The notes: generated by a model from the sequence alone, not told the origin. A stretch of 64,000 nt of DNA from Thermoplasmata archaeon (GCA_049585415.1 JBAUZT010000027.1:993-64992), one strand, 5' to 3'. Positions 1 through 64,000 are shown, counted from the stretch's first letter. Made by a program: numbers and translations.

Positions 1-674
1 CGTCGGCGCTGACGACGCCCGGAGCCCCGTCGGTCAGCGCCACCAAGTTGGACTCTGACCAACCGCTGACAGTGACGGGAACGATCCCCTCCACGGGGAC
101 GTCACCGTACGCCTGGGAGTGGTTCGTGTCGGTGAACGGCGGCACGTACGTCGCCGCCACCCAGTGCGCGGTCAACAGTGGCTCCGGTGCCTCGGCGGGT
201 ACGACGGTGACTTGCTCCATCGCCGCGAGCACGCTCACGGTCGGCGACCACTACACCTTCGAGCTGAAGGTCGGGGACAGCGCGACGGCCTCCGAGACTA
301 AGACTTCGGCCGCGTCGGCGAAGGTCACGGTCAGCTCGGCGCTGACGCCCCCCGCGGCACCGACGGTGAGCACCACCTCGCTGGTCGTGACCCATGCCCT
401 GACGGTGAAGGGAACGATTCCCACGACGGGATCGTCTCCCTACGCCTGGGAGTGGATGATATCGGTCAACGGCGGTAGCTACGTCCCCGCGACCCAGTGC
501 ACGGTCAACAGCGGTACGGGAGCGGCGGCGGGCCACACGGTCACCTGCAGCATCGCGGCCAACACGCTGACGGTTGGGGACACCTACTCCTTCGAGCTGG
601 TGGTCACGGACGGCGCGACGACTCCGCAGACTCAGACATCGGCCGCGTCCGCAACGGTGACGGTCAAAGTCTGA
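1..674 (+). CDS. Secreted/surface repeat protein, 5'-truncated by window edge. It carries at least two 111-aa tandem domain repeats, each with 2 Cys (TxTGTIP..SPYAWEW..SVNGG..ATQC..TVTCSIA..LTVGD)
   Basis: Reading frame continues upstream of position 48 with the same linker motif (SALTTPGAPSVS), so the ORF enters from outside the window. Repeat period is about 333 nt (about 66-398 and 399-671). Composition is Thr/Ser/Ala-rich and Cys-paired, typical of extracellular Ig-like repeats. Confidence 0.6.
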   Translation, partial: SALTTPGAPSVSATKLDSDQPLTVTGTIPSTGTSPYAWEWFVSVNGGTYVAATQCAVNSGSGASAGTTVTCSIAASTLTVGDHYTFELKVGDSATASETKTSAASAKVTVSSALTPPAAPTVSTTSLVVTHALTVKGTIPTTGSSPYAWEWMISVNGGSYVPATQCTVNSGTGAAAGHTVTCSIAANTLTVGDTYSFELVVTDGATTPQTQTSAASATVTVKV

Positions 675-774
675 GCGGAGGGCGCAGAGGGAACGCAAGG
701 ACATAGAAGGCGCCTCGGGGAACCGCCGCGCCGAGGGGGCTCTTGTCGCGGGTCCGACGCGACGAAGCCATCCC

Positions 775-1050
775 CTAGGATTTCGGTAGAGCCGAGTAGC
801 CGATGTCTCTCCGCAACCGAAACCGCGTGAAGTGGATATTCTGGCCATCGAACATGTAGGTCGCGCGATACTCCCCCACCCTTGCGCGGAAAGCTTCCTT
901 CGCTCCCTCGCGTCCGATGGACTTCACTTCGCACCAGGACGGCAGTCGGTGAGGATGCTCCTTCAGACGGTCGACGAGCTCCCTGAACCGGTCCGCGATG
1001 TCTGGGGACAACAACAAGAACTGGCGTCTCGCTTCGTGGCTCATGTGCAC
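775..1050 (-). CDS. RelE/ParE-family type II toxin
   Basis: 91 aa with a C-terminal motif (RVGEYRATYMFDGQNIHFTRFRLRRDI) typical of the RelE/ParE fold. A small upstream partner sits 12 nt away on the same strand. Confidence 0.55.
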   Translation of the reverse strand: MHMSHEARRQFLLLSPDIADRFRELVDRLKEHPHRLPSWCEVKSIGREGAKEAFRARVGEYRATYMFDGQNIHFTRFRLRRDIGYSALPKS

Positions 1051-1062
1051 GACAGGTACGCG

Positions 1063-1284
1063 CTAGCGCCTCCGCCGAAGGTGCTCCTCGTAAACCTGTT
1101 CGAACGGAACGCCTGGACCCTTCTCCGCTTCCCGGATCATCGTCCGGACGAACTCCCTCGGGACGTGCTTTTCGATGAAGTCGATCACGACATCGTCCCG
1201 GGTCATGTCTCCCTTCTTGAAGGGCTGGAGCATCGTCAGGGTGGACGAATGAACGGAGATGGACGTCATCTGATCGGTTGACAT
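1063..1284 (-). CDS. Putative antitoxin partner of the RelE/ParE-like toxin
   Basis: 73-aa ORF immediately upstream of the toxin on the same strand. The antitoxin-first order matches classic type II TA architecture. No family assignment is possible from sequence alone. Confidence 0.4.
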   Translation of the reverse strand: MSTDQMTSISVHSSTLTMLQPFKKGDMTRDDVVIDFIEKHVPREFVRTMIREAEKGPGVPFEQVYEEHLRRRR

Positions 1285-1518
1285 GGGGGAGGCTAGAACG
1301 GCGACATTATTTTCATTGTGGCCCCGAGCGGATTCGCCTGCTGTTACACCACAAAGCGATACACCACCGGCGGGAAGACGGTGCTCCGCGGCGATGGCAA
1401 GAAGTCCTACAGATTGCGGAACGTCGGTGAAAATGACCTCGAAGGACTCGTATACACCTGCCCGCCTCCCGGAACGGAAAGGGAAGTGTCGACTCTAGCC
1501 ACCAGCCTGCCGAGTACG

Positions 1519-2484
1519 ATGAAGGCGTGGGTCTACGATCGCTACGGCCCCCCTGAAGTCCTTGAGTTCCGGGATATCTCTCTCCCGACCTTTAAGGACG
1601 ATCACGAGGTGTTGGTGCGAGTCTTCGCTTCCTCAGTGAACGCGGCCGATCGGCACATGTTGAAGCTGCCGTTCATCCTCCGGAGAGGGCACGGATTCTT
1701 CAAACCGAAGGAGGGACGACCCGGATCCGACGTGGCCGGTCGGGTAATGGCGGTCGGCAAGGACGTAAAGGAACTCCATGTCGGGGACGAGGTCTTCGGC
1801 ATTGGGCGTGGCGCATATGCCGAGCACGCTGTTGCCGACGAAACCCAGGTGGTGTTGAAACCGGCCCGGCTGACGTTCGAGCAAGCGGGGGCCGTGCCCC
1901 TCGCTGCCGTAACTGCCCTTCAGGGGCTCCGCGACAAGGCCGAGATCCGGCCCGGGCAGCAAGTTTTGATCAATGGTGCGTCGGGCGGGGTGGGCACCTT
2001 CGCCGTGCAGATCGCGAAGTCGCTCGGCGCTGAGGTCACCTGTGTCTGTAGCACGCAGAACGTGGAATTGAACCAGTCGCTCGGAGCGAGCCGAGTCTTC
2101 GATTATTCTCGAGAGGACTTCACCAAGAGCGGCCAGCGCTACGATGTCATCTTTGACACCCAGCTCAATCACTCTCTATCGGCGTACCGGCGCGCCCTCA
2201 AACCCCACGGACTGTTGCTGATCGTCGGCGCAGGCTCTGGTTCGGCCCTCCGAGTCATCGGCCGGCTGCTGAGGACCACTATGGGGGCACGCATCGTCGG
2301 CCCCAGAACGAAGTTTTTCATCGCGTCAATCAAGAAAGAACCCTTGGCGGCCCTCAAGGACCTTCTGGACGCGGGTAAAGTAACTCCGGTAATCGACCGG
2401 CGCTACCCCATGAACAAGGTTCCTGATGCCTACAGGTATTTCGGGGAGGGACACGCTCGGGGAAAGATTGTCGTCACGGTGTAA
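1519..2484 (+). CDS. Zn-dependent alcohol dehydrogenase / NADPH:quinone oxidoreductase (MDR superfamily)
   Basis: Begins MKAWVYDRYGPPEVLEF. Rossmann GxGxxG motif (NGASGGVGTFAVQIAK). Real start is the internal ATG at 1519; the track ORF begins at 1318. Confidence 0.8.
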   Translation: MKAWVYDRYGPPEVLEFRDISLPTFKDDHEVLVRVFASSVNAADRHMLKLPFILRRGHGFFKPKEGRPGSDVAGRVMAVGKDVKELHVGDEVFGIGRGAYAEHAVADETQVVLKPARLTFEQAGAVPLAAVTALQGLRDKAEIRPGQQVLINGASGGVGTFAVQIAKSLGAEVTCVCSTQNVELNQSLGASRVFDYSREDFTKSGQRYDVIFDTQLNHSLSAYRRALKPHGLLLIVGAGSGSALRVIGRLLRTTMGARIVGPRTKFFIASIKKEPLAALKDLLDAGKVTPVIDRRYPMNKVPDAYRYFGEGHARGKIVVTV

Positions 2485-2501
2485 GGCGCGCATCACGCCT
2501 T
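2483..2501 (+). terminator. Possible hairpin (AAGGCG-7nt-CGCCTT) immediately after the oxidoreductase stop codon
   Basis: Inverted repeat seen in sequence. No T-tract follows, so it is weak. Confidence 0.2.
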
Positions 2502-2695
2502 GCGCTGTAAGTGGTTCCACAGAACGCCAGCTTAAGCGAGGTGGGCCTGGAGAAGGGACTCCCCAACAGGTTCGAGTCGGGTGCGATGGGCTACGGTCCG
2601 TGCAAACCCTTTCGCGCCTCACGATGAGTGCACTCCGTTAACCCACCCCCTTCGGGACACCCGCAGTCTCTGTTGAAACGGGCGCCGGAAAGGGA

Positions 2696-2718
2696 TAGCC
2701 CCGGTCGGATTCGAACCA
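2696..2718 (-). repeat. Tandem partial copy of the tRNA-Gln 3' end (T-loop plus acceptor 3' strand)
   Basis: Directly 3' of the tRNA the sequence TGGTTCGAATCCGACCGGGGCTAT repeats the tRNA's own GGTTCGAATCCGCTCGGGGCTAT with 2 substitutions. It cannot fold as a T-arm because there is no 5' stem partner. Confidence 0.6.
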
Positions 2719-2791
2719 TAGCCCCGAGCGGATTCGAACCGCTGTCGCCGGCTCCAAAGGCCAGCATGCTTGGCCACTACACCACGGGGCT
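2719..2791 (-). tRNA. tRNA-Gln (anticodon TTG)
   Basis: Reverse complement reads AGCCCCG-TG-GTGTAGTGGCCAAGCAT-G-CTGGC-CTTTGGA-GCCGG-CGACA-GCGG(T)-TTCGAAT-CCGCT-CGGGGCT-A. It has a 7-bp acceptor, T-arm GGTTCGAATCC, anticodon loop CTTTGGA and discriminator A. It closely resembles archaeal tRNA-Gln(UUG). CCA is not encoded. Confidence 0.8.
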
Positions 2792-2853
2792 GCGGCCGCT
2801 CCACGGGCGGAGCGACTAGATGAACCAACCGCCTCGGACCTCCTTCTATCCGT

Positions 2854-3990
2854 TCAGTCGATGCGGCGTGGAGCGACGGGGTCGATAGGTTGCTCCGACA
2901 GGACCGGGGAACCGCGCGCTCCTGCCAGAAGGATGAGCGTTGCCACGCCGATCCCACCGGCGAAGAGCCACGCGTCGGTGTATCCCACGTCGGCGGCGAT
3001 GAACCCGAAAGCGATCGCCAGCGCGCTCCCCGCGAAGATCTGGACACAGTTCAACAGCGCGAGCGCGAGCGCGAACCCCTCACCCTGGATGCCCGGATAG
3101 TGTGACGGAAGTAGGTAGAGGACGGCGAAGACCGCACCCGCGCCGAACCCGAGGAACACAAAGAGCGGGATCAGGACCGCGAGGGGCAGGAATGGGATCA
3201 GGAGCACCGCGATCCCGCATGGGACCCCGGCGAGGACGAGGACCCATCGCATGTCCCGTGATCGCTCCCCCCACAGTCCCCCGACCGGCCCTCCGACGAC
3301 CTCGAGAACGATCATCACGGTCGGAAGGCTCACCGCGAGCTCGACCGGCCAGCTCGGGTGAGCGGACGAAGCGAATGCGACGAAGTACTGCGCGACGATG
3401 TAGAAGGCGGCCCAGAGCCCCGTGAGGGCGAGGGAAAGTGCCCAGAGCGGGCGAGAGCGAAGCACGGGGCGGGCGGCGTTCCAAAGCTGGGAGAGCGACC
3501 GCCCTAATGTCGGTACAGTCGTCCGCGGGAGGACGACCGCCGCAGCGAGGGCGGCAACCAGCAGTCCCAAGCCGCCGACCCCGAGAGCCCAGGGCCATCC
3601 GAACGCCACACCCAAAGCGGCCCCGACAATCAGCCCCGTCGCTGCCCCGACGGAAAAGCCGGCGTTGTAAAGACCAATGACCGGTCCACGGGACCCGGAG
3701 GGAAAGTAGCTCGCGACCAGACCGAGCCCGGGCGCGAAAAAGAACGCCGCTCCGGCCCCCACGCCGAATCGCAGCGCCGCGAGAACGTACCAATCGGGAG
3801 AGAATGCCGAGGCGAGGGCGAAGCTGCCCATGATCGCGAGGGCGGCCACGGACACCGTGCGACTACCCCAGCGCATCGCGGCAAATCCGGCGGGGATCTG
3901 GAAGACGGCCGCTCCGACGAGAAACGCCCCGAGGACGAGCCCGAAGGTGGCGACCCCGATGTGGAGCCCGGATTCTATCGAGGTCACCAC
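2854..3990 (-). CDS. MFS transporter
   Basis: About 12 hydrophobic helices. Gly-rich TM motifs typical of the major facilitator superfamily. Confidence 0.8.
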   Translation of the reverse strand: MVTSIESGLHIGVATFGLVLGAFLVGAAVFQIPAGFAAMRWGSRTVSVAALAIMGSFALASAFSPDWYVLAALRFGVGAGAAFFFAPGLGLVASYFPSGSRGPVIGLYNAGFSVGAATGLIVGAALGVAFGWPWALGVGGLGLLVAALAAAVVLPRTTVPTLGRSLSQLWNAARPVLRSRPLWALSLALTGLWAAFYIVAQYFVAFASSAHPSWPVELAVSLPTVMIVLEVVGGPVGGLWGERSRDMRWVLVLAGVPCGIAVLLIPFLPLAVLIPLFVFLGFGAGAVFAVLYLLPSHYPGIQGEGFALALALLNCVQIFAGSALAIAFGFIAADVGYTDAWLFAGGIGVATLILLAGARGSPVLSEQPIDPVAPRRID

Positions 3991-4082
3991 AGCGCCGATG
4001 TTGTACCAGCTGAACGCGTAGATCGCGCGCGCGACGAACAGTGTGAGCGCCGCGTTTCGGCGGGCGCGCGCGTTGAGCGCCG

Positions 4083-5039
4083 TCAGCCCATCCCCTCTGG
4101 AGTGAGGATCCCGTGCGTCTCGAAATAGCGCAGGAAACCCCGCGCAGCGAGCTCATAGCCCGACACGAGGTTCGACCGATCGTCGGACGACGACGGCCGC
4201 GCGGAGGTCGCTCCGTTCGCGAGTCGGTCGTGCTCGCGCAATCGTTCCGTGATGAACTCCGCGTCCCGTCGCTCCCGGGCCGCGGTGAGGGCCACGTCCC
4301 GCCACTCCTCCACGACCTGGCGATATCGCCCGAGGTCCGCGGCGCCGTCCGGGCTCGGTCCGAAGTGGCTGTAGAGGACCATCGCCGGGTCGGTCTGGCG
4401 CATCGCCTCGAGGCTGGAGAACAGCAGTTCAAGGTCGAGGTCCGGCGGGGGCACCGCCGGCCGAACGCGCGAGCTCCGTTCGAGTCGAACCCCCGCGCCG
4501 TCTCCCGTGAAGATCCCACGGATCGCGGAGTCAAAGAACGAGACGTGATGCTTCGCGTGGCCCGGGGTGGCCAGGACCGTGAGTTCGCCTCCCTTCAACG
4601 GGAAACGTTCCCCGCCGTGCAACGCCACGATCCGGGGAGAGGGAACCGGTAGGATAGGCCCCCACAGGGGGTCGGCGGCCGCCCCCCAGGCTCGCCGAGC
4701 GCTCGCGATGAGCTTCGTCGGGTCGACAAGGTGGGGCACGCCCAATTCGTGGGCATAGAACACCGCACGGGGGAGCTCCTCCGCCAGCGCGCCGACTCCT
4801 CCCGCATGGTCGAGGTGGATGTGCGTAACCAGGACATGATGGATTTCGGTGCGTGCGACGCCGGCCCGGTCGATTCCGGCCAGGAGTGCGGTGCGGGACG
4901 ACGACGGGCCCGTCTCGATCAACGTCCACCCCTCCTCTTCCGGGAGGAGGTACGCCGCGACCAGCCCCTCCGTATCGCGAAAGTCGGTGTCGAGCAGCTG
5001 GCGGCCCTGACCCAGCTCGAGTACCCGGGGACGCGCCAT
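4083..5039 (-). CDS. MBL-fold metallo-hydrolase
   Basis: HxHxDH motif (THIHLDHAGG) plus downstream His/Asp ligands. Confidence 0.8.
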   Translation of the reverse strand: MARPRVLELGQGRQLLDTDFRDTEGLVAAYLLPEEEGWTLIETGPSSSRTALLAGIDRAGVARTEIHHVLVTHIHLDHAGGVGALAEELPRAVFYAHELGVPHLVDPTKLIASARRAWGAAADPLWGPILPVPSPRIVALHGGERFPLKGGELTVLATPGHAKHHVSFFDSAIRGIFTGDGAGVRLERSSRVRPAVPPPDLDLELLFSSLEAMRQTDPAMVLYSHFGPSPDGAADLGRYRQVVEEWRDVALTAARERRDAEFITERLREHDRLANGATSARPSSSDDRSNLVSGYELAARGFLRYFETHGILTPEGMG

Positions 5040-5054
5040 GTTCGGGCGACCTCG

Positions 5055-5762
5055 CTAGTGCAGCAGCGGCGTGCCGTCGAAGAAGGCGAGATAGCTGAGG
5101 ACGAGGAGCGCGGCCGTGACGACCATCACGCCCGCCCAAACTCCCTTGCTCCAGTGAAACACCTTGGCTCCGTCCAGCACGCCAAGCGGAATCAGGTTGA
5201 ACGTCGCGAACCACGTGTTGACGAACGCGAGCAGCGCAAGCCACTCGAACGAGGGACGGTAGGAGAACCAGGTCGCCACGGCGGCGCCGTAGAACGTCGC
5301 CCCGAAGACGAGGTTCAGGATTGGGCCCGCGAGGGCAGTGAGGCCCCAACCCCGCCGGTCGTTCATCCCCCCCACGACGGTCGCCCCCGGGGCCGCGAAC
5401 AGGAACCCGAAGATGGCCGTGAAGACCGAGATCGCGAGGCCGATCATCGAATAGCGAAACTCGGCCCAGTAGCCCCGGCGTTGCGCCACGATCTTGTGGG
5501 CCATCTCGTGGAGGACGAACCCGGTGAGCGCCGCCGTCGCGGCGACCGCGACGATCGTGGGAGTGACGAGATAGAGGGCGGCCGAGGTATTCGTGCCGAA
5601 GAGTAGGCCGGTTCCGCTGAACAGCAGGACCAGGTCGAACGTCAACACCAGGAAGGCCACGGTCACCTGGACGATCTCCGTCCGGGACGTCGTGACCTGG
5701 CCGTTCTGGGGCGGGGTCGGGGTTCGAGCGTAGCCATACGGGAGCGGGGGCGCGTTGCTCAT
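5055..5762 (-). CDS. Membrane zinc metalloprotease, M50 (site-2 protease) family
   Basis: HExxH (HEMAH) lies within a transmembrane segment, with multiple TM helices. There is a 4-nt overlap with the upstream gene. Confidence 0.7.
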   Translation of the reverse strand: MSNAPPLPYGYARTPTPPQNGQVTTSRTEIVQVTVAFLVLTFDLVLLFSGTGLLFGTNTSAALYLVTPTIVAVAATAALTGFVLHEMAHKIVAQRRGYWAEFRYSMIGLAISVFTAIFGFLFAAPGATVVGGMNDRRGWGLTALAGPILNLVFGATFYGAAVATWFSYRPSFEWLALLAFVNTWFATFNLIPLGVLDGAKVFHWSKGVWAGVMVVTAALLVLSYLAFFDGTPLLH

Positions 5763-6667
5763 GCCGTCGCCTCGGGGGCAGGGGCGGGCCAGGGCTCGAC
5801 CGGCATCGGCGACGGTCGGGCGACGCCGTCCAGGAGATTCCGAAGCAGCTCGACGCCGTCGGCGAGCCGAGGACCGGGACGCGAGAAGAACGCCTCGTCC
5901 GCGAGGAAGACTCCCCGAGGGGGCATCGCCTGGGCGACCTCTCGAGCCAGCCGGGGGTTGGCGAGTTCACTCCGCGTTCGGTCGACCGAGAAGCTGCACG
6001 GGCTGATGACCACGAGGTCAGGTGCGAGCCCGGCGATCTCCGCCCACGACGACCGGGTGCCGGCTTTCCCCCGCCGGAGTCCCACGGCCGTGCCCCCTGC
6101 GGCCCGGACCATATCCCGGGCCCAGAGGCCGGAGAGGATCGGAGGGTCCAGCCATTCGACGATCGCGACCCTGGGCGGCGGAGAACTTCGGCGAACGGGC
6201 GCGGTCCGCGCTCGCAATCGCCGCGCCAGCTCCCGCCCCTTTTCGGGGTCGTTGAGGGCCCGCCCCACGGTCTCGACGGAGAGCCACACGCCGGAGAGCG
6301 ACCGGGGAGTGAGCGACACGATCCGCGGCGCGACGTCGGCCTTGGCGCAGGCGGCCGCGACCTCCGCGTCGGTCACCGAGCACACACGGCATAGGTCCTG
6401 CGTGAGCAGCAGGTCCGGGTCCAGGCTTCGCAAGAGGTCGATGTCGAGCTCGTAGAGGCTCTCGCCGGAACCCCGGACCCTCTGCACGCGGTCGTCGATT
6501 GCCCGGGACGATTGGTCCGCGTCCCAGGTCCGGGGGCGCATGACGGCGGGGAGGGATTTCACCTCCGGGGGGAAGTCGCATTCCTCGCTTCGGCCGACGA
6601 GCTCCGACCCGTGTCCGAGCGCGTGAACGATCTCGGTGGCGCTCGGAAGAACGGAGACGACACGCAT
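5759..6667 (-). CDS. BtuF/FhuD-like (class III) substrate-binding protein without a signal peptide
   Basis: N-terminus VVSVLPSATEIVHALG is the canonical start of the PF01497 binding domain. No leader peptide, lipobox or TM segment precedes it. No ABC permease or ATPase is adjacent. Confidence 0.65.
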   Translation of the reverse strand: MRVVSVLPSATEIVHALGHGSELVGRSEECDFPPEVKSLPAVMRPRTWDADQSSRAIDDRVQRVRGSGESLYELDIDLLRSLDPDLLLTQDLCRVCSVTDAEVAAACAKADVAPRIVSLTPRSLSGVWLSVETVGRALNDPEKGRELARRLRARTAPVRRSSPPPRVAIVEWLDPPILSGLWARDMVRAAGGTAVGLRRGKAGTRSSWAEIAGLAPDLVVISPCSFSVDRTRSELANPRLAREVAQAMPPRGVFLADEAFFSRPGPRLADGVELLRNLLDGVARPSPMPVEPWPAPAPEATA

Positions 6668-6703
6668 CGAGACTCGCCGGGCGGCTAGCGAGTCGGGGGA
6701 CTC

Positions 6704-7840
6704 CTACTTACGTTTTCGGTGGGCTGCCGACCTCGCGGGCACCGGGCGCTTCGATTTCGCGGCCCGCGGTGACGTCGGACGCGCAGGGGTCGGTGGCCGC
6801 CGGACCCGAGCTTTTGGGGCACGTTTCGGCGGGGCCACGGAGGACGCGGGGGTACCGGGCGCGATCGGAGGCGGTGGCAGCCCGAGGTGCAGGGAGAGCG
6901 CGGTTTCCCGCTCGAATGGCAGGCCCAGTGCTCGGGCTTCCTCTCGCTCGTGCGCCCCCGCTTCCTTCTCTCCGGTGTGCAGGAGGGTGACCGAATGGAG
7001 GAATCGCAGCTGCGGATCTTCCGGGGCAGCGTTGAGCATCGCTTCCACCTCGACCCGTGCGGCGGCCCAGTCTCCGAGTTCGACCAGCGCGGCCACGAGA
7101 TGGGCCCGCACCTCGACCCGCGCGTCATCTTCCGCGAGAAGGGCGCGATAGACCTCGATCTCTTCCTTGGGTCTTGCGCGGGCCCCGAGGACCGCGGCCT
7201 TCCCGAGCCAGGCGTCGAGGTCCGTCGGTCGCACGGCGATCACTTCCATGAATACGCGGTCCGCGTCGTCGGTGAGACCGAGACCCAGGAGCGAGCGTCC
7301 GACCCCGATCTTGGCGGGGAGGAATTCGGGTTTCATGCCCGCGGCCTGCCGGTAGAAGCGCAGCGAAAGGGCCGGAACGCCCCACTCGAGCCAGGTACGG
7401 GCTCGGTTCATCGCGGCGTCGAGCAGTTGGGTGCTCGGGAGCAGGCGAGGTCGAGGGGGCGGACGCGGTCGCGGCTCTTCGCCCAACATCGATTCGAGTC
7501 CGAGCTGTCGCGCGAGTTCCTCGAACCGAGCCCCCTCGACGACCGTGCCGGAGCGTTGCAGCACCTCCGCGGTGATGGCGAGCGGCAGGTGCCCCGGAGT
7601 GAGCACCACCAGTCGGGTCGGCGCGGCGTCCCCCACTTCGAGGATCCGACGGATCGTGTCGAGGGAGACCTCGTCGGTGTCTTCCAGGAACGCATAGAGG
7701 AAATCGTCCTCGGTCTGGAGGACGAGGCCCTCGGGGATCGTCTTGGCCGCGTCCATCCGCTGACCCATCGCCTCGACGAGACCGCTCGAGAGCTGTACGA
7801 ACGACGGGGACGCCACGAAACGTCGCAAGCCCGGGTGCAT
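6704..7840 (-). CDS. TPR-repeat protein with a Pro-rich linker and a Lys/Arg/Pro-rich C-terminal tail
   Basis: Track ORF 6704..8452 is trimmed to the internal ATG at 7840 because the upstream part overlaps the bona fide idsA gene. The TPR-like helical repeats and basic tail look protein-like. The antisense ORF 6887..7843 does not. Confidence 0.5.
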   Translation of the reverse strand: MHPGLRRFVASPSFVQLSSGLVEAMGQRMDAAKTIPEGLVLQTEDDFLYAFLEDTDEVSLDTIRRILEVGDAAPTRLVVLTPGHLPLAITAEVLQRSGTVVEGARFEELARQLGLESMLGEEPRPRPPPRPRLLPSTQLLDAAMNRARTWLEWGVPALSLRFYRQAAGMKPEFLPAKIGVGRSLLGLGLTDDADRVFMEVIAVRPTDLDAWLGKAAVLGARARPKEEIEVYRALLAEDDARVEVRAHLVAALVELGDWAAARVEVEAMLNAAPEDPQLRFLHSVTLLHTGEKEAGAHEREEARALGLPFERETALSLHLGLPPPPIAPGTPASSVAPPKRAPKARVRRPPTPARPTSPRAAKSKRPVPARSAAHRKRK

Positions 7841-7847
7841 TAAATAC
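7840..7847 (+). promoter_or_regulatory. TATA-like box (TTAAATAC) in the 30-bp divergent intergenic spacer
   Basis: It sits about 27 nt upstream of the GTG start of the GGPP synthase gene, suggesting a leaderless transcript. Confidence 0.35.
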
Positions 7848-7870
7848 GTGGGAGTCCACGCGCAACCGCC

Positions 7871-8932
7871 GTGAACCTGGAGGAACTGGCTCGGTACCTC
7901 CCCGGCCTCGAGAGGGAGCTCCGGAACTCCTACTCCCGGGAGAGGAAGTCCGCCCCCGCGACGGTGGGCCCGTACCTCGACGTGAATCAGGAGTTCACCC
8001 TCCGAGGGGGGAAGCGGTTCCGCGCCACGCTGGTCCTCGCGGGCTACTACTTGGCGACCCGTCGGCCGCCCCGCCCCGCGCTGCCCGCGGCGGCCGCGCT
8101 CGAGCACTTCCAGAGCTGGATGCTGATCCACGACGATATCATCGACCACTCCGAGGAGCGTCGGGGCGGCCCCACGGTCCACCGAGCGCTCGCGGAAGCG
8201 CATCGACGAGACCGGCGCGAGGGCTCGAGCGAGGAGTACGGTACGGGGATCGCGATCACGCTCGGTGACCTCGAGGAACCGTTCACGGTGGGCGCCATCC
8301 TCTCCTCCAAGGTCGCCGCGGCGGCGCGGTTGGGAGCGCTCGCCGAGTACGTACGGATGACGCGACTGACGGCCTATGGCCAGCTCCTCGACATCCGCAA
8401 CGGAACGCTCGATCCGGGGTCGGTCACGGAGAGCGACGTGCTCCACGTTCATCGGCTCAAGTCGGCGATGTACACGGTCGCCTGCCCGATGCGGATCGGC
8501 GCGATCCTCGGCGGCATGGGCCGCGCCGGTCTCGGCGACCTCGAGTCGATCGGCACCGACCTCGGGATCGCCTTCCAGCTGCGCGACGATGTACTCGGTT
8601 CGGGGTTCGATGCCGGCGCGTCGGGCAAGACCGCGAACGACCTCTCCGAAGGGAAGCGGACCCTGCTCGTGGTGCGCGCATGGGCGGGCGCGAGCGAAGC
8701 CGACCGGGCGCGTCTCGCCCGAGTGCTTGGGAACGCCGAGGCGACCCCGGAGGACGTGGAGCGGGCTCGAGAGGTCATTCGCACGACGGGAAGCCTCGCC
8801 TATTCGGAGCGGCGCATCGCGGAGCTCACCGCTCGAGCGCTCGCTCGCCTCGACCGGAGCCGAACGTTGCGCGGGGCCGCGCGACCGTTGGTCCGAGAGA
8901 TCGCCGACCGGCTCGTCCGCCGGAAGATGTGA
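7871..8932 (+). CDS. idsA: Geranylgeranyl diphosphate synthase (polyprenyl synthetase)
   Basis: First and second Asp-rich motifs (LIHDDIIDH, FQLRDDVLG). GTG start. Confidence 0.85.
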   Translation: MNLEELARYLPGLERELRNSYSRERKSAPATVGPYLDVNQEFTLRGGKRFRATLVLAGYYLATRRPPRPALPAAAALEHFQSWMLIHDDIIDHSEERRGGPTVHRALAEAHRRDRREGSSEEYGTGIAITLGDLEEPFTVGAILSSKVAAAARLGALAEYVRMTRLTAYGQLLDIRNGTLDPGSVTESDVLHVHRLKSAMYTVACPMRIGAILGGMGRAGLGDLESIGTDLGIAFQLRDDVLGSGFDAGASGKTANDLSEGKRTLLVVRAWAGASEADRARLARVLGNAEATPEDVERAREVIRTTGSLAYSERRIAELTARALARLDRSRTLRGAARPLVREIADRLVRRKM

Positions 8933-8938
8933 TCGCGG

Positions 8939-9313
8939 CTACTCTTCCGCTGAACTAGTTGGTTGGACCCCGGCGGCTTGCAGGGCCTGGGTAAGCTCCT
9001 GCTGCATCGTGGTGTAGCGTTCCTTCAGGTGGTTCTCCTGTCGCTCGATCGACTTCACGCGCACCTCGAGCGTCTCCTTCTCCTCGGAGAGTAGGTCCTC
9101 CACCTCCTTCTTGTTCTTGGCGCGGACGAGCAGACCGCCGATCGGGCGGTAGAGCACGGCGTCGTCGGCGAGCGGCTTCAGTTCCTCGAGCGTGTGGGTG
9201 ACCTCGCGCAGCTTGAGGTCGATCTGCAGCCGTTGCTGCTGCGTCGACCCGAGCTCCTGTTGGAGCCGCTGGAACTGCTTTAGGTCGTTCTGGAGTTTCG
9301 CGGGAAGGGCCAC
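8939..9313 (-). CDS. pfdB: Prefoldin beta subunit
   Basis: 124-aa coiled-coil/beta-hairpin/coiled-coil protein (LYRPIGGLLVRAK...). Confidence 0.8.
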   Translation of the reverse strand: MALPAKLQNDLKQFQRLQQELGSTQQQRLQIDLKLREVTHTLEELKPLADDAVLYRPIGGLLVRAKNKKEVEDLLSEEKETLEVRVKSIERQENHLKERYTTMQQELTQALQAAGVQPTSSAEE

Positions 9314-9371
9314 GGCCGCCTGACCCGGAGTGGAAGATAAGCGCTTCGCCGGCCGGACCCCGAGGGGTTCG

Positions 9372-9653
9372 TTAGTCCATCGAACGCGCCGCCTCGCGAG
9401 CCGAGCGCAGCGTTCCGAGCGACAGCGCGACCCACCCGAGGTACGTGTTCAATGCGGCGCGCATCGCGCCGGTGTCGTCGGCCGCGATCGCGAGCTCGAC
9501 GGTGTCGGGCGCCGAACGGCGCAGCGTCGCGCGCGCGCGGGGCACCTCTCGATCCGCTTCCGGCCGCAGGGAGCGCTCGAGCATCTCGGCGGTCCGTTCG
9601 CTCCGGGCGCGGACGTGGAGCGTCGCGGACCACGACGCGGGCACCGCCGTCAT
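9372..9653 (-). CDS. pcc1: KEOPS complex subunit Pcc1
   Basis: Not a separate entry in the ORF track; it is the C-terminal 94 codons of ORF 9372..10073. Starts MTAVPASWSATLHVRARSERTAEMLERSLRPE and ends LRAALNTYLGWVALSLGTL, the Pcc1 pattern. Its ATG overlaps the purB stop (ATGA). Confidence 0.6.
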   Translation of the reverse strand: MTAVPASWSATLHVRARSERTAEMLERSLRPEADREVPRARATLRRSAPDTVELAIAADDTGAMRAALNTYLGWVALSLGTLRSAREAARSMD

Positions 9654-11104
9654 CGGCCGAGTTCGCGCTCCAGTCGGGCGACGACGCGGTCGGTCTTCTC
9701 CGCCGCCGACCGCACGTAGCTCTCCGGGGCGAGGAGTTCGTCGATCTCGGCCGGGGTCAGCAGCTTCCGCACCCTCGGGTCGGCCTTGGCCCGCGCGGCG
9801 AGCGCCGGGCCCTTCCCGGGGTCTCGAGTGAGCGTTCGGAGGATCTCGTGCGCGTCCGACCGAGCGAGGCCCTTCGTGGTGAGGGCGAGCATCAGGTTCT
9901 CGGACATCGCGGCGCCCCCGGTGCGATCGAGCTCCTCCGCCATCCGATCGGCTCGGACCTCGAGCCCAACGAACACCCCGGTCAGCTTCGAGAGCACGTC
10001 GTCGGTCAGGACGATCGCGTGCGGGAGGACGATCCGCTCGTTGGCGGAGTTGGCGAGGTCGCGCTCGTGCCACTGGACCATGTTCTCGAGGGGAGGGCCC
10101 GCGAAGGCGCGGATGAGACGAGCGAGCGAGCTGATGTTCTCCGAGACGATCGGGTTCCGCTTCTGAGCCATGGTGGAACTGCCGACTTGGCGGCGCTCAT
10201 CGAACGCCTCCGCGACCTCGGAGATCTCCGTGCGTTGCAGGTTCCGAACCTCGGTCGCGAGTCGTTCCGCGGTCGAGGCGACCAGCGCCATCCAGTTCGT
10301 GAATTCGGCGACCCGGTCGCGCCCGACCAGTTGGGTCGGGGCCTCGTCGGCGCCCAGCCCCAGGCGGTGCATGACCCCAGTCTCGACCTCGGTCGCGTGT
10401 GGGCCGAACCCGGCGCCCGTGCCCACCGCTCCCGACATCTTCCCGACCAGGAGCCGCGGCAAGAGTTCGTCCAGTCGCTCGCGATGACGCATCACTTCGG
10501 CCGCCCCGACCGCGACCTTGTAACCGAAACTGGTCGGGACCCCGTGCTGACCGTGGGTCCGTCCGATCTCCGGCGTTGCGCGGTGCCGTTTCGCGAGCGC
10601 GACCAGCGTTCGGATGAGCTCGGTGAGGTCCGCGCGGAGGATCGCCGCGCTCTCTTTGAGCTCGAGGGCCAGCGCGGTGTCGGTGATGTCCTGGCTGGTC
10701 GCGCCGAAGTGGACCCATCGGCCGCCATCGCCGGACGCCTCCGCGAGGGCCCGCGTGATCGCCATGACGTCGTGGCGGAGGGTGCGCTCGAGCGCGTCGA
10801 CCTTCTCCACAGGCACTGATTGAAGGGTCGCGGCGGCCGCGATCGCGGAGGCGGCTCCGGGAGGGATCATTCCCAATTCCGCTTCCGTGGCCGCGAGCGC
10901 CGCCTCGACCTGAAGGGCCCGTGCTAGCCGCGCGCCTCGGGAGAACAGGTCGCGGACTTGCGCGCGACCGTACCGAAACTCCAGCGGACAGAAGAGTTCT
11001 GACGACCCGCTCTCCACGCGTCGGGACCCGGACCCGGATATATAGCCATACTGCGAACCGAACGCGCCCGAGTTCGTCCCGGTCAATCCCGCTCGGAAGC
11101 CCAT
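9650..11104 (-). CDS. purB: Adenylosuccinate lyase
   Basis: Fumarate-lyase signature GSSTMAQKRNP and N-terminal CPLEFRYG motif. Start is uncertain: the ATG at 11104 overlaps the upstream gene by about 20 nt. The track ORF extends spuriously to 11356. Confidence 0.8.
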   Translation of the reverse strand: MGFRAGLTGTNSGAFGSQYGYISGSGSRRVESGSSELFCPLEFRYGRAQVRDLFSRGARLARALQVEAALAATEAELGMIPPGAASAIAAAATLQSVPVEKVDALERTLRHDVMAITRALAEASGDGGRWVHFGATSQDITDTALALELKESAAILRADLTELIRTLVALAKRHRATPEIGRTHGQHGVPTSFGYKVAVGAAEVMRHRERLDELLPRLLVGKMSGAVGTGAGFGPHATEVETGVMHRLGLGADEAPTQLVGRDRVAEFTNWMALVASTAERLATEVRNLQRTEISEVAEAFDERRQVGSSTMAQKRNPIVSENISSLARLIRAFAGPPLENMVQWHERDLANSANERIVLPHAIVLTDDVLSKLTGVFVGLEVRADRMAEELDRTGGAAMSENLMLALTTKGLARSDAHEILRTLTRDPGKGPALAARAKADPRVRKLLTPAEIDELLAPESYVRSAAEKTDRVVARLERELGR

Positions 11105-11889
11105 CCCCGACGTTGCTCGCGAGCGAGGATTCGATCGATACCGCTCCCGAACTGTAGGGCCTGCTTCGGTCGGTTCGCGATGGTCGGCGGGAGACCACGG
11201 TGCACCGCCCACCGGCGGAACACGGCTTTGGGGTTGGGTGACGGTTGGCGGTACTCTAGAGGTATCGAGCGAGCCGCGGCCACGAACCCCGGGTCGAGAT
11301 AGGGTGCGGCGACCGTGCGACCCAACCGCTTCGCGATCCGCAAGGTCCGGGGCCATTCCCGGTCCAGCAATTGAACGAGGTCGGCATCGGCCCGCCGACC
11401 CGCTTCGCCGGAGTCCAACCCTCGGAAATGGGCATATCCGAGAAACAGTTCGTCGATTCCTTGACCGCAGAGGATCTGCCCCTCCGGCGCCCGTGCTAAG
11501 GCGACCGCTACCGACGTTTGCACACTTCGCAGGGTCGGGCCGAGGTCCGAAAGTTCGGGACGAATCTGGTCCACGACTCCCTGCACCGCCCGGGTGTCGA
11601 TCTCGGAAACCTCCCCCGGTAATCCTAGCTGGTTCGCCGCTTCCTTTGCGACAGCGAGGCCCGAGCTGCCCTGCGTACCGATCGTGAAGAGAACGAGTCG
11701 GGGATGGTGTCGGAGCTCCCAGGCGAGCAGTCCGGAGTCGACTCCGCCGGAAAACAGCACGACGACCCGACCGGGGGCCACCAGCCAGGGAGCGAGCACC
11801 GACGAGAGCGCGTGGTCCAGTGAGGCGAAGTACCGACCGTCCCTCTCGGAGTTCCCCCCGCTCGCCGACGCTGCCATGGACGGCGCCAC
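11083..11889 (-). CDS. PP-loop ATPase, asparagine synthase (AsnB C-terminal domain)-like
   Basis: SGGVDS PP-loop (VVLFSGGVDSGLLA). 268 aa. Confidence 0.6.
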   Translation of the reverse strand: MAPSMAASASGGNSERDGRYFASLDHALSSVLAPWLVAPGRVVVLFSGGVDSGLLAWELRHHPRLVLFTIGTQGSSGLAVAKEAANQLGLPGEVSEIDTRAVQGVVDQIRPELSDLGPTLRSVQTSVAVALARAPEGQILCGQGIDELFLGYAHFRGLDSGEAGRRADADLVQLLDREWPRTLRIAKRLGRTVAAPYLDPGFVAAARSIPLEYRQPSPNPKAVFRRWAVHRGLPPTIANRPKQALQFGSGIDRILAREQRRGWASERD

Positions 11890-11928
11890 CCCGGCGTCAA
11901 CCCTTATCGTTCTCGAAGGTACCCAGCG

Positions 11929-12519
11929 ATGATGGCCGTTGACTCGAAAGAGGCTTCCCGCGACCGCCCGGCGCGACGTGCGCTATTCACGGACCGCGAT
12001 GGCACCCTCGGACCCGACCTCCGATACCTCAAGGAAGCGGAGCGATTCGAACTGTTTCGCGGAGTCGGTGCGGCGATCGCGCTCGCTCACGCCCGCGGCT
12101 ACCTCGTCGTCTGCGTGACGAACCAGTCGGGGATCGAGCGGGGGTTCTATACTCGGGAGGACGTCGAACGAATCCATCGTCGCGTGAACGAACTGCTCGC
12201 CTCGAGCAAGACCTTGGTGGACGCGTTCTACTACTGCCCGCACGCCCCCGAAAGTCATTGTGCCTGCCGTAAGCCGGGCACCCTGCTCTTCGAACAGGCC
12301 CGGCGGGAGTGGCACATCGATTTCGGAACGAGCGCCATCATCGGGGACCGGAACATCGACATCGAGGCCGGTCGTCGGCTCGGCCTGTTGACCGCCTACG
12401 TACCGAACACCGCCCGGCCCGGCGAGGAAGCCCAAGAGTTCCCTGCGGGCAGCCCGCCCCCCGACATCCGCGCCGAAAGTTTCGCGGACGCGGTCGCGCA
12501 GATTCTCGCCCGCGCGTAG
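11929..12519 (+). CDS. HAD-IIIA phosphatase, GmhB (D,D-heptose-1,7-bisphosphate phosphatase)-like
   Basis: DRDGT motif I. Zn motif CPHAPESHCACRKP, characteristic of the GmhB/HisB-N family. Confidence 0.7.
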   Translation: MMAVDSKEASRDRPARRALFTDRDGTLGPDLRYLKEAERFELFRGVGAAIALAHARGYLVVCVTNQSGIERGFYTREDVERIHRRVNELLASSKTLVDAFYYCPHAPESHCACRKPGTLLFEQARREWHIDFGTSAIIGDRNIDIEAGRRLGLLTAYVPNTARPGEEAQEFPAGSPPPDIRAESFADAVAQILARA

Positions 12520-12582
12520 GGCCATTTCGGCTCGCGCGGCAAGGCGTTAAACGCCTCCCTCGCTCGCGACCGGGGGCTTCTC

Positions 12583-13344
12583 TTGGTGCTGGGACTCATT
12601 CCCGCCGCGTTCGGGATCGTCTTCACGGTCGCCCTCGCCGTGGGCGCCGTCGCGGCGTACGCCCTCACTCCGCTCGCGGGAGTCGTGGCGGCCGCCTTCG
12701 GTGTGGTCATCGTCGCTCTCGTGGGCTTCCCCTTCCTTGCCCTCCTCATCCTGTTCGTGGTCGGGAGCGTTCTCGCGACCCGGTTTCGGATCCAGGAGAA
12801 GCGGAGCAAGCACGTTCAGGAGGGCGTGGCGGGAGAGCGCGGCGTCTCGAACGTGGTCGCGCACATCGTGCTCCCGACCGCACTCGCGATCGCCGGCGGC
12901 GTGGCGCCTCCGCTCCTCGCGACACCGGCACTCGCGGTCCTCTACGCCAGCGCCCTCGCGTTCGGCGCGGCGGACACCTTCGCGAGCGAGCTCGGCGTTC
13001 TTTCGGGGTCCGCTCGCAGCATCCTCACGTTCCGCAAAGTGGAGCCCGGTACGAACGGGGGAGTCTCCACGGTCGGGGAGGCATGGGCGGTGGTCGGAGC
13101 GGCGATCACCGCGTTCGTTGGGGTCGGCCTCTTCCGTCTGTTCTCGACCGCCCTGCCCTCCACCGCGGTGTTCCTGGGCACCGTCGTCGTCGCGGGATTC
13201 CTGGGTTGTCAGGTCGATTCCGTCCTCGGGGAGACGCTCGAGAACCGGGGCATCCTCACGAAGGGGTCGACCAACTTCCTCGGCATGCTGTCCTCGATCG
13301 CGATCGCCGCGTTGATCCTCACGCTGCTCGGGGTGGCGCTGTGA
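12583..13344 (+). CDS. DUF92/TMEM19-like integral membrane protein
   Basis: Polytopic hydrophobic protein containing GTNGGVS and TFASELG motifs. TTG start. The stop overlaps the queC GTG start. Confidence 0.5.
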   Translation: MVLGLIPAAFGIVFTVALAVGAVAAYALTPLAGVVAAAFGVVIVALVGFPFLALLILFVVGSVLATRFRIQEKRSKHVQEGVAGERGVSNVVAHIVLPTALAIAGGVAPPLLATPALAVLYASALAFGAADTFASELGVLSGSARSILTFRKVEPGTNGGVSTVGEAWAVVGAAITAFVGVGLFRLFSTALPSTAVFLGTVVVAGFLGCQVDSVLGETLENRGILTKGSTNFLGMLSSIAIAALILTLLGVAL

Positions 13345-14033
13345 GACCGGCCCACCGCTCGCCGGGGAGCGTCGTGCTGCTCTCGGGCGGCATGGACTCC
13401 GCGACCTGCCTCGCGCTCGCCGTCCGTAGGGGCGGTCCGGTCCACGCGCTGACGGTGCTCTACGGGCAGCGCCACGATCGAGAGGTTCGCGCGGCCCGGG
13501 CCCTCGCCCGCAGATACCACGTCCACCGACACGTGGTCGTCTCCCTGGCGCTCGGCCCGCTGTTGGATTCCTCGTTGACCGACCGGCGACGACCCCTCCC
13601 CACCCGGGGGGTTCGACCCCGGCGGATCCCGTCGACCTACGTGCCGGCGCGGAACACGATCCTGCTCGGAGTCGCCCTCGGGTACGCCGAGAGCCACCGG
13701 CTCGAGTCGATCTGGATCGGCGCCAACGCGATCGACTACTCCGGTTATCCCGATTGTCGTCCGGAGTTCTTCCGCGCGTTCGAGCGTCTCGCGCGCGTCG
13801 CGACGAAGGCAGGGGTCGAGCGCCACGTTCGAATCCGCGTGCGAGCGCCGCTCCTCTCCAAGACGAAAGCGGATATCGTACGTTGGGGGGAGCGCCTCGG
13901 GGTGCCGTGGGCGCTCACGTGGAGTTGCTACGCGGGAGGAAGCGTACCGTGCGGTCGGTGCGATTCGTGCCGTCTCCGGGATCGGGGGTTCCGAGCCGCC
14001 GGAGTGGCGGACCCGCTCCGAGCCACTCGTTAG
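13341..14033 (+). CDS. queC: 7-cyano-7-deazaguanine synthase QueC
   Basis: LLSGGMDS PP-loop and C-terminal CGRCDSCRLR zinc motif. This is the in-frame tail of track ORF 12309..14033; GTG start at 13341. Confidence 0.85.
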   Translation: MRPAHRSPGSVVLLSGGMDSATCLALAVRRGGPVHALTVLYGQRHDREVRAARALARRYHVHRHVVVSLALGPLLDSSLTDRRRPLPTRGVRPRRIPSTYVPARNTILLGVALGYAESHRLESIWIGANAIDYSGYPDCRPEFFRAFERLARVATKAGVERHVRIRVRAPLLSKTKADIVRWGERLGVPWALTWSCYAGGSVPCGRCDSCRLRDRGFRAAGVADPLRATR

Positions 14034-14491
14034 CTCGCCTTCGCGGCCGAGGCGGCGGCCGCCGGTGCCGCGGGGGGAATGGGAGTCACGGGGGACGTGC
14101 AAAACGAGCAGCGCTTCGCTGCGAGCGGGATCTGAGAGAGACATTCGGGACAGGGTCGGGTTGTCGCCGTGGCCGCCGGCGCCTTCGCGGCCTTGCGGTC
14201 TTGGTATCGCTGATAGGGGAGCGCGATCAGGAAGAATATCACGAGGACGATCAGCGCGAACGAGATGATGGAGTCGAGGAAGAGTCCCTGCAGGATCGAG
14301 CTGCCGTTCACCGTGTAGCGCCAGGCGGAGAAGTTGAAGCTCCCCACGATCCCGATGAGCGGAGTGAAGATGTTCGTGACGAGCGAGGTGATCAGCGCGG
14401 TGAACGCCGCCCCGATCACGAACGCGACCGCGAGCTGGACCAGGTTCCCCTGGGTGACGAATCTGACGAAATCCTCCCGGATGGTCGCCAT
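14030..14491 (-). CDS. mscL: Large-conductance mechanosensitive channel MscL with a C-terminal Cys4 zinc-ribbon extension
   Basis: N-terminus FVTQGNLVQLAVAFVIGAAF is the MscL signature, with two TM helices. The C-terminus has CPEC...CSFC. Confidence 0.8.
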   Translation of the reverse strand: MATIREDFVRFVTQGNLVQLAVAFVIGAAFTALITSLVTNIFTPLIGIVGSFNFSAWRYTVNGSSILQGLFLDSIISFALIVLVIFFLIALPYQRYQDRKAAKAPAATATTRPCPECLSQIPLAAKRCSFCTSPVTPIPPAAPAAAASAAKAS

Positions 14492-14545
14492 CGGTGTCCC
14501 GAAGGATTCGAAAGGAGACCTATTTGGAAGTTGTTTCGGACCGGC

Positions 14546-16348
14546 TCACATGCGCTCGAGCCGCGGAATGCCGAGAAGGTCGAGCGAATTGCCCAGGGTT
14601 TGCCGGACCGCGGCCACGAGCGCGAGGCGGCTCTCTCGCTCCGCTCCGGAGCGGAGCACCGGCACCGCATGGTAGAACCGATTGAACTGATCGGCGAGGT
14701 CGTGCGCGTACCCGGCGATCGCTTGGACATGGGCGGTGCGGGCGGAGTTGACCACGGTCCGCGGCAGTCCGGCCACGACCCGGATGAGCGCGCGCTCCTC
14801 GGGGTCCGAGAGCCGGGCCGCATCGAAGGGGAACGGGCCGGCGTCGACCCCGGCTTTTCGGAGGAGGCTCGAGGCCCGGGCGTACGAGTACTGGACGAAC
14901 GGTCCGCTGCGTCCCTCGAATGAGAGCGCGTCCTCCCAGCGGAAGACGACCGGCTTCTCCGGGGCGACCCGCGCCACGTGGTAGCGGATCGCGGCGGTCG
15001 CCACCGATTCTGCGATGCGGTCGACATCGCCTTCGGCCAAGTCCTCGCGGCGCGCGAGCACCTCGTGACGGGCCCGGTCGACCGCCTCCGTGAGCAGATG
15101 GTCGAGCCAGACCGCCGATCCCCCACGAGTGGACATCCGACCCCCGTCGGGGACCGTGATGTCCTGATAGATCACGTAGACCGGCCGGCGCGTCTCGCCG
15201 CATTCCGCGAGCAGCGCGTCGAGGGTCCGAGCGTGGAGCTGATGGTCCTGGCCGAGCACGTCGACGACCCGGCCGAACCGCGCGAATTTCGCGAGGTGAT
15301 ACGCGACATCGCGGGTGACATAGAGCGTCGTCCCGTTCCCCCGCTGAAAGATGACGCGCGTGGACTCCTTGGGAAGATCATAGCTCGAGGCATCGATCGC
15401 CCAGGCGCCGTTCTCCTCTCGGACCGCGTGAGGGGCCCGGCGCAGCCGTTCGAGCACTCGCTCGACCGACCCGTCCCGAAGGAAATCGGATTCCCAGACG
15501 AACTCATCGAACCCGATCCCGAGCCGAGCGAGCGACGCGAGCATGCCGTCGAGGATCGATTGGGTGAGCTCGCGGTGCTGCGGTGGCGGCGAACCGCTCT
15601 CCAATTGCCGAACGAGTTCGGCGACCTCCGCCTGCGCGTCCGGATGTTCCTTGAGGTAGGCACTGGCCGCGGGGTACGGACGGCCCCGATGCGCGTCGAC
15701 CTTCTCGCCCTCGACCTCCTCTCCGTCGACCGCCTTACGGATCGGCTCGGGCCATTCGTCGCGGGGTTTCGACCAGATCCAGGTGATCATCGCCGCCTGG
15801 CGTCCCATGTCGTCGACGTAGTACTGGGTCGTGACCGGGGTGCCGGAGGCGCGGACGATCCGGGCTAGCGTGTCGCCGATGATCGCGTTCCTCACCCGGC
15901 CGATGTGAAATGGACCGGTGGGGTTCGCGCTCGTGTGCTCCACGCACGCCGGGGCGCCCGTGAGCGCGGCGTGCCCGTACTTCGACCCTCGGGCGAGGAC
16001 CGTGCCGAGCGTCGCGGCGGTGAGCCGTGCCGGATCGATCGTGAAGTTGGCATACGCGCCCTTCGCGCGAACCTCGGAGATCCCTTCGGAGCGAGGAAAG
16101 GTAGCGGCGAGCTCCAAGGCGAACTTCTCGGGTGGCCGTTTCGCGACGGCTGCGGCGCGATGCGCGGGGAACGCGACATCCCCCTCTTCGCCCCCCTCCA
16201 GGTTGAGCTGCGCGAGGATCGCCTCTCTCGGGAGCGGAGCCCCGAGCGCAGCGAGCGAGCGTTCGAGGCCGGCGACGATCGCCTCGACAAATTCTTGCGT
16301 CGGGTCGGTAACCTCGGACGCGGGGTCGACGGGATCGGTCACGACCAT
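14546..16348 (-). CDS. argS: Arginyl-tRNA synthetase
   Basis: 600 aa. Class I HIGH-like motif (PTGPFHIGRVR). Anticodon-binding DALR domain. Confidence 0.9.
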   Translation of the reverse strand: MVVTDPVDPASEVTDPTQEFVEAIVAGLERSLAALGAPLPREAILAQLNLEGGEEGDVAFPAHRAAAVAKRPPEKFALELAATFPRSEGISEVRAKGAYANFTIDPARLTAATLGTVLARGSKYGHAALTGAPACVEHTSANPTGPFHIGRVRNAIIGDTLARIVRASGTPVTTQYYVDDMGRQAAMITWIWSKPRDEWPEPIRKAVDGEEVEGEKVDAHRGRPYPAASAYLKEHPDAQAEVAELVRQLESGSPPPQHRELTQSILDGMLASLARLGIGFDEFVWESDFLRDGSVERVLERLRRAPHAVREENGAWAIDASSYDLPKESTRVIFQRGNGTTLYVTRDVAYHLAKFARFGRVVDVLGQDHQLHARTLDALLAECGETRRPVYVIYQDITVPDGGRMSTRGGSAVWLDHLLTEAVDRARHEVLARREDLAEGDVDRIAESVATAAIRYHVARVAPEKPVVFRWEDALSFEGRSGPFVQYSYARASSLLRKAGVDAGPFPFDAARLSDPEERALIRVVAGLPRTVVNSARTAHVQAIAGYAHDLADQFNRFYHAVPVLRSGAERESRLALVAAVRQTLGNSLDLLGIPRLERM

Positions 16349-16397
16349 CAGCGTCCGGGAAGCGCTTTAGCGGCGGGCTCGTCTTAACGATTCTCCC

Positions 16398-17300
16398 ATG
16401 TCGTCACAGATTCTCGTTCGTTACGGGGAACTTGCGCTCAAATCGGCGCCGGTTCGACGCGAATTCGAGAGCTCGCTTCGTCGGAACATTCTCGATCAGT
16501 TCGTCCGGGAGGGGCTGACCGGACGCCTCCGGGCGGACCACGGCCACCTCTACGTGGAAGTGGACGACGGTCCTCGCGCTCTTCGCGTACTCCGCCGCGT
16601 TTTCGGCATCACCTCGGTGAGCCTCGTACATGAGGTGCCGAGCGATCGGAACGCGATCCGCGATCGGCTGCTCGAACTCGCCGACCCGCGGCTCACCCCG
16701 GGCGCGTCGTTCGCCGTTCGTGCGCGGCGTACCGGGGGCCAGCACCCGTTCACCAGCCAGGAGCTCGCCCGGGACCTCGGAGGGGACGTGTTGGAGCGAT
16801 TCGCGGACCGGCAGCTCCACGTGAACCTGGAAAACCCGGACGTCGAGCTGTTCGTCGAGGTACGGGGTCCGCGGACGTACCTCTCGTTCGATCGAATGCG
16901 CGGCCCGGGGGGATTGCCCCTCGGAGTGGCGGGCCGCCTGGTCGCGCTCGTCGACGGCCCCCGAGGAGCCCTCGGTGCATTTCTCATGATGAAGCGAGGT
17001 TGCCGGGTCTCGATCGTGGCGGTTCCCACGGGCGAAGCCTTGGCGCGAGACGTGCTGGGGCGGTTCGACCCGTCCGTTCGGATCGCGACCGCGCCACCGG
17101 AGCCCTCCGATTGGGCGGCGGTCATGGCGAGAGTGAGCGAGGAGGCGCATGCGGAAGGGGTCGTCCTTCCGCTGGTGGTGGACGAATACCCGGCCGCGCG
17201 AGCGGCGTGGGGAGAGCGGGTGCTGTTCTCACCCACGGTCGGACTCACCGATACCGAGGTGGAGGAGCGGTGGAGGAACGTAGCGGCGCTCGCCGAGTGA
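16398..17300 (+). CDS. ThiI-like THUMP-domain protein with a degenerate PP-loop
   Basis: ILVRYGELALKS is the ThiI N-terminal signature, and a THUMP region follows. The PP-loop position reads LVDGPRGALGAFLMMKRG instead of SGGxDS. The protein ends after about 300 aa. Confidence 0.65.
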   Translation: MSSQILVRYGELALKSAPVRREFESSLRRNILDQFVREGLTGRLRADHGHLYVEVDDGPRALRVLRRVFGITSVSLVHEVPSDRNAIRDRLLELADPRLTPGASFAVRARRTGGQHPFTSQELARDLGGDVLERFADRQLHVNLENPDVELFVEVRGPRTYLSFDRMRGPGGLPLGVAGRLVALVDGPRGALGAFLMMKRGCRVSIVAVPTGEALARDVLGRFDPSVRIATAPPEPSDWAAVMARVSEEAHAEGVVLPLVVDEYPAARAAWGERVLFSPTVGLTDTEVEERWRNVAALAE

Positions 17301-17551
17301 CCCAGCAGCACCTCGGAGACCCGCCGGTGGAGTCGGCGCCCGAGGACGCTCCGGAGGCGCCGCTGGTCGAGCCGACCACCGGCCCGTCGGACCCTGCGCC
17401 GCTAGACCCTTCCTCCGCCCCGTCGCCGCGCGGACCTTCCGACCTTGAGCTGCGTGAGCGTCAACGTGCTTGGCGGGTGGAGCGCGCCCGGTTCGAACGC
17501 TCCCAGCGTCGTCCCCCTCTCGCCGATGAAGATTCGAAATAGACCCTCGCC

Positions 17552-19588
17552 GTGAGCGTCACCGTGGCCGCTCGGGTCTCCCCCGTGCTGACAGCCCTGG
17601 TGGACTCCTTCGTCCCCGGGACCGAATCGGCCGCCGCCGGACTCCCGCCCTACCCTGCCGCGAGCGCATTGGGCGTCGACCGGGACATCGCCCAGCTCGT
17701 CGCCGGCCTCCCCGAGGCCCAGCGCACGGAATTCGAGTCGCTGCTGCGCGTGATGGACAGCCGCCTCACGAACCTCTTGCTCACCGGCCGGCCACGGAGG
17801 TTCACTCGGCTCGATCGAGCCGCCCGGGAGGAGTATCTCCGGGGATGGGCTCGCAGCCGTCTGGAGGTGAAACGACGAGGGTTTCAGGCGGGGAAGCGCC
17901 TCACCGCCTGGTGCTACTTTTCCGGGCACGACGCTCGCGGGCGTCATCCCCTCTGGGACCGAGTACACTACGAACCGCCAGTCCCGATTCCGGAACCGCT
18001 CGGTACGGACCCCGGAGCCCGGCCCGTCGTGCCGGATCATGACGAGGACCTCTCGACCGACGTCTGCGTGGTCGGGAGCGGGGCCGGCGGGGGGGTCATC
18101 GCCGAACGCCTGTCGGCCGCGGGGTACCGCGTCGTGGTGCTCGAAGCGGGAGCGTGGATCCCTCCGCACCAGTACCCTCGGAACGAGAGGGAAGGCTTCG
18201 ACCGAATGTATCTCGCTCGCGGGGTGGTCACGACCAGCGACTCGGCGATATCGGTGCTCGCGGGCGAGACTCCGGGAGGGAGCACTGCGATCAACTGGAT
18301 GACCTGCCTACCGCCGCGACGGGAGGCTCGGGCAGAGTGGGCACGCGATGGCGGGATGGTCGAGGCGGACACCCCCGAGTTCGACACCGCGCTGGCCGCG
18401 GTCTCGTCCCGGATGCACGTCTCTCGGGACGAGAGTGCGGTCAATCCGTCCAATGACGCGCTCCGGCGGGGTTGCCGTGCGCTCGGGTTCGTTCAGGGTC
18501 CGGATTGGGACATCCTACCGCGGAACGCGGTCGGATGCGCTCAGCGATGCGGTTTCTGTCCCTTCGGATGTCCGTACGGTGCTCGGCAGTCCACCCTGAA
18601 CACTTTCCTCGCCGATGCAATCGCTCGGGGAGCACGACTCTACTGTTCCACGAGAGCGGAGCTGGTGGAGATTGACGGAGGACGGGCGAACGCGGTCCGT
18701 GCGACGTACCGGTCCGCCGCCGGGTCGCGATCGATCCACGTTCGGGCACGTGCTGTCGTACTCGCGGGGGGAGCGCTCCAGACTCCCGGGTTGCTCCTCC
18801 AATCGGGAGTGCGCTCCTCGGGCGTGGGAGTCGGGCTGCGGCTCGACCCCACTACCTCGATGGTCGGGGAGTTCCCGGCTCCTGTGCGGACCTGGGAAGG
18901 ACCGCCGCAGACCGTGGGAGTCTACCGATTTCAGGCGATGGACCCGGGAGCCCACGGGCCCTGGCTCGAGGTAGCCCCGGCCCATCCGGGACTCGCGGCG
19001 CTCGCGACCCCGTGGGAGAGCGCATCGGACTTCCTACGGCTGCTTGAGCGCATTGAGTTCGTGGCGACCCCGATCGTCCTCGTTCGCGATGTGGGGGAGG
19101 GGCGGGTTCGGGTCGACCGAAACGGCTGCCCGATCCTCGACTATCAACTTCAGCCCCGCGACCGGGTCAACCTCGTTCGCGGCTTAGTGGAAACCGCGCG
19201 GATCATGACGGCCGCGGGAGCGACCCGGCTGCTCTCCCTCAATACTCCGTACGTCGAGGTGGGGGATGGCAAGCGCCCAGTGACCTCGAGCGAACTGGAC
19301 CGGTTCCTAGACGCGATCGAGCGAGCGGGCATTCGCCCCCACTCCGTCGCACTGTTTTCTGCGCATCCCATGGGATCGGCTCGGGCGGGTATGGACCCGC
19401 GACACTCCGCAGCGAGGCCGACGGGGGAGGTCCATGGAGTGGAGGGTCTCTGGGTCGGCGACGGCAGCCTATTGCCGAGCGCCCCCGGAGCGAACCCGAT
19501 GATCTCCATCCTCGCGTGCGCTTGGCGAACCGCCGGGCACCTTGTAGAACGGCTCGCCGGCTCCCCGAGGTCTGGGACGAGCGATTAG
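17552..19588 (+). CDS. GMC-family FAD oxidoreductase with a long N-terminal extension (long-chain alcohol oxidase-like)
   Basis: FAD Rossmann motif VVGSGAGGGVIAERL. C-terminal GMC motif GLWVGDGSLLPSAPGANPM. Confidence 0.8.
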   Translation: MSVTVAARVSPVLTALVDSFVPGTESAAAGLPPYPAASALGVDRDIAQLVAGLPEAQRTEFESLLRVMDSRLTNLLLTGRPRRFTRLDRAAREEYLRGWARSRLEVKRRGFQAGKRLTAWCYFSGHDARGRHPLWDRVHYEPPVPIPEPLGTDPGARPVVPDHDEDLSTDVCVVGSGAGGGVIAERLSAAGYRVVVLEAGAWIPPHQYPRNEREGFDRMYLARGVVTTSDSAISVLAGETPGGSTAINWMTCLPPRREARAEWARDGGMVEADTPEFDTALAAVSSRMHVSRDESAVNPSNDALRRGCRALGFVQGPDWDILPRNAVGCAQRCGFCPFGCPYGARQSTLNTFLADAIARGARLYCSTRAELVEIDGGRANAVRATYRSAAGSRSIHVRARAVVLAGGALQTPGLLLQSGVRSSGVGVGLRLDPTTSMVGEFPAPVRTWEGPPQTVGVYRFQAMDPGAHGPWLEVAPAHPGLAALATPWESASDFLRLLERIEFVATPIVLVRDVGEGRVRVDRNGCPILDYQLQPRDRVNLVRGLVETARIMTAAGATRLLSLNTPYVEVGDGKRPVTSSELDRFLDAIERAGIRPHSVALFSAHPMGSARAGMDPRHSAARPTGEVHGVEGLWVGDGSLLPSAPGANPMISILACAWRTAGHLVERLAGSPRSGTSD

Positions 19589-19710
19589 GGTGGTCCGAAG
19601 TCGTCGCCGGGCTTCCCCCGTCTTCACGGTCGTAGCAGAGCGCCGCACTCTCGCTCGCCGGCGGTAGCGTTAAGTGGCCCCCCTGGTGGACCGCTCCGAG
19701 AAAGACTTCA

Positions 19711-19920
19711 ATGCCGTTGTGGAAGATCCAGGGGTCCTTCTACGCTCGGCGGGGGTACTGGCAGACCTTCCGTAAGGAGTGTGAGGCGGAAACCGATGCC
19801 GCAGCTCGGGAGTGGGCCCTTTCGGAGATCGGGAGTTGCCATCACGTTAAGCGCCACCAGATACGGATCGACCAGCTCGCCCCTGCCGAAGTGGCGGAAG
19901 CACGAGTCGAGCCTCAGTGA
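19711..19920 (+). CDS. Hypothetical small protein (69 aa) in a 600-bp intergenic gap
   Basis: Only non-Arg-biased ORF in the gap. No motif recognised. Confidence 0.25.
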   Translation: MPLWKIQGSFYARRGYWQTFRKECEAETDAAAREWALSEIGSCHHVKRHQIRIDQLAPAEVAEARVEPQ

Positions 19921-20184
19921 CGGGACCGCTCTCCAACCCCCCCGCCGCTGTTCCGCGTTCCTCGAGTTAGGAGATTGGAATCGCGACGGATCGACGCCCT
20001 CACCGCCGGAAATGAGAGATCGCCGGGCGCGCTAGATCTGTTGCACTCAGGCTTCGATTTCGCGCCTTGACGTCGGGGCCGCCGCCGGAATCCCCCTCCA
20101 GTAGGACGGCATACGTGTACGTGTCTATCCGCAGAAGCGGGACCTTAAGACCTGATGGTTGTTCGTCGCGGCCGAGGTCCTTAG

Positions 20185-22800
20185 ATGTCGTACCACAGCA
20201 AGATTCTGCTCCTGGTCGTGGCCGCGGTTGCCGTAACGATGGTGCTGCCGGGGACTTCGGCGCTCCACAGCGGGGTTTCGGGGGGAGCCACCCCGGCCGC
20301 TTCGGTGTCGATCGCGCCCGCCTCCTCGGTCGTCGCGACCAGCGCACTCTCGGCCGCTGGCCCCTCCGCTGCGAGCTCTGCCGCCGCCGTCTCGTCCGCT
20401 ACGGCGGTAGCCGCGGGTACCCAGGGCCGAGTGCTGAGCGAACTCAAAGCGCTGAATGCTCCGATGAAGGATGTGTTCCTTCCGAATTTTGCGCCTGACG
20501 TTTCGATTCAGGGAGGTGTGGTCACGCCGTTGTACGACAACACCCCGGCGCCGATGGGGATCGGGGACTTCGGGGTCGTCGACCAGAGCGGTCACAATGT
20601 CGCGACGGTCACCTACGCGCCCAGCGTGAAAGCGTCGGTAACCCTCAACAACGTCGACCCGGTCTATGTCACCTCTTCGGCGCCGGACGAGTTCACAATG
20701 CAGCTCAACACCGTCGCGTCGAACATCGACCTCTTCGGCAGTGACAGCTACCAGTTCTGGCTCCAGAACGTTCCGATCTACTCCGAGACGACGCAGACGC
20801 TCTCCTTCGAGGACAACGTCTGGAACTTCTCGAACCCCTCCACCACGTTCCAGGCCAGCTCGATCTACGCTCATGGTCCGGGCGGGTTCGTCGATGGGAA
20901 CTTGGCCTACATTGCGGTGGGACCGAGCTTCCACGTCCCCACCCCGTTCACCGTCGTCATTTACAACAACCTCACCCTGGTCGACGGTCGATCGACGGTG
21001 TTCTTCAACTACACGGTGATCCCGTCCACCGGCAGTCCGTTCTCGGGCTCCTACGACTTCGTCGAGTTCAACTCGACGCCCGAGGTCACCGGGCCCGCGC
21101 CCCAGCCGGTTAACGAGATCAACGGCGGGCAGGTCAACCCCACCGGATTCCTCTTGGACGACGCGGAGATCATGCTTGGCGGTCCTGGCGGCGGGTCGAC
21201 GACCACGCTCTTCAACATCGCGGGGTCGATGGGGCTCTGGCTCCTTCCGAACGGGTCGAAGACCTACAAGACCGTCCCTTCCGCCTACGACTTCGGGACC
21301 GACACGGGCGAGACGTCCGAAGGGATCGCCGAATACGCGACCACTGGCAGCAGCCACACGGCCGAGCTCGGGAGCGGACCGTCGATGCTCTACGGCCTTT
21401 GGGGCCTCGTCGGCGCACACCCGGGCAAGGAAACGATCACCCTGGACCTCTCCCCGTCGAACGCGTTCGTCTTCGCGAGCCCCGGCGCCACGTTCAACGA
21501 GAGCGCGGCCGGCTGGGGACCCACGCCGGTAACGGGACCCGCGGTCTACCAGCTCCCGCCGGGAGCGTACAGTTTCGAGTACCTCCTGGCCGACCACAAC
21601 CCCGCGGCGGCGACCTACGGTTCGAGCGGGACGTGGACGGTCTCCCTCAGTTCGAACCCGTCGCTCGGCGACTACACACCGCTGTGGGCGGAGTCGAACA
21701 GTCAGCTGGCCGGGATCTCTCAAGGAGGGAAGGGGACCTCGGGGAATCCGTACGTCCTCGACAACGGACCCGCGAACATCAACCCGCTCTTCGGAGAGGT
21801 GAACGATTATGACTTCCAGGTGTTCCCGGGCATCTACCTGCTCGGCACGACCGCGTTCGTGACGGCGGCGGATCTGCCAGCGTTCCAGGTGACGTACCTT
21901 CCGAGCCAGATCGCGGGTGCCCGGCTGATTCAGGACGGCCTGCCGCTCACCGACCAGCTGAACGTCGAGCTCTACGAGACCTCCCACGTGTCGATCATCG
22001 ACAGCGATCAGCTCTCGGGATGGTTCGCGGCGTTCGGCTCGTTCGGGGAGCCCGCAACGATCTACTTGTGGGGCGCCACGAACACCCTCATCGCCGACAA
22101 CACGTTCTACGTGGAGTCGGACGGGATCACGGCGGCCGGCTACAATGCGACGGACGGCGGGCACAACCTGATCTGGGGGAACGTCTTCTACCCGGAGCCG
22201 GTGGTATCCCCGAGCTCGGCCTTTATCCTCAACTACGGACTCTTCCCCGCCTTCTGGGAGTTCGAGTCGCTGGACGTGGTCTTCAACAACGCGTTCCTCA
22301 CCCCGATCACGGCGGTCAACTTCCAGGAGAACTTCTACACGGGAGCGGGGCAGCTCAATCACGACCAGTGGAACGTGAAGGTCCAGCCCTCGACCGACGT
22401 CCGCGCGAAGAACGGTTTCGATCTCTCGGGGAGCATTCTCGGACTGAGCTGGGAGGGTGGAAACTACTGGGCCAACTACGGTACCCCGCAAGACCCGTAC
22501 GGAGTGCTACCCTACAACGACGGTGGCCTCATCCAGTTGGGCGGGGACTCTCACCCCTTGATCCCGTTCACGCTCTACGACGTCCGGTTCACCGAGACCG
22601 GTCTACCGTCCGGAAGCGCGTGGTCGGTCACGATCAACGGCTACACGCAGACCACAACCGGAAAGTCGATCACGTTCGTGGAACCGAACGGGACTTACGC
22701 CTTTGTGGTCACTCCGCCGGCCGGGTTCACCGCGAGCCCTTCGGTCGGCGGCCTGATTGTGGCAGGGTTGAACGTCCTCGAAAAGATCGGGTTCACCTGA
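20185..22800 (+). CDS. Large secreted cell-surface protein, sequon-rich, with parallel beta-helix (NosD/pectin-lyase-like) repeats
   Basis: N-terminal signal/anchor (KILLLVVAAVAVTMVLPG). Ser/Ala/Thr linker. More than 20 N-x-S/T sequons. Repeated GxN/NxxF beta-helix-like rungs (NNTFYVESDG..., NLIWGNVFY...). Confidence 0.75.
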   Translation: MSYHSKILLLVVAAVAVTMVLPGTSALHSGVSGGATPAASVSIAPASSVVATSALSAAGPSAASSAAAVSSATAVAAGTQGRVLSELKALNAPMKDVFLPNFAPDVSIQGGVVTPLYDNTPAPMGIGDFGVVDQSGHNVATVTYAPSVKASVTLNNVDPVYVTSSAPDEFTMQLNTVASNIDLFGSDSYQFWLQNVPIYSETTQTLSFEDNVWNFSNPSTTFQASSIYAHGPGGFVDGNLAYIAVGPSFHVPTPFTVVIYNNLTLVDGRSTVFFNYTVIPSTGSPFSGSYDFVEFNSTPEVTGPAPQPVNEINGGQVNPTGFLLDDAEIMLGGPGGGSTTTLFNIAGSMGLWLLPNGSKTYKTVPSAYDFGTDTGETSEGIAEYATTGSSHTAELGSGPSMLYGLWGLVGAHPGKETITLDLSPSNAFVFASPGATFNESAAGWGPTPVTGPAVYQLPPGAYSFEYLLADHNPAAATYGSSGTWTVSLSSNPSLGDYTPLWAESNSQLAGISQGGKGTSGNPYVLDNGPANINPLFGEVNDYDFQVFPGIYLLGTTAFVTAADLPAFQVTYLPSQIAGARLIQDGLPLTDQLNVELYETSHVSIIDSDQLSGWFAAFGSFGEPATIYLWGATNTLIADNTFYVESDGITAAGYNATDGGHNLIWGNVFYPEPVVSPSSAFILNYGLFPAFWEFESLDVVFNNAFLTPITAVNFQENFYTGAGQLNHDQWNVKVQPSTDVRAKNGFDLSGSILGLSWEGGNYWANYGTPQDPYGVLPYNDGGLIQLGGDSHPLIPFTLYDVRFTETGLPSGSAWSVTINGYTQTTTGKSITFVEPNGTYAFVVTPPAGFTASPSVGGLIVAGLNVLEKIGFT

Positions 22801-23096
22801 GGAGACACGGGGAGGCTCCGAACCCACGGATCCGGCACAAATCCCCACGACCAACCCATTCTCCCCATCTTTCAAACCCCGCGCCGACCCACTTCTGACG
22901 CGCGCGACTGGCTTGCCCCGACACCCGCACGGGGTGTGAACCGCTCCCGGACCTCGGATCTCCGAGAGAGACCCTCGAGTTGACCTCACTTCGCTAACCA
23001 GCGGCCCCCCCGGCTCGGACGAATTCGCACATCGCGAACGGATCGAACCGGGGGCCTCCGGTAGGTCCCTCAGGAAGAACCGTTAAGTCGCCGACG

Positions 23097-23588
23097 GTGT
23101 CCCCCCGGAGGTCCATGGCTCAACGAGACCCCGAGTCGAAGGAATCGGCTCCTACGGAACAGCAGGTGCAGGAGGACCTGATGCGCCTCGAGGCGTATCG
23201 GAACCAGCTGAACGCGCTGATCCAGCAGTACCAGATCCTCACCGCCTCCCGTTCGGAACACGCGCGCGCGAGGGAGAGTCTCGAGGGAGTGGACCGCACG
23301 ACGGCCGACGCCTCGCTGCTGATCCCGTTGGGGGGCGAGACGTACGTCCGGGGGTCGATCGAGCGCGACGCGCCGGTGCTGATCGGCGTCGGCTCGGGGG
23401 TCGTCGTCGAGATGAACCGCGCGCAGGTCACCGAACTGTTGGCCGAGCGACTCACCCGCATCGAGCAGGCCACCCGCGACATCGAGACGCAGATGTCCGC
23501 GCTCGACGAGCGGATCCAGATCATGTCGCGCCGACTCGACGAGATCGCTCGGTCCGGCTCGGCGGGCTCGGATGTGGGCCGCAATTAA
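23097..23588 (+). CDS. pfdA: Prefoldin alpha subunit
   Basis: Coiled-coil, then LLIPLGGETYVRGSIERDAPVLIGVGSGVVVEM hairpins, then coiled-coil. Alternative in-frame ATG starts lie at 23115 and 23181. Confidence 0.8.
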   Translation: MSPRRSMAQRDPESKESAPTEQQVQEDLMRLEAYRNQLNALIQQYQILTASRSEHARARESLEGVDRTTADASLLIPLGGETYVRGSIERDAPVLIGVGSGVVVEMNRAQVTELLAERLTRIEQATRDIETQMSALDERIQIMSRRLDEIARSGSAGSDVGRN

Positions 23589-24636
23589 GGCGCGGCTCCG
23601 CCGCACCGAAGCGGAGCCGGCGCCCCCCTCGACCCCGGCCACGACTCCCGCGCAGCCGACGACACCCGCGGCAAAGCCCGCGACCCCCAGTGGGAAGCCT
23701 CCGACGACCGCCGCAAAGCCGGCGGCGATCCCCGTGATGGCGGACGACTCCGAGATGTTCACCGAGGGTTTCCTCGGACGGCGGCTCACCGAGGGGTCGA
23801 TCGAGGAGGTCCTGGACGACCTGGAGATCGTGCTGCTCCAATCGGACGTCGCACTGCGCGTGGTCGAGCGCCTTCGCCGCGACCTAAGGAAGGAGCTCAC
23901 GGGCCGCAAGCTCCGGATGGGCGTCGACGCGGAGGAGGCGATCCGAACGTGTCTCGAGCGTTCCGCTCGATCGATGCTCGAGCGACCGAAGATCGACCTC
24001 GTTTCGGCGATCCGGTCGCAGACCCCGAAGCCGTACACCATCCTCTTCGTGGGCGTGAACGGGACGGGAAAGACCACCACGGTCGCGAAGTTCGCCGGCT
24101 GGTTGCGAGCGCAGGGCCTCTCGAGCGTCATCGCCGCCGGCGACACCTTCCGCGCCGGGGCGATCGAGCAACTGCTCGTCCACGGCGAGCGACTTGGGAT
24201 CCGCGTCGTCCGTCAGCAGGAGGGGAGCGACCCGGCCGCCGTGGCGTTCGACGCCGTCCAGCACGCGCGCGCGAAGGGGGTGGACGTCGTCCTGGTCGAC
24301 ACCGCCGGTCGGCAGCACACGAACGAGAACCTGATCGAGGAGGCGAAAAAGATCCGGCGGGTCGTCGCCCCCGCGCTGACGGTGTTCGTCGGCGACGCGC
24401 TGAGCGGCAACGATGTCCTCGAGCAGGCTCGGCTCTTCGACAAGGAGATCGGGGTGGACGGACTCATCCTCACGAAGCTCGACGCGGACACGAAGGGCGG
24501 AGCCGCGCTGAGCGCGACCTACGTCACGAAGAAGCCGATCCTGTTCGTCGGCGTCGGGCAAGGATACGGAGATTTCCGGCCGTTCGACCCGGAGTGGCTC
24601 GTTCGACGGCTCTTTGACGAGGGGACGGCGGGGTGA
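23572..24636 (+). CDS. ftsY: Signal recognition particle receptor FtsY
   Basis: NG domain: GVNGTGKTTT, DTAGRQH, TKLDADTKGG. The N-terminal region is Ala/Pro/Thr-rich. The stop overlaps the next gene by 4 nt. Confidence 0.9.
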   Translation: MWAAIKARLRRTEAEPAPPSTPATTPAQPTTPAAKPATPSGKPPTTAAKPAAIPVMADDSEMFTEGFLGRRLTEGSIEEVLDDLEIVLLQSDVALRVVERLRRDLRKELTGRKLRMGVDAEEAIRTCLERSARSMLERPKIDLVSAIRSQTPKPYTILFVGVNGTGKTTTVAKFAGWLRAQGLSSVIAAGDTFRAGAIEQLLVHGERLGIRVVRQQEGSDPAAVAFDAVQHARAKGVDVVLVDTAGRQHTNENLIEEAKKIRRVVAPALTVFVGDALSGNDVLEQARLFDKEIGVDGLILTKLDADTKGGAALSATYVTKKPILFVGVGQGYGDFRPFDPEWLVRRLFDEGTAG

Positions 24637-25382
24637 CGGCCCGGGTCGACGTCGTCCTCGTCCGACCGAAGGAGGACGGGAACGTGGGCGCGGTCGCGCG
24701 CCTCGCCCGCAACTTTGGCGCGGAGCGACTCGTCCTCGTCGCCCCCCGCGCCCCGCTCGGCCCGGAAGCGCGCCGACGCTCGATGGGCGGGATCGCGCTC
24801 CTCACTTCCGCGCGGAAGGTGCCGTCGTTCGCCCGGGCGATCGAGGACGCGGACCTGGTGGTCGGAACGACCGACATGTCGACCGGGCGCTCGAGCGCCT
24901 ACCTGCGTCGCTCGATGTCCCCGGAGCGCCTCGGGGAGCTCCTCGTTCCGGTCTCGGGGCGCGTCGCGGTCGTCTTCGGACCCGAGGACAACGGGCTCTC
25001 CCGGAGCGAGCTCGCGCGCTGCGACCTCCTCGTACATATCCCCGCGCGCCGCGAGTTCCCGACCCTCAACCTCTCCCACGCGGCCGCGGTGGTGCTTTAC
25101 GCCGTTCATCGAGCCCGGGGCACCGCCGACCCCGAGACGACGCCCGCCCCGCTCGAACTTCTGCTCGACGGGACGGAAAAGGAGCTGTTTCTGGCCCGGA
25201 CGGAGGCCCTCTTGACCCGGATTGGCTACCCGGCGCACAAACGACGGGGTTTAATCCTCCTGTTTCGTCGTGTCCTCGGCCGAGCGACGCCTACTGAGGC
25301 GGAGTATCGGATGATGCTCGGGCTCTTTCGGAGCCTCGAGCGTTCCATGAATCGGGGAACCCATGGGCGAAGGCAACGGTGA
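24633..25382 (+). CDS. SpoU/TrmH-family (SPOUT) RNA 2'-O-methyltransferase
   Basis: SPOUT motifs (VVFGPEDNGLS, LNLSHAAAVVLY). Confidence 0.75.
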   Translation: MTARVDVVLVRPKEDGNVGAVARLARNFGAERLVLVAPRAPLGPEARRRSMGGIALLTSARKVPSFARAIEDADLVVGTTDMSTGRSSAYLRRSMSPERLGELLVPVSGRVAVVFGPEDNGLSRSELARCDLLVHIPARREFPTLNLSHAAAVVLYAVHRARGTADPETTPAPLELLLDGTEKELFLARTEALLTRIGYPAHKRRGLILLFRRVLGRATPTEAEYRMMLGLFRSLERSMNRGTHGRRQR

Positions 25383-25794
25383 TTGGCTGCGGGTCCGGGG
25401 CATCGGCCGCGAGCGGTTCGCCGGATACCTCGCCGATTACCTGGGCACGATCGGCTACGCCGTCGAACGCACGGAGTCGACGGAACCGTCGCTGAGCCGG
25501 GTGCGCGGACGTCTCGAGAAGATGAACCCCGCGGTGCCGCCCGTCGCGAGGGAGCTCGCCTTCCGATTCTATCCGACCAGCGGTGGGGCGGCCCTGGTCT
25601 GGGAAGTTCCCTTGGAGATCCCGACCGAGGAGCGGCCCCGGATGGACCGACTCGTGGCCGAGATCTCGAGCCACCTGATCCGCGCCGTGGCGACGGAGAG
25701 CCACGCCACCGCGAAGGTCCTGACCCCCGCCGATTCGCGTCTCCCTTGGCAGGGGAACGGACGGGCCGCGACGAGCGACCCGGTCGCCCCGTAG
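25363..25794 (+). CDS. Hypothetical protein (143 aa)
   Basis: Protein-like composition in a 450-bp gap. No motif recognised. Confidence 0.35.
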   Translation: MGEGNGDWLRVRGIGRERFAGYLADYLGTIGYAVERTESTEPSLSRVRGRLEKMNPAVPPVARELAFRFYPTSGGAALVWEVPLEIPTEERPRMDRLVAEISSHLIRAVATESHATAKVLTPADSRLPWQGNGRAATSDPVAP

Positions 25795-25831
25795 CTTTAT
25801 AATCCGCACCCGGGTCGCCCCGCCGCTTTCC

Positions 25832-26446
25832 ATGAGCACTTCCGCGTATCGTTACATGGCCCGCTCGTTCCGCCAGACCCTGGGCGAGGAAGGGGCGGCG
25901 CTCCGGCACGAACGCTTGCTCACCTGGCGTCTCCAGAACACCGTCACCCGGCTCGAGCACCCGACCCGGCTCGACCGGGCGCGCGCGCTCGGCTTCAAGG
26001 CGAAGGGGGGATTCGTCCTCGTTCGCGTTCGGGTGCGCCGCGGCGGTCAGCGGAAGCGGGAGATCATCGCCGGGCGTCGCCCGAAGCACAAGGGCGTCGC
26101 GCGGATGACGCTCAAAAAGAGCCTCCGGCGAATCGCCGAAGAGCGCGCCGCGAAGCACTTCCCGAATCTCGAAGTCTTGAATTCGTACTGGGTCGGCGAG
26201 GACGGGAAGCAGAAGTTCTTCGAGATCATCCTCATCGACCCATCCTCCCCGGAGATCCTTTCCGACCCCCAGACCGCTTGGATCGCGGCCGGAGTGCAGA
26301 AGGGACGCGTCTTCCGCGGGCTCACGAGCTCGGGGAAGGAAGGACGCGGTCTCCGCTGGAAGGGCAAGGGCACGGAGCGGTTCCGGCCGTCCTACCAGCG
26401 CAACCGTCGGAACGTGCGCCGCACGCAGTCGAAGGTCATCCCCTAG
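25832..26446 (+). CDS. rpl15e: 50S ribosomal protein L15e
   Basis: Characteristic basic sequence throughout (FKAKGGFVLVRVRVRRGG..., PSYQRNRR). Confidence 0.9.
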   Translation: MSTSAYRYMARSFRQTLGEEGAALRHERLLTWRLQNTVTRLEHPTRLDRARALGFKAKGGFVLVRVRVRRGGQRKREIIAGRRPKHKGVARMTLKKSLRRIAEERAAKHFPNLEVLNSYWVGEDGKQKFFEIILIDPSSPEILSDPQTAWIAAGVQKGRVFRGLTSSGKEGRGLRWKGKGTERFRPSYQRNRRNVRRTQSKVIP

Positions 26447-26906
26447 CGTCCGCTCCGTGGGACGATGCGGCGCCCAGGAGCTCGTCGAGGGAGTGCCCGC
26501 TCCGCTCGGCGAGACGGCGCGCCCAGCCGTAGAGGCCCTCGACGTGAACGAGCTCTCCGCGTACGACCCTCGCGAAGCGCCGACGGTAGTCGAGGTCGAG
26601 GGCGAGCCGTTCCGCCTCCAGGAACTCGCGGAGGCGCTGGGCGAGGTGGCCCCCTTCGGTGTCCCAGTCGGTGAGCACGATCACGTGTCGGCTCCTTCCC
26701 ACGAGGTCGTGCGCGGTCCCCGAGAGCGCGCGGCCGTGATGCAGCTTGATGACGGCGCCGGTAAGGCCCAGCCGACGCAACGAGACGAGGTCCCGTTCCC
26801 CTTCCACGACGACGACCGTGCCGGGTTCGGCGCAGTCGGAGCGCAACCGCTCCCACAGTCGCACGAACTCGGCGAGCGGGTCGGAGGCGGCGCGCCCGTT
26901 CCGCAT
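26436..26906 (-). CDS. Small Toprim-domain protein (archaeal primase-like Toprim family)
   Basis: C-terminal 156 codons of track ORF 26436..28037. Toprim motifs VVVVEGERD and IVLTDWDTEG. The upstream part of the track ORF is antisense to the GINS gene. Confidence 0.7.
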   Translation of the reverse strand: MRNGRAASDPLAEFVRLWERLRSDCAEPGTVVVVEGERDLVSLRRLGLTGAVIKLHHGRALSGTAHDLVGRSRHVIVLTDWDTEGGHLAQRLREFLEAERLALDLDYRRRFARVVRGELVHVEGLYGWARRLAERSGHSLDELLGAASSHGADARG

Positions 26907-26999
26907 CTCGACTCCTCCCCCGCGACGATCCTGGGCGCGTCCGGGCGGTGGGAGACCGCACATATCGTATACCCCTAAAGCGTCCCCGACCTCCCACCC

Positions 27000-27668
27000 A
27001 TGCCCGATCATTACACGCAACTGCTCGAGTGGCGCCGCAACGAGGCCGCGGTGCGTGGCCTCTCGAAGCTTCCGCACGACTTCTATCGTACCACGACCGC
27101 CTACCTCGCGGACGTGCGACGTTCCTACGAGAGCGAGCTCCGGGAGAATCCGTCCGGCCGCAAGGGGGAGATCTCTCGACAGACGTACCAGCGAGCGAGC
27201 CAGATCTCGCGCGACATCGTCGAGGCGCGGACCCAGAAAGTCTTGACCGCGGCGTTCCAGGCGAGCATCGGCGGAACGCCCGACCTCCCCAACGCGCTCG
27301 CGGAGGAGCGGGCCGTCTTCGATTCCGTACTGACCTCCCTCGCCCTGCACCGCCACGACGCGGCACCGTACCTCGAGCCCGCGGGCCCCGCGAAGTCTCC
27401 CGCGGTCGCCGCTCCGAACCCGCCGGCGCTCGCCCCCCCTCCCCCCGCACCGGAAACGCCGGCCCCCACGACGCGGAGCGGTCGGCCCCCCGCGCCGCTC
27501 ACCTATGTCCGGGTCGTGAAGAACAGCCGCCCGATCGAGGTCGGTTCCGAGACGATCGACCTCCGCGAGGACGACATCCTCTCGCTCCCCCCCGACGCCG
27601 CGAAGCTCCTGATCGATGCCAAGATCGCGGAACCCGTGGCGACGGGGCCGAACCGGCCGGTTACGTAA
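27000..27668 (+). CDS. GINS complex subunit (Gins51/Sld5-like)
   Basis: N-terminal helical A-domain motif LSKLPHDFY. Pro/Ala linker. C-terminal B-domain (YVRVVKNSRPIEV...LIDAKIAEPV). Confidence 0.55.
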   Translation: MPDHYTQLLEWRRNEAAVRGLSKLPHDFYRTTTAYLADVRRSYESELRENPSGRKGEISRQTYQRASQISRDIVEARTQKVLTAAFQASIGGTPDLPNALAEERAVFDSVLTSLALHRHDAAPYLEPAGPAKSPAVAAPNPPALAPPPPAPETPAPTTRSGRPPAPLTYVRVVKNSRPIEVGSETIDLREDDILSLPPDAAKLLIDAKIAEPVATGPNRPVT

Positions 27669-28791
27669 CGCGGGCGAGTCGCTCGGCGGACGCCGGCGGG
27701 GCGAGCTCGAGGGCGCGGAACCGGTCGAACCCGAACAGGAGGTTCTTTGCCGCCAACTGCAGTCGGACCTTCGCCTCCGCCGAATTCGCGGCACGGATCG
27801 CCGAGTCAAGGAGGGCCGGGAACCCCCACGCTCCGAGCGCTTCCGCCTGCGAGCGATACCCCAGCTCCGCGAGGCCGCTCGCCTTCGCCGCGGCGCGAAC
27901 TCGCGAGAAGTTGACGAACGTCGAGAGGTCGGACGTTCCGGGGGCGGCGAGCGGGTCCGACACGAAGCGGTGCGCCCGCACCGCCGCGAGGGTTCCCCCG
28001 GGGTGTCCCATCCACAGTTCGCGCTCTTCCGCGCCAAAGTCGAGAACGATCGCGAGACCCTCGGCGAGGTGGTCCGCGACCTCTCGAACGGTCGCCTCGG
28101 CGGCCGGCGAGACCTCCACTACGAGGTCGGTCGACTCGGGTGCGGGTAACGGGGTCCCGGGGATCGGTCGAACGAACGGCTTCTCCGCGGGCTCGACGCG
28201 ACCGGCCGCGACGCGCACGCCGAGCTCGTGCCATGCGCCATCGTGCCAGTGCAGCCGGCGAGCGGGTTGCGCGTCGAGGAACTCGTTCGCGAGGACGACG
28301 CCCCGGATCGGGCCCAGGGCGCCGAGCGAGTCCGAACGATGAACGGCGACGCGGCCCCTGAGGGGTCGGAGGCGTTCCTCGGCCTCCCGAAGGCGCGCCG
28401 ACGCCCGGTCGACCAGTACGTACTCGAGGCCGGGCGGGTCATCCCGAAGGGAGGCGACGAGCCCCTCCGCGAGGGTTCCGTCTCCGGGACCCAGCTCCAC
28501 GATCCGGAACGCCGAGGACCCGGCGATCGCGCGCCGGACGACGCGGATCCGTTCCGCGATGCTGCGAGCGAAGATCGGGCTCACGTGGGCGGCGGTGTAG
28601 AACTCCCCTTCCCGCCCGAGGGGCGACCGGGGCCGGTCATAGAACCCGAGGCCTTCCGCGTACAGGGCGATCTCCATGAAACGGTCGAACGGGAGGAACC
28701 CGTCGTCCCGTGCGACCTCGTGCAAGCGTTCGACCACGAGGAGCGAGCGCGCGGATTCCTCCGCGTCGAGCGGAGGGGGCGCGTCCGGCAT
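27661..28791 (-). CDS. MidA/NDUFAF7-like SAM-dependent methyltransferase (DUF185)
   Basis: Hallmark ELGPGDGTL motif and LANEFLDAQP motif. The ATG at 28791 was computed and checked against the sequence. The remainder of track ORF 27661..30201 is shadow. Confidence 0.7.
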   Translation of the reverse strand: MPDAPPPLDAEESARSLLVVERLHEVARDDGFLPFDRFMEIALYAEGLGFYDRPRSPLGREGEFYTAAHVSPIFARSIAERIRVVRRAIAGSSAFRIVELGPGDGTLAEGLVASLRDDPPGLEYVLVDRASARLREAEERLRPLRGRVAVHRSDSLGALGPIRGVVLANEFLDAQPARRLHWHDGAWHELGVRVAAGRVEPAEKPFVRPIPGTPLPAPESTDLVVEVSPAAEATVREVADHLAEGLAIVLDFGAEERELWMGHPGGTLAAVRAHRFVSDPLAAPGTSDLSTFVNFSRVRAAAKASGLAELGYRSQAEALGAWGFPALLDSAIRAANSAEAKVRLQLAAKNLLFGFDRFRALELAPPASAERLARVT

Positions 28792-28811
28792 GGGGTCGCG
28801 CGCGCCGGACC

Positions 28812-29594
28812 CTACCCAATGTAGCCGAGGTCGTCCCGTGGGGGCGCGCCGGGGGTCGCTGGTTCTCCCGAATGCTGCTCCGCCTCGTGGATCTTCTGCG
28901 CGATCCGGTCGATCTCCTTGGCCTTCGCCTGGAGCGCGGTGAAATCGAGGTCGATCTTGAGCACGCGCGCGAGCACCTTGAGGACGGCTTCCGCGCTGCG
29001 CGGGTCGACGAAGTAACCGCTCGTCTCCCCCATGAGGCAGACCCCTTCCATACCGGCCAGGCGACCGAGCCCGAGGAAGAGCCCGCTCGCCCCGATGAGG
29101 CCCCCGCCCGGGTCGTTCCGGGAGAAGACGACCGAGAACTTCTTCATCAGCTCGACCCGCGAGGCGCTCGTCGCCGCGCCGAGGACGCGAGGCTGCTCGA
29201 TGACGCGCCCCTGGGCGAAACCGGCGAGGGTGAACACCTCGCGAACCCCGAGCGCGTGACAGTAGTCGAGCACCCGCTCGGTGATCTCGTACTGCCCCTC
29301 GGGGCTGATCCCCTGGTAGTCGCCGCCGAGGATCAGGAGGTCGTGCTGGGCCGCCGCGGGAGCCTTCCAGTAAGAGAGGTCGTTGGAGACGAGGCGGATG
29401 ATCCCCTCTTCCGAGACGTACACCTGGGGCGGGAAGAACTTCGAGTGGACGGTCGCGAGCGGTTTCGCCGGCAGCTGGTCCCGTAGGTAGTCCGCGGCGA
29501 GCTTTCCTACATTGCCGACGCCGGGAAGGCCCTCGATCAGGATCGGGTCCCGAAGGGTGACCTTCTCGAGCGTGCGAATGACGACGTCTTCCAC
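28812..29594 (-). CDS. PAC2-family protein (proteasome assembly chaperone-like, COG1938)
   Basis: ILIEGLPGVGNVGKLAADYL N-terminal motif of the archaeal PAC2 family. Confidence 0.7.
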   Translation of the reverse strand: MEDVVIRTLEKVTLRDPILIEGLPGVGNVGKLAADYLRDQLPAKPLATVHSKFFPPQVYVSEEGIIRLVSNDLSYWKAPAAAQHDLLILGGDYQGISPEGQYEITERVLDYCHALGVREVFTLAGFAQGRVIEQPRVLGAATSASRVELMKKFSVVFSRNDPGGGLIGASGLFLGLGRLAGMEGVCLMGETSGYFVDPRSAEAVLKVLARVLKIDLDFTALQAKAKEIDRIAQKIHEAEQHSGEPATPGAPPRDDLGYIG

Positions 29595-29657
29595 GATTTC
29601 CCCGACGATGGGAGCCGGCCGCTGCCGATAAAGACTCGGTTACCGGCGCGTAGGCCA

Positions 29658-30428
29658 CTATCCCGGGGGGCTCTCGTCGGGACCGGTGGTCCAGCCGCTC
29701 TCTCCGACGTGGACGGGAGAGATCCGGCAGAGGTCCGGTCGGTTCCCGACCTTCTCGGTGAACAGGGTATGGGCGTAGCGCGCCCCGTGCACGTCCGCTC
29801 GGAGGTCGAAGACGAGGTCCGCGAGGTCCTGGAGGAGCCCGTAGACCGCCCGGTCGTGCTGGACCGAGTGGATGGTGAGGAGCGCCTGGCCGCCGATCGT
29901 CTGGCATCGGTGGCGGATCTGACGGGCGACCGTGGTCACGTCGTGCGGTTCGAGCACCTCGAAGAAGAAATCGACCGAGTCGAGGATCAGCCGGAACGGG
30001 GAGTCCATCCCGGCGAGGTCCGAGAGCATTCGGTTCGTCAGGCTGAACGTCGTGGTCGTCCGGTCCCGTGGGGTCGCGCCGACGAGGTCGTCCAGGGAGA
30101 GCCCCTGTTCTCGGGCGCGCGCGATATCCAGCCCGCGCACCAGCACCCGTTCGTAGTACTCGTCCGCGAGGTTGACGACCTTGATCTCGGCGGGGTCCCA
30201 TCCGAAGTCCTCGAACGCCTTGCGGACGTCTCCGGTCCGCTCGAACGTCGTGTAGAACAGGACCGGGACCCGGCCGGTACCGGCGTGCGCGAACTGCTTC
30301 GCGAGCAAGGGCGCCCCCGAGCCCGAGTGCCCCGACAAGAGGGCGAGCCAGCCGGGCGGTAGCGCGGCGAAGAGCGGACCGTCGATGTCGGGGATCCCAA
30401 AGATCTGGTCGGAGTCGCTCAACGTCAT
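29658..30428 (-). CDS. KaiC/RecA-like domain protein with a degenerate Walker A (GHSGSGAP)
   Basis: KaiC-like layout (GIPDIDGPLF...LLSGHSGSGAPLLAKQF), but the P-loop Lys/Thr are replaced by Ala/Pro. 4-nt overlap with the upstream gene. Confidence 0.65.
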   Translation of the reverse strand: MTLSDSDQIFGIPDIDGPLFAALPPGWLALLSGHSGSGAPLLAKQFAHAGTGRVPVLFYTTFERTGDVRKAFEDFGWDPAEIKVVNLADEYYERVLVRGLDIARAREQGLSLDDLVGATPRDRTTTTFSLTNRMLSDLAGMDSPFRLILDSVDFFFEVLEPHDVTTVARQIRHRCQTIGGQALLTIHSVQHDRAVYGLLQDLADLVFDLRADVHGARYAHTLFTEKVGNRPDLCRISPVHVGESGWTTGPDESPPG

Positions 30429-31006
30429 CGTCCCCGGCCGACGTCGATCGTCTCGTCGACGAGCAGGCTCAACATCTGCTCGAGTCCCCCGGCTTCCTCG
30501 TCCGAGGTCATCAGGATCAGCGCGAGCGCGTTCCGCGTCTTCAGGTTCGTGAGGAAGATATGGAAGAACTCGGAAAGGAGGTCGCGAGGGTTGTGGATCG
30601 CGAGGGCGTTCAAGCTGTCGACGACCACGATCGACCGCGGGTGCGGGAACTTCCGCAGAAGGTAGTCGACCCGCAGCATGATCTCCTCGAGCGCCCGCGG
30701 CGTCTCGAGGTAGGTCGCGTTGGGGAGCGGGTTCGCGTAGTTCATCATGATATGACTGATCACATCGACGAACGAGATCCGGTCCTGCGGAACGTCGAGC
30801 GCCTGGGCGAGCGACCAGACGAACGAGGCGGGGTTGGTGACCGTGATGTAGATCGTGTGCGCGTCCTTCTCGCTCCCGACGTCGCGGAGCGTGGCGTTGA
30901 GCACGGCGAAGTAGTGGTCCGCGTACTCCCGCGGGTCCAGCTTCAGCGCGACCGCACTGCCTCCGGGGATCGAGCGGAGCCGCTCCCCGATGTCCACCGG
31001 GGGCAC
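30425..31006 (-). CDS. KaiC/RecA-like domain protein lacking a Walker A motif
   Basis: RecA-fold landmarks: Walker-B-like SIVVVDSLNAL, then ALILMTSD. No GxxxxGK[ST]. Confidence 0.55.
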   Translation of the reverse strand: MPPVDIGERLRSIPGGSAVALKLDPREYADHYFAVLNATLRDVGSEKDAHTIYITVTNPASFVWSLAQALDVPQDRISFVDVISHIMMNYANPLPNATYLETPRALEEIMLRVDYLLRKFPHPRSIVVVDSLNALAIHNPRDLLSEFFHIFLTNLKTRNALALILMTSDEEAGGLEQMLSLLVDETIDVGRGR

Positions 31007-31010
31007 GGGA

Positions 31011-31859
31011 TTACGCTCCCTCGGGGTGGCTGCCCTTCAGGTGGGGCGCCATCAGGAGGCCGATCGGCGTGAGTTCGATCACGTACTGGGCCCGGGAGTG
31101 CGCGGTGCCCCGCATCTTGACGATCTGAAGGACCCGCAAAATGTCCCCCTGACGGCGGGTGTTCCACAGCAGGATGACCCCGTCCACGATCGCCTCCTCG
31201 ACGCCGTGCATCGAGTAGCGGCCCGCGGTCGGACCGATCTCGGAGACGAGGAGGGACGTGCACCCGAGCGCGCTCAGCGACTGGCCGAGGCGGAGCATGA
31301 AATCCCGGATCGCCTCGTCGCGTCGGATCCGATAGCAGACCGAGGTGAGGCTGTCGAGGACGAGCCGCTTCACCCCGAGGGTCTTCACGAGGTCGTGGAT
31401 CGTGCGGATGAGGATGTCGATCTCGTCCGGGGTGAGCTCCTCGCGCTCGAGCCCGAGCTTGTCGTAGAGGTTCGGGAGGTCGACGAAGACGAGCGACCCG
31501 TCGCTCACGAGGTCCGGTCGAAAGAACTCGAAGGTGGAGAGGTTCTGGATCAACTTCTGGGACGCCTCGGTCACGGACAGGAAGAGCGAACGCTCGCCCC
31601 GCTCGGCCCCCCGGACCAGGAACTCGAGGCAGAGCGTGGTCTTCCCCGTGCCGACGCTCCCCGCCACGAGCACCATGTTGCCGCGGGGGATGCCCCCGCC
31701 GAGGATGTCGTCGAGCCCCTCGATTCCCGTGGCGCACCGCTCGAGCACGTTCGCGGGGGCCATGAGCGACCGAGGGGCCGGGGGCTCGGCCGGCAACGGC
31801 GGGGCCGCGGGAGCTTCCATCGAGAGAACGAGCCGTTCCGAGCCTATGAGGGTTGTCAT
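31011..31859 (-). CDS. KaiC-like RecA-superfamily ATPase (intact)
   Basis: GIEGLDDILGGGIPRGNMVLVAGSVGTGKTTLCLEF: intact Walker A, with Walker B. The ATG at 31859 forms an ATGA overlap with the upstream HerA-like gene. Confidence 0.75.
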   Translation of the reverse strand: MTTLIGSERLVLSMEAPAAPPLPAEPPAPRSLMAPANVLERCATGIEGLDDILGGGIPRGNMVLVAGSVGTGKTTLCLEFLVRGAERGERSLFLSVTEASQKLIQNLSTFEFFRPDLVSDGSLVFVDLPNLYDKLGLEREELTPDEIDILIRTIHDLVKTLGVKRLVLDSLTSVCYRIRRDEAIRDFMLRLGQSLSALGCTSLLVSEIGPTAGRYSMHGVEEAIVDGVILLWNTRRQGDILRVLQIVKMRGTAHSRAQYVIELTPIGLLMAPHLKGSHPEGA

Positions 31860-34165
31860 TCGGCGGAACGCTCCGGTCCCTCCTCGAGAGCGGAGGTGAG
31901 CGCGAGTTCCTCGACTCGTTGGCGGTCGACCCACCAACACGCCCCGTGGTCGTCCCGACCTCGACGGACGATGGCGCCCCCGCGGGCCAACCGGCTCCCC
32001 AGCCCTCGAAGGTCGCGCTCGTTCGGGCCGATTGCCCGACGCAGCTCCGCGAGCGAGATGCGGACCACCGCGGGGTCACCATCGGGGACCGAACGGCGAA
32101 GCATCTCCAAAAAAAGGGCGAGCGGCGCCTCCCGGACCGGTGACCTCCAAGGTACCGCTTCCAAAGCCACCCCCGCGGTTCGTCTCGGGACTCGGGCCGT
32201 GCGGACCCAGTGGAACGAGTTGCCCTTGCCGAGCAGCAGCGCCGCCTCTCCCCGGGGCAGCGAGAGAATGGATTCGGGGGAGATCCCGTGGACGAGGCGC
32301 GAGAACTCTCGGGCCTCTTCGGGCGACCCGCGAAATCCCACGAAGTCCGCGACGTTCGTCCAGATCGATTCCGCCACCGCCTCGGGCAACGACGCGATCG
32401 CCTGCGTCGCGACGACCACGTGAATGTTCCGGCGGCGACCAAGCCGCAGCATCTCCGCGAGGCTCTCGTGCGCGAACCATTGCGCTTCGTCCAGCACCAC
32501 GAACGTCTTCGCCCCGTTCGACCTCGCAAGCAGCTCGGACCAGACAAGCGCGAGATAGACGGAGAGCAGGTAGCGCGCGGTCGACTCCCCGACGTTCGCG
32601 GCATCGCCCGAGACGAGCAGGATCCGCCCCGGCCCGAGGAGGTCCTGCACTCGGGTCTCGGGCGAGCGTCGGCAGAACGCCCGTGTCAGGAGAGGATTGC
32701 GGATCACCTCGAACAGCAGACGACGCGCACCGTCCGCGTCCTCCGGCCGGCTTCGGATGCGGTCGGCGAGTTCGCCTACGGGGCCCTGCGCTTCGGGGGG
32801 AAGGGTGCGAAAGCCGCGTCCCCCGCAAGCGAGCAGCGCGTGCGCGTCCTCCAGCGTGCCCTCGGGGAGGGAAGCTGCGGCCCCGAGGGCCCGAAGGAGC
32901 ATCTCTTCGAGTCTCGGGCCCCAGAACCCCGAATCGACGTACCGACCGGAGCGGACCCGCCGAAGGGAATGGACGAGGTCGTTGAGCCGCCGTTCCCGCT
33001 GCGCGATCCGGAGGGTGGATTCCGGTCCGATGCCTTCGAGGGCGTTCAACCCCGGCGCCGTCTCCGGGTCGATGTGAGTCAAGCGACCCGACACCGCGGG
33101 AGCGATCTCCGCCCGGACCGCGTCGGCGGTTTCTCCGAGGGGGTCGAACAGCACGAGACCCGCGCCCGAGACGATCCGTCGGCTCAACGCGACCAGGAGG
33201 GAGCTCTTGCCCATCCCCGTCTCCCCGAGCACGGCGAGGTGGCGACCTTGATGAGGTTCGATGGGGGGGCCGATGGCAATACCTGCCGCCGTGCGGCCGA
33301 GCGCGAGCAAGGACGCCGATTCGACCCCAGACCCGTCGACCTCGCCCGCCACGAAACAATCGGGGGTCGGCATCGTCAGTGCGACCTCGGAGTCGCTCAT
33401 CGGGAACCCGTCCGCCCAGCGACGCGTCCATCGCCGCTGATGAAATCTGATGCCGTTCCCGGTCGGCGTACGCGTGGCGGACTCGAGCGCACGGGCCACC
33501 ATCGAATCGCGGTCCGGGGTCCCGAGCCGCACTTCGGAGCGTAGGCGAATTCTCCCCGCCCAGAACGTCGGATTTTCGGGAAGCTCCACGCTCGGGGTCC
33601 GGACGGGAGCTCCCCCCCTTCCGGCAGGCGGTCGTCCCGGCGGCAATTCGTTCACGGAGGCTCGGGGAGTCCACCGACTGCGATGCACGAGGGGCGTCGC
33701 CCGAAACGACCATTCGAGGCGAATCCCCGGAGGCATCGCGCTGAGCGCCATCACCACGCAATCAAGGGTGGAACCCCCGTCCGCCTCCGAACGAAGTGGG
33801 GTCGGCCAGGGTTCGCAACGGTACCCTTCCCATCCCCTCTCGACCCCCGGCCCCTCGGTCCTGCCCGGTGCCCAACGCCACTGAAACGGGTCGTACGCTC
33901 GCACGAGTGCTCGTCCCGCCCACCGAGTCGATATCGGCCCGTCGGGAACCAGTGAGAGTTTGGGTTCCGGTCCGGATTGGACGAAAGTTCGGAACGACAC
34001 TCCCGAACCGTGTCCCGCCCGCAACGCGACCGTCAGCCGAGCCCGAAGCGAACGAAGATCCTCCGGACGGCTCGTGCCCGGGGGACGCGAGCGAAAGACC
34101 CAGCGGCCGTTTTCGGGGACCGACGTCACGGGGCGGAACCGATGCGTCCCGGGATTCGTCCTCAC
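31856..34165 (-). CDS. HerA/FtsK-superfamily P-loop ATPase (DUF87 / AAA-like, VirB4/TraG-like)
   Basis: Walker A LAVLGETGMGKSSL. Walker B FVVLDEAQWF. NIHVVVATQ motif typical of HerA/FtsK. About 280-aa non-membrane N-terminal region. Confidence 0.7.
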   Translation of the reverse strand: MRTNPGTHRFRPVTSVPENGRWVFRSRPPGTSRPEDLRSLRARLTVALRAGHGSGVSFRTFVQSGPEPKLSLVPDGPISTRWAGRALVRAYDPFQWRWAPGRTEGPGVERGWEGYRCEPWPTPLRSEADGGSTLDCVVMALSAMPPGIRLEWSFRATPLVHRSRWTPRASVNELPPGRPPAGRGGAPVRTPSVELPENPTFWAGRIRLRSEVRLGTPDRDSMVARALESATRTPTGNGIRFHQRRWTRRWADGFPMSDSEVALTMPTPDCFVAGEVDGSGVESASLLALGRTAAGIAIGPPIEPHQGRHLAVLGETGMGKSSLLVALSRRIVSGAGLVLFDPLGETADAVRAEIAPAVSGRLTHIDPETAPGLNALEGIGPESTLRIAQRERRLNDLVHSLRRVRSGRYVDSGFWGPRLEEMLLRALGAAASLPEGTLEDAHALLACGGRGFRTLPPEAQGPVGELADRIRSRPEDADGARRLLFEVIRNPLLTRAFCRRSPETRVQDLLGPGRILLVSGDAANVGESTARYLLSVYLALVWSELLARSNGAKTFVVLDEAQWFAHESLAEMLRLGRRRNIHVVVATQAIASLPEAVAESIWTNVADFVGFRGSPEEAREFSRLVHGISPESILSLPRGEAALLLGKGNSFHWVRTARVPRRTAGVALEAVPWRSPVREAPLALFLEMLRRSVPDGDPAVVRISLAELRRAIGPNERDLRGLGSRLARGGAIVRRGRDDHGACWWVDRQRVEELALTSALEEGPERSAE

Positions 34166-34250
34166 TCTTCCCGCTGAACGCTGGGCGATGCGTTAGGTCG
34201 TCACTCTCAAGTGGCCGGCCGCGTCGGGAGTCGACCGGATCGGGATACGG

Positions 34251-35372
34251 ATGTCGTCCCTCGAAGAGCACATCGTCGAGGTGGAGGAGGAGATCCGACG
34301 CACTCCGTACAACAAAGCGACCTCGGGCCACATCGGGCGACTGAAGGCGAGACTCGCGGTTCTCCGCCTGGAACGCGAGACCCGGGCGAAGGGCAAGGGC
34401 GGCGGCGTGGGTTATGCGGTACGGAAGAGCGGTCACGCGACGGTGGGGCTGGTTGGATACCCCTCCGTCGGCAAGTCCACGTTACTCAATCGGCTCACCG
34501 CCGCCGACAGCGAAACCGGCGCGTACGATTTCACCACGCTCTCGATCATCCCCGGGATGCTCCGCTGGGGCGGGGCGTCGATCCAGATCCTCGACATGCC
34601 CGGACTCGTGCCGGGCGCGGCGCGAGGTCGCGGTCGGGGCCGCGAGGTGCTCTCCGTCGTGCGTTCCGTCGACCTGATCCTCTTCATGATCGATCCCGAA
34701 CACACGAACCTGCGTGCCCTCGTCGAGGAGCTCGAGGGGTCGGGAGTACGCATCAACACTCGCCCCCCTCGGATCGTGGTGACCCACAACGACCGGGGCG
34801 GACTCACCGTGTCGAGCACTGTCCGCCTGACGCACCTGGGGGGTGGGCTCGCGTCCCAGATCGCGCGCGAGTTTAGTTTCCACAACGGCTCGATCATCTT
34901 CCGAGAGGACGCGACCCCGGAGCAGTTGATCGATGTCCTCGCGGGCAATCGGGTCTATGTGCCCGCGCTCCTCTCCGTCAACAAGAGCGAACTCTTGACC
35001 GCGGCCGACCGGGCGCGGATGGTCCTCGAGCAGCGCCCGTACGACCCGATCTTCGTCTCCGCCCGCGACCGACTGGGACTCGATGCCCTCGTCGACCGCG
35101 TCGGTCACGCGCTCCGATTCATCCGGGTCTACGTCAAGCCGCCCGGCCGTCCGCCGGACATGGACGAGCCGGTGATCCTTCGCGAGGGGGACAGCGTCCA
35201 GTCCCTGCTCGGGCGATTGCCGACCGAGCTGAACCGGACGTTCCGGGCCGCCCAGGTGTGGGGGAAGAGCGCACGATTTCCGGGCCAGACGGTCGGACGG
35301 GATCACATCCTCTCGGACGAGGACATCGTTACGGTCGTCGTCGCACGGGGCGCGGCCCGGGCGACGCTGTAG
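34251..35372 (+). CDS. Developmentally regulated GTP-binding protein (DRG/Obg family) with TGS domain
   Basis: GYPSVGKSTLLN G1 motif. DMPG G3 motif. C-terminal TGS domain. Confidence 0.9.
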   Translation: MSSLEEHIVEVEEEIRRTPYNKATSGHIGRLKARLAVLRLERETRAKGKGGGVGYAVRKSGHATVGLVGYPSVGKSTLLNRLTAADSETGAYDFTTLSIIPGMLRWGGASIQILDMPGLVPGAARGRGRGREVLSVVRSVDLILFMIDPEHTNLRALVEELEGSGVRINTRPPRIVVTHNDRGGLTVSSTVRLTHLGGGLASQIAREFSFHNGSIIFREDATPEQLIDVLAGNRVYVPALLSVNKSELLTAADRARMVLEQRPYDPIFVSARDRLGLDALVDRVGHALRFIRVYVKPPGRPPDMDEPVILREGDSVQSLLGRLPTELNRTFRAAQVWGKSARFPGQTVGRDHILSDEDIVTVVVARGAARATL

Positions 35373-36099
35373 CGGGACGCACGGCTCCCGGCCCGAAGAG
35401 CGCCGGTCCGGCCGTACCCCCGACGAAGTAGTGCCCCTTGTGGAACGGGTCGAGTCGGACCGACGGAGCGAGGTCGACCACCGACCGGAGCTCCCGCTCG
35501 GCGACCGCGAGGTGTCCGGGCGCATCGAGCTCCCGTCCCATGCTCGAGGTCTTGAGCGCGAGCAACACGGCACCCCCCGCGCCATCGAGCGCGAGCTCGG
35601 CGCACCGCCGGAGGATCTCCACCTGGTCGGGTTGGGCGACGTCCGCGTAGATACCGTCCACGGGAGGAAAGAACCGGCCGATCTCTCGCGGCGATCTCGC
35701 ATCGCCCAGGATCGGAAGGACATTGGGCCAACGCTCCGCGAGCGCGAGCAGCCGCGCGAACGGTCGCAGGCTGCGTTCGAGGGCGAACACTCGGCCCTCG
35801 GCTCCGACGAGGTCCGCGATGTGGGAGGCGGTCGTTCCACTCGCGGCGCCGAGGTACAACCACGTTTCCCGCTCGGTCGGGATCGGGCCCTTCCAGTCGT
35901 GGACGATCGCCGCGGAGAGCTTGCTGCGGCCCGGTTCGAACGAACGGAAACTGTGTCCCCCCGAGTCGATCCATCGCTCGCCGTACACTGGCGGCGGCGT
36001 TCCGACGGCCTCGGTGAACAGCTCGGTCCGGTCTCCCGACCGCGCGCGTACGAGCCGCGGCGATTGGCGGTCGGGGAGAAATCGGCGTCCGGCCCGCAT
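35329..36099 (-). CDS. flpA: Fibrillarin-like rRNA/tRNA 2'-O-methyltransferase
   Basis: LYLGAASGTTASHIADLV SAM motif. KLSAAI. The ATG at 36099 was computed and checked. About 25 extra C-terminal residues overlap the 3' end of the convergent DRG gene. Confidence 0.9.
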   Translation of the reverse strand: MRAGRRFLPDRQSPRLVRARSGDRTELFTEAVGTPPPVYGERWIDSGGHSFRSFEPGRSKLSAAIVHDWKGPIPTERETWLYLGAASGTTASHIADLVGAEGRVFALERSLRPFARLLALAERWPNVLPILGDARSPREIGRFFPPVDGIYADVAQPDQVEILRRCAELALDGAGGAVLLALKTSSMGRELDAPGHLAVAERELRSVVDLAPSVRLDPFHKGHYFVGGTAGPALFGPGAVRPATASPGPRPVRRRP

Positions 36100-37010
36100 C
36101 AGTGCCTCGTGCCCAGCTGGGCGATCCGGCGATCGCGCCGGGCCACGAGTCCGGGCGAGATGAGATTCCGAGTCGTCGCGTCCGCCCGGATCGCGATCGC
36201 GGCGATCGCCCCGAGGCTGCGCGCATACGCTCCCCGCCGGCCGGGGGGAACGGCCGCCATCCCATCGGCCCGGTACAGTAGACCGTATCGCGGCCCGCGC
36301 TCGGGAGAGGGGCGGCGGCGCGTCCCGAGGAGCTGAATCCGTCCGGCCCGCATGCGCGCGAGGGCGGACACGCCCCCCGCTGCGGCCACGAGCCGAGCGG
36401 CGGTACGCTCGCCCACGACGGCGGCCAGGTTGGGTACGACTCGCCGTGCGTGCGCGCGCACCAGCTCGTCGAGCGACCCGTGGTGCCGAGCCAGCGCGGC
36501 GCGCACCTCCGTCCATTCGCGGGCGTACTGCGCCAGGGGGGATGCGGCGACCGTCAGGAAGGATTCGGCCGCACGTTCCTCTCGTCCCACTGCGCGTTCG
36601 AGCCGCTCCTCCTCGCGGGTCAGCGTGATCAGGATCTCTTCGGGGGTCTGCAACATCCGTTCCAACTCGAGGCGGGCCGTAGCGAGCAGGAACTGTCGTT
36701 CCTCCGCCGGGTCCCACGGCGGAAGTGCCCGGCGGGCCCGGCGGAGGTCCGGGAGGATGGCGAGGGCGACGGGACGCGCGACCTCCTCGGCGATCTCCTT
36801 CCGGAGCCGGTCGGTGGCGGCGCTGACGCCGACGTGGTCCGGCAGGGAGTGAATGGCATCGACCAGCGGGGTCGGAATTCGTGCCGGGGAGGGTCGTCCC
36901 CGAGGAGATCCTCCCACTTCCGCGGGGCGGGCGTATTCGATGGGTCGACCCGCGGCCGACGGGACTAGAAAGAGCGACGGGCCCCGTTCCACGACGACGG
37001 CGTTCGCCAC
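36099..37010 (-). CDS. nop5: C/D box snoRNP protein Nop5 (Nop56/58)
   Basis: C-terminal NOP domain GAYARSLGAIAAIAIRAD. Its stop overlaps the fibrillarin start by 1 nt, the classic nop5-flpA operon. Confidence 0.85.
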   Translation of the reverse strand: MANAVVVERGPSLFLVPSAAGRPIEYARPAEVGGSPRGRPSPARIPTPLVDAIHSLPDHVGVSAATDRLRKEIAEEVARPVALAILPDLRRARRALPPWDPAEERQFLLATARLELERMLQTPEEILITLTREEERLERAVGREERAAESFLTVAASPLAQYAREWTEVRAALARHHGSLDELVRAHARRVVPNLAAVVGERTAARLVAAAGGVSALARMRAGRIQLLGTRRRPSPERGPRYGLLYRADGMAAVPPGRRGAYARSLGAIAAIAIRADATTRNLISPGLVARRDRRIAQLGTRH

Positions 37011-37013
37011 ACC

Positions 37014-38420
37014 CTAGAACTCCTCGAGCGACTTCTGGAAGCGATGGTGCTCTTCCGGCACGTCGACCGGATACTTTCCCGTGAGACAACCGAGGCAGAG
37101 GCTTTCCGCGGGAAGCGTGATCGACTCTACGAGTCCGGCCATCGATAGATAGTGGACGGAGTCCGCACCGATCACGGACGCGACCTCGGCCTCATTCCGT
37201 CCGTTCGCCACGAGCTGCCCGCGGTCCTTCATGTCGACGCCGAAGTAGCAGGGGGCTCGGATCGGCGGGCATCCGATCCGTACATCTACGCGGGTCGCCC
37301 CCGCGCCGCGGACCATCCCCACGATCTCGCGGAGCGTCGTTCCTCGGACGATGGAGTCGTCGAGCAGGACGACGCGTTTGCCTTTCAAAAGACCGGGGAC
37401 CGGATGGAGCTTCACGCGAACCTCCGACTCCCGTCGCTTCTGGTCCGGAAGGATGAAGGTCCGCTCGACGAACCGGTTCTTGATCAGGGCTTCGGCGTAG
37501 GGGATCTTCGACCCCTCGGAGAAGCCCAGCGCTTGCGGACGGGCGGAATCGGGGACGGGAACGACAATGTCGGCCTCGACCGGCGCCTCTTTCGCGAGAC
37601 GCATGCCAATGCGGTGCCGGACATCGTAGATCGGGACGTTCTCGGCGATCGAGTCCGGCCGGGAGAAGTAGACCCATTCGAACATGCAATGCGCCCGTTC
37701 GCCCGAACTCGGCATCCGCGAGGTCCGCGCGAGCTGGCCCTTCTCGAGCACGACGACCTCGCCGGGCAGCACGTCCCGAACGGACTTGCCGCCCATGAGC
37801 TCGAGCGCGACGGATTCGCTCGCGACCGCGACGCCGCCCTCGACCGTCCCGTAGACGAGGGGGCGGATCCCGAGCGGGTCGCGGAACGCGTAGATCCGGT
37901 TGCCGACGATCATCACGACCGCATACCCTCCGATCAGCTCGGGGCAGGCGCGTCGGATCGCCGAATCCAGGTCGCGCGTGACGTTGAACTCGAGGGCGAT
38001 CGCCTGAGCGATCGTCTCGGTGTCGGCGTTGCCGAGGAGCTCCACGCCCTGGATCTGGATCCGGCGGCGGATCCGCTCGTAGTTCACGAGGTCGCCGTTC
38101 GCGGCGAGCGCGGCGTCCTGCTCTCGGACCTTGAAGACGATCGGCTGCGCGTTCTCGAGGTCGGTCGACCCCGTGGTCGGATACCGGACGTGACCGATCC
38201 CGGTCGAGCCGCGCAGGGAGTCGAGCATCTCCTGCGTGAAGATCTCGTGGACGAGTCCCATCCCCTTACGGTGGTGGAGCACGCCGTGGCTCGTGGTGGC
38301 GATGCCCGACGACTCTTGTCCCCGATGCTGGAGGGCGCGGAGTCCGCGGAAAAGGTAGGGGGCGGCGCCCTTTCCTTGGAGCGAGACGCCCACGACCCCG
38401 CAATGATCTCGCGCCGGCAT
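37014..38420 (-). CDS. purF: Amidophosphoribosyltransferase
   Basis: N-terminal nucleophile CGVVGV after a short propeptide. PRTase domain. Confidence 0.9.
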   Translation of the reverse strand: MPARDHCGVVGVSLQGKGAAPYLFRGLRALQHRGQESSGIATTSHGVLHHRKGMGLVHEIFTQEMLDSLRGSTGIGHVRYPTTGSTDLENAQPIVFKVREQDAALAANGDLVNYERIRRRIQIQGVELLGNADTETIAQAIALEFNVTRDLDSAIRRACPELIGGYAVVMIVGNRIYAFRDPLGIRPLVYGTVEGGVAVASESVALELMGGKSVRDVLPGEVVVLEKGQLARTSRMPSSGERAHCMFEWVYFSRPDSIAENVPIYDVRHRIGMRLAKEAPVEADIVVPVPDSARPQALGFSEGSKIPYAEALIKNRFVERTFILPDQKRRESEVRVKLHPVPGLLKGKRVVLLDDSIVRGTTLREIVGMVRGAGATRVDVRIGCPPIRAPCYFGVDMKDRGQLVANGRNEAEVASVIGADSVHYLSMAGLVESITLPAESLCLGCLTGKYPVDVPEEHHRFQKSLEEF

Positions 38421-38505
38421 GGCTCGACCGAGGGCGAGAGCGGGGCCTCCCGGTGGAGCCACTCGGCCCCGCTTCTTAAGCGAAGCGGACGCGGTGACGC
38501 GACCT

Positions 38506-38817
38506 TCACCCGAAAAGGGCCGAAAGGCCCTCGGCGGCCTCTTCCTCGGTGACGCCCTTCTCTTCCTTCTTCTCTTCTTCCTTCTTCTCGCCCTTCGCGT
38601 CCTTCTTGTCGGCGGGCGCGGCGGGGGCCGGAGCGCTGAACGTCTCGGCCTTCGCGAGGACCTCGGTCAGGTTCACGCCTTCGAGCGAGGCGATGAGCGC
38701 CTTGACGCGCGCCGCGTCGGGCGTCGATCCCGCAGCGGTCAGGACCCCCGTGAGGGCCTTCTCATCAATCGGCTTTCCGGCGGCGTTGAGCAGCAGCGCA
38801 CCATACACGTACTCCAT
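38506..38817 (-). CDS. rpl12: 50S ribosomal stalk protein P1 (L12e)
   Basis: [10 protein letters not shown] start. C-terminal acidic tail [13 protein letters not shown]. Confidence 0.85.
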
Positions 38818-38848
38818 TTTTCTCACTCCGTGGACTTCGGGGGGACCC

Positions 38849-39709
38849 TCAGTTGCCTATCAATTTACCGACCGCTGCCGCCTCGTGCATCGCCTTCGCG
38901 AAGAGGGGCTCGATCGTCTCCTTCGTGACGTAACCGGCCGCGAGGGCGAGCCCGAGGGCGCGCCGATGGGCCTTGGTGACGAGGAGGGGAAGCGTTTCCG
39001 GGGTGGCGTATCCGATCTCGAGGGCGAGTCCGAGTGCGCCGCGCGCCGCTCGAGCGAGGTCGGCGCGCCGGGCGTCCAAGTCGACGTTGAGCACTTCGGG
39101 GGGGTAGAACGTCTCCCCGTCGACGACCGCGCGCAGGCTGAGTCCGACTTCGAGCGGAAAGATCTCGAGTCGGGTGAGGAGTCCCGCGACCTCGCGCGAG
39201 ATCGTCCCCCCGGCCTTGACGATCAGGGTGTCCTTCTTCAGGACGACCTTGCCCTTCTCGATCGCGGCGGGGAAGCCCGCGTGTTGAAGCTCACCGACGA
39301 TCGGGCCCGGCTTGAAGCTGGTCGTGCCGGCGGGCACCAGGATGTCGTTCGGGGCGGTCTCCCCGCCGCGCGCCGGCGTAGGAGAACGGGTTCGAGCGAA
39401 CTCTTGGTAGAGCGAGAACGGATTTCCCTCCGCGGCCAGCACCGCGGTCTGGTCCTGGACCTGGTCGAGGAGGGGTTTCAGCGAGGCACGTTTCTTCGAG
39501 GCGTTCTCGAGAGCGTGGCGGATCGACGTGTTCGTCGCGACCTGGATCGGATGTCCCCGGTCGCGGAGCTCGCGTCGCATCGACTGGAGCGCCGCTCCCG
39601 GCACTCCGCGGATCCCGACCACGGCCGTCATCGGTCGCGAGAGGAGGACTTGCTCGAGCGCCTCGACGGAGGCGAGACGTTCCGGAGGGACCGAACCACG
39701 ACCGGGCAT
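38849..39709 (-). CDS. rpl10: 50S ribosomal protein P0 (L10)
   Basis: L10 N-terminal domain ([12 protein letters not shown]) and P0 insertion domain. Confidence 0.85.
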
Positions 39710-39719
39710 GCGCGCTCCT

Positions 39720-40358
39720 CTACCACAACCGGACGGCGGGGCCCATCGTCGTCTTGACGAACACCGACTCGATGTTGGTCCGTCCCCGTTCCAGCTTTCC
39801 GACGATCCGGTTCAGCACGGCGTCGACGTTCTGGGCGATCTGCTCGGGTTTCATCGCGCGGGTGCCGACCGGTGCATGGAACGTCCGATTCCCCTTCGAA
39901 CGGATCCGGATGGACTTCTTGAGGGCGTTGACGAGGTTCGTCGGGTCCGACCCGGGGGGTACCGGCCGGGGCATTTTTCCCCGGGGGCCCAGGACGAGCC
40001 CGAGGCGCTTACCGATCGTCGGCATCATCGGGGCTTCCGCGAGGAAGAAGTCGATATCGGTCACGACCTTCTTGGCCGCCTTCTTGTCCTTGGCGAAATC
40101 GTCAAGTTCGTTCGACGGAACGACGAGGTCCGCGACCCCGCGGACCTTCTGACAGAGTTCCGGAGATCCGAAGACGGCGACCTTCACGGTCTTGCCGCGT
40201 CCGTTCGGGAGCAGTACCTCATCCTCGAGACGGTTCTTCGGGATCGACAGGTCGAGGTCCTTCAGGTTCACGGAGAGCTCGACCGTCTCGGAAAAGCTCC
40301 GCTCGGGAGCCTTCCCGAGGGCCTCCGTGACGACCTCGAGCGCGGCGCGATCTGCCAT
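39720..40358 (-). CDS. rpl1: 50S ribosomal protein L1
   Basis: C-terminal 212 codons of track ORF 39720..40979 (MADRAALEV...GPRGKMP...). The rest is shadow. Confidence 0.85.
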   Translation of the reverse strand: MADRAALEVVTEALGKAPERSFSETVELSVNLKDLDLSIPKNRLEDEVLLPNGRGKTVKVAVFGSPELCQKVRGVADLVVPSNELDDFAKDKKAAKKVVTDIDFFLAEAPMMPTIGKRLGLVLGPRGKMPRPVPPGSDPTNLVNALKKSIRIRSKGNRTFHAPVGTRAMKPEQIAQNVDAVLNRIVGKLERGRTNIESVFVKTTMGPAVRLW

Positions 40359-40531
40359 TTCTCCTCTGGAGCGCGGCCGCCGAGCAGGCTTTGCTACATA
40401 AGTCTTCGGGCTGAGCGCTGACGGTAGAACGCGCGGAACTCGGGGGAAGATCGCGAGTTTCGACCCTCGAGCCGACGCCCGGACGTCGCGCGACCGCCGG
40501 GCCATTCCTCGGCGAGGACGCGCCCGAGACC

Positions 40532-40539
40532 CTATATAG
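40532..40539 (+). promoter_or_regulatory. TATA box (CTATATAG) about 28 nt upstream of the L44e ATG
   Basis: AT-rich octamer in a GC-rich intergenic region. The spacing implies a leaderless mRNA. Confidence 0.45.
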
Positions 40540-40562
40540 GAAGGCCGGTTCGCGGGCCCCCG

Positions 40563-40847
40563 ATGCACTATCCAAAGGTCGTGTCCACGTATTGCCCGAA
40601 GTGCAAGGTGCACACCCCGCACGACGTGGAGAAGGCGAAGAAGCGGCCCGCCTCCGAAATGAAGTGGGGGCAGCGGCGGTTCCGACGCGCGACCCGGGGC
40701 TACGGAGGGTTCCCCCGTCCGAAGCCCGAGGGTCGAGCGAAGGCGGTGCGCCGAGTTAACCTTCGGTTCAAGTGCAAGAAGTGCGCCTACGTCGTCCAGC
40801 CGGCCAGCTGGCGCGCCAGCACCCTCGAACTCGTGGAGCACCACTAG
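40563..40847 (+). CDS. rpl44e: 50S ribosomal protein L44e
   Basis: C4 zinc ribbon (CPKC...CKKC) and highly basic; matches L44e. Confidence 0.85.
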   Translation: MHYPKVVSTYCPKCKVHTPHDVEKAKKRPASEMKWGQRRFRRATRGYGGFPRPKPEGRAKAVRRVNLRFKCKKCAYVVQPASWRASTLELVEHH

Positions 40848-40860
40848 AGAAGTGTTGGCG

Positions 40861-41037
40861 ATGCGAGGTCCGTCTCCGTTCTGGGTCGTGAAGTGTCCGG
40901 ACTGCTCGACCGAGCAGACGATCTTCAGCCGACCAGCGACCGTGGTCAACTGCGGAGTCTGCGGTGCGACCCTCGCCACGCCGACCGGTGGACAAGCGAA
41001 ACTCCGGGGGGAACTCGTCCGCCCCGTGACGGCCTAG
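40861..41037 (+). CDS. rps27e: 30S ribosomal protein S27e
   Basis: FWVVKCPDC...CGVCG zinc ribbon. Start taken at the internal ATG. Confidence 0.85.
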   Translation: MRGPSPFWVVKCPDCSTEQTIFSRPATVVNCGVCGATLATPTGGQAKLRGELVRPVTA

Positions 41038-41056
41038 GCCAGGAAACGGACCCGGA

Positions 41057-41833
41057 ATGCCGCTCCGAGCCGAGTACCCCGAAGAGGGCGACCTCGTCGT
41101 GGGGACCGTCACGTCGATCCGAAACTTCGGCGCGTTCGTGACGCTCGACGAATACGGGGGACGCGAGGCGTTCATCCACCTCTCCGAGGTCGCAACGGGC
41201 TGGGTCAAGTACATCCGCGACCACATTCGCGAGGGACAGAAGATCGTCGCCCGCGTCCTGCGTGTCGACCCGGCGAAGAGCCAGATCGACCTCTCCCTCA
41301 AGCGGATCAACGACCACCAACGCCGGGAGAAGACCCAGCAATGGAAGAACGAGGGGCGGGCGCTGCGGCTGGTCGAGCAGGTCGGCACCGCGCTCAAGAT
41401 CTCGCTCGACGAGGCGAGCGACCTCTTCGGCACGACGCTCGTCGAGAAGTACGGCTCCCTCTTCCAGGCGTTCGAGGTCGCGTCCGCCGATGCCCACCGC
41501 TTCCAGTCGGAGAACGAGAAGGCCCCGTGGGTCACGGCGTTCCTCAAGGTCGCCCGCGAGAACATCGTCCCGCCTCAGGTCACGATCCTCGGGACGCTCG
41601 AGGTCGCCGACCCGACCCCGAACGGGGTGGAGCACGTGCGGGCCGCCCTGCTCGCCGCCGAGGAAGTCGACCCCGAGTCCGTCGAGGTGCACTACGTCGG
41701 AGCGCCCAAGTACCGCGTGCGCGTGCTCGCGAGCCAGTACAAGCAAGCCGAGGAGACCCTCAAGAAGGCGACCGACGCCGCGTTGAAGTCGATCAAGGCC
41801 GCCGGCGGCGAGGGGACGTTCACCCGCCTATGA
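41057..41833 (+). CDS. eif2a: Translation initiation factor 2 alpha subunit (aIF2-alpha)
   Basis: N-terminal S1 domain (GDLVVGTVTSIRNFGAFVTL), helical domain and C-terminal alpha/beta domain. Confidence 0.9.
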   Translation: MPLRAEYPEEGDLVVGTVTSIRNFGAFVTLDEYGGREAFIHLSEVATGWVKYIRDHIREGQKIVARVLRVDPAKSQIDLSLKRINDHQRREKTQQWKNEGRALRLVEQVGTALKISLDEASDLFGTTLVEKYGSLFQAFEVASADAHRFQSENEKAPWVTAFLKVARENIVPPQVTILGTLEVADPTPNGVEHVRAALLAAEEVDPESVEVHYVGAPKYRVRVLASQYKQAEETLKKATDAALKSIKAAGGEGTFTRL

Positions 41834-42015
41834 CGGAATCCCTGCTCCAGGTCTGTCGGACCTGTTCGCGATACTCGATGCATTCGAAGTGCCCCAGCTG
41901 CGGGGGGGCCACGCGCACCCCCCACCCGGCCCGCTATGACCCTGCGGACCGTTACGGCAAATATCGTCGGATGCTGACCGAGGCAGCTCGACCACCGGCG
42001 GAGAGCGGAGCGTGA
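41830..42015 (+). CDS. nop10: H/ACA snoRNP protein Nop10
   Basis: 61 aa: CRTC...CPSCG zinc ribbon plus PHPARYDPADRYGKYRR. ATGA overlaps with both neighbours. Hidden inside track ORF 41341..42015. Confidence 0.85.
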   Translation: MTESLLQVCRTCSRYSMHSKCPSCGGATRTPHPARYDPADRYGKYRRMLTEAARPPAESGA

Positions 42016-42545
42016 TGGGCACGGCAGCCTCAATGCATCGGATCAAGGTCGTCAACGACGTGAGCGACCTCGTCTCGATCCTCCGAGCGGTCGACTCGCC
42101 GCTCAAGTTGCGACTCGTGCAACGGCTCGGCGAGAACTGGCTCACCGGTGAGGACGTCGAGCGCGAGTTCGGGAAGGAAGGGATGAAGGCACTCACGTTC
42201 TTCGAAAAGCTCCGCCTGATCGACACCCGCTGGGTCGCGCGCGAGGGGCGAAAGCAGCCCGACAAGAGCTACCACTTCTACTATTCGACGATCAACATCA
42301 ACACGACCTCGCCGCTCGCCGAGGTCTCGGAGATCCTCGCGATCGCGATGATGACCCCGAAGGAGTACGCGAAGCTCGAACAGAAGATCCATGACGCCGT
42401 CGGCCCCGAGGGGCGATTCTTTTCGGACGTCGCCGAGGAGCTCGGCATGTCGCCGACGCGCCTCAAGGGGCTCGTCAAGCGCTCGGACAAGCTGGAGTAC
42501 CGTGGACACCGGATCGAGCGATTCCAGGCGGAAGCGACGCCGTAG
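42012..42545 (+). CDS. Conserved hypothetical protein with a predicted winged-helix domain
   Basis: Protein-like composition. Sits in the conserved aIF2a-nop10-X-trm56 neighbourhood. Confidence 0.5.
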   Translation: MMGTAASMHRIKVVNDVSDLVSILRAVDSPLKLRLVQRLGENWLTGEDVEREFGKEGMKALTFFEKLRLIDTRWVAREGRKQPDKSYHFYYSTININTTSPLAEVSEILAIAMMTPKEYAKLEQKIHDAVGPEGRFFSDVAEELGMSPTRLKGLVKRSDKLEYRGHRIERFQAEATP

Positions 42546-42558
42546 GGCTCCGCCCGAA

Positions 42559-43074
42559 GTATCGGTCCTCCGGATCGGCCATCGCGCCGGGCGGGATCCG
42601 CGTCTCACCACCCACCTCGCGCTCGCGTCTCGGGCACTCGGAGCCGAACGGATGTTCCTGCATCCCCCGGACCCGGCCCTCTCGGCGAGGGTGGCGGCGC
42701 TGGGCCGGGGGTGGGGCGGCTCCTTCGAAATCGTGGGAGTCGAGGATTGGAAGTCGGTCCTCCGCTCTTCGACCGCCCTGGTCGTCCACCTCACGATGTA
42801 CGGCCGGCCGCTGGACGAGGCGCTTCCGCGGATCCGAAGCTCGTCGCGGGTGCTCCTAGTGGTGGGCGGGGCGAAGGTACCTCCCGATCTCTACCGTCTC
42901 GCCGACGTGAACGTCGCGGTCGGTCATCAACCCCACAGCGAAGTCGCCGCGGTGGCGGTGGTGCTCGATCGCCTTCGCGGAGTCCCGGGACCGCGGTCGT
43001 GGCCCGGCGCGGCTCGCCGGATCGTGCCGCAGTCGCGCGGAAAGAAGGTCGTCGCCGTGAAGGGAGCGAAATGA
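42559..43074 (+). CDS. tRNA (cytidine56-2'-O)-methyltransferase aTrm56 (SPOUT); start codon unresolved
   Basis: VLRIGHRAGRDPRLTTHLALASRALGAERMFL matches the aTrm56 N-terminus; C-terminal VHLTMYG motif. No ATG/GTG/TTG lies between the upstream stop (42545) and the first conserved residue. Confidence 0.55.
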   Translation, partial: VSVLRIGHRAGRDPRLTTHLALASRALGAERMFLHPPDPALSARVAALGRGWGGSFEIVGVEDWKSVLRSSTALVVHLTMYGRPLDEALPRIRSSSRVLLVVGGAKVPPDLYRLADVNVAVGHQPHSEVAAVAVVLDRLRGVPGPRSWPGAARRIVPQSRGKKVVAVKGAK

Positions 43075-44051
43075 CCGAGGTCCTGCCCCCGATCGCCGCG
43101 GGACATCTACCGATCGCGGCCCGCGCCCCGGGGAAGTGCATCGTCTTCGGCGAACACGCGATCGTGCACGGCGCCCCCGAGCTCGTCTTCGCGCTCGACC
43201 TCGAAACGCAGGTCTTCGTCCGGCCGTCAGCCGTCACGAAATTGAACGGGGACCCCGAGGCGGTTCGGAGTAACCCCTACTTCGCCCGCGCGCTCGACGC
43301 GCTGTGGTCGGACGGAGAGGCGATCGACGTGCGCGCCGTCTCTCGGATCCCGCGCGCCGCGGGCCTCGGCTCGTCCGCCGCTTTCGTGGCGGCGCTCACC
43401 GCTGCCTTGGGGTCCGCCACGGGAGGCATCGACCGTCCGACGCTGGCCTCCCGCAGCTTCCAGATCGAGCGCGGGGCACAGGGCGTCGGCAGTCCCGGGG
43501 ACACGACCGCCGTCGTCGGCGGGGGCTTTCTCGCGATCAACGGCGGAGCCGGCGAGCCGCTGTGGGCGGTCGAGAGCGCGGAGCGGCGTTGGGAGGTGCG
43601 ACGCGTCTCGGACCCCGGCTGGTTGTGGGTGGTCGCCCACACGGGGATCCCGCGCGCGACGGGGGACGCGGTACGCGCCGTGGGGGAGCGGCTCGCCCAG
43701 GCGGACGGGCCGCGATTGTTGGAAGAGTTCCGCCGCGTGGCCAACGAGGGGATGCGGGCCGTCGACCGCGCGGACCGCACGGGAGTGGCGGAACTGCTCC
43801 GTCAGAACCAGGAGCTCTTGCGGGAGGTCGGCGTCTCCCACCCGAGGATCGAAGAACTGATCCGGGCGGCGGAGCCGGTCGCCGAAGGAGCGAAACTTAC
43901 CGGCGCGGGGGCCGGGGGATCGATCGTGGTGCTGCCCGTGCCCGGGAAGGAGACGGAGCTGGTCCGTCGCTTGGCGAGAGCCGGGGGCCTGCCGTTCGTC
44001 GTCCGCCCGTCCCCGGAGGGTGCGAGCCTACTGCCGCCGCCCAGCGAGTGA
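43071..44051 (+). CDS. mvk: Mevalonate kinase (GHMP kinase)
   Basis: GKCIVFGEHAIVHG and PRAAGLGSSAA GHMP motifs. ATGA overlap with trm56. This is the internal start of track ORF 42711..44051. Confidence 0.85.
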   Translation: MTEVLPPIAAGHLPIAARAPGKCIVFGEHAIVHGAPELVFALDLETQVFVRPSAVTKLNGDPEAVRSNPYFARALDALWSDGEAIDVRAVSRIPRAAGLGSSAAFVAALTAALGSATGGIDRPTLASRSFQIERGAQGVGSPGDTTAVVGGGFLAINGGAGEPLWAVESAERRWEVRRVSDPGWLWVVAHTGIPRATGDAVRAVGERLAQADGPRLLEEFRRVANEGMRAVDRADRTGVAELLRQNQELLREVGVSHPRIEELIRAAEPVAEGAKLTGAGAGGSIVVLPVPGKETELVRRLARAGGLPFVVRPSPEGASLLPPPSE

Positions 44052-44067
44052 CGGGGGCGTCCGTCGA

Positions 44068-45264
44068 TTACTTTCGTGCGACGATCCGGATCACGGCGTT
44101 GGGCTCGACGGGATGATCCGCGGCGAGTGCGCGGTGCGTGCGGCCGTCGATCGCGCGGATGAAGTTCTTCCCGAGGTCCGAGTGTACGCGATAGGCGACC
44201 TCGCTCGCCGGGGTGCCGGCGGGCACCAGGAGGGCATCGGGGAGCACCCGACCCCGACTGTCGGTCCAGTGCGTCTCGTCCTCCACCGGATACACGACGA
44301 TCTGATGCAACCTTTCGTAGACCATCGATTCCAGCGCCGCCTGGACCCCCGTGGAGCCCCAGGTCGACAGGATCGTCCGGATCTCCTCGAGCGCCTTCCG
44401 TTGGCCGTCCGAGAGTCGGGCAGCGTCGTGGAGAGCGAACGAAGGGTCTCCGGGAGAGTACACGACCAGACCGGCTCGGGCCGCTTTGCGGAGCGTGAGC
44501 TCCGCCTCCGCCGACGTGGGCGTCGAGGGGGTCGGCACGACTTTCCGGGCGAACGCATCCGCGGTTTCCTTCGAAACGCGGTCGCACTTGTTCGCCGCGA
44601 CGATCCTCGGCTTCGCGACGCTGAGCAGTTCGCGGGCGAGCGCGACGCGGTCGGGCTCGGACCAGCGCGCCGGATGCAGCCGGTCGACGGGGACGGTCCG
44701 GAGCGCCGCGGAGATCGCGGACGCGGAGATCGATAGACCCGTGAGTCGCTGCGCCAGGAACTCCTCCACTTTCTTTCCGTCGAGCTCGGTCGAGCGCGCG
44801 TGACGCAGGAAATCGCGGGAGAGGATCTCTGCGACCCAAGCGACCAGCTCCTCCTCGAGCCAGACGACCTCCTCCGATGGGTCATGACTTCCTACGGGAA
44901 CCATTCGTCCTTCCGCGTCCGTCGCCCCGGAGAGGTCGACGACCTGCACGAACCCGTCGGCAGCGCGGAGGTCGTCCAGGAACTGATGGCCGAGGCCCTT
45001 TCCGGCGTGGGCTCCGGGCACGAGCCCGGGCACGTCGATCAGATTCACCGGGATCCAGCGGGTGCCGTTCACGCACTTCGCGTTCCCGGGGGTGCAGGGC
45101 ACGCCTTTCTCCGTGTGGGGGCAGGGCGCGCGGATCGCCGCGACCCCACGGTTCGGCACTGTCGTCGTGAACGGATAGGGGGCCATCGGCGCGTCGAGCA
45201 GCGTGAGCGCGTTGAAGAACGTCGATTTTCCGACGTTCGGTTTTCCGACGATGCCTACCTCCAC
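44068..45264 (-). CDS. YchF/OLA1-family ribosome-associated GTPase/ATPase
   Basis: IVGKPNVGKSTFFNALT G1 motif. C-terminal TGS/MoaD-like domain. Confidence 0.85.
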   Translation of the reverse strand: MEVGIVGKPNVGKSTFFNALTLLDAPMAPYPFTTTVPNRGVAAIRAPCPHTEKGVPCTPGNAKCVNGTRWIPVNLIDVPGLVPGAHAGKGLGHQFLDDLRAADGFVQVVDLSGATDAEGRMVPVGSHDPSEEVVWLEEELVAWVAEILSRDFLRHARSTELDGKKVEEFLAQRLTGLSISASAISAALRTVPVDRLHPARWSEPDRVALARELLSVAKPRIVAANKCDRVSKETADAFARKVVPTPSTPTSAEAELTLRKAARAGLVVYSPGDPSFALHDAARLSDGQRKALEEIRTILSTWGSTGVQAALESMVYERLHQIVVYPVEDETHWTDSRGRVLPDALLVPAGTPASEVAYRVHSDLGKNFIRAIDGRTHRALAADHPVEPNAVIRIVARK

Positions 45265-45286
45265 GAGACCGCCTCCCTGGAGTTCG

Positions 45287-45862
45287 CTAGGTCGAGTAGT
45301 CGGGAGCGACCTCGGTCACCCCGAGGGCGTGATTCGCCGCGAGCGCCAGTGCGAACAAAAGGTCGCTCAGTCGATTCGTCCACGTCAGCAGCTCGGGGCG
45401 CTGAGGTTCGGTGCGATTCAGCTCCCAGAGTTCGCGTTCCGCACGACGGGCCACCGTTCGCGCGACGTGCAGCTGCGCGGCGGCTCGGGATCCGCGGGGC
45501 AGCACAAAAGAACGCAACTCGGGGTGGGCGGCGTCGAACCGGTCGATGTCCGATTCCAACCGGGAGACGTGCCGAGATTCGATCCGGTGTGTGGGAGGTT
45601 TCGCGCCGGGGGTGACGGCGAGCTCGGATTGAGCGATGAAGAGCTCGTGTTCCAAGCGACGCACCGTCTGCCGAAAGTCGACGAGCGAGTCGGGAAGGTC
45701 GGTTTCGAGGAGACCGAGCTGGGCGCCCAACTCGTCGAAGGTACCGTACGCCCGGATCCGGGGCGAGTCCTTGTCTACGCGCGCACCACCGGCGAGACCC
45801 GTAGTGCCTCGGTCGCCGGTCCGGGTATAGAGCCGCGGGATACTCTCATCTCCGGCCGCCAC
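45287..45862 (-). CDS. PduO-type ATP:cob(I)alamin adenosyltransferase
   Basis: LYTRTGDRGTTGL N-terminal motif. Helical bundle with conserved Arg/Glu. Confidence 0.8.
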   Translation of the reverse strand: MAAGDESIPRLYTRTGDRGTTGLAGGARVDKDSPRIRAYGTFDELGAQLGLLETDLPDSLVDFRQTVRRLEHELFIAQSELAVTPGAKPPTHRIESRHVSRLESDIDRFDAAHPELRSFVLPRGSRAAAQLHVARTVARRAERELWELNRTEPQRPELLTWTNRLSDLLFALALAANHALGVTEVAPDYST

Positions 45863-46029
45863 GGAAGCGCGTCCAGCGGGGAACTCAAACCGTGAACGGG
45901 GCAGTACGAGATGTGCAGCACCTCATTATGCTTCGCGTCCTGTCGGCACAGTCGGCAGATGAACCCGCTTCGCTCGCTCCACGCCCTTCCGAGTGTCTCC
46001 ATTTTGCAATCCAACCCCACGTCGAGGAC

Positions 46030-46428
46030 CTAGCGCCCGAGGAGTCCCCGTCCCTCGCGATCTGCTCGTTTCCGGCTCTCGCGGCGTCCCGCCGAACTCC
46101 GCGCGTGATCGCGCAGCGCCGCGAGCCGTTCCGCGTGGATCCGCCCGACCTCCCCTAGCCCGAGGGTCAGGACGAGCGTCACCGCGCTGTCCAGGTCCTG
46201 AGCGTAGCCGTCCTCGACCAACTCCTCGAGTTCGTTGCGGAGCGTCGAGGGTACGCTGACGTCCGCGGGGCGGGCATCCGTCGCCCCACGTACGAGCGCC
46301 CGGACGGCCGCCGAGCGATTCGGGAACTCGTTCGTCGATCGGAACTGTTCGAGGAGCGACTCTTCCTCCAACGTCAGGCGCACGCCCAGAAATCGAGTCG
46401 CGGGAGCATCGGCCCGAGCAGTTCGCAC
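46030..46428 (-). CDS. Ribbon-helix-helix (CopG/NikR-like N-terminal domain) transcriptional regulator
   Basis: TRFLGVRLTLEEESLLEQF...RSAAVRALV is an RHH beta-strand/helix-helix pattern. About 70-aa C-terminal domain of unknown function. Confidence 0.6.
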   Translation of the reverse strand: MRTARADAPATRFLGVRLTLEEESLLEQFRSTNEFPNRSAAVRALVRGATDARPADVSVPSTLRNELEELVEDGYAQDLDSAVTLVLTLGLGEVGRIHAERLAALRDHARSSAGRRESRKRADREGRGLLGR

Positions 46429-46484
46429 GGCGTTTAACAGTATTCAACCATTATTTAGTTGTTATGCCCTTTTCGTTTTACAAT

Positions 46485-46546
46485 CGGGGGCACCCCCGCC
46501 ACTCCTCCCACCGCGATGTTAATCTCGGACGAATTGGGCTCGGACG
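46485..46546. promoter_or_regulatory. Candidate operator: perfect palindrome CGGGGGCACCCCCG (46485-46498) plus direct repeats CTCGGACG x2 (46524-46531, 46539-46546). These sit between AT-rich TATA-like elements for the two divergent genes.
   Basis: Seen directly in the 177-bp AT-rich divergent intergenic region between the RHH regulator and the M29 aminopeptidase gene. Confidence 0.35.
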
Positions 46547-46605
46547 TGTCGCAAGCCTGCGCTCAACAACGGTACAAATAGGGGCCTCGGCTCGCCTTCC
46601 GTACC

Positions 46606-47715
46606 ATGAGCGAGAGTCCCTCGTCCCTCGAGCGCGCCGCCGCTCGCAACATCGTGACCAGATACCTCAAGGTCCGAGCGGGAGAGAACGCGATCATCGA
46701 GTCCTGGGACCACACGATGCCTATGGCGTCGGCGATGGTCGATGAGGTCCGCCGTGTGGGCGGCAAGGTCCTCTTCGTCTACAACGACGAGGACGCGTGG
46801 TGGCGCGCGATCGACCGGAAGCAGGCCAAGCTCCTCGGCGAGTCGAGCGCCCCAGAGTGGGCGGCGTTGAAAGCCGCGGACGTGTATGTGAATTTCTGGG
46901 GTCCGGGCGACGCCGACCGCATCGAGAAGGATTCCGAGGACGCCCTCGACGAAGCGTTCGCCTGGAACTGGCCCTGGTACGCGGTCGCCCGGAAGACGGG
47001 GCTCCGCGGTGTGCGGATGACCACGGGGTTCGTAACGGAGGGACGCGCTAGGAAGTGGGGCGTGGACCGGGCGCAGTGGGAGGAAAGCATGCTCCGGGCA
47101 TGTCTCGTCGACCCGGAGGAGATGGCCAAACGCGGGGCTCGGCTCGGCAAGGCGCTCTCCCGGGGGAGGAAAGTGCGGATCACCCACTCCAACGGGACCG
47201 ACCTGGAAGTCGCCCTGGCCGGGGTCGCACCACGGTTGTTCGATGGGAGACCCCACCCGTGGGACAAGAGGTCCTCCCCATCGGGCATGGTCGAGAGCAT
47301 CCCCGCCGGACGCGTCGAAATGGCCCTCGACTCCAAAACCGCGGAGGGAAGTCTCCGCGCCAACCGCCGGACCAACATCTGGTGGAACGGGCACTCCGGT
47401 GGAACGCTCGAATTCGCGGACGGCAAGCTGACGTCGTACTCCTTCGAGGATGGAGAGGAAGAGTTCACCCGTCGGTACAAGAACGCCACGGCGGGCAAGG
47501 ACCGTGCCAGCGTTCTCAAACTCGGGCTGAACCCGGCCGTCAAGGCCGTCCCCAACTTGGAGTACTGTGAGCGCGGCAGCGTCTCCCTGCAAATCGGGGG
47601 GAACCGGAATCTCGGGGGCACCAACGGATCGAATTTCTTTAGTTGGTTTTCGCTCGCCGGCTCCGAGATCGCGATAGACGGGACTCCCGTCATCCGCGCG
47701 GGGAAGATCCTGTAG
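46606..47715 (+). CDS. Aminopeptidase, M29 (AmpS/PepS thermophilic metalloprotease) family
   Basis: 369 aa. N-terminal region and conserved metal-ligand positions are M29-like. Confidence 0.75.
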   Translation: MSESPSSLERAAARNIVTRYLKVRAGENAIIESWDHTMPMASAMVDEVRRVGGKVLFVYNDEDAWWRAIDRKQAKLLGESSAPEWAALKAADVYVNFWGPGDADRIEKDSEDALDEAFAWNWPWYAVARKTGLRGVRMTTGFVTEGRARKWGVDRAQWEESMLRACLVDPEEMAKRGARLGKALSRGRKVRITHSNGTDLEVALAGVAPRLFDGRPHPWDKRSSPSGMVESIPAGRVEMALDSKTAEGSLRANRRTNIWWNGHSGGTLEFADGKLTSYSFEDGEEEFTRRYKNATAGKDRASVLKLGLNPAVKAVPNLEYCERGSVSLQIGGNRNLGGTNGSNFFSWFSLAGSEIAIDGTPVIRAGKIL

Positions 47716-47901
47716 GTCCGCCAGGTCCGTCCTCGCGGAACTGCTAGAAGTCCCGTCCCAGTCATTCCCCGTCCACAACCCAACCCGCTATAGGCGCGAG
47801 GGGTGGCAGGGGAACCCGTCTCGAGAACGCGACGCGAGGGGGCGTGACCCCCCCGGTCTGTCGTCTCCGATAGGTCGAGCGCACTTCACGAGCCCTTTAT
47901 C

Positions 47902-49071
47902 GTGGACCATGCCGACACGGCCTCCATGGAAGCGGATATCCGGGCACGCAAGGCCGGCGATCTTGCCGGACCGGGGATCGGGACGTACGAGGAGGTCGAG
48001 CGGGTCTTGCCGGGGGATTACCACTCGGCGCTTTCGCCCCGAGAGACGCAGGTCGCGGTCTACGCGGTGAAGAATTTCATCGAGGAGAACCTGTGCCGCG
48101 AGCTCAATCTCATGATGGTCCAGGTCCCGCTGATCGTGGCGGCGGAATCCGGCGTGAACGACATGCTCGACCGGGACGGGTCTCGAACCCCGATCCAGTT
48201 CCATATCCCCAACGACCACGACCAGCACGGCGTCGAAGCTCAGGTGGTTCAGGCCGCCACGAAATGGAAACGCATGGCGTTGAAGGAGTTCGGGCTCGCT
48301 ACCGGTGAGGGGCTCTGCACCGACATGCGGGCGGTCCGCAAGGACTACTTCCTCGACCACGACCACAGCGCGTACGTGGACCAGTGGGATTGGGAACGTG
48401 CGATCCAGGACTCGGACCGGAATCTCGACTTCCTCAAGGAGGTCGTCCGGAGGATCTGGAAGGTGATCGTCGGGGCGCAGCAGCACGTCGAGCACTTGTT
48501 CCCCCAGCTGAAGGACCGGCGATACCCACCGCTACCCAACGAGATCCAGTTCCTCCACGCCGAGGAGATCCTGGACGCCTATCCGGACCTTCCCCGCAAG
48601 CAGCGCGAGGGCGCGATCGTTCGAAAGTACCCGGCCGTTTTCATCATCGGGATCGGTTGGCCGTTGAAGGACGGATATCCGCACGAGATGCGGGCCGCCG
48701 ACTACGACGACTGGTCGACCGAGGTCTCGCTCCCGGACGGACAGATGGGCCATGGGCTGAACGGCGACATCCTGGTCTGGAATCCGGTCACGCAGCGGAG
48801 GCACGAACTCATGTCGGGCGGGATTCGCGTCAATGCCGAGGCGCTGCGCCGGCAGCTCGGGATGAGCGGGCAGCTCGACTTTCTCCGCTTCCCGTACCAC
48901 AAGGGGATCCTCTCGGGCGAGCTACCCCTCAGTATCGGGGGCGGGATCGGTCAGTCCCGGACTCAGATGCTGCTCCTCCGCAAAGCCCACATCGGAGAGG
49001 TGAGCGTTTCGGTCTGGCCCAAGATCCTGCGGGAGATCAGCGCACGAAAGGACATTCACGTCCTGGAGTGA
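47902..49071 (+). CDS. asnA: Aspartate--ammonia ligase (asparagine synthetase A)
   Basis: Class II aaRS-like core. GGGIGQSR signature. Confidence 0.85.
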   Translation: MDHADTASMEADIRARKAGDLAGPGIGTYEEVERVLPGDYHSALSPRETQVAVYAVKNFIEENLCRELNLMMVQVPLIVAAESGVNDMLDRDGSRTPIQFHIPNDHDQHGVEAQVVQAATKWKRMALKEFGLATGEGLCTDMRAVRKDYFLDHDHSAYVDQWDWERAIQDSDRNLDFLKEVVRRIWKVIVGAQQHVEHLFPQLKDRRYPPLPNEIQFLHAEEILDAYPDLPRKQREGAIVRKYPAVFIIGIGWPLKDGYPHEMRAADYDDWSTEVSLPDGQMGHGLNGDILVWNPVTQRRHELMSGGIRVNAEALRRQLGMSGQLDFLRFPYHKGILSGELPLSIGGGIGQSRTQMLLLRKAHIGEVSVSVWPKILREISARKDIHVLE

Positions 49072-49075
49072 TGCC

Positions 49076-49351
49076 TTGGGGATGGTCGAATTCGACCCGT
49101 GCGACCTGCACGACGCGGCGATCCTCGCCGGGCCGGACGAAGCGGAGACCTTGCTCCGACTGGCCCGGAGCCCGATCGCCGACGAGTGCCAGAGATGCTC
49201 GGTGTGCCGGCTGGCCCGGGAGTACGTAGCCCGCCGACTCGAAGAGAAGGCGGGCAGGGTCTTCCCGCCGAGTCAGAACGGTGAGGCGACCTGGCAAAGG
49301 CTCCAAGCCGCGGTCGAAGGGGTCAGGATTCAAACCCGCGGGTCCCGGTAG
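49076..49351 (+). CDS. Hypothetical small CxxC protein (91 aa)
   Basis: Lies in a 385-bp gap. CQRCSVC motif. Weak. Confidence 0.25.
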   Translation: MGMVEFDPCDLHDAAILAGPDEAETLLRLARSPIADECQRCSVCRLAREYVARRLEEKAGRVFPPSQNGEATWQRLQAAVEGVRIQTRGSR

Positions 49352-49457
49352 ATCGGAAGGGACAGGTCGAAGAACCGGGTGCCGGTGTCCTGGTGGGAGC
49401 GCGACGAACAAGCTCATTGAGTCCGGGGTCTAGGCCTGGCGCGCATTCTCGGGAACC

Positions 49458-49943
49458 GTGAGCGAACCCACCATCCCGCTCCGAGTGAACGGCCGCACCG
49501 AGACGCTCCCGGTGCTCCCGGAGCGGTCCCTGCTCGTGGCACTGCGAAGCGACCTCGGCCTCACGGGCACGAAGTACGGATGCGGCGAGGGCGAATGCGG
49601 CGCCTGCACGGTGCTGCTGGACGGCATCGCGGTACAGGCCTGCCAGATCCCGTTATCCGTAGCGGGGGGCCGAGAGGTTGTGACCATCGAAGGCCTCGCC
49701 GGGCCCTCGGGAGAACTCTCCCCGATACAGCGCGCGTTCGCCGAGGTCGGCGCCTTCCAATGCGGGTTTTGTACCCCCGGAATGATCGTCGGGGCGACCG
49801 CGTTGCTCCGCCGCGAGCCCACTCCGTCCCGTGACGAGATCGACAGCGCTCTGGAGGGCAATGTGTGCCGGTGCGGGGGGTACCTACGGATCTGCAAGGC
49901 GATCGAGCGGGCGGCCGAACTTCAGGCGCAGGAGACTCCATGA
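49458..49943 (+). CDS. [2Fe-2S]-binding small subunit of a molybdenum hydroxylase (CoxS/IorA-like)
   Basis: CGEGECGAC and CGFC..C motifs for two [2Fe-2S] clusters. Confidence 0.85.
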   Translation: MSEPTIPLRVNGRTETLPVLPERSLLVALRSDLGLTGTKYGCGEGECGACTVLLDGIAVQACQIPLSVAGGREVVTIEGLAGPSGELSPIQRAFAEVGAFQCGFCTPGMIVGATALLRREPTPSRDEIDSALEGNVCRCGGYLRICKAIERAAELQAQETP

Positions 49944-52036
49944 AGACGCCCGACCGGCCGCGCCGGCCGTGGGACCGAACGCCGGTCTCCGAGCGCGAAT
50001 ACTTCGAGTTGCTGGGCCCCGGGATCGTGAGCGTGCTTCCGGCGCGTCCCGAGGGAGCGTCGGACGGCGGTTGGAACCCACCGAGCGGCGGCGCCTGGGT
50101 GCACATCGGCGACGATGGGGCGGTCCGCGCGTTCACCGGCAAGGCGGAGGTGGGTCAGGGCACTCGAACGGCGCTCGCGCTCGTAGTCTCCGAGGCGCTC
50201 GACGTTCCGGCGGATCGCGTCGACCTCTGGATGGGCGACACCGACCTCTGCCCGTGGGACATGGGCACGTTCGGCAGCCGTTCGATGCCAGACGCAGCTC
50301 CTGCGGTGTACGCCGCGGCGCTCGGAGCTCGCGACGTGCTGCGGGATCTGGCCGCGCGCCGAGCGGGCGGTCGACCGGACGAGTTCGAACTCTACGACGG
50401 AACGGTACGGCGAAAGGGAAGCACTTCCGGGACGTCGTTCGCGGATCTGGTCCGTGGTGAATCCGTCGTACGAGAGGCTCCGCCGTCGGGCGCGAAGACG
50501 CTCTCCATCCCGATCCACCGGGTCGGCCGCCCGACGCTCGAGCCGCTCGCGCACGAGGTGGTCACCGGCCAGCGGCGATACGCGTCCGATGTGACGCGGC
50601 CCACCATGCTGCACGGTGCCGTCCTCTGGCCCCCGGTGCGGGGCGCGACGCTGGTCAAGGTGGATGCGGAGACAGCCGAACGTCTGCCCGGGGTCGCGCT
50701 CGTGCACGACGGAGCGTTTATAGGGGCGGTCGCGGAGAGCCCGCGCGCCGCCCGCGCGGCGGTCGCGACCGTACGCGCGCGGTGGGATCGCCCGTCGTAC
50801 CCCACCGAGCCGGGGATCGCCGGATATCTCGAATCCCATCCCCAGTCCGGCGACGCGTGGGATACCGACGAGGACCGGGAAGGGGACGTGGAGGCGGGGC
50901 TCGGCACCTCCCTCCACCGGTTGGAGCTGAGCTATCGTACGGCCTACATCGCCCACGTCCCCCTGGAGCCCCGGTGCGCGGTCGCCGAGTGGACCGGGAA
51001 CCGACTGACCGTTTGGGTGGGGACCCAGACGCCGTTCCGCACCCGCAGCCAGGTCGCACGTACGTTCGGTTGCTCCGAGGACGATGTCCGAATCATCGTT
51101 CCGCCGACGGGAGCCGGTTTCGGTGGCAAGCACGGTGGAGACATCGCGACCGCCGCGGCACGGCTCGCCCGGGCCTCGGGGCGCCCGGTGCGGCTCGCCT
51201 TCTCGCGAGAGGAGGAGTTCCTTCACGGATACCTTCGGCCGATGTCGATCGTGGACATCCGGGCCGGGGTGGATGCGGCCGGGCGCCTCACGGCGTGGTC
51301 GTTCCACAACCTCAATGGAGGCGCCGCGGCCGCATCGACGCCGTACACCGTTCCGAACCGACACGTCTGGAACACGCTCTCGGAATCTCCTTTGGCGCAA
51401 GGGCCGTACCGGTCGCTCGCGGCCAACGCGAACAACTTCGCGCGCGAGTGCGCGATGGACGAGCTGGCGAGACGAGCGGGCATCGACGCGCTCGAGTTCC
51501 GTCGTCGCCACCTGGACGATCCTCGTCTTCGTGCCGTACTCGACCGGGCCTCGGAACTAGCCGATTGGTCGGGCAGAGTTCGCGGCCCCGGGCGCGGATT
51601 CGGGCTCGCACTCGGCCGGGAAAAGGGCGGCCGAATCGCGACCGTCGCGGAGGTGAGCGTTGACCGCCAGCGGTGGGTGCGCGTGACCCGACTCGTCAGC
51701 GCCTTCGAGGCGGGGGCGATCGTGCACCCCGAGAATCTCCGCAGCCAGGTCGAAGGGGCTCACGTCATGGCGCTGGGCGGGGCGCTGTTCGAAGCGATAC
51801 ATTTCGACCAGGGGGTCGTCCAGAACCCGCGGCTCTCTCAGTACCGGGTACCTCGATTCTCGGACGTTCCCGAGATCGAGATCGAGCTCATCGACGCACG
51901 AGAGTTTGTCCCCGCCGGCGCCGGCGAAACGCCGATGATCGCGGTCGCTCCTGCGATCGCGAACGCGATCTTCGATGCGACCGGTGCCCGACTTCGTGCG
52001 CTGCCCCTCGTGCCGACCGGCCGAGTGTCGGTGTAG
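49940..52036 (+). CDS. Molybdopterin-binding large subunit of a xanthine-dehydrogenase-family hydroxylase (IorB/CoxL-like)
   Basis: Aldehyde oxidase/xanthine dehydrogenase a/b hammerhead and MoCo-binding domains. ATGA overlap with the small subunit. No FAD subunit is present. Confidence 0.85.
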   Translation: MKTPDRPRRPWDRTPVSEREYFELLGPGIVSVLPARPEGASDGGWNPPSGGAWVHIGDDGAVRAFTGKAEVGQGTRTALALVVSEALDVPADRVDLWMGDTDLCPWDMGTFGSRSMPDAAPAVYAAALGARDVLRDLAARRAGGRPDEFELYDGTVRRKGSTSGTSFADLVRGESVVREAPPSGAKTLSIPIHRVGRPTLEPLAHEVVTGQRRYASDVTRPTMLHGAVLWPPVRGATLVKVDAETAERLPGVALVHDGAFIGAVAESPRAARAAVATVRARWDRPSYPTEPGIAGYLESHPQSGDAWDTDEDREGDVEAGLGTSLHRLELSYRTAYIAHVPLEPRCAVAEWTGNRLTVWVGTQTPFRTRSQVARTFGCSEDDVRIIVPPTGAGFGGKHGGDIATAAARLARASGRPVRLAFSREEEFLHGYLRPMSIVDIRAGVDAAGRLTAWSFHNLNGGAAAASTPYTVPNRHVWNTLSESPLAQGPYRSLAANANNFARECAMDELARRAGIDALEFRRRHLDDPRLRAVLDRASELADWSGRVRGPGRGFGLALGREKGGRIATVAEVSVDRQRWVRVTRLVSAFEAGAIVHPENLRSQVEGAHVMALGGALFEAIHFDQGVVQNPRLSQYRVPRFSDVPEIEIELIDAREFVPAGAGETPMIAVAPAIANAIFDATGARLRALPLVPTGRVSV

Positions 52037-52230
52037 CCGGATTTATCGTCGACGCGCGCGGGTCCGATCTTTGGACCCCGAGCAGTCGGATACGTCCTGC
52101 GAGAATTGTGAGGCCGCACCCGTCCGCACTATCCGCCGACACCAAGCTCGGTTCGCCCCGATGATCGTAGCTCGATCCCACTCGGCAGGAGGAGCCGGTC
52201 GACCGAGACCGGAGGTCGCCCCCTCGCCGG

Positions 52231-53316
52231 ATGGTCCGTCTGCGAGCTGCCGCGAGCGCGGGGTCAGCTGAGGTGACGATGGCAGAATCCGAGCCGAAGG
52301 AACCCTCGCGGTCTCTATGGCCCGTCGCGGCGGCCGTCGGGCTGGTCGTCCTGCTCGCCGCCGCGGGCACGGCCCTCTATCTGATCGTCACGACCTACGC
52401 GCTGCTCCCCCGGTCCTCCTTTGGATACTTCAAGCTCGCCTTGGTGGTCGGACTCGGACTTCTTGCGGTCATCCTCGTCGGACGGATCGTTCACGCCGTG
52501 GTGGAGCGCTTCGCCGGCAAGCGTCACGCCGGCCTGATCGACGACATCTACCGCATCGTCGCCTACACCGCCCTCGCGCTCGTCGCGCTCTACGCCCTCG
52601 GCATCAACGGCTACGCCCTGCTCGCGGGCGGGACCTTTGCCGGCCTCGTCATCGGCCTGGCGAGCGCCACCGCACTCTCGAACTTCGTCGCCGGGGTGGT
52701 GCTCCTCGTGGCGCGTCCGTTCGAACCGGGGGACCGCCTGACCTTCGCCTCGAGCCAGTTCGGGATGCTGCTGCCCAGCTACCCGCCCAAGTTCTACTCC
52801 GACGACCTGCTGATCCCCGGGTTCACGGGTACCGTTCAGGATATTGGTCTCATGTACACCGAGCTGCGGCTGGACACAGGGCCCCGGGTGATGTTTCCGA
52901 ACAGCATCGTCCTCCAGGGCGCCGTGATCTCTCATGAGCTCAACGAACGTTGGGTCCGGGTCCGCTACGAAGTCCCGCCGGCCGTGGACCCCACGAGGCT
53001 CCTACCGGCGGTCCGCGACGCCGTGGCCCAGGACGACTGGGTGGTCGGGAAGAAATCGGTGAGGGTCCTCGTCAACGCGGGGACAATCGCCTCGTATGTG
53101 ATCTCCGTCGACGCACTTTGCGCCGGCAACGCCGAGGAGCCACCGCGGAGCGCGATCTGGATCCGAATTCGCGGGGTGGTGGAGTCGTTCGCTCCCCCAA
53201 GTCCCGCTCCCTCCCACGGTTCTCCACTCCCACCGCCCGGCCAGCCGAGTCCTGCGTCCACCCCGCCTCCCCCGAGCATCACCCCGCTTTCTCCCCTGCC
53301 GACCCGCGCCACCTAG
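52231..53316 (+). CDS. MscS-family mechanosensitive channel with a Pro-rich C-terminal tail
   Basis: TM helices plus conserved pore helix (GGTFAGLVIGLASATALSNFVAGVVLLVARPFEPGD). An alternative start lies at 52279. Confidence 0.8.
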   Translation: MVRLRAAASAGSAEVTMAESEPKEPSRSLWPVAAAVGLVVLLAAAGTALYLIVTTYALLPRSSFGYFKLALVVGLGLLAVILVGRIVHAVVERFAGKRHAGLIDDIYRIVAYTALALVALYALGINGYALLAGGTFAGLVIGLASATALSNFVAGVVLLVARPFEPGDRLTFASSQFGMLLPSYPPKFYSDDLLIPGFTGTVQDIGLMYTELRLDTGPRVMFPNSIVLQGAVISHELNERWVRVRYEVPPAVDPTRLLPAVRDAVAQDDWVVGKKSVRVLVNAGTIASYVISVDALCAGNAEEPPRSAIWIRIRGVVESFAPPSPAPSHGSPLPPPGQPSPASTPPPPSITPLSPLPTRAT

Positions 53317-53486
53317 CGGCGTCGGTCCCGTTCTTTGCGCGAGCGTCGACGTGCCGCGTCAAAGTCAATGGCGGATCGTCGCGGGAGCATCGTGTCGAGC
53401 CGAGCGCCCTCAAGCTCGTCGAACCGGGGGCTATCCAATCGGGCAGGGCCTATGCAACGACCCAGGGGTCGAGCTCCGGTGGTTAA

Positions 53487-53762
53487 ATGCCCCGGAGTGC
53501 AACCGGGAGCGTGGAGGCATCGATGGCGAACGAGAGAGATTGCGACCGATGTGGATCGCCCTTACCGGAGAACGCCTCAACCTGTCCGATATGTGACCCT
53601 CGCACGTCGGAGCGGAAGGCGCTTCCGGCGGAGCGCGGGGCGGGAGAATCCGCGCGGGGGATCGGCGATCTCGAGCTGCAAACAGCGAAGGCCGCCCTGC
53701 ACACGCGTCCGGCATCGGAGAAACGGACCGACGACCGTCCGACGCTCGACGACCTCTGGTAG
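53487..53762 (+). CDS. Small zinc-ribbon protein
   Basis: CDRCGSPLPENASTCPICD, a Cys4 ribbon. An alternative start lies at 53523. Confidence 0.4.
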   Translation: MPRSATGSVEASMANERDCDRCGSPLPENASTCPICDPRTSERKALPAERGAGESARGIGDLELQTAKAALHTRPASEKRTDDRPTLDDLW

Positions 53763-53844
53763 GGGCGGTCCAACGGCGGCTCGGCGGGCTCGAATCGAGA
53801 CTCGGCGTCACCGCGAGCTCCGGGAGCCAGCGCCCTACGCCGCC

Positions 53845-54321
53845 TTATGGGCGTGGCCGGGTCGGCGCGCTCTTCCCCCGTGCCAGAAGCTCTTCGACGC
53901 GCGCCGCGAGGAGGGGTTTCATGATGAACTCCGCCTTCCGCTCGTTGACCAGGCGGGCGACGCGCGGGTCGGAAGGGTCCGTCGCGGAGCACAGGATCAC
54001 GCGCACGCCGGAGTTTCGGCTCAGGAAAAGCTCGGCGAGCTCGGCGCCATCCTTGGGGTCTCGGGGAGATGGAGTCGGTCCATCGGAGGGGAGGCCGTTG
54101 GACACGGGTGGGCGAAGCTGGAGGTCGACGAACACCACATCGGGCCTCCACTGAGTGAACATCGTGAGTCCTTCGAGAGCATTGCCAGCCACGCGAAGGT
54201 CCGGAAGCTCCGCGCCGAGGCGAAGGAGAATATCCTGGATGAGGCGGCGCGCCGAGGGCGAGTCCTCGATCACCAGGATGCGACCGGCTTCGGCGGCCGG
54301 ACCCGCTCCACGTCGCGTCAT
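53845..54321 (-). CDS. Stand-alone receiver (CheY-like REC) protein with a Pro-rich insertion
   Basis: ILVIEDS...VFVDLQL...K. A 25-aa insert follows beta-3. Confidence 0.7.
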   Translation of the reverse strand: MTRRGAGPAAEAGRILVIEDSPSARRLIQDILLRLGAELPDLRVAGNALEGLTMFTQWRPDVVFVDLQLRPPVSNGLPSDGPTPSPRDPKDGAELAELFLSRNSGVRVILCSATDPSDPRVARLVNERKAEFIMKPLLAARVEELLARGKSAPTRPRP

Positions 54322-54332
54322 CCGTGCGCTCC

Positions 54333-54926
54333 CTACGGGGTACCCCATGGAGGAGTTGAAGCTGCCGCCTCCGGGGATCGACCCGACGGGGGATCCATGG
54401 AGTCGTTCGTGGCAGGAGGGGGAGTGGACGTCGTCTCGGCGGAAGGGCCGGACGGCGAGGATTCCGCGACCGACCCGTCGGCCGGCGCGGAGGGGGGGTT
54501 GCCGCCCCGGGAAGACTCCGAGGTCTCCGGGGCCGGAGGAGGCGAGGCGCTCGAACCGGCCGACACCGCCAGCAGCCGCTCGACGCGTTCGAGCAGCGCA
54601 GCCCGGCGGATCGGCTTGGTCAGATAGTCGTTGCAGCCGGCGCTCAGGGCCTTCTCCGCATCGCCGGGCATGGCAAAGGCGGAGAGCGCGAGGATGGGGA
54701 GGCGGGCGGTCTCGGGACGTCGCCGGAGCTCGCGCGTGAGCGTGTAACCGTCCTTTCCGGGGAGGGCGACATCCATCACGATGAGGTCCGGGACCTCGCT
54801 CGTGATCGCGCGCTCCGCCTCGAGAGCGCTCGGGGCCCCGATGACGCGGTGGCCCTGGCTCTTGAGGATGATCGACGTGAGCTTGAGGTTCTGCGGGTGG
54901 TCCTCGACGACCAGGATGAGGGCCAT
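54333..54926 (-). CDS. Stand-alone receiver (CheY-like REC) protein
   Basis: LILVVEDHPQN, DLIVMDVALPGKDG, LTKP motifs. The C-terminal tail is Ser/Pro-rich. Confidence 0.8.
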   Translation of the reverse strand: MALILVVEDHPQNLKLTSIILKSQGHRVIGAPSALEAERAITSEVPDLIVMDVALPGKDGYTLTRELRRRPETARLPILALSAFAMPGDAEKALSAGCNDYLTKPIRRAALLERVERLLAVSAGSSASPPPAPETSESSRGGNPPSAPADGSVAESSPSGPSAETTSTPPPATNDSMDPPSGRSPEAAASTPPWGTP

Positions 54927-56500
54927 TAGACGGGCACCTCCTGCTTGGAGGTCATCGAGGGGACGGGCGCGGCTCGCAGGAGCGGAAGATGTACCGTGAA
55001 GGTCGAGCCTTTGCCCGGCTCGCTCTGGACGTTGATCGAGCCCCCCATCAGGTTGACGAGTTTCTGCGTCACCGGTAGCCCCAGCCCGGTGCCCGAGTAG
55101 CGACGGTCGGCTCCGCTGTCGAGCTGTTCGAACTCGCGGAAGATCCGCGCGAGGTCCTTCGCCGGGATTCCGATGCCCGTATCCTGGACGCTCATTCGGA
55201 AGCGCGCCCAGCCCGTCGGGGTGATCGTGACCCGCACATACCCGCCCTTCGGCGTGAACTTGACCGCGTTCGAGAGGAGGTTGTAGAGGATCTGCTTGAA
55301 GCGAACGACGTCGAGGGTGACCCAGTCGATCTCCCGGTCGATTTCCGTCCGGAGCTCGAGCTCGAGCGCTTGAAGCTGGGGTCGCAGCGAGGAGGAGACC
55401 TCGTCCACGGCTTGGGGTAACTCGAACGGAGTCGGATGAAGTTCCAGCTTCCCCGACTCGACTTTCGCAAGGTCGAGAATATCGTTGATCAGGGAGAGGA
55501 GATGGCTGCCGCTGTTGAGGATGTCGGTAAGGTACTCCCGCTGGTCGGGGGCGAGCCGGTCGTTGCCCTCGGTAAGGAGGAAATCGGAGAAGCCAATGAT
55601 GCTGTTGAGCGGGGTGCGCAGTTCATGCGACATGTTCGCGAGGAACTCGCTCTTCATTCGGTTCGCCTCGCGGACCCGCTCGTTCTGGATCTCGAGCTCT
55701 CGATTGCGGGTCTCGAGCTGTTCGCGCAACCGCTTCGCCTCGACGACGTCGCGGACCGTCGCGATCAATCCCACCGGCACGTTGTTCCCGTCGCGCCGTA
55801 CGCTCGCATTGAACGAGACGTCGACCAGGCCCCCGTGTGACCGGACCAGTCGAAGCTCGAGGTCTTTGACCCCGCCTTCGTCGAGGACACGCCGGACCGC
55901 ATCGCCGGCGCTCCACGAAGGGTCGGTCAGCTCGCCGAGATGCCTTCCGATCATCAGCGAGCGGGGGGTTCCGCTCAGGTTCTCCATCTCCCGGTTCACA
56001 TCGGTGATCAGGCCCTCGAGATCGGTGGTCAGGATCCCGTCGACGGCCGACTCGACGAGCCCTCGGTTGTACGCCTCGGAAGCCTGGAGTCGCTCGGACA
56101 GTTGGATCTCCTCCGTGATGTCCTTCGATATGCTGAGAAAGCCGATGGGCCGTCCTCGCTCGTCGCGGCGGACCGTCAGCACCATTCGAGTCGGGAACTC
56201 TTCTCCGCCCTTGCGAACCCGATCGATGACCCCCTCCCACTGCCCGTTCCGAAGGGCGTCGGCGAAGACCTCGTCGACCCTTCCGGAAGTGACGTCCTCG
56301 TCCCGATGCAGCATCCGGATGTTCTTGCCCAGCACTTCGTGAGCGTCGTAGCCGTAGATCCGACGGGCGCCCTCGTTCCATAGGAGGAAGTCGCCGTTCA
56401 TCCGGAGGGTGACAATCGAGTACATCGTCGAGGCGTCGAGGATGCTGGTGAGCACCGAGGCCGAGACCTGGTCTCGCTCCTCAGGTTCCTGAAGGCTCAC
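54926..56500 (-). CDS. Cytoplasmic sensor histidine kinase (2x PAS, HisKA, HATPase_c)
   Basis: H-box SHELRTPLNSIIGF, N/G1/G2 boxes, two PAS repeats. No TM segments. Confidence 0.85.
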   Translation of the reverse strand: MSLQEPEERDQVSASVLTSILDASTMYSIVTLRMNGDFLLWNEGARRIYGYDAHEVLGKNIRMLHRDEDVTSGRVDEVFADALRNGQWEGVIDRVRKGGEEFPTRMVLTVRRDERGRPIGFLSISKDITEEIQLSERLQASEAYNRGLVESAVDGILTTDLEGLITDVNREMENLSGTPRSLMIGRHLGELTDPSWSAGDAVRRVLDEGGVKDLELRLVRSHGGLVDVSFNASVRRDGNNVPVGLIATVRDVVEAKRLREQLETRNRELEIQNERVREANRMKSEFLANMSHELRTPLNSIIGFSDFLLTEGNDRLAPDQREYLTDILNSGSHLLSLINDILDLAKVESGKLELHPTPFELPQAVDEVSSSLRPQLQALELELRTEIDREIDWVTLDVVRFKQILYNLLSNAVKFTPKGGYVRVTITPTGWARFRMSVQDTGIGIPAKDLARIFREFEQLDSGADRRYSGTGLGLPVTQKLVNLMGGSINVQSEPGKGSTFTVHLPLLRAAPVPSMTSKQEVPV

Positions 56501-56680
56501 GGTCCTCCCTGCGCAGACCCGGACCGAATTCCTCGGCCCTCGCGCGCTGACCGTCCCAACTCTCGGCCGTCATATTTAGCCCCTCCTTTCCGGTCGGATA
56601 CGGCCCGACTCCCCCCGGGATTCTCCCTACCAAGACCGAGGCCCTCTCGGGCGAGCCGGCTTCTCTACGGCCCTCGGCTT

Positions 56681-57184
56681 TCAGGCGCCACCGACCGGTA
56701 CGCCGTCCTCTCGCGCTTCCGTCTGCTCGAGGAAGAGCAGCACCGGGTCCGACAGCCAAGCGACGGTCCACCCTCGGTCCGTCAGCGTGTAGCGGACCCG
56801 CGGGGGTCGCGCGTCGATGATCTCCCGGCGGATCATCCCGTGCTGCTCGAGTCCCTTCAACTTTAAGGACAATACTCGGGGGCTGATTCCCGGTAACGAA
56901 CGACGGAGCTCCTCGAAGCCGGCGGAAGGAGCGGCGTGGAGCGCGACGAGCACTTCCATCGACCACTTTCCGAACACCGATCGCACGAGACGGACGTTCC
57001 TCCGTGCGCCGGAGCGCACGTCCTGAGTGACCCCCATGATGTCGTTGACGCGTTCGACCAGGCGCACGGCCGACTCTCGAAACTCCTGAAAGCAGCGGTC
57101 GATCTCATTCCACCGGATTTCCGGACCCCGAGGCACCGCCGAAGTGGCGACAGGTCGCGCGCGTGGAGCTCGAGCCGCGGGCAT
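56681..57184 (-). CDS. HxlR-family winged-helix transcriptional regulator
   Basis: VFGKWSMEVL...PRVRYTLTDRG. A TATA-like TTATATC lies about 25 nt upstream of the 57184 ATG (57206-57213 on +). An alternative start lies at 57037. Confidence 0.7.
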   Translation of the reverse strand: MPAARAPRARPVATSAVPRGPEIRWNEIDRCFQEFRESAVRLVERVNDIMGVTQDVRSGARRNVRLVRSVFGKWSMEVLVALHAAPSAGFEELRRSLPGISPRVLSLKLKGLEQHGMIRREIIDARPPRVRYTLTDRGWTVAWLSDPVLLFLEQTEAREDGVPVGGA

Positions 57185-57574
57185 GTGGACCGCTCACGGC
57201 CGTTCCGTGATATAAGCCGCTCTCGTAGTCGAATCCGGCGGGATTGGCGGACCGCGCCGCGACAAGACTTGCTTAGAAGACCCCGCTGACGTTTGCCCGC
57301 ACCCGCCTATCGGTTCCGGCGCCTCGGGGTTCCCGGTCGGTAATGGAATCTCCGCTCGCTCAGGGGCGGTTTATCTCACGCGCTCCCATTTCGACGGCGG
57401 GAGGGGTCTGGCGCATGAGGCCACCGGTCGGGACCTCTCCTCCAGCCTGCCTCCCTGGTCGATTTCCGGAGGACAATTCCGTAACGATTCCCATGCACCG
57501 ACCAGTCCCCGGAGACCGAGGAGGGTTCGTCCCTTCTAGACGAGGGTTCGCGGTCGCTTCACGCGCCACCAACA

Positions 57575-58144
57575 ATGGAAGTAGAAACCATGGAGTCCAC
57601 GCAAAGTAGACCAATCGACAACCTGCGAGCCAACCGCTGCGATATTTGCGGAGCGACTTTTCCGAGCGATGCCGCGTGGCAGAGCCACCGGCAGAGAGTT
57701 CACGAAGGCGCTTCTCCGCGAACCCATCGCGGGAGATCGTACCCGACGCCCGAGGACGATACTGCTTCCGAAGATCGCGAGAGATGGAGCGGGGATCGGG
57801 AGGAGAGCCGAGGGGAGCGATCCCCGGCCGAGACCCCGGACGAAGCGCCCGCTCCGGAAGGTCCGATGGGACCCGCCTCGTCTCCTCCGGAGCGTGGTCG
57901 GCCGGGCGACGAGCGCACCGAAGGCGGGGGAGACACATCGGATGGAGGGTCCGAATCGGAGGAAGGCTACTCCGGGCCCGACCCTGAGAGGTGGGCGTCC
58001 CCGCACGCGAGGGGCGAGGGATGGGAGTCGAGGGGGCAGGATGGGAACGAAGGCGAACCGTCCGTACCCGAGGAATCTCCGGACGAGAGACCGCGCCGAG
58101 GTGCGAGGAACCCGTCAGATCGGAGCCTCAGCGGAGCCGACTAG
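57575..58144 (+). CDS. C2H2 zinc-finger protein with a long acidic low-complexity tail
   Basis: CDICGATFPSDAAWQSHRQRVH, a single C2H2 finger, followed by about 150 aa of D/E/S/G/R-rich disorder. Preceded by a 390-bp non-coding stretch. Confidence 0.6.
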   Translation: MEVETMESTQSRPIDNLRANRCDICGATFPSDAAWQSHRQRVHEGASPRTHRGRSYPTPEDDTASEDRERWSGDREESRGERSPAETPDEAPAPEGPMGPASSPPERGRPGDERTEGGGDTSDGGSESEEGYSGPDPERWASPHARGEGWESRGQDGNEGEPSVPEESPDERPRRGARNPSDRSLSGAD

Positions 58145-58313
58145 CCCTCGACTTCGGTGCTTTGGCCGCACCCCGCTCGCCGCCTTTCCCTCCACTCTCG
58201 GAGAATCGCAGAGCAAGCAACCCCCGGCTGACTGGGGGATCGTGGGGCTTACCGCTCGGGTAGGGGCTCCCCCCAGGGATTAACTACGGGTAGTGTAACC
58301 TCCGACAGGAGGA

Positions 58314-58499
58314 GTGGACGACTCGATGGGGGTGCATACCTTCAGCCTCACGGGAGCGATTCTTCTCGTGCTTTTGGCGATCATCTTCCTCGTGCTGATC
58401 GGTCCCTTCGGGCTACTGCTCCTCATCCTGGCCGTACTTTTGTTCTGGTACGCCTTCGGCCCCGGGTCGCGGGGCGCTGTGACGGTCACGACGCCCTGA
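58314..58499 (+). CDS. Small hydrophobic membrane protein (61 aa, 2 TM)
   Basis: Two strongly hydrophobic helices. Lower-GC codons. Confidence 0.35.
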   Translation: MDDSMGVHTFSLTGAILLVLLAIIFLVLIGPFGLLLLILAVLLFWYAFGPGSRGAVTVTTP

Positions 58500-58634
58500 A
58501 CGGCGAGTAACGTGGGCCAGCGAGACGCCACGCCCGAAGCGGCCGGTCACGCAGTTCTCGATACGCCGAGCGCACATTCGATGGCGTCGGCCCCTCCGGC
58601 GGACGCGGTCGGACCGGCCGTCGGCGTGCGGAAC

Positions 58635-59174
58635 CTATCTTCGCTTGGGAGGCTTGCGGGTTGGGCGCCGCTTCGGTTTCAATCGGAGCCCCATTCGGCG
58701 GGCGAGACGACGATGCTCCTTCGCGTCCAGCCAATCCATCTTCAGGTAGTCGACGAGCTCGGCGTCGGTCATCCCGATCCGGCGGCCTTCCTTCACCGTG
58801 AGCTTATACGCTTCGACCTCGGACGGGGCATCGACGTAGCTGAGTTGGGGATAGAACAGCGGCTGCTTGTGTCGGAACTGCCAGACATGGCACAGCTCGT
58901 GTACGACGTCCAGGTACACGACTCGGAACTCCGCGGTACGCAGGTGATGCGAGCTGACGAGCAGGTGACCGTCCACGTCGCTCGTCCCCATGTACCCGAA
59001 TCGCGCGGAGAAGAACTCGACCTTCAGGTTCCGTAGGATCTTGTGGGTCTGCTTCCCGAACAACTCGCGGACCGCAAGGACGTCGGCGAAACCGCGAAAG
59101 TACCGTTCGAAGGGGAGGAGATGGGTCGGCGCGTCACGCTCGATCCGCACGTTGAGGCGCGCTTCGACCGTCAT
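58635..59174 (-). CDS. Putative zinc metallopeptidase-like protein (HExxH: HELCH)
   Basis: VVHELCHVWQFRH motif. Basic C-terminal tail. Confidence 0.45.
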   Translation of the reverse strand: MTVEARLNVRIERDAPTHLLPFERYFRGFADVLAVRELFGKQTHKILRNLKVEFFSARFGYMGTSDVDGHLLVSSHHLRTAEFRVVYLDVVHELCHVWQFRHKQPLFYPQLSYVDAPSEVEAYKLTVKEGRRIGMTDAELVDYLKMDWLDAKEHRRLARRMGLRLKPKRRPTRKPPKRR

Positions 59175-59221
59175 GGGTTCGTAGGGTCCCCCGCGCCGAA
59201 CCCCTGCGGGCGGAAAGCGGC

Positions 59222-60553
59222 TTGGACCCCCTCGACGGGCTTCGGGGATTCCCGAAGTCGTCACATCGGAGCGTTAAGGGAGGGGTGGTCCTGCCCCCGA
59301 GAAGACCGGGACATCTCGTGTACGATCGGCCAACCTCCCATCCGCCCCGGCGCGCGTTTCGCTGGACCGCCTACGTGCTCGCGGTCACCGCGTTCGGCGC
59401 GGCGATCCCCACGCCGCTGTATCCGATCTACTCGCTGCGATTCCATTTCACGTCGGGCGTCCTCGGATTGGTCTTCGCCTGTTACAGCTTTGGCGTCTTG
59501 CTCACCATCTTCCTCGTCGCGCCGCAGGCCGAGCGGGTCGGGCGAAAGAAGCTGCTCTACTTCGGCATGGTGTTCACCGCGCTCGCAATGGTGGTGTTCA
59601 CCTTCGCGACCGGGGTGGCGTGGCTCGCCCTCGGCCGGGCGGTCACCGGGGTCGGGGTCGGTCTCACGACGAGCGTCGCGACCGCCGCGATGACGGACCT
59701 CGAACCGTACCGAGACAAGCACCATGTGGCGCGGGTCGCCGTCGCGGCGAACTTCGGCGGGTTCGCGGTCGGGGCGCTGTTGAGCGGGATCTTCCTCCAG
59801 TATGGTCCCGACCCCGTACAGCTCGTGTACCTCCTCCCGGTGATCGCGACGGCCCTCGGGTTCTGGGCAGTGTCGACGACCCCCGAGACCGCCACGAGCA
59901 TCGGGACGCAACGCGGGCCACTCGTACAACGAGTGTCGGTCCCGGCGAATATTCGGACTCCGTTCTGGGTCGGAGCGGGCGGTCTCGCCGCCTGCTACTC
60001 GATGTACGGATTCTTCGCCGCGCTCGTGCCGTCGTACCTGCGCAGCGGCTTGGGGGTCTTGAGTCCGGCCGCGGAGGGAGGCATCGTCGCCTTGATGTTC
60101 GGTATGGCGGCGATCTCGCAGCTCGCGACCTCGGAGATCCGGGACCGACGCGCACTGCTCGTCGGTTTTCCTCTCCTCCTGGTGGCGGTGGCCGCGCTCG
60201 TGATCATCCTGTCGCTCTCCACCCCCGTGCCGTTGCTTCTCGTGGCCCCGGTGATGGGCGTCGCGGTAGGTCTCACGTTCATGGGGAGCATCACGCTCGT
60301 CGATCGGGTCGCTCCGGAGGGACAACGCGGGGAGATCTTGGCCGGTTACTACTCGGCGGGATATCTCGCGCTCGCGATCCCCACGATCGGCGTGGCCGAG
60401 GCCTCCGACCAGATCGGGCTCTCGGCCGCCGGGGGGCTCTTTGGGATCCTCCTCGCACTCGCCGTCGCGATCCTCTACGTAGGTATCGCCCGCACCCCCA
60501 CGCCTTCGGGGGGCGGCGGAAGACCACGGGATTCGCCCGCGTCCCCTCGCTAG
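59222..60553 (+). CDS. MFS transporter
   Basis: 12-14 TM helices. MFS Gly-rich motifs. Confidence 0.8.
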   Translation: MDPLDGLRGFPKSSHRSVKGGVVLPPRRPGHLVYDRPTSHPPRRAFRWTAYVLAVTAFGAAIPTPLYPIYSLRFHFTSGVLGLVFACYSFGVLLTIFLVAPQAERVGRKKLLYFGMVFTALAMVVFTFATGVAWLALGRAVTGVGVGLTTSVATAAMTDLEPYRDKHHVARVAVAANFGGFAVGALLSGIFLQYGPDPVQLVYLLPVIATALGFWAVSTTPETATSIGTQRGPLVQRVSVPANIRTPFWVGAGGLAACYSMYGFFAALVPSYLRSGLGVLSPAAEGGIVALMFGMAAISQLATSEIRDRRALLVGFPLLLVAVAALVIILSLSTPVPLLLVAPVMGVAVGLTFMGSITLVDRVAPEGQRGEILAGYYSAGYLALAIPTIGVAEASDQIGLSAAGGLFGILLALAVAILYVGIARTPTPSGGGGRPRDSPASPR

Positions 60554-60597
60554 GGGGACGTCCGCGGTCGAGCGTCCGAAAGAACGCGGCGCGGGAC

Positions 60598-61149
60598 CTA
60601 CGCGTCGCCGTACGGCGGGTCACGCCCGGGGTCCACTCCCCGCGCGAACGACGCCATCGCTTCCTGCTGCTTCGCCGCCTTCTCTTTCTTGCTCATCTTC
60701 ACCCGCATCGAGAGCGACCAGTGGTGTCCGAACGGGTCCCTCAAATGGCCGTAGCGCTCGCCCCAGAACTGGTTCTCGAGGGGTCGGGTGATGATCGCGC
60801 CGGCCGCCACCGCCCGGTCCCAGAGCGCGTCCACGTTCTTCGAGTACAGATGCAGGGTCACGGTCGTGGTCCCGACGGTCGAAGGTGCCGCGACGTCCGA
60901 TCCCGGAAAGACGTCCGAGATCATGAAGATCGAATCTCCGATGCGGAGGCGGCCGTGGATCAGCTTTCCGTCGGGCGTCACCTCGCGCGCGAGCAGGCGC
61001 GCGCCGAACGCCTTCTGATAGAACTCGAGAGCCTTCGTGCCCTCGGCGACAGCCAGGTACGGAATGATCGCGGGGTATCCCAGCGGGATCGGGGCGGGGC
61101 CCCGCGCGGCGGGACGGCGTCCACGATTCCGGCGCTTCACGGGTGCCAT
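60598..61149 (-). CDS. VOC-family (glyoxalase/PhnB-like) protein
   Basis: IIPYLAV...ALEFYQKAFGA. The ATG at 61149 was checked in sequence. Confidence 0.75.
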   Translation of the reverse strand: MAPVKRRNRGRRPAARGPAPIPLGYPAIIPYLAVAEGTKALEFYQKAFGARLLAREVTPDGKLIHGRLRIGDSIFMISDVFPGSDVAAPSTVGTTTVTLHLYSKNVDALWDRAVAAGAIITRPLENQFWGERYGHLRDPFGHHWSLSMRVKMSKKEKAAKQQEAMASFARGVDPGRDPPYGDA

Positions 61150-61345
61150 GCTTGCTTCGCGCGAGGCAGGAAGGTCGCCTACATAATGGCGTAGCTTCGG
61201 CGCCACCCCCTGCCCGGCGCGACACTACTCACCTCCGGCGGGCGCCGCTCCGCCGAAGTACTGGGCTCCACGCGCCCGCCCCCCGTCGAGTGGAAGATCT
61301 ACTCCTCCAATGGGACCGAGCAGCGCCCCCCGATCGCCACCCCTC

Positions 61346-61774
61346 TCACGGAGATCGCGGCGGCGGCGAATCCCAGGTCGGAGGGGGCGCCCAAGAGGAG
61401 GGCGGGCCGGAAGCCGCCGGGGGCGTCGAGGGCGGCATCGGGGGGGGTTCCGGTGCGGACGGCGGCGGCGGAGCCGGTAGGACGTACGGCATCCCGTCGC
61501 GACGGGCCATGATCGCGACCATCGCGAAGAGGACCAGAAAGAGTCCCACCCCGCTCACGATAATCCCGCCCGCGACGAGGAAGTCGGCGAGCACGGTCGT
61601 GTTGGCCTCGTTCTGGTCGTTCTGCTCGCAGCTGTTCGGGTTCGAGGAGTAGATGCAGCTCGTGGCGCTTTGCTCCGCGAGCGCGCTGATCGTGAGCCCC
61701 GAGCCGACGACCACCAGGCCGACGAGCAATACGACGGCGCCGGCGACGCCGATCCGGCCGAGGGCGGTCGCCAT
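61346..61774 (-). CDS. Small membrane protein, paralog A (TM, Cys/Asn-rich loop, TM, Pro-rich tail)
   Basis: Starts MATALGRIGVAGAVVLLVGL. The extracytoplasmic loop has 2 Cys (SCIYSSNPNSCEQNDQNEANTT). Confidence 0.45.
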   Translation of the reverse strand: MATALGRIGVAGAVVLLVGLVVVGSGLTISALAEQSATSCIYSSNPNSCEQNDQNEANTTVLADFLVAGGIIVSGVGLFLVLFAMVAIMARRDGMPYVLPAPPPPSAPEPPPMPPSTPPAASGPPSSWAPPPTWDSPPPRSP

Positions 61775-61856
61775 GCTCCGCGCTAGCCCCCCACGGGAAA
61801 GAGAGTGGCGGCACGCGTCGCGGGGAACTTCGGGCGAAACCGGTCCGGGGGGGTCG

Positions 61857-62303
61857 TCATGGCGGTGCGGGCGGTCTCCGGACCGTTTCGGCCTGCCGAG
61901 CCGCGGAGACGCCTCCGGCCCCCGGTGGCCAACGGTCCATGAATGTGACCGCCACAGCAAGAATGAGCCCGGTACCGACTCCGATCGCGATGAACCCGAA
62001 CGCCCAGAGGAAGTCCGTGACGATCGTCGCGTTCTGATCGGCGTCGAACGCGGAAACGCAGTTCGTCCGGCAATCGATCAGGTTCTCGGATGCGAGCGTC
62101 GTGTACGCGTAACCCGCACCGAGCAGGGAAACGCCCACGAGGAGAAAGACCGCCCCGAGGATCCCCACCGTCCGTAGGTTCGAGCGCACGCGACCCGGAA
62201 CGCGTCGTCCGTCAAAGAGGTTCGGTTGGCCGGACGCGAGGAAGGAGCGGTGGTCCGCGGGCGCATCCCGCGAGATCAGGTGCCCATTCGGGAGTCGACC
62301 CAC
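61857..62303 (-). CDS. Small membrane protein, paralog B
   Basis: Same layout (TM, loop with CRTNC...DADQNAT, TM, Pro-rich tail) as the neighbouring gene. Confidence 0.45.
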   Translation of the reverse strand: MGRLPNGHLISRDAPADHRSFLASGQPNLFDGRRVPGRVRSNLRTVGILGAVFLLVGVSLLGAGYAYTTLASENLIDCRTNCVSAFDADQNATIVTDFLWAFGFIAIGVGTGLILAVAVTFMDRWPPGAGGVSAARQAETVRRPPAPP

Positions 62304-63922
62304 CGCTCGATGTGCTCGGTCAGCACCCCGAGGGTCACGGCGCCCTGCTCGAGGACGGTATCGTGGAACGCCCGGAGGTCGAACCGGTCCCCGAGCCGCC
62401 GTTCCGCGAGCGTCCGAAGTTCACGGATCTTGAGCTGCCCGATCTTGTAGGCCAGGGCTTGGCCCGGCCAGACGATGTACCGGTCGACCTCGACCTGAAT
62501 GTCCTGGTCGCTCTTGCCGCTGTTGTCCCGGAAGAACCGGATCGCCTGCTCGCGGGTCCACCCCAAGGCGTGCATTCCGGTGTCGACGACGAGACGGATC
62601 GACCGCCAGATGTCGTAGGTGAGCTGGCCGAACTTGGAGTACGGGTCCCGGTAGAGGCCGAGCTCCTCTCCGAGGCTCTCCGCGTACAGCCCCCACCCTT
62701 CGACGAACGCGGTGAACCCGCTCTCTCGACGGAAATCCGGAAGACCCTCGATCTCCTGCGCGAGGGCGATCTGGAGGTGGTGCCCGGGCACCGCCTCGTG
62801 GAGGGTCAGCGCCTCCATTTCCCACCGCGGTCGGGTCCCGACCTTGAACGTGTTGGCGTAGAAGTACCCGGGGCGTCCGGTCTTCGGGGCTCCCGGGAAA
62901 TAATACGCGGACGGTGCCGTCGGCGCGCTGTACTCCGGGACCGGTAGGACTCCATAGGGCGCGCGGGGAAGTCGACCGAAGATGCGCCCGAGGGTGGGAT
63001 CGATCTTCTTGGCGATGACCCGATACCCATCGAGGAGCTCTTCCGCGGTCCCGAAGAAGAACTTCGGGTCGGTACGCAGGTACTCGTTGAACTCCGTGAA
63101 CGTCCCGGTGAATCCTGTCGTGCGCATCAGCGCCTCCATCTCGCCCCGAAGGCGCTTCACTTCGGCGAGCCCGATGTCGTGCACCTGCTGGGGAGTAAGG
63201 TCGGTGGTCGTCTGCCATTGCACGAGGTAGGAGTACATCTCGGGCCCCTTCGGCAGTGCGGTCGCCGCGATCGTGTCGCGGCAGTGGGGGAGGTAGGATC
63301 GCTCGAGGTACTCGCGCAGCTTCGTCAGTGCCGGGGCGATCTGCTCCCCGTAACTCCGGACCGCGTGCGCCGTCAGCCGCTCCCGGTCCGCCTCGGAGAC
63401 GCCGGCGGGGAACTCTCGGAACGGCCGCAGGATCGGGCTCGACATCGGGTCGGACGTGAGCTGCGCGCGGATCTGCTCGGGCAGGCCCACGAGCGTGACC
63501 CGGGGCGGCGAGAACCCGAGCCGGAGCCCGGTCGAGAGGAGCTCCAGGTTCCGGTCCACGGCCTCGGGATACGAAGCGAACCGGGCCAGAAGGTCCTCGT
63601 AGTCCCGGACGGTGTCGAGGGCCTGGAATTCGCTGATGTGGGCGGCGCTCTGTTGGATCCCGTCGAGCTGGGTAAGGGGGATCCGCAAGCTGTGCGGAGA
63701 ACCGAAACGAAAGGGATACGGGTCAAATCCAAAATCGATCCCTTCCTCGGCGCTGACCAGGAGTTCCCGATAGAGGTCATAGTTCAACCGATCCTCCGGG
63801 GCGAGCGTCTCCGGCCGAAACCGGTCGAGTTTCAGCAGACTCTCGGCGAGGTGATGACGTCGGGCGTGGACCCCCGCGGGAGAGTCGTCGTTCCATCGGT
63901 CGTTGAGCCCGGGGTATCCCAC
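62276..63922 (-). CDS. DUF885-family metallopeptidase-like protein (HExxGH). The N-terminus may extend beyond the window.
   Basis: HEAVPGHHLQ motif. About 550 aa. Confidence 0.75.
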   Translation of the reverse strand: MGYPGLNDRWNDDSPAGVHARRHHLAESLLKLDRFRPETLAPEDRLNYDLYRELLVSAEEGIDFGFDPYPFRFGSPHSLRIPLTQLDGIQQSAAHISEFQALDTVRDYEDLLARFASYPEAVDRNLELLSTGLRLGFSPPRVTLVGLPEQIRAQLTSDPMSSPILRPFREFPAGVSEADRERLTAHAVRSYGEQIAPALTKLREYLERSYLPHCRDTIAATALPKGPEMYSYLVQWQTTTDLTPQQVHDIGLAEVKRLRGEMEALMRTTGFTGTFTEFNEYLRTDPKFFFGTAEELLDGYRVIAKKIDPTLGRIFGRLPRAPYGVLPVPEYSAPTAPSAYYFPGAPKTGRPGYFYANTFKVGTRPRWEMEALTLHEAVPGHHLQIALAQEIEGLPDFRRESGFTAFVEGWGLYAESLGEELGLYRDPYSKFGQLTYDIWRSIRLVVDTGMHALGWTREQAIRFFRDNSGKSDQDIQVEVDRYIVWPGQALAYKIGQLKIRELRTLAERRLGDRFDLRAFHDTVLEQGAVTLGVLTEHIERWVDSRMGT

Positions 63923-64000
63923 CGCGGTCGCGACCTCAGGGGCGTCCTCGAGCCACTGCCTCCAGTCGCGGTCGAGATACGCGCGAAACTCGGTGGCCGA

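Follow-up and report, generated by a model that had tools for sequence, protein, structure and literature searches.

Does a gene for an FtsK/HerA-superfamily ATPase, followed on the same strand by three KaiC-like genes, encode one machine or two neighbouring ones? KaiC-like ATPases have been proposed as central regulators in archaea, and very few of them have known partners. The locus lies in chromosomal DNA of a Thermoplasmata MAG from an uncultured soil archaeon, which has Ca. Lutacidiplasma among its relatives; the whole stretch analysed, 64,000 nucleotides, is referred to here as the window. A first-pass annotation had described a tight operon of four, and the four ORFs lie where it placed them, all on the minus strand (31856-34165, 31011-31940, 30425-31006 and 29658-30428), and are real genes. 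The account that we favour, with a confidence somewhat better than even, is that they make up two adjacent, separable units: a heteromeric KaiC-like ATPase and a faster-evolving orphan VirB4-like ATPase. The features on which the argument draws are the following.

31856..34165, minus strand: FtsK/HerA-superfamily ATPase, 769 aa, annotated 'DUF87', VirB4/TrwB/DptH-like by fold
33371..34108, minus strand: N-terminal alpha/beta domain of the ATPase (aa ~20-265), no Pfam match, sequence differing between clades
31886..32128, minus strand: putative winged-helix-like C-terminal domain of the ATPase (aa ~680-760), from AF2 topology and conserved residues
31821..31855, minus strand: conserved promoter-like intergenic motif of the KaiC operon, with BRE-like ACAAC, TATA-like TCATAG and CGGCTC
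31011..31820, minus strand: KaiC1, 269 aa, single-domain KaiC-like ATPase, sole competent copy of the triad
30425..31006, minus strand: KaiC2, 193 aa, RecA/KaiC-fold pseudo-ATPase, no P-loop, Walker-B-like VVVDSLN kept
29658..30428, minus strand: KaiC3, 256 aa, KaiC-like, degenerate P-loop GHSGSGAP (Lys and Thr lost), catalytic EE changed to ER
29612..29634, minus strand: PAC2 promoter, strongly conserved TATA box TCTTTATC (29634-29627), CGGCTC (29617-29612) 9 nt on
28812..29594, minus strand: PAC2-family (proteasome-assembly-chaperone-like) gene with its own promoter, downstream of the triad
27661..28800, minus strand: Methyltransf_28 (MidA/NDUFAF7-type SAM methyltransferase; Pfam 3.4e-38), after PAC2, start approximate

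The surroundings are those of a housekeeping block, in the order Nop56, fibrillarin, DRG GTPase, the ATPase and KaiC module, PAC2, methyltransferase, GINS, Toprim and L15e. They are retained in more than 80 species-level genomes, the ~20 kb region being syntenic throughout the clade (the Methyltransf_28 gene included), and the locus holds a fixed position without island features, with even GC across the window. This setting bears directly on the idea, raised at first sight of the locus, of a defence function, in which a HerA-like or MADS-like ATPase would act against phages with accessory proteins. PADLOC matches are at the level of the ATPase superfamily only (mad8, 2e-18; generic HerA; mad2, E 0.008), and neither PAC2 nor any of the KaiC proteins has one. 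No relatives were found in viral contigs, the methyltransferase belongs to the MidA/NDUFAF7 type, and the locus contains neither a nuclease nor any other effector. Added to the fixed position and to the low divergence of KaiC1, KaiC2 and PAC2 described below, these observations largely refute an anti-phage role, which we regard as extremely improbable.

The ATPase carries the motifs first reported for it, GETGMGKSS (Walker A), VVLDEAQ (Walker B) and HVVVATQ, and its catalytic residues are intact and invariant among homologues. A RecA-like core, the Walker A and Walker B (hhhhDE) motifs, the conserved polar residue that follows strand 4 and structural similarity place it in the FtsK/HerA superfamily, and the initial view that it is nevertheless not the canonical HerA holds. 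Two NCBIfam HerA equivalog models, each with a cut-off of 800 bits, give it only 23.6 and 17.6, the HAS beta-barrel N-domain of canonical HerA is absent from the AF2 model, and NurA, Mre11 and Rad50 were found neither by Pfam scan of the neighbours within ~10 kb nor in homologous loci. As modelled, the protein is structurally VirB4/TrwB/DptH-like, these families being closer to it by fold than canonical HerA. The large N-domain is likewise real: matches to homologues of ~785 aa span 95-98% of the ORF, conserved residues begin at W22 and the AF2 pLDDT is 86-97; the 577 aa of the public annotation are too short. This domain is mixed alpha/beta in the model, with strand-helix repeats, aligns with the TrwK/VirB4 N-domain and probably corresponds to the N-terminal domain of VirB4. 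At the other end, a C-terminal domain with the predicted order H-E-H-H-E-E-H (pLDDT 84-94) and conserved R720, G723, L726 and W744 had no search match, and from its topology we infer a winged-helix fold.

That the ATPase might fall into a known VirB4-type clade with an established neighbourhood, which the first-pass annotation had named as grounds for rejecting its reading, is partly true: its fold is nearest to VirB4, T4CP and DptH, but no T4SS, Ced or Ted neighbourhood accompanies it. No VirB6/CedA-like channel, VirB2/CedA1-like pilin or other membrane protein is encoded within ~10 kb or in syntenic loci, and no transmembrane segment is evident in the ATPase itself, which also lacks the N-terminal transmembrane anchor and the relaxosome/T4SS context of a type IV coupling protein (TrwB/TraG/TraD). 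It differs from VirB4, CedB and TedB in its putative extra C-terminal winged helix and in its chromosomal housekeeping setting. Archaea, it would appear, can keep VirB4-type motors even where a secretion apparatus is lacking.

The triad is of a different character. Across ~70 orthologous loci GSVGTGKTT is invariant in KaiC1, KaiC3 has a degenerate P-loop that varies between orthologues and KaiC2 lacks one altogether, which bears out the original count of one competent and two degenerate copies. In KaiC1, moreover, VLDSLTS forms the Walker B motif, SVTEAS contains a catalytic Glu and KMRGT the Lys/Arg finger; on our reading of the alignment, this trans-acting K-x-R finger appears to be conserved in KaiC1 only. 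It matches Pfam KaiC at 5e-56 (190.1 bits, gathering cut-off 26.6) and the KaiC structures in the PDB at 1e-57, falls under the cut-off of every NCBIfam equivalog and shows 66-95% identity across the clade. KaiC3 still reaches 37 bits with the same Pfam model (gathering cut-off 26.6), and its alignment to the CI domain of KaiC shows GTGKT replaced by GSGAP and EE by ER. The model of KaiC2 is of only moderate confidence (pLDDT 72.7). The 4-nt gap between KaiC1 and KaiC2 and the ATGA overlap between KaiC2 and KaiC3 had been described correctly, both internal starts follow purine-rich SD-like runs, and the three genes appear to be internally translation-coupled. The triad is under very strong purifying selection: mean pairwise p-distances are 0.24 for KaiC1, 0.21 for KaiC2 and 0.19 for PAC2, which are the least divergent of the proteins compared and level with the DRG GTPase (0.22), as against 0.56 for the ATPase. 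GC3 is 0.89-0.92 in the KaiC genes and 0.78 in the ATPase gene.

KaiC1 is a typical archaeal single-domain KaiC-like ATPase, resembling PH0186 (E 2e-38) and PH0284 (E 5e-31). The triad is not circadian KaiC proper, since its members are single-domain proteins of 193-269 aa without the CI+CII arrangement (NCBIfam circ_KaiC, 103 bits against 546), and Pfam scans revealed no KaiB-like neighbour. Nor are these the ordinary ArlH or RadB copies, with ArlH at 40.3 bits against 215 and radB at 34.7 against 172.4, and there are no arl (archaellum) genes nearby. The same scores weigh against a role in recombination and repair, with the triad as a RadA-paralogue mediator (aRadC/SSO2452-like) and the ATPase as a DNA translocase. 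Similarity to KaiC, at 1e-57, far exceeds that to RadA/RadB, genes for a nuclease, Mre11 or Rad50 were not found nearby, and any coupling of the ATPase to the triad faces the difficulties set out below for a four-subunit machine; we therefore consider a repair module very unlikely.

How firmly the ATPase and the triad are joined depends in the first place on the start of KaiC1. The ATGA overlap reported at 31856-31859 does not stand: its ATG is specific to this window, and the conserved start is the ATG at 31820-31818 (MEAPAAPP...), 35 nt past the ATPase stop; homologues are 268-271 aa long and most have a gap of 23-27 nt. Two gene starts in the public annotation are corrected by this analysis. 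The intervening region yielded no Rfam match and no significant RNA fold, and no SD precedes the KaiC1 ATG. It holds instead a promoter-like motif, with consensus CCACAACCCTCTTAGGGtCGGAgCGGCTCGTTTtacCGATG over ~86 distinct loci, whose TATA-like TCATAG lies at 31849-31844 on the minus strand (-29 to -24 from the KaiC1 ATG) and whose CGGCTC lies at 31835-31830. Within it, GAACGGCTCGTTC (31838-31826) is palindromic and occurs nowhere else in the window; only 5 of 78 loci have it in exact form. The motif is retained here though non-coding, and is also retained in five loci where insertions of 0.2-4.5 kb separate the ATPase gene from KaiC1. Because it is conserved where non-coding and past insertions, KaiC1-2-3 probably form their own operon, with leaderless transcription predicted from sequence. 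The predicted promoter overlaps the coding sequence for the 'PQPS' tail at the C-terminus of the upstream protein, and probably constrains that tail. Of the tight operon of four, then, the coupling of the three KaiC genes stands, whereas the inclusion of the ATPase gene is put in doubt by the TATA-like box of KaiC1 and by a motif that outlasts insertions. A TATA-like box in or just after the upstream gene leaves read-through possible, so that a four-gene transcript may also occur.

The promoter-like motif ahead of KaiC1 weakens what would otherwise be the obvious reading, namely a single four-subunit machine in which a co-expressed VirB4-like hexamer is stacked with a KaiC1/2/3 ring, the ring gating or scaffolding the motor as ArlH does for ArlI, and the winged helix bringing the assembly to the DNA or RNA that it would translocate or survey. 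The genes share a strand, the gap is 23-35 nt in most loci, the catalytic residues of the motor are invariant and binding of a KaiC-like protein to a hexameric motor has precedent. Moreover, the ATPase and KaiC genes are adjacent in 78 of 84 family loci, including three of a divergent clade with a different N-domain and without the PAC2 linkage, which hints that the ATPase-KaiC linkage outlasts that between KaiC and PAC2. Within the clade, however, adjacency is weak evidence because the whole ~20 kb is syntenic. Divergence is markedly unequal, 0.56 for the ATPase against 0.21-0.37 for its supposed partners, and the mirror-tree partial correlation of the ATPase with KaiC3 (0.48) does not rise above those of the ATPase with the methyltransferase (0.45) or of KaiC3 with GINS (0.52). 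In another Thermoplasmata lineage, relatives of the ATPase are flanked by PcrB and a DEAD helicase and have no KaiC gene in their vicinity, and one in-clade genome keeps the ATPase and has lost the triad. On balance we consider a single machine of four subunits rather unlikely.

The low divergence shared by KaiC1, KaiC2 and PAC2 invites a different partnership, in which the triad and PAC2 would form a proteostasis or assembly module, for example in building the proteasome or another complex, and the VirB4-like ATPase would be a mere neighbour. The downstream gene is a sound member of its family (Pfam PAC2 2e-53; NCBIfam TIGR00162 258.5 bits, cut-off 200; identity 72-95% in the clade), and its promoter has the layout of that of KaiC1, a TATA box followed after 8-9 nt by CGGCTC. 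Of 85 loci, 53 have this hexamer upstream of KaiC1, whereas each of nine other gene families has it in front of the gene in only 0-5 loci; the sharing is partial, with the exact element in just 20 of 71 PAC2 promoters. A promoter-proximal element common to both suggests that the triad and PAC2 may be co-regulated. Against a joint module stand that partial sharing, the absence of PAC2 after the triad in one divergent locus and the conserved PAC2 C-terminus DLGYIG, which we read as non-canonical for an HbYX motif. We know of no reported link between KaiC and PAC2, and judge such a module quite unlikely.

Under the preferred reading of two units, the products of KaiC1, KaiC2 and KaiC3 would assemble 1:1:1 as a RecA-type ring, as translational coupling and the hexameric habit of the family suggest, most simply as a dimer of trimers comparable to Elp456. 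KaiC1 alone would bind and hydrolyse ATP, KaiC2 and KaiC3 being fixed structural or partner-binding pseudo-subunits. As the K-x-R finger seems confined to KaiC1, a strict (1-2-3)x2 ring may hydrolyse ATP poorly, and the subunits could also combine in other ratios. The complex could work as a switch or adaptor that responds slowly to nucleotide, as has been proposed for KaiC-like proteins of archaea. The second unit would be a soluble ATPase whose N-domain is VirB4-like, whose core resembles VirB4, T4CP and DptH and which ends in a winged helix, presumably a hexameric motor directed at nucleic acids that has lost any T4SS partners.

It is possible, by analogy, that the first unit regulates the second in the manner of ArlH. 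According to work cited in PMC10983859, ArlH (FlaH), a single-domain KaiC-like protein, regulates ArlI, the hexameric motor of the archaellum, encoded next to it, in a nucleotide- and phosphorylation-dependent way. As in that system, a KaiC-like gene here adjoins a motor ATPase gene, and FlaH structures are among the fold matches; unlike it, the motor is of the VirB4/HerA type and not of the secretion type, three paralogues (two of them degenerate) stand in place of one, and the interaction is putative. The boldest extension would be a chromosomally encoded two-ring machine for DNA or RNA handling specific to soil Thermoplasmata, in which a KaiC1/2/3 hetero-hexamer, serving as a slow timer or switch, caps and gates a membrane-free, domesticated VirB4 motor whose winged helix binds DNA. 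We think this unlikely; if true, the ArlH-ArlI principle would have a second, independent example, and a KaiC-like hetero-oligomer with fixed pseudo-subunits would be on record for the first time.

In the papers searched, no module of such genes is described, in agreement with the first-pass annotation. Inactivated KaiC (iKaiC) domains as such have already been described (Makarova, Galperin and Koonin 2017, as cited in PMC5847659); what had no counterpart in the papers searched is a fixed, apparently translation-coupled triad of one active and two degenerate copies, with housekeeping-level conservation, beside a VirB4-like ATPase. The triad does not belong to Elp456 (PAXNEB 21.1 bits, cut-off 28; Iki1 15.4 bits, cut-off 22.5), and the window contains no Elp3. 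If it forms a ring, it would nonetheless give prokaryotes a counterpart to the heteromeric RecA-fold rings exemplified by Elp456 and the RAD51-paralogue complexes, and would offer a clean system in which to study the role of pseudo-ATPase subunits.

The KaiC triad and the VirB4-like ATPase gene that precedes it have the high third-position G+C (GC3) of real genes of this genome.

31856–34165, minus strand: ATPase ORF, 769 aa, GC3 0.78
31011–31940, minus strand: longest ORF of KaiC1, with its conserved start at ATG 31820, GC3 within 0.89–0.92
30425–31006, minus strand: KaiC2 ORF, 193 aa, GC3 within 0.89–0.92
29658–30428, minus strand: KaiC3 ORF, 256 aa, GC3 within 0.89–0.92

KaiC1 is a clear KaiC-family protein (Pfam KaiC, 5e-56) that matches cyanobacterial and other KaiC structures with E-values down to 1e-57, as well as the single-domain Pyrococcus proteins PH0186 and PH0284, and scores below every NCBIfam equivalog cut-off. 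KaiC3 is recognised at 3e-9, and KaiC2 gives sub-threshold matches only, to KaiC and DUF7504. Across about 70 orthologous sets, the GSVGTGKTT and KMRGT motifs of KaiC1 are invariant, the P-loop region of KaiC3 is variable and a P-loop is never present in KaiC2; when KaiC3 is aligned to KaiC CI, GTGKT becomes GSGAP and the catalytic EE becomes ER. Judged from these motif states and this alignment, the predicted composition of one competent ATPase and two pseudo-ATPases, already proposed in the first-pass annotation, is confirmed as a stable family trait. Inactivated KaiC domains have been described before, as cited in PMC5847659. The narrow KaiC2 family, whose alignment diversity is low, reached an E-value of only about 0.1 against KaiC1 or KaiC3 in hhalign, and its fold was assessed by structure prediction instead; in a search aimed at KaiC2 relatives beyond the clade, all 120 matches listed are at least 77% identical. 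ArlH, RadB and circadian KaiC were each rejected as the identity of the triad proteins on failing their defining tests, which also disposes of ordinary ArlH/RadB housekeeping copies, the alternative raised at the outset. A repair role like that of RadA paralogues, or one like that of Elp456, could be drawn by analogy, but in the corresponding family tests the proteins either fail or score no higher than they do for the rest of the RecA-fold families.

The three KaiC genes are tightly joined, with a 4-nt gap between KaiC1 and KaiC2, an ATGA overlap between KaiC2 and KaiC3, and a purine-rich, Shine–Dalgarno (SD)-like run before each internal start. These two junctions stand as first described, but the ATGA overlap between the ATPase gene and KaiC1 does not, its ATG being found in this window alone. 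Both that ATG (31859) and the GTG that opens the longest KaiC1 ORF (31940) lie upstream of the conserved start, ATG 31820 (MEAPAAPP...), which is 35 nt beyond the ATPase stop; the gap is 23–27 nt in most homologues. No SD precedes the conserved KaiC1 ATG, and a consensus, CCACAACCCTCTTAGGGtCGGAgCGGCTCGTTTtacCG followed by ATG, is common to about 86 distinct loci. It includes a TCTTAG/TCATAG/TAAAAG box at −29 to −24 from the ATG, where an archaeal TATA box would lie if transcription began at the ATG, with a BRE-like ACAAC upstream, and we infer a putative TATA box and BRE of such a transcript. KaiC1-2-3 is thus probably an operon of its own, with read-through from the ATPase gene possible, and the tight four-gene operon proposed earlier is not supported, since KaiC1 has its own conserved promoter-like motif and the ATGA overlap is not conserved.

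In most homologues the promoter-like motif (window 31821–31860, minus strand; upstream of KaiC1 in L001–L107) coincides with the conserved PQPS-stop tail of the ATPase, whose codons are CCA CAA CCC TCT TAG. The window ATPase stops 12 nt earlier and the motif is intact there as non-coding DNA; it also lies directly before KaiC1 where the two genes are 0.2–4.5 kb apart (L012, L018, L024, L082 and L083), and ATPases without a PQPS tail are common. For these reasons the constraint is read as acting on DNA, not protein, and the ATPase tail looks as though it has been shaped by the overlapping KaiC promoter. Two other readings of the intergenic region were rejected: an RNA element (no Rfam match; fold z-score −0.93) and an operator at the palindrome GAACGnnnCGTTC, of which just 5 of 78 loci have an exact copy, so that only its CGGCTC(G)TT core is conserved. 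The five insertions that separate the ATPase gene from KaiC1 are as follows.

12380–15275: insertion in L012
12062–13603: insertion in L024
12344–16868: insertion in L083
12425–13029: insertion in L082
12482–12680: insertion in L018

In L012, L024, L082 and L083, Pfam recognises nothing in the longest inserted ORFs. Near-identical sequence (…CAATCCAGCGAAGCCCTCTTAGGGA…) lies at the KaiC-proximal end of the L012 and L024 insertions, and CCCTCTTAGGG, found at both ends of the L012 insertion, points to a so far unrecognised mobile element that duplicated its target site.

The public annotation of the ATPase (577 aa) misses about 190 codons at the start. Homologues of full length, about 785 aa, span 95–98% of the 769-aa ORF, with residues conserved from W22 on, and the large N-domain noted earlier is therefore real. 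Pfam recognises DUF87 ('HerA central domain') and TraG-D_C, the catalytic residues are intact, and every motif first quoted for the four genes is present. An AF2 model (pLDDT 86) of this minus-strand product has three parts.

Residues ~20–265: alpha/beta N-domain
After the N-domain: ATPase core, carrying an all-alpha insertion
C-terminal unit: elements in the order H-E-H-H-E-E

We read the C-terminal unit as a putative winged helix. The top Foldseek matches are full-length TrwK/VirB4 proteins (about 800 columns aligned, TM ~0.5), which makes a VirB4-like N-domain more probable than a HAS barrel. Against cut-offs of 800, the NCBIfam HerA models give 18–24 bits, and no NurA, Mre11, Rad50, VirB6-like or pilin-like gene was found among the neighbours. 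Canonical HerA is rejected on these scores, the N-domain and the neighbourhood, in keeping with the initial view, and the fold matches, low HerA scores and missing partner genes identify the protein as an orphan within the FtsK/HerA superfamily, soluble and VirB4/T4CP-like.

Whether this ATPase is functionally coupled to the triad was weighed on several lines of evidence. In 84 distinct family loci whose sequence extends far enough downstream, KaiC1 is downstream of the ATPase in 81 and adjacent in 78, and a divergent clade whose N-domain differs (L089, L090, L099) keeps the order DRG (divergent), ATPase, KaiC1-2-3, while PAC2 is lost in L089. The whole region of about 20 kb is, however, syntenic clade-wide, which makes adjacency little informative. 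Upstream in the window lie a divergent DRG-type GTPase, fibrillarin, Nop56, a PurF-like amidotransferase and L10, beside which L1 and L12 are seen in syntenic loci only; downstream on the same strand are a PAC2-family protein and a Methyltransf_28 protein, and beyond them a GINS-like protein, a Toprim protein, L15e, a SpoU methylase and FtsY. These neighbours are archaeal housekeeping genes. Other layouts also occur: L069 keeps an intact ATPase but lacks the triad, PAC2 following directly, L025 is rearranged with response regulators downstream, and L092 has an IS4/5 transposase downstream. Relatives of the ATPase in an AT-rich Thermoplasmata lineage (P0249, P0256, P0261; profile E ~1e-50) lie after UbiA-PcrB and convergent with a DEAD helicase, without KaiC or PAC2 within 9 kb, and more distant DUF87 ATPases (L108–L168) have no KaiC neighbours; neighbourhood clustering of L108–L131 was confounded by shadow ORFs. 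Divergence is likewise unequal, the mean p-distance being 0.56 for the ATPase against 0.24, 0.21 and 0.37 for KaiC1, KaiC2 and KaiC3 (PAC2, 0.19; DRG, 0.22). A mirror-tree of pairwise p-distances in 38 loci, with DRG and Nop56 held constant by partial correlation, gave 0.34–0.61 for KaiC–KaiC pairs and was not discriminating, with similar values for ATPase–KaiC3 (0.48), ATPase–methyltransferase (0.45) and KaiC3–GINS (0.52). On balance, functional coupling is rather unlikely. In the AT-rich loci L086–L088, downstream of UbiA, the gene for a distant ATPase orthologue shares about 20–26 nt with the 3′ end of the gene for GGGP synthase (PcrB). Like its counterpart in the window, it has the L1-L10-L12 cluster within a few kb, which points to a chromosomal position that is old but whose neighbours differ by lineage.

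A possible link of another kind is that of the triad to PAC2 (28812–29594, minus strand; TIGR00162, 258 bits against a cut-off of 200). The PAC2 promoter region has a strongly conserved TATA box, CCTTTATCG, with CGGCTC 9 nt on (29612–29634), and the box-to-CGGCTC spacing before KaiC1 is 8 nt (31830–31849). Of 85 distinct loci, 53 have CGGCTC in the 70 nt that precede KaiC1, and 20 of 71 have it before PAC2; for each of nine further gene families compared there, it is present in 0–5. These counts lend moderate support to a shared cis-element, and so to co-regulation, and say nothing of protein function. A window-wide search for an AT-rich box with CGGCTC found 10 instances against 9.9 expected, not above chance; a similar arrangement, AAATAG-N-CGGCTCG and then ATG, lies near 46588, ahead of an M29-like peptidase gene (46582–47715). 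The PAC2 C-terminus, DLGYIG (28812–28835), is highly conserved in 69 loci with Tyr third from the end, and appears close to, but is not, canonical HbYX, the proteasome-docking motif. The MidA/NDUFAF7-type methyltransferase (Methyltransf_28; 27661–28800, minus strand) follows PAC2 clade-wide; the type is known chiefly from mitochondria, where it methylates arginine in complex I.

The possible defence role first suggested finds no support and is rejected on the housekeeping context, conservation and generic PADLOC matches: mad8 (2e-18), HerA and mad2 (E 0.008) are all superfamily-level, the last, of the Methyltransf_28 protein, probably reflecting just its SAM-binding motif. Effector, island and viral relatives are all lacking, the last of these being a further ground for the rejection, and the window (63–70% G+C) is without a compositional island. 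The window also encodes an 871-aa thermopsin-family protease (20185–22800, plus strand) and a PAS-PAS histidine kinase (54926–56569, minus strand); apart from these it is ordinary housekeeping and metabolic chromosome, with ArgRS, a THUMP-domain protein, polyprenyl synthetase, eIF2-alpha, AsnA, a molybdopterin oxidoreductase, and MFS and MscS transporters. The exact sequences are already public, annotated as 'DUF87 domain-containing protein' and 'hypothetical protein', in 'Thermoplasmata archaeon' MAGs. A one-genome-per-species scan gave 80 loci, mostly from soil and peat and including Candidatus Lutacidiplasma silvani; 79 are titled Thermoplasmata/Thermoplasmatales MAGs and one is labelled only 'bacterium'.

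Translational coupling of three hexamer-family paralogues and their fixed complementary degeneracy point to an obligate hetero-oligomer, which in its simplest form would be a (1-2-3)x2 ring in which KaiC1 supplies two catalytic P-loops and the other four subunits are structural or bind partners. Because only KaiC1 keeps the K-x-R finger, the geometry of catalysis in a strict hetero-ring is uncertain. Such a ring may act as a slow nucleotide-dependent switch, a role proposed for archaeal KaiC-like proteins in work cited in PMC5847659 and PMC10983859. For the ATPase, the fold relatives and the putative winged helix lead us to predict a hexameric motor directed at nucleic acids; should the two units interact, the ArlH–ArlI pair would be a precedent.

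Overall, what the first-pass annotation observed largely holds, apart from the four-gene operon, and its interpretation does so in part. Each component belongs to a known superfamily, and no description of a fixed active/pseudo/pseudo triad or of a membrane-free VirB4-like ATPase with a winged helix was found in the searchable literature. Elp456 serves as the model for the (1-2-3)x2 form, and an Elongator role for the triad would be analogy only. The known archaeal VirB4-like ATPases CedB, CedD and TedB are accompanied by membrane partners (PMC9905601, PMC11868833), whereas the ATPase described here is VirB4-like but orphan and soluble.
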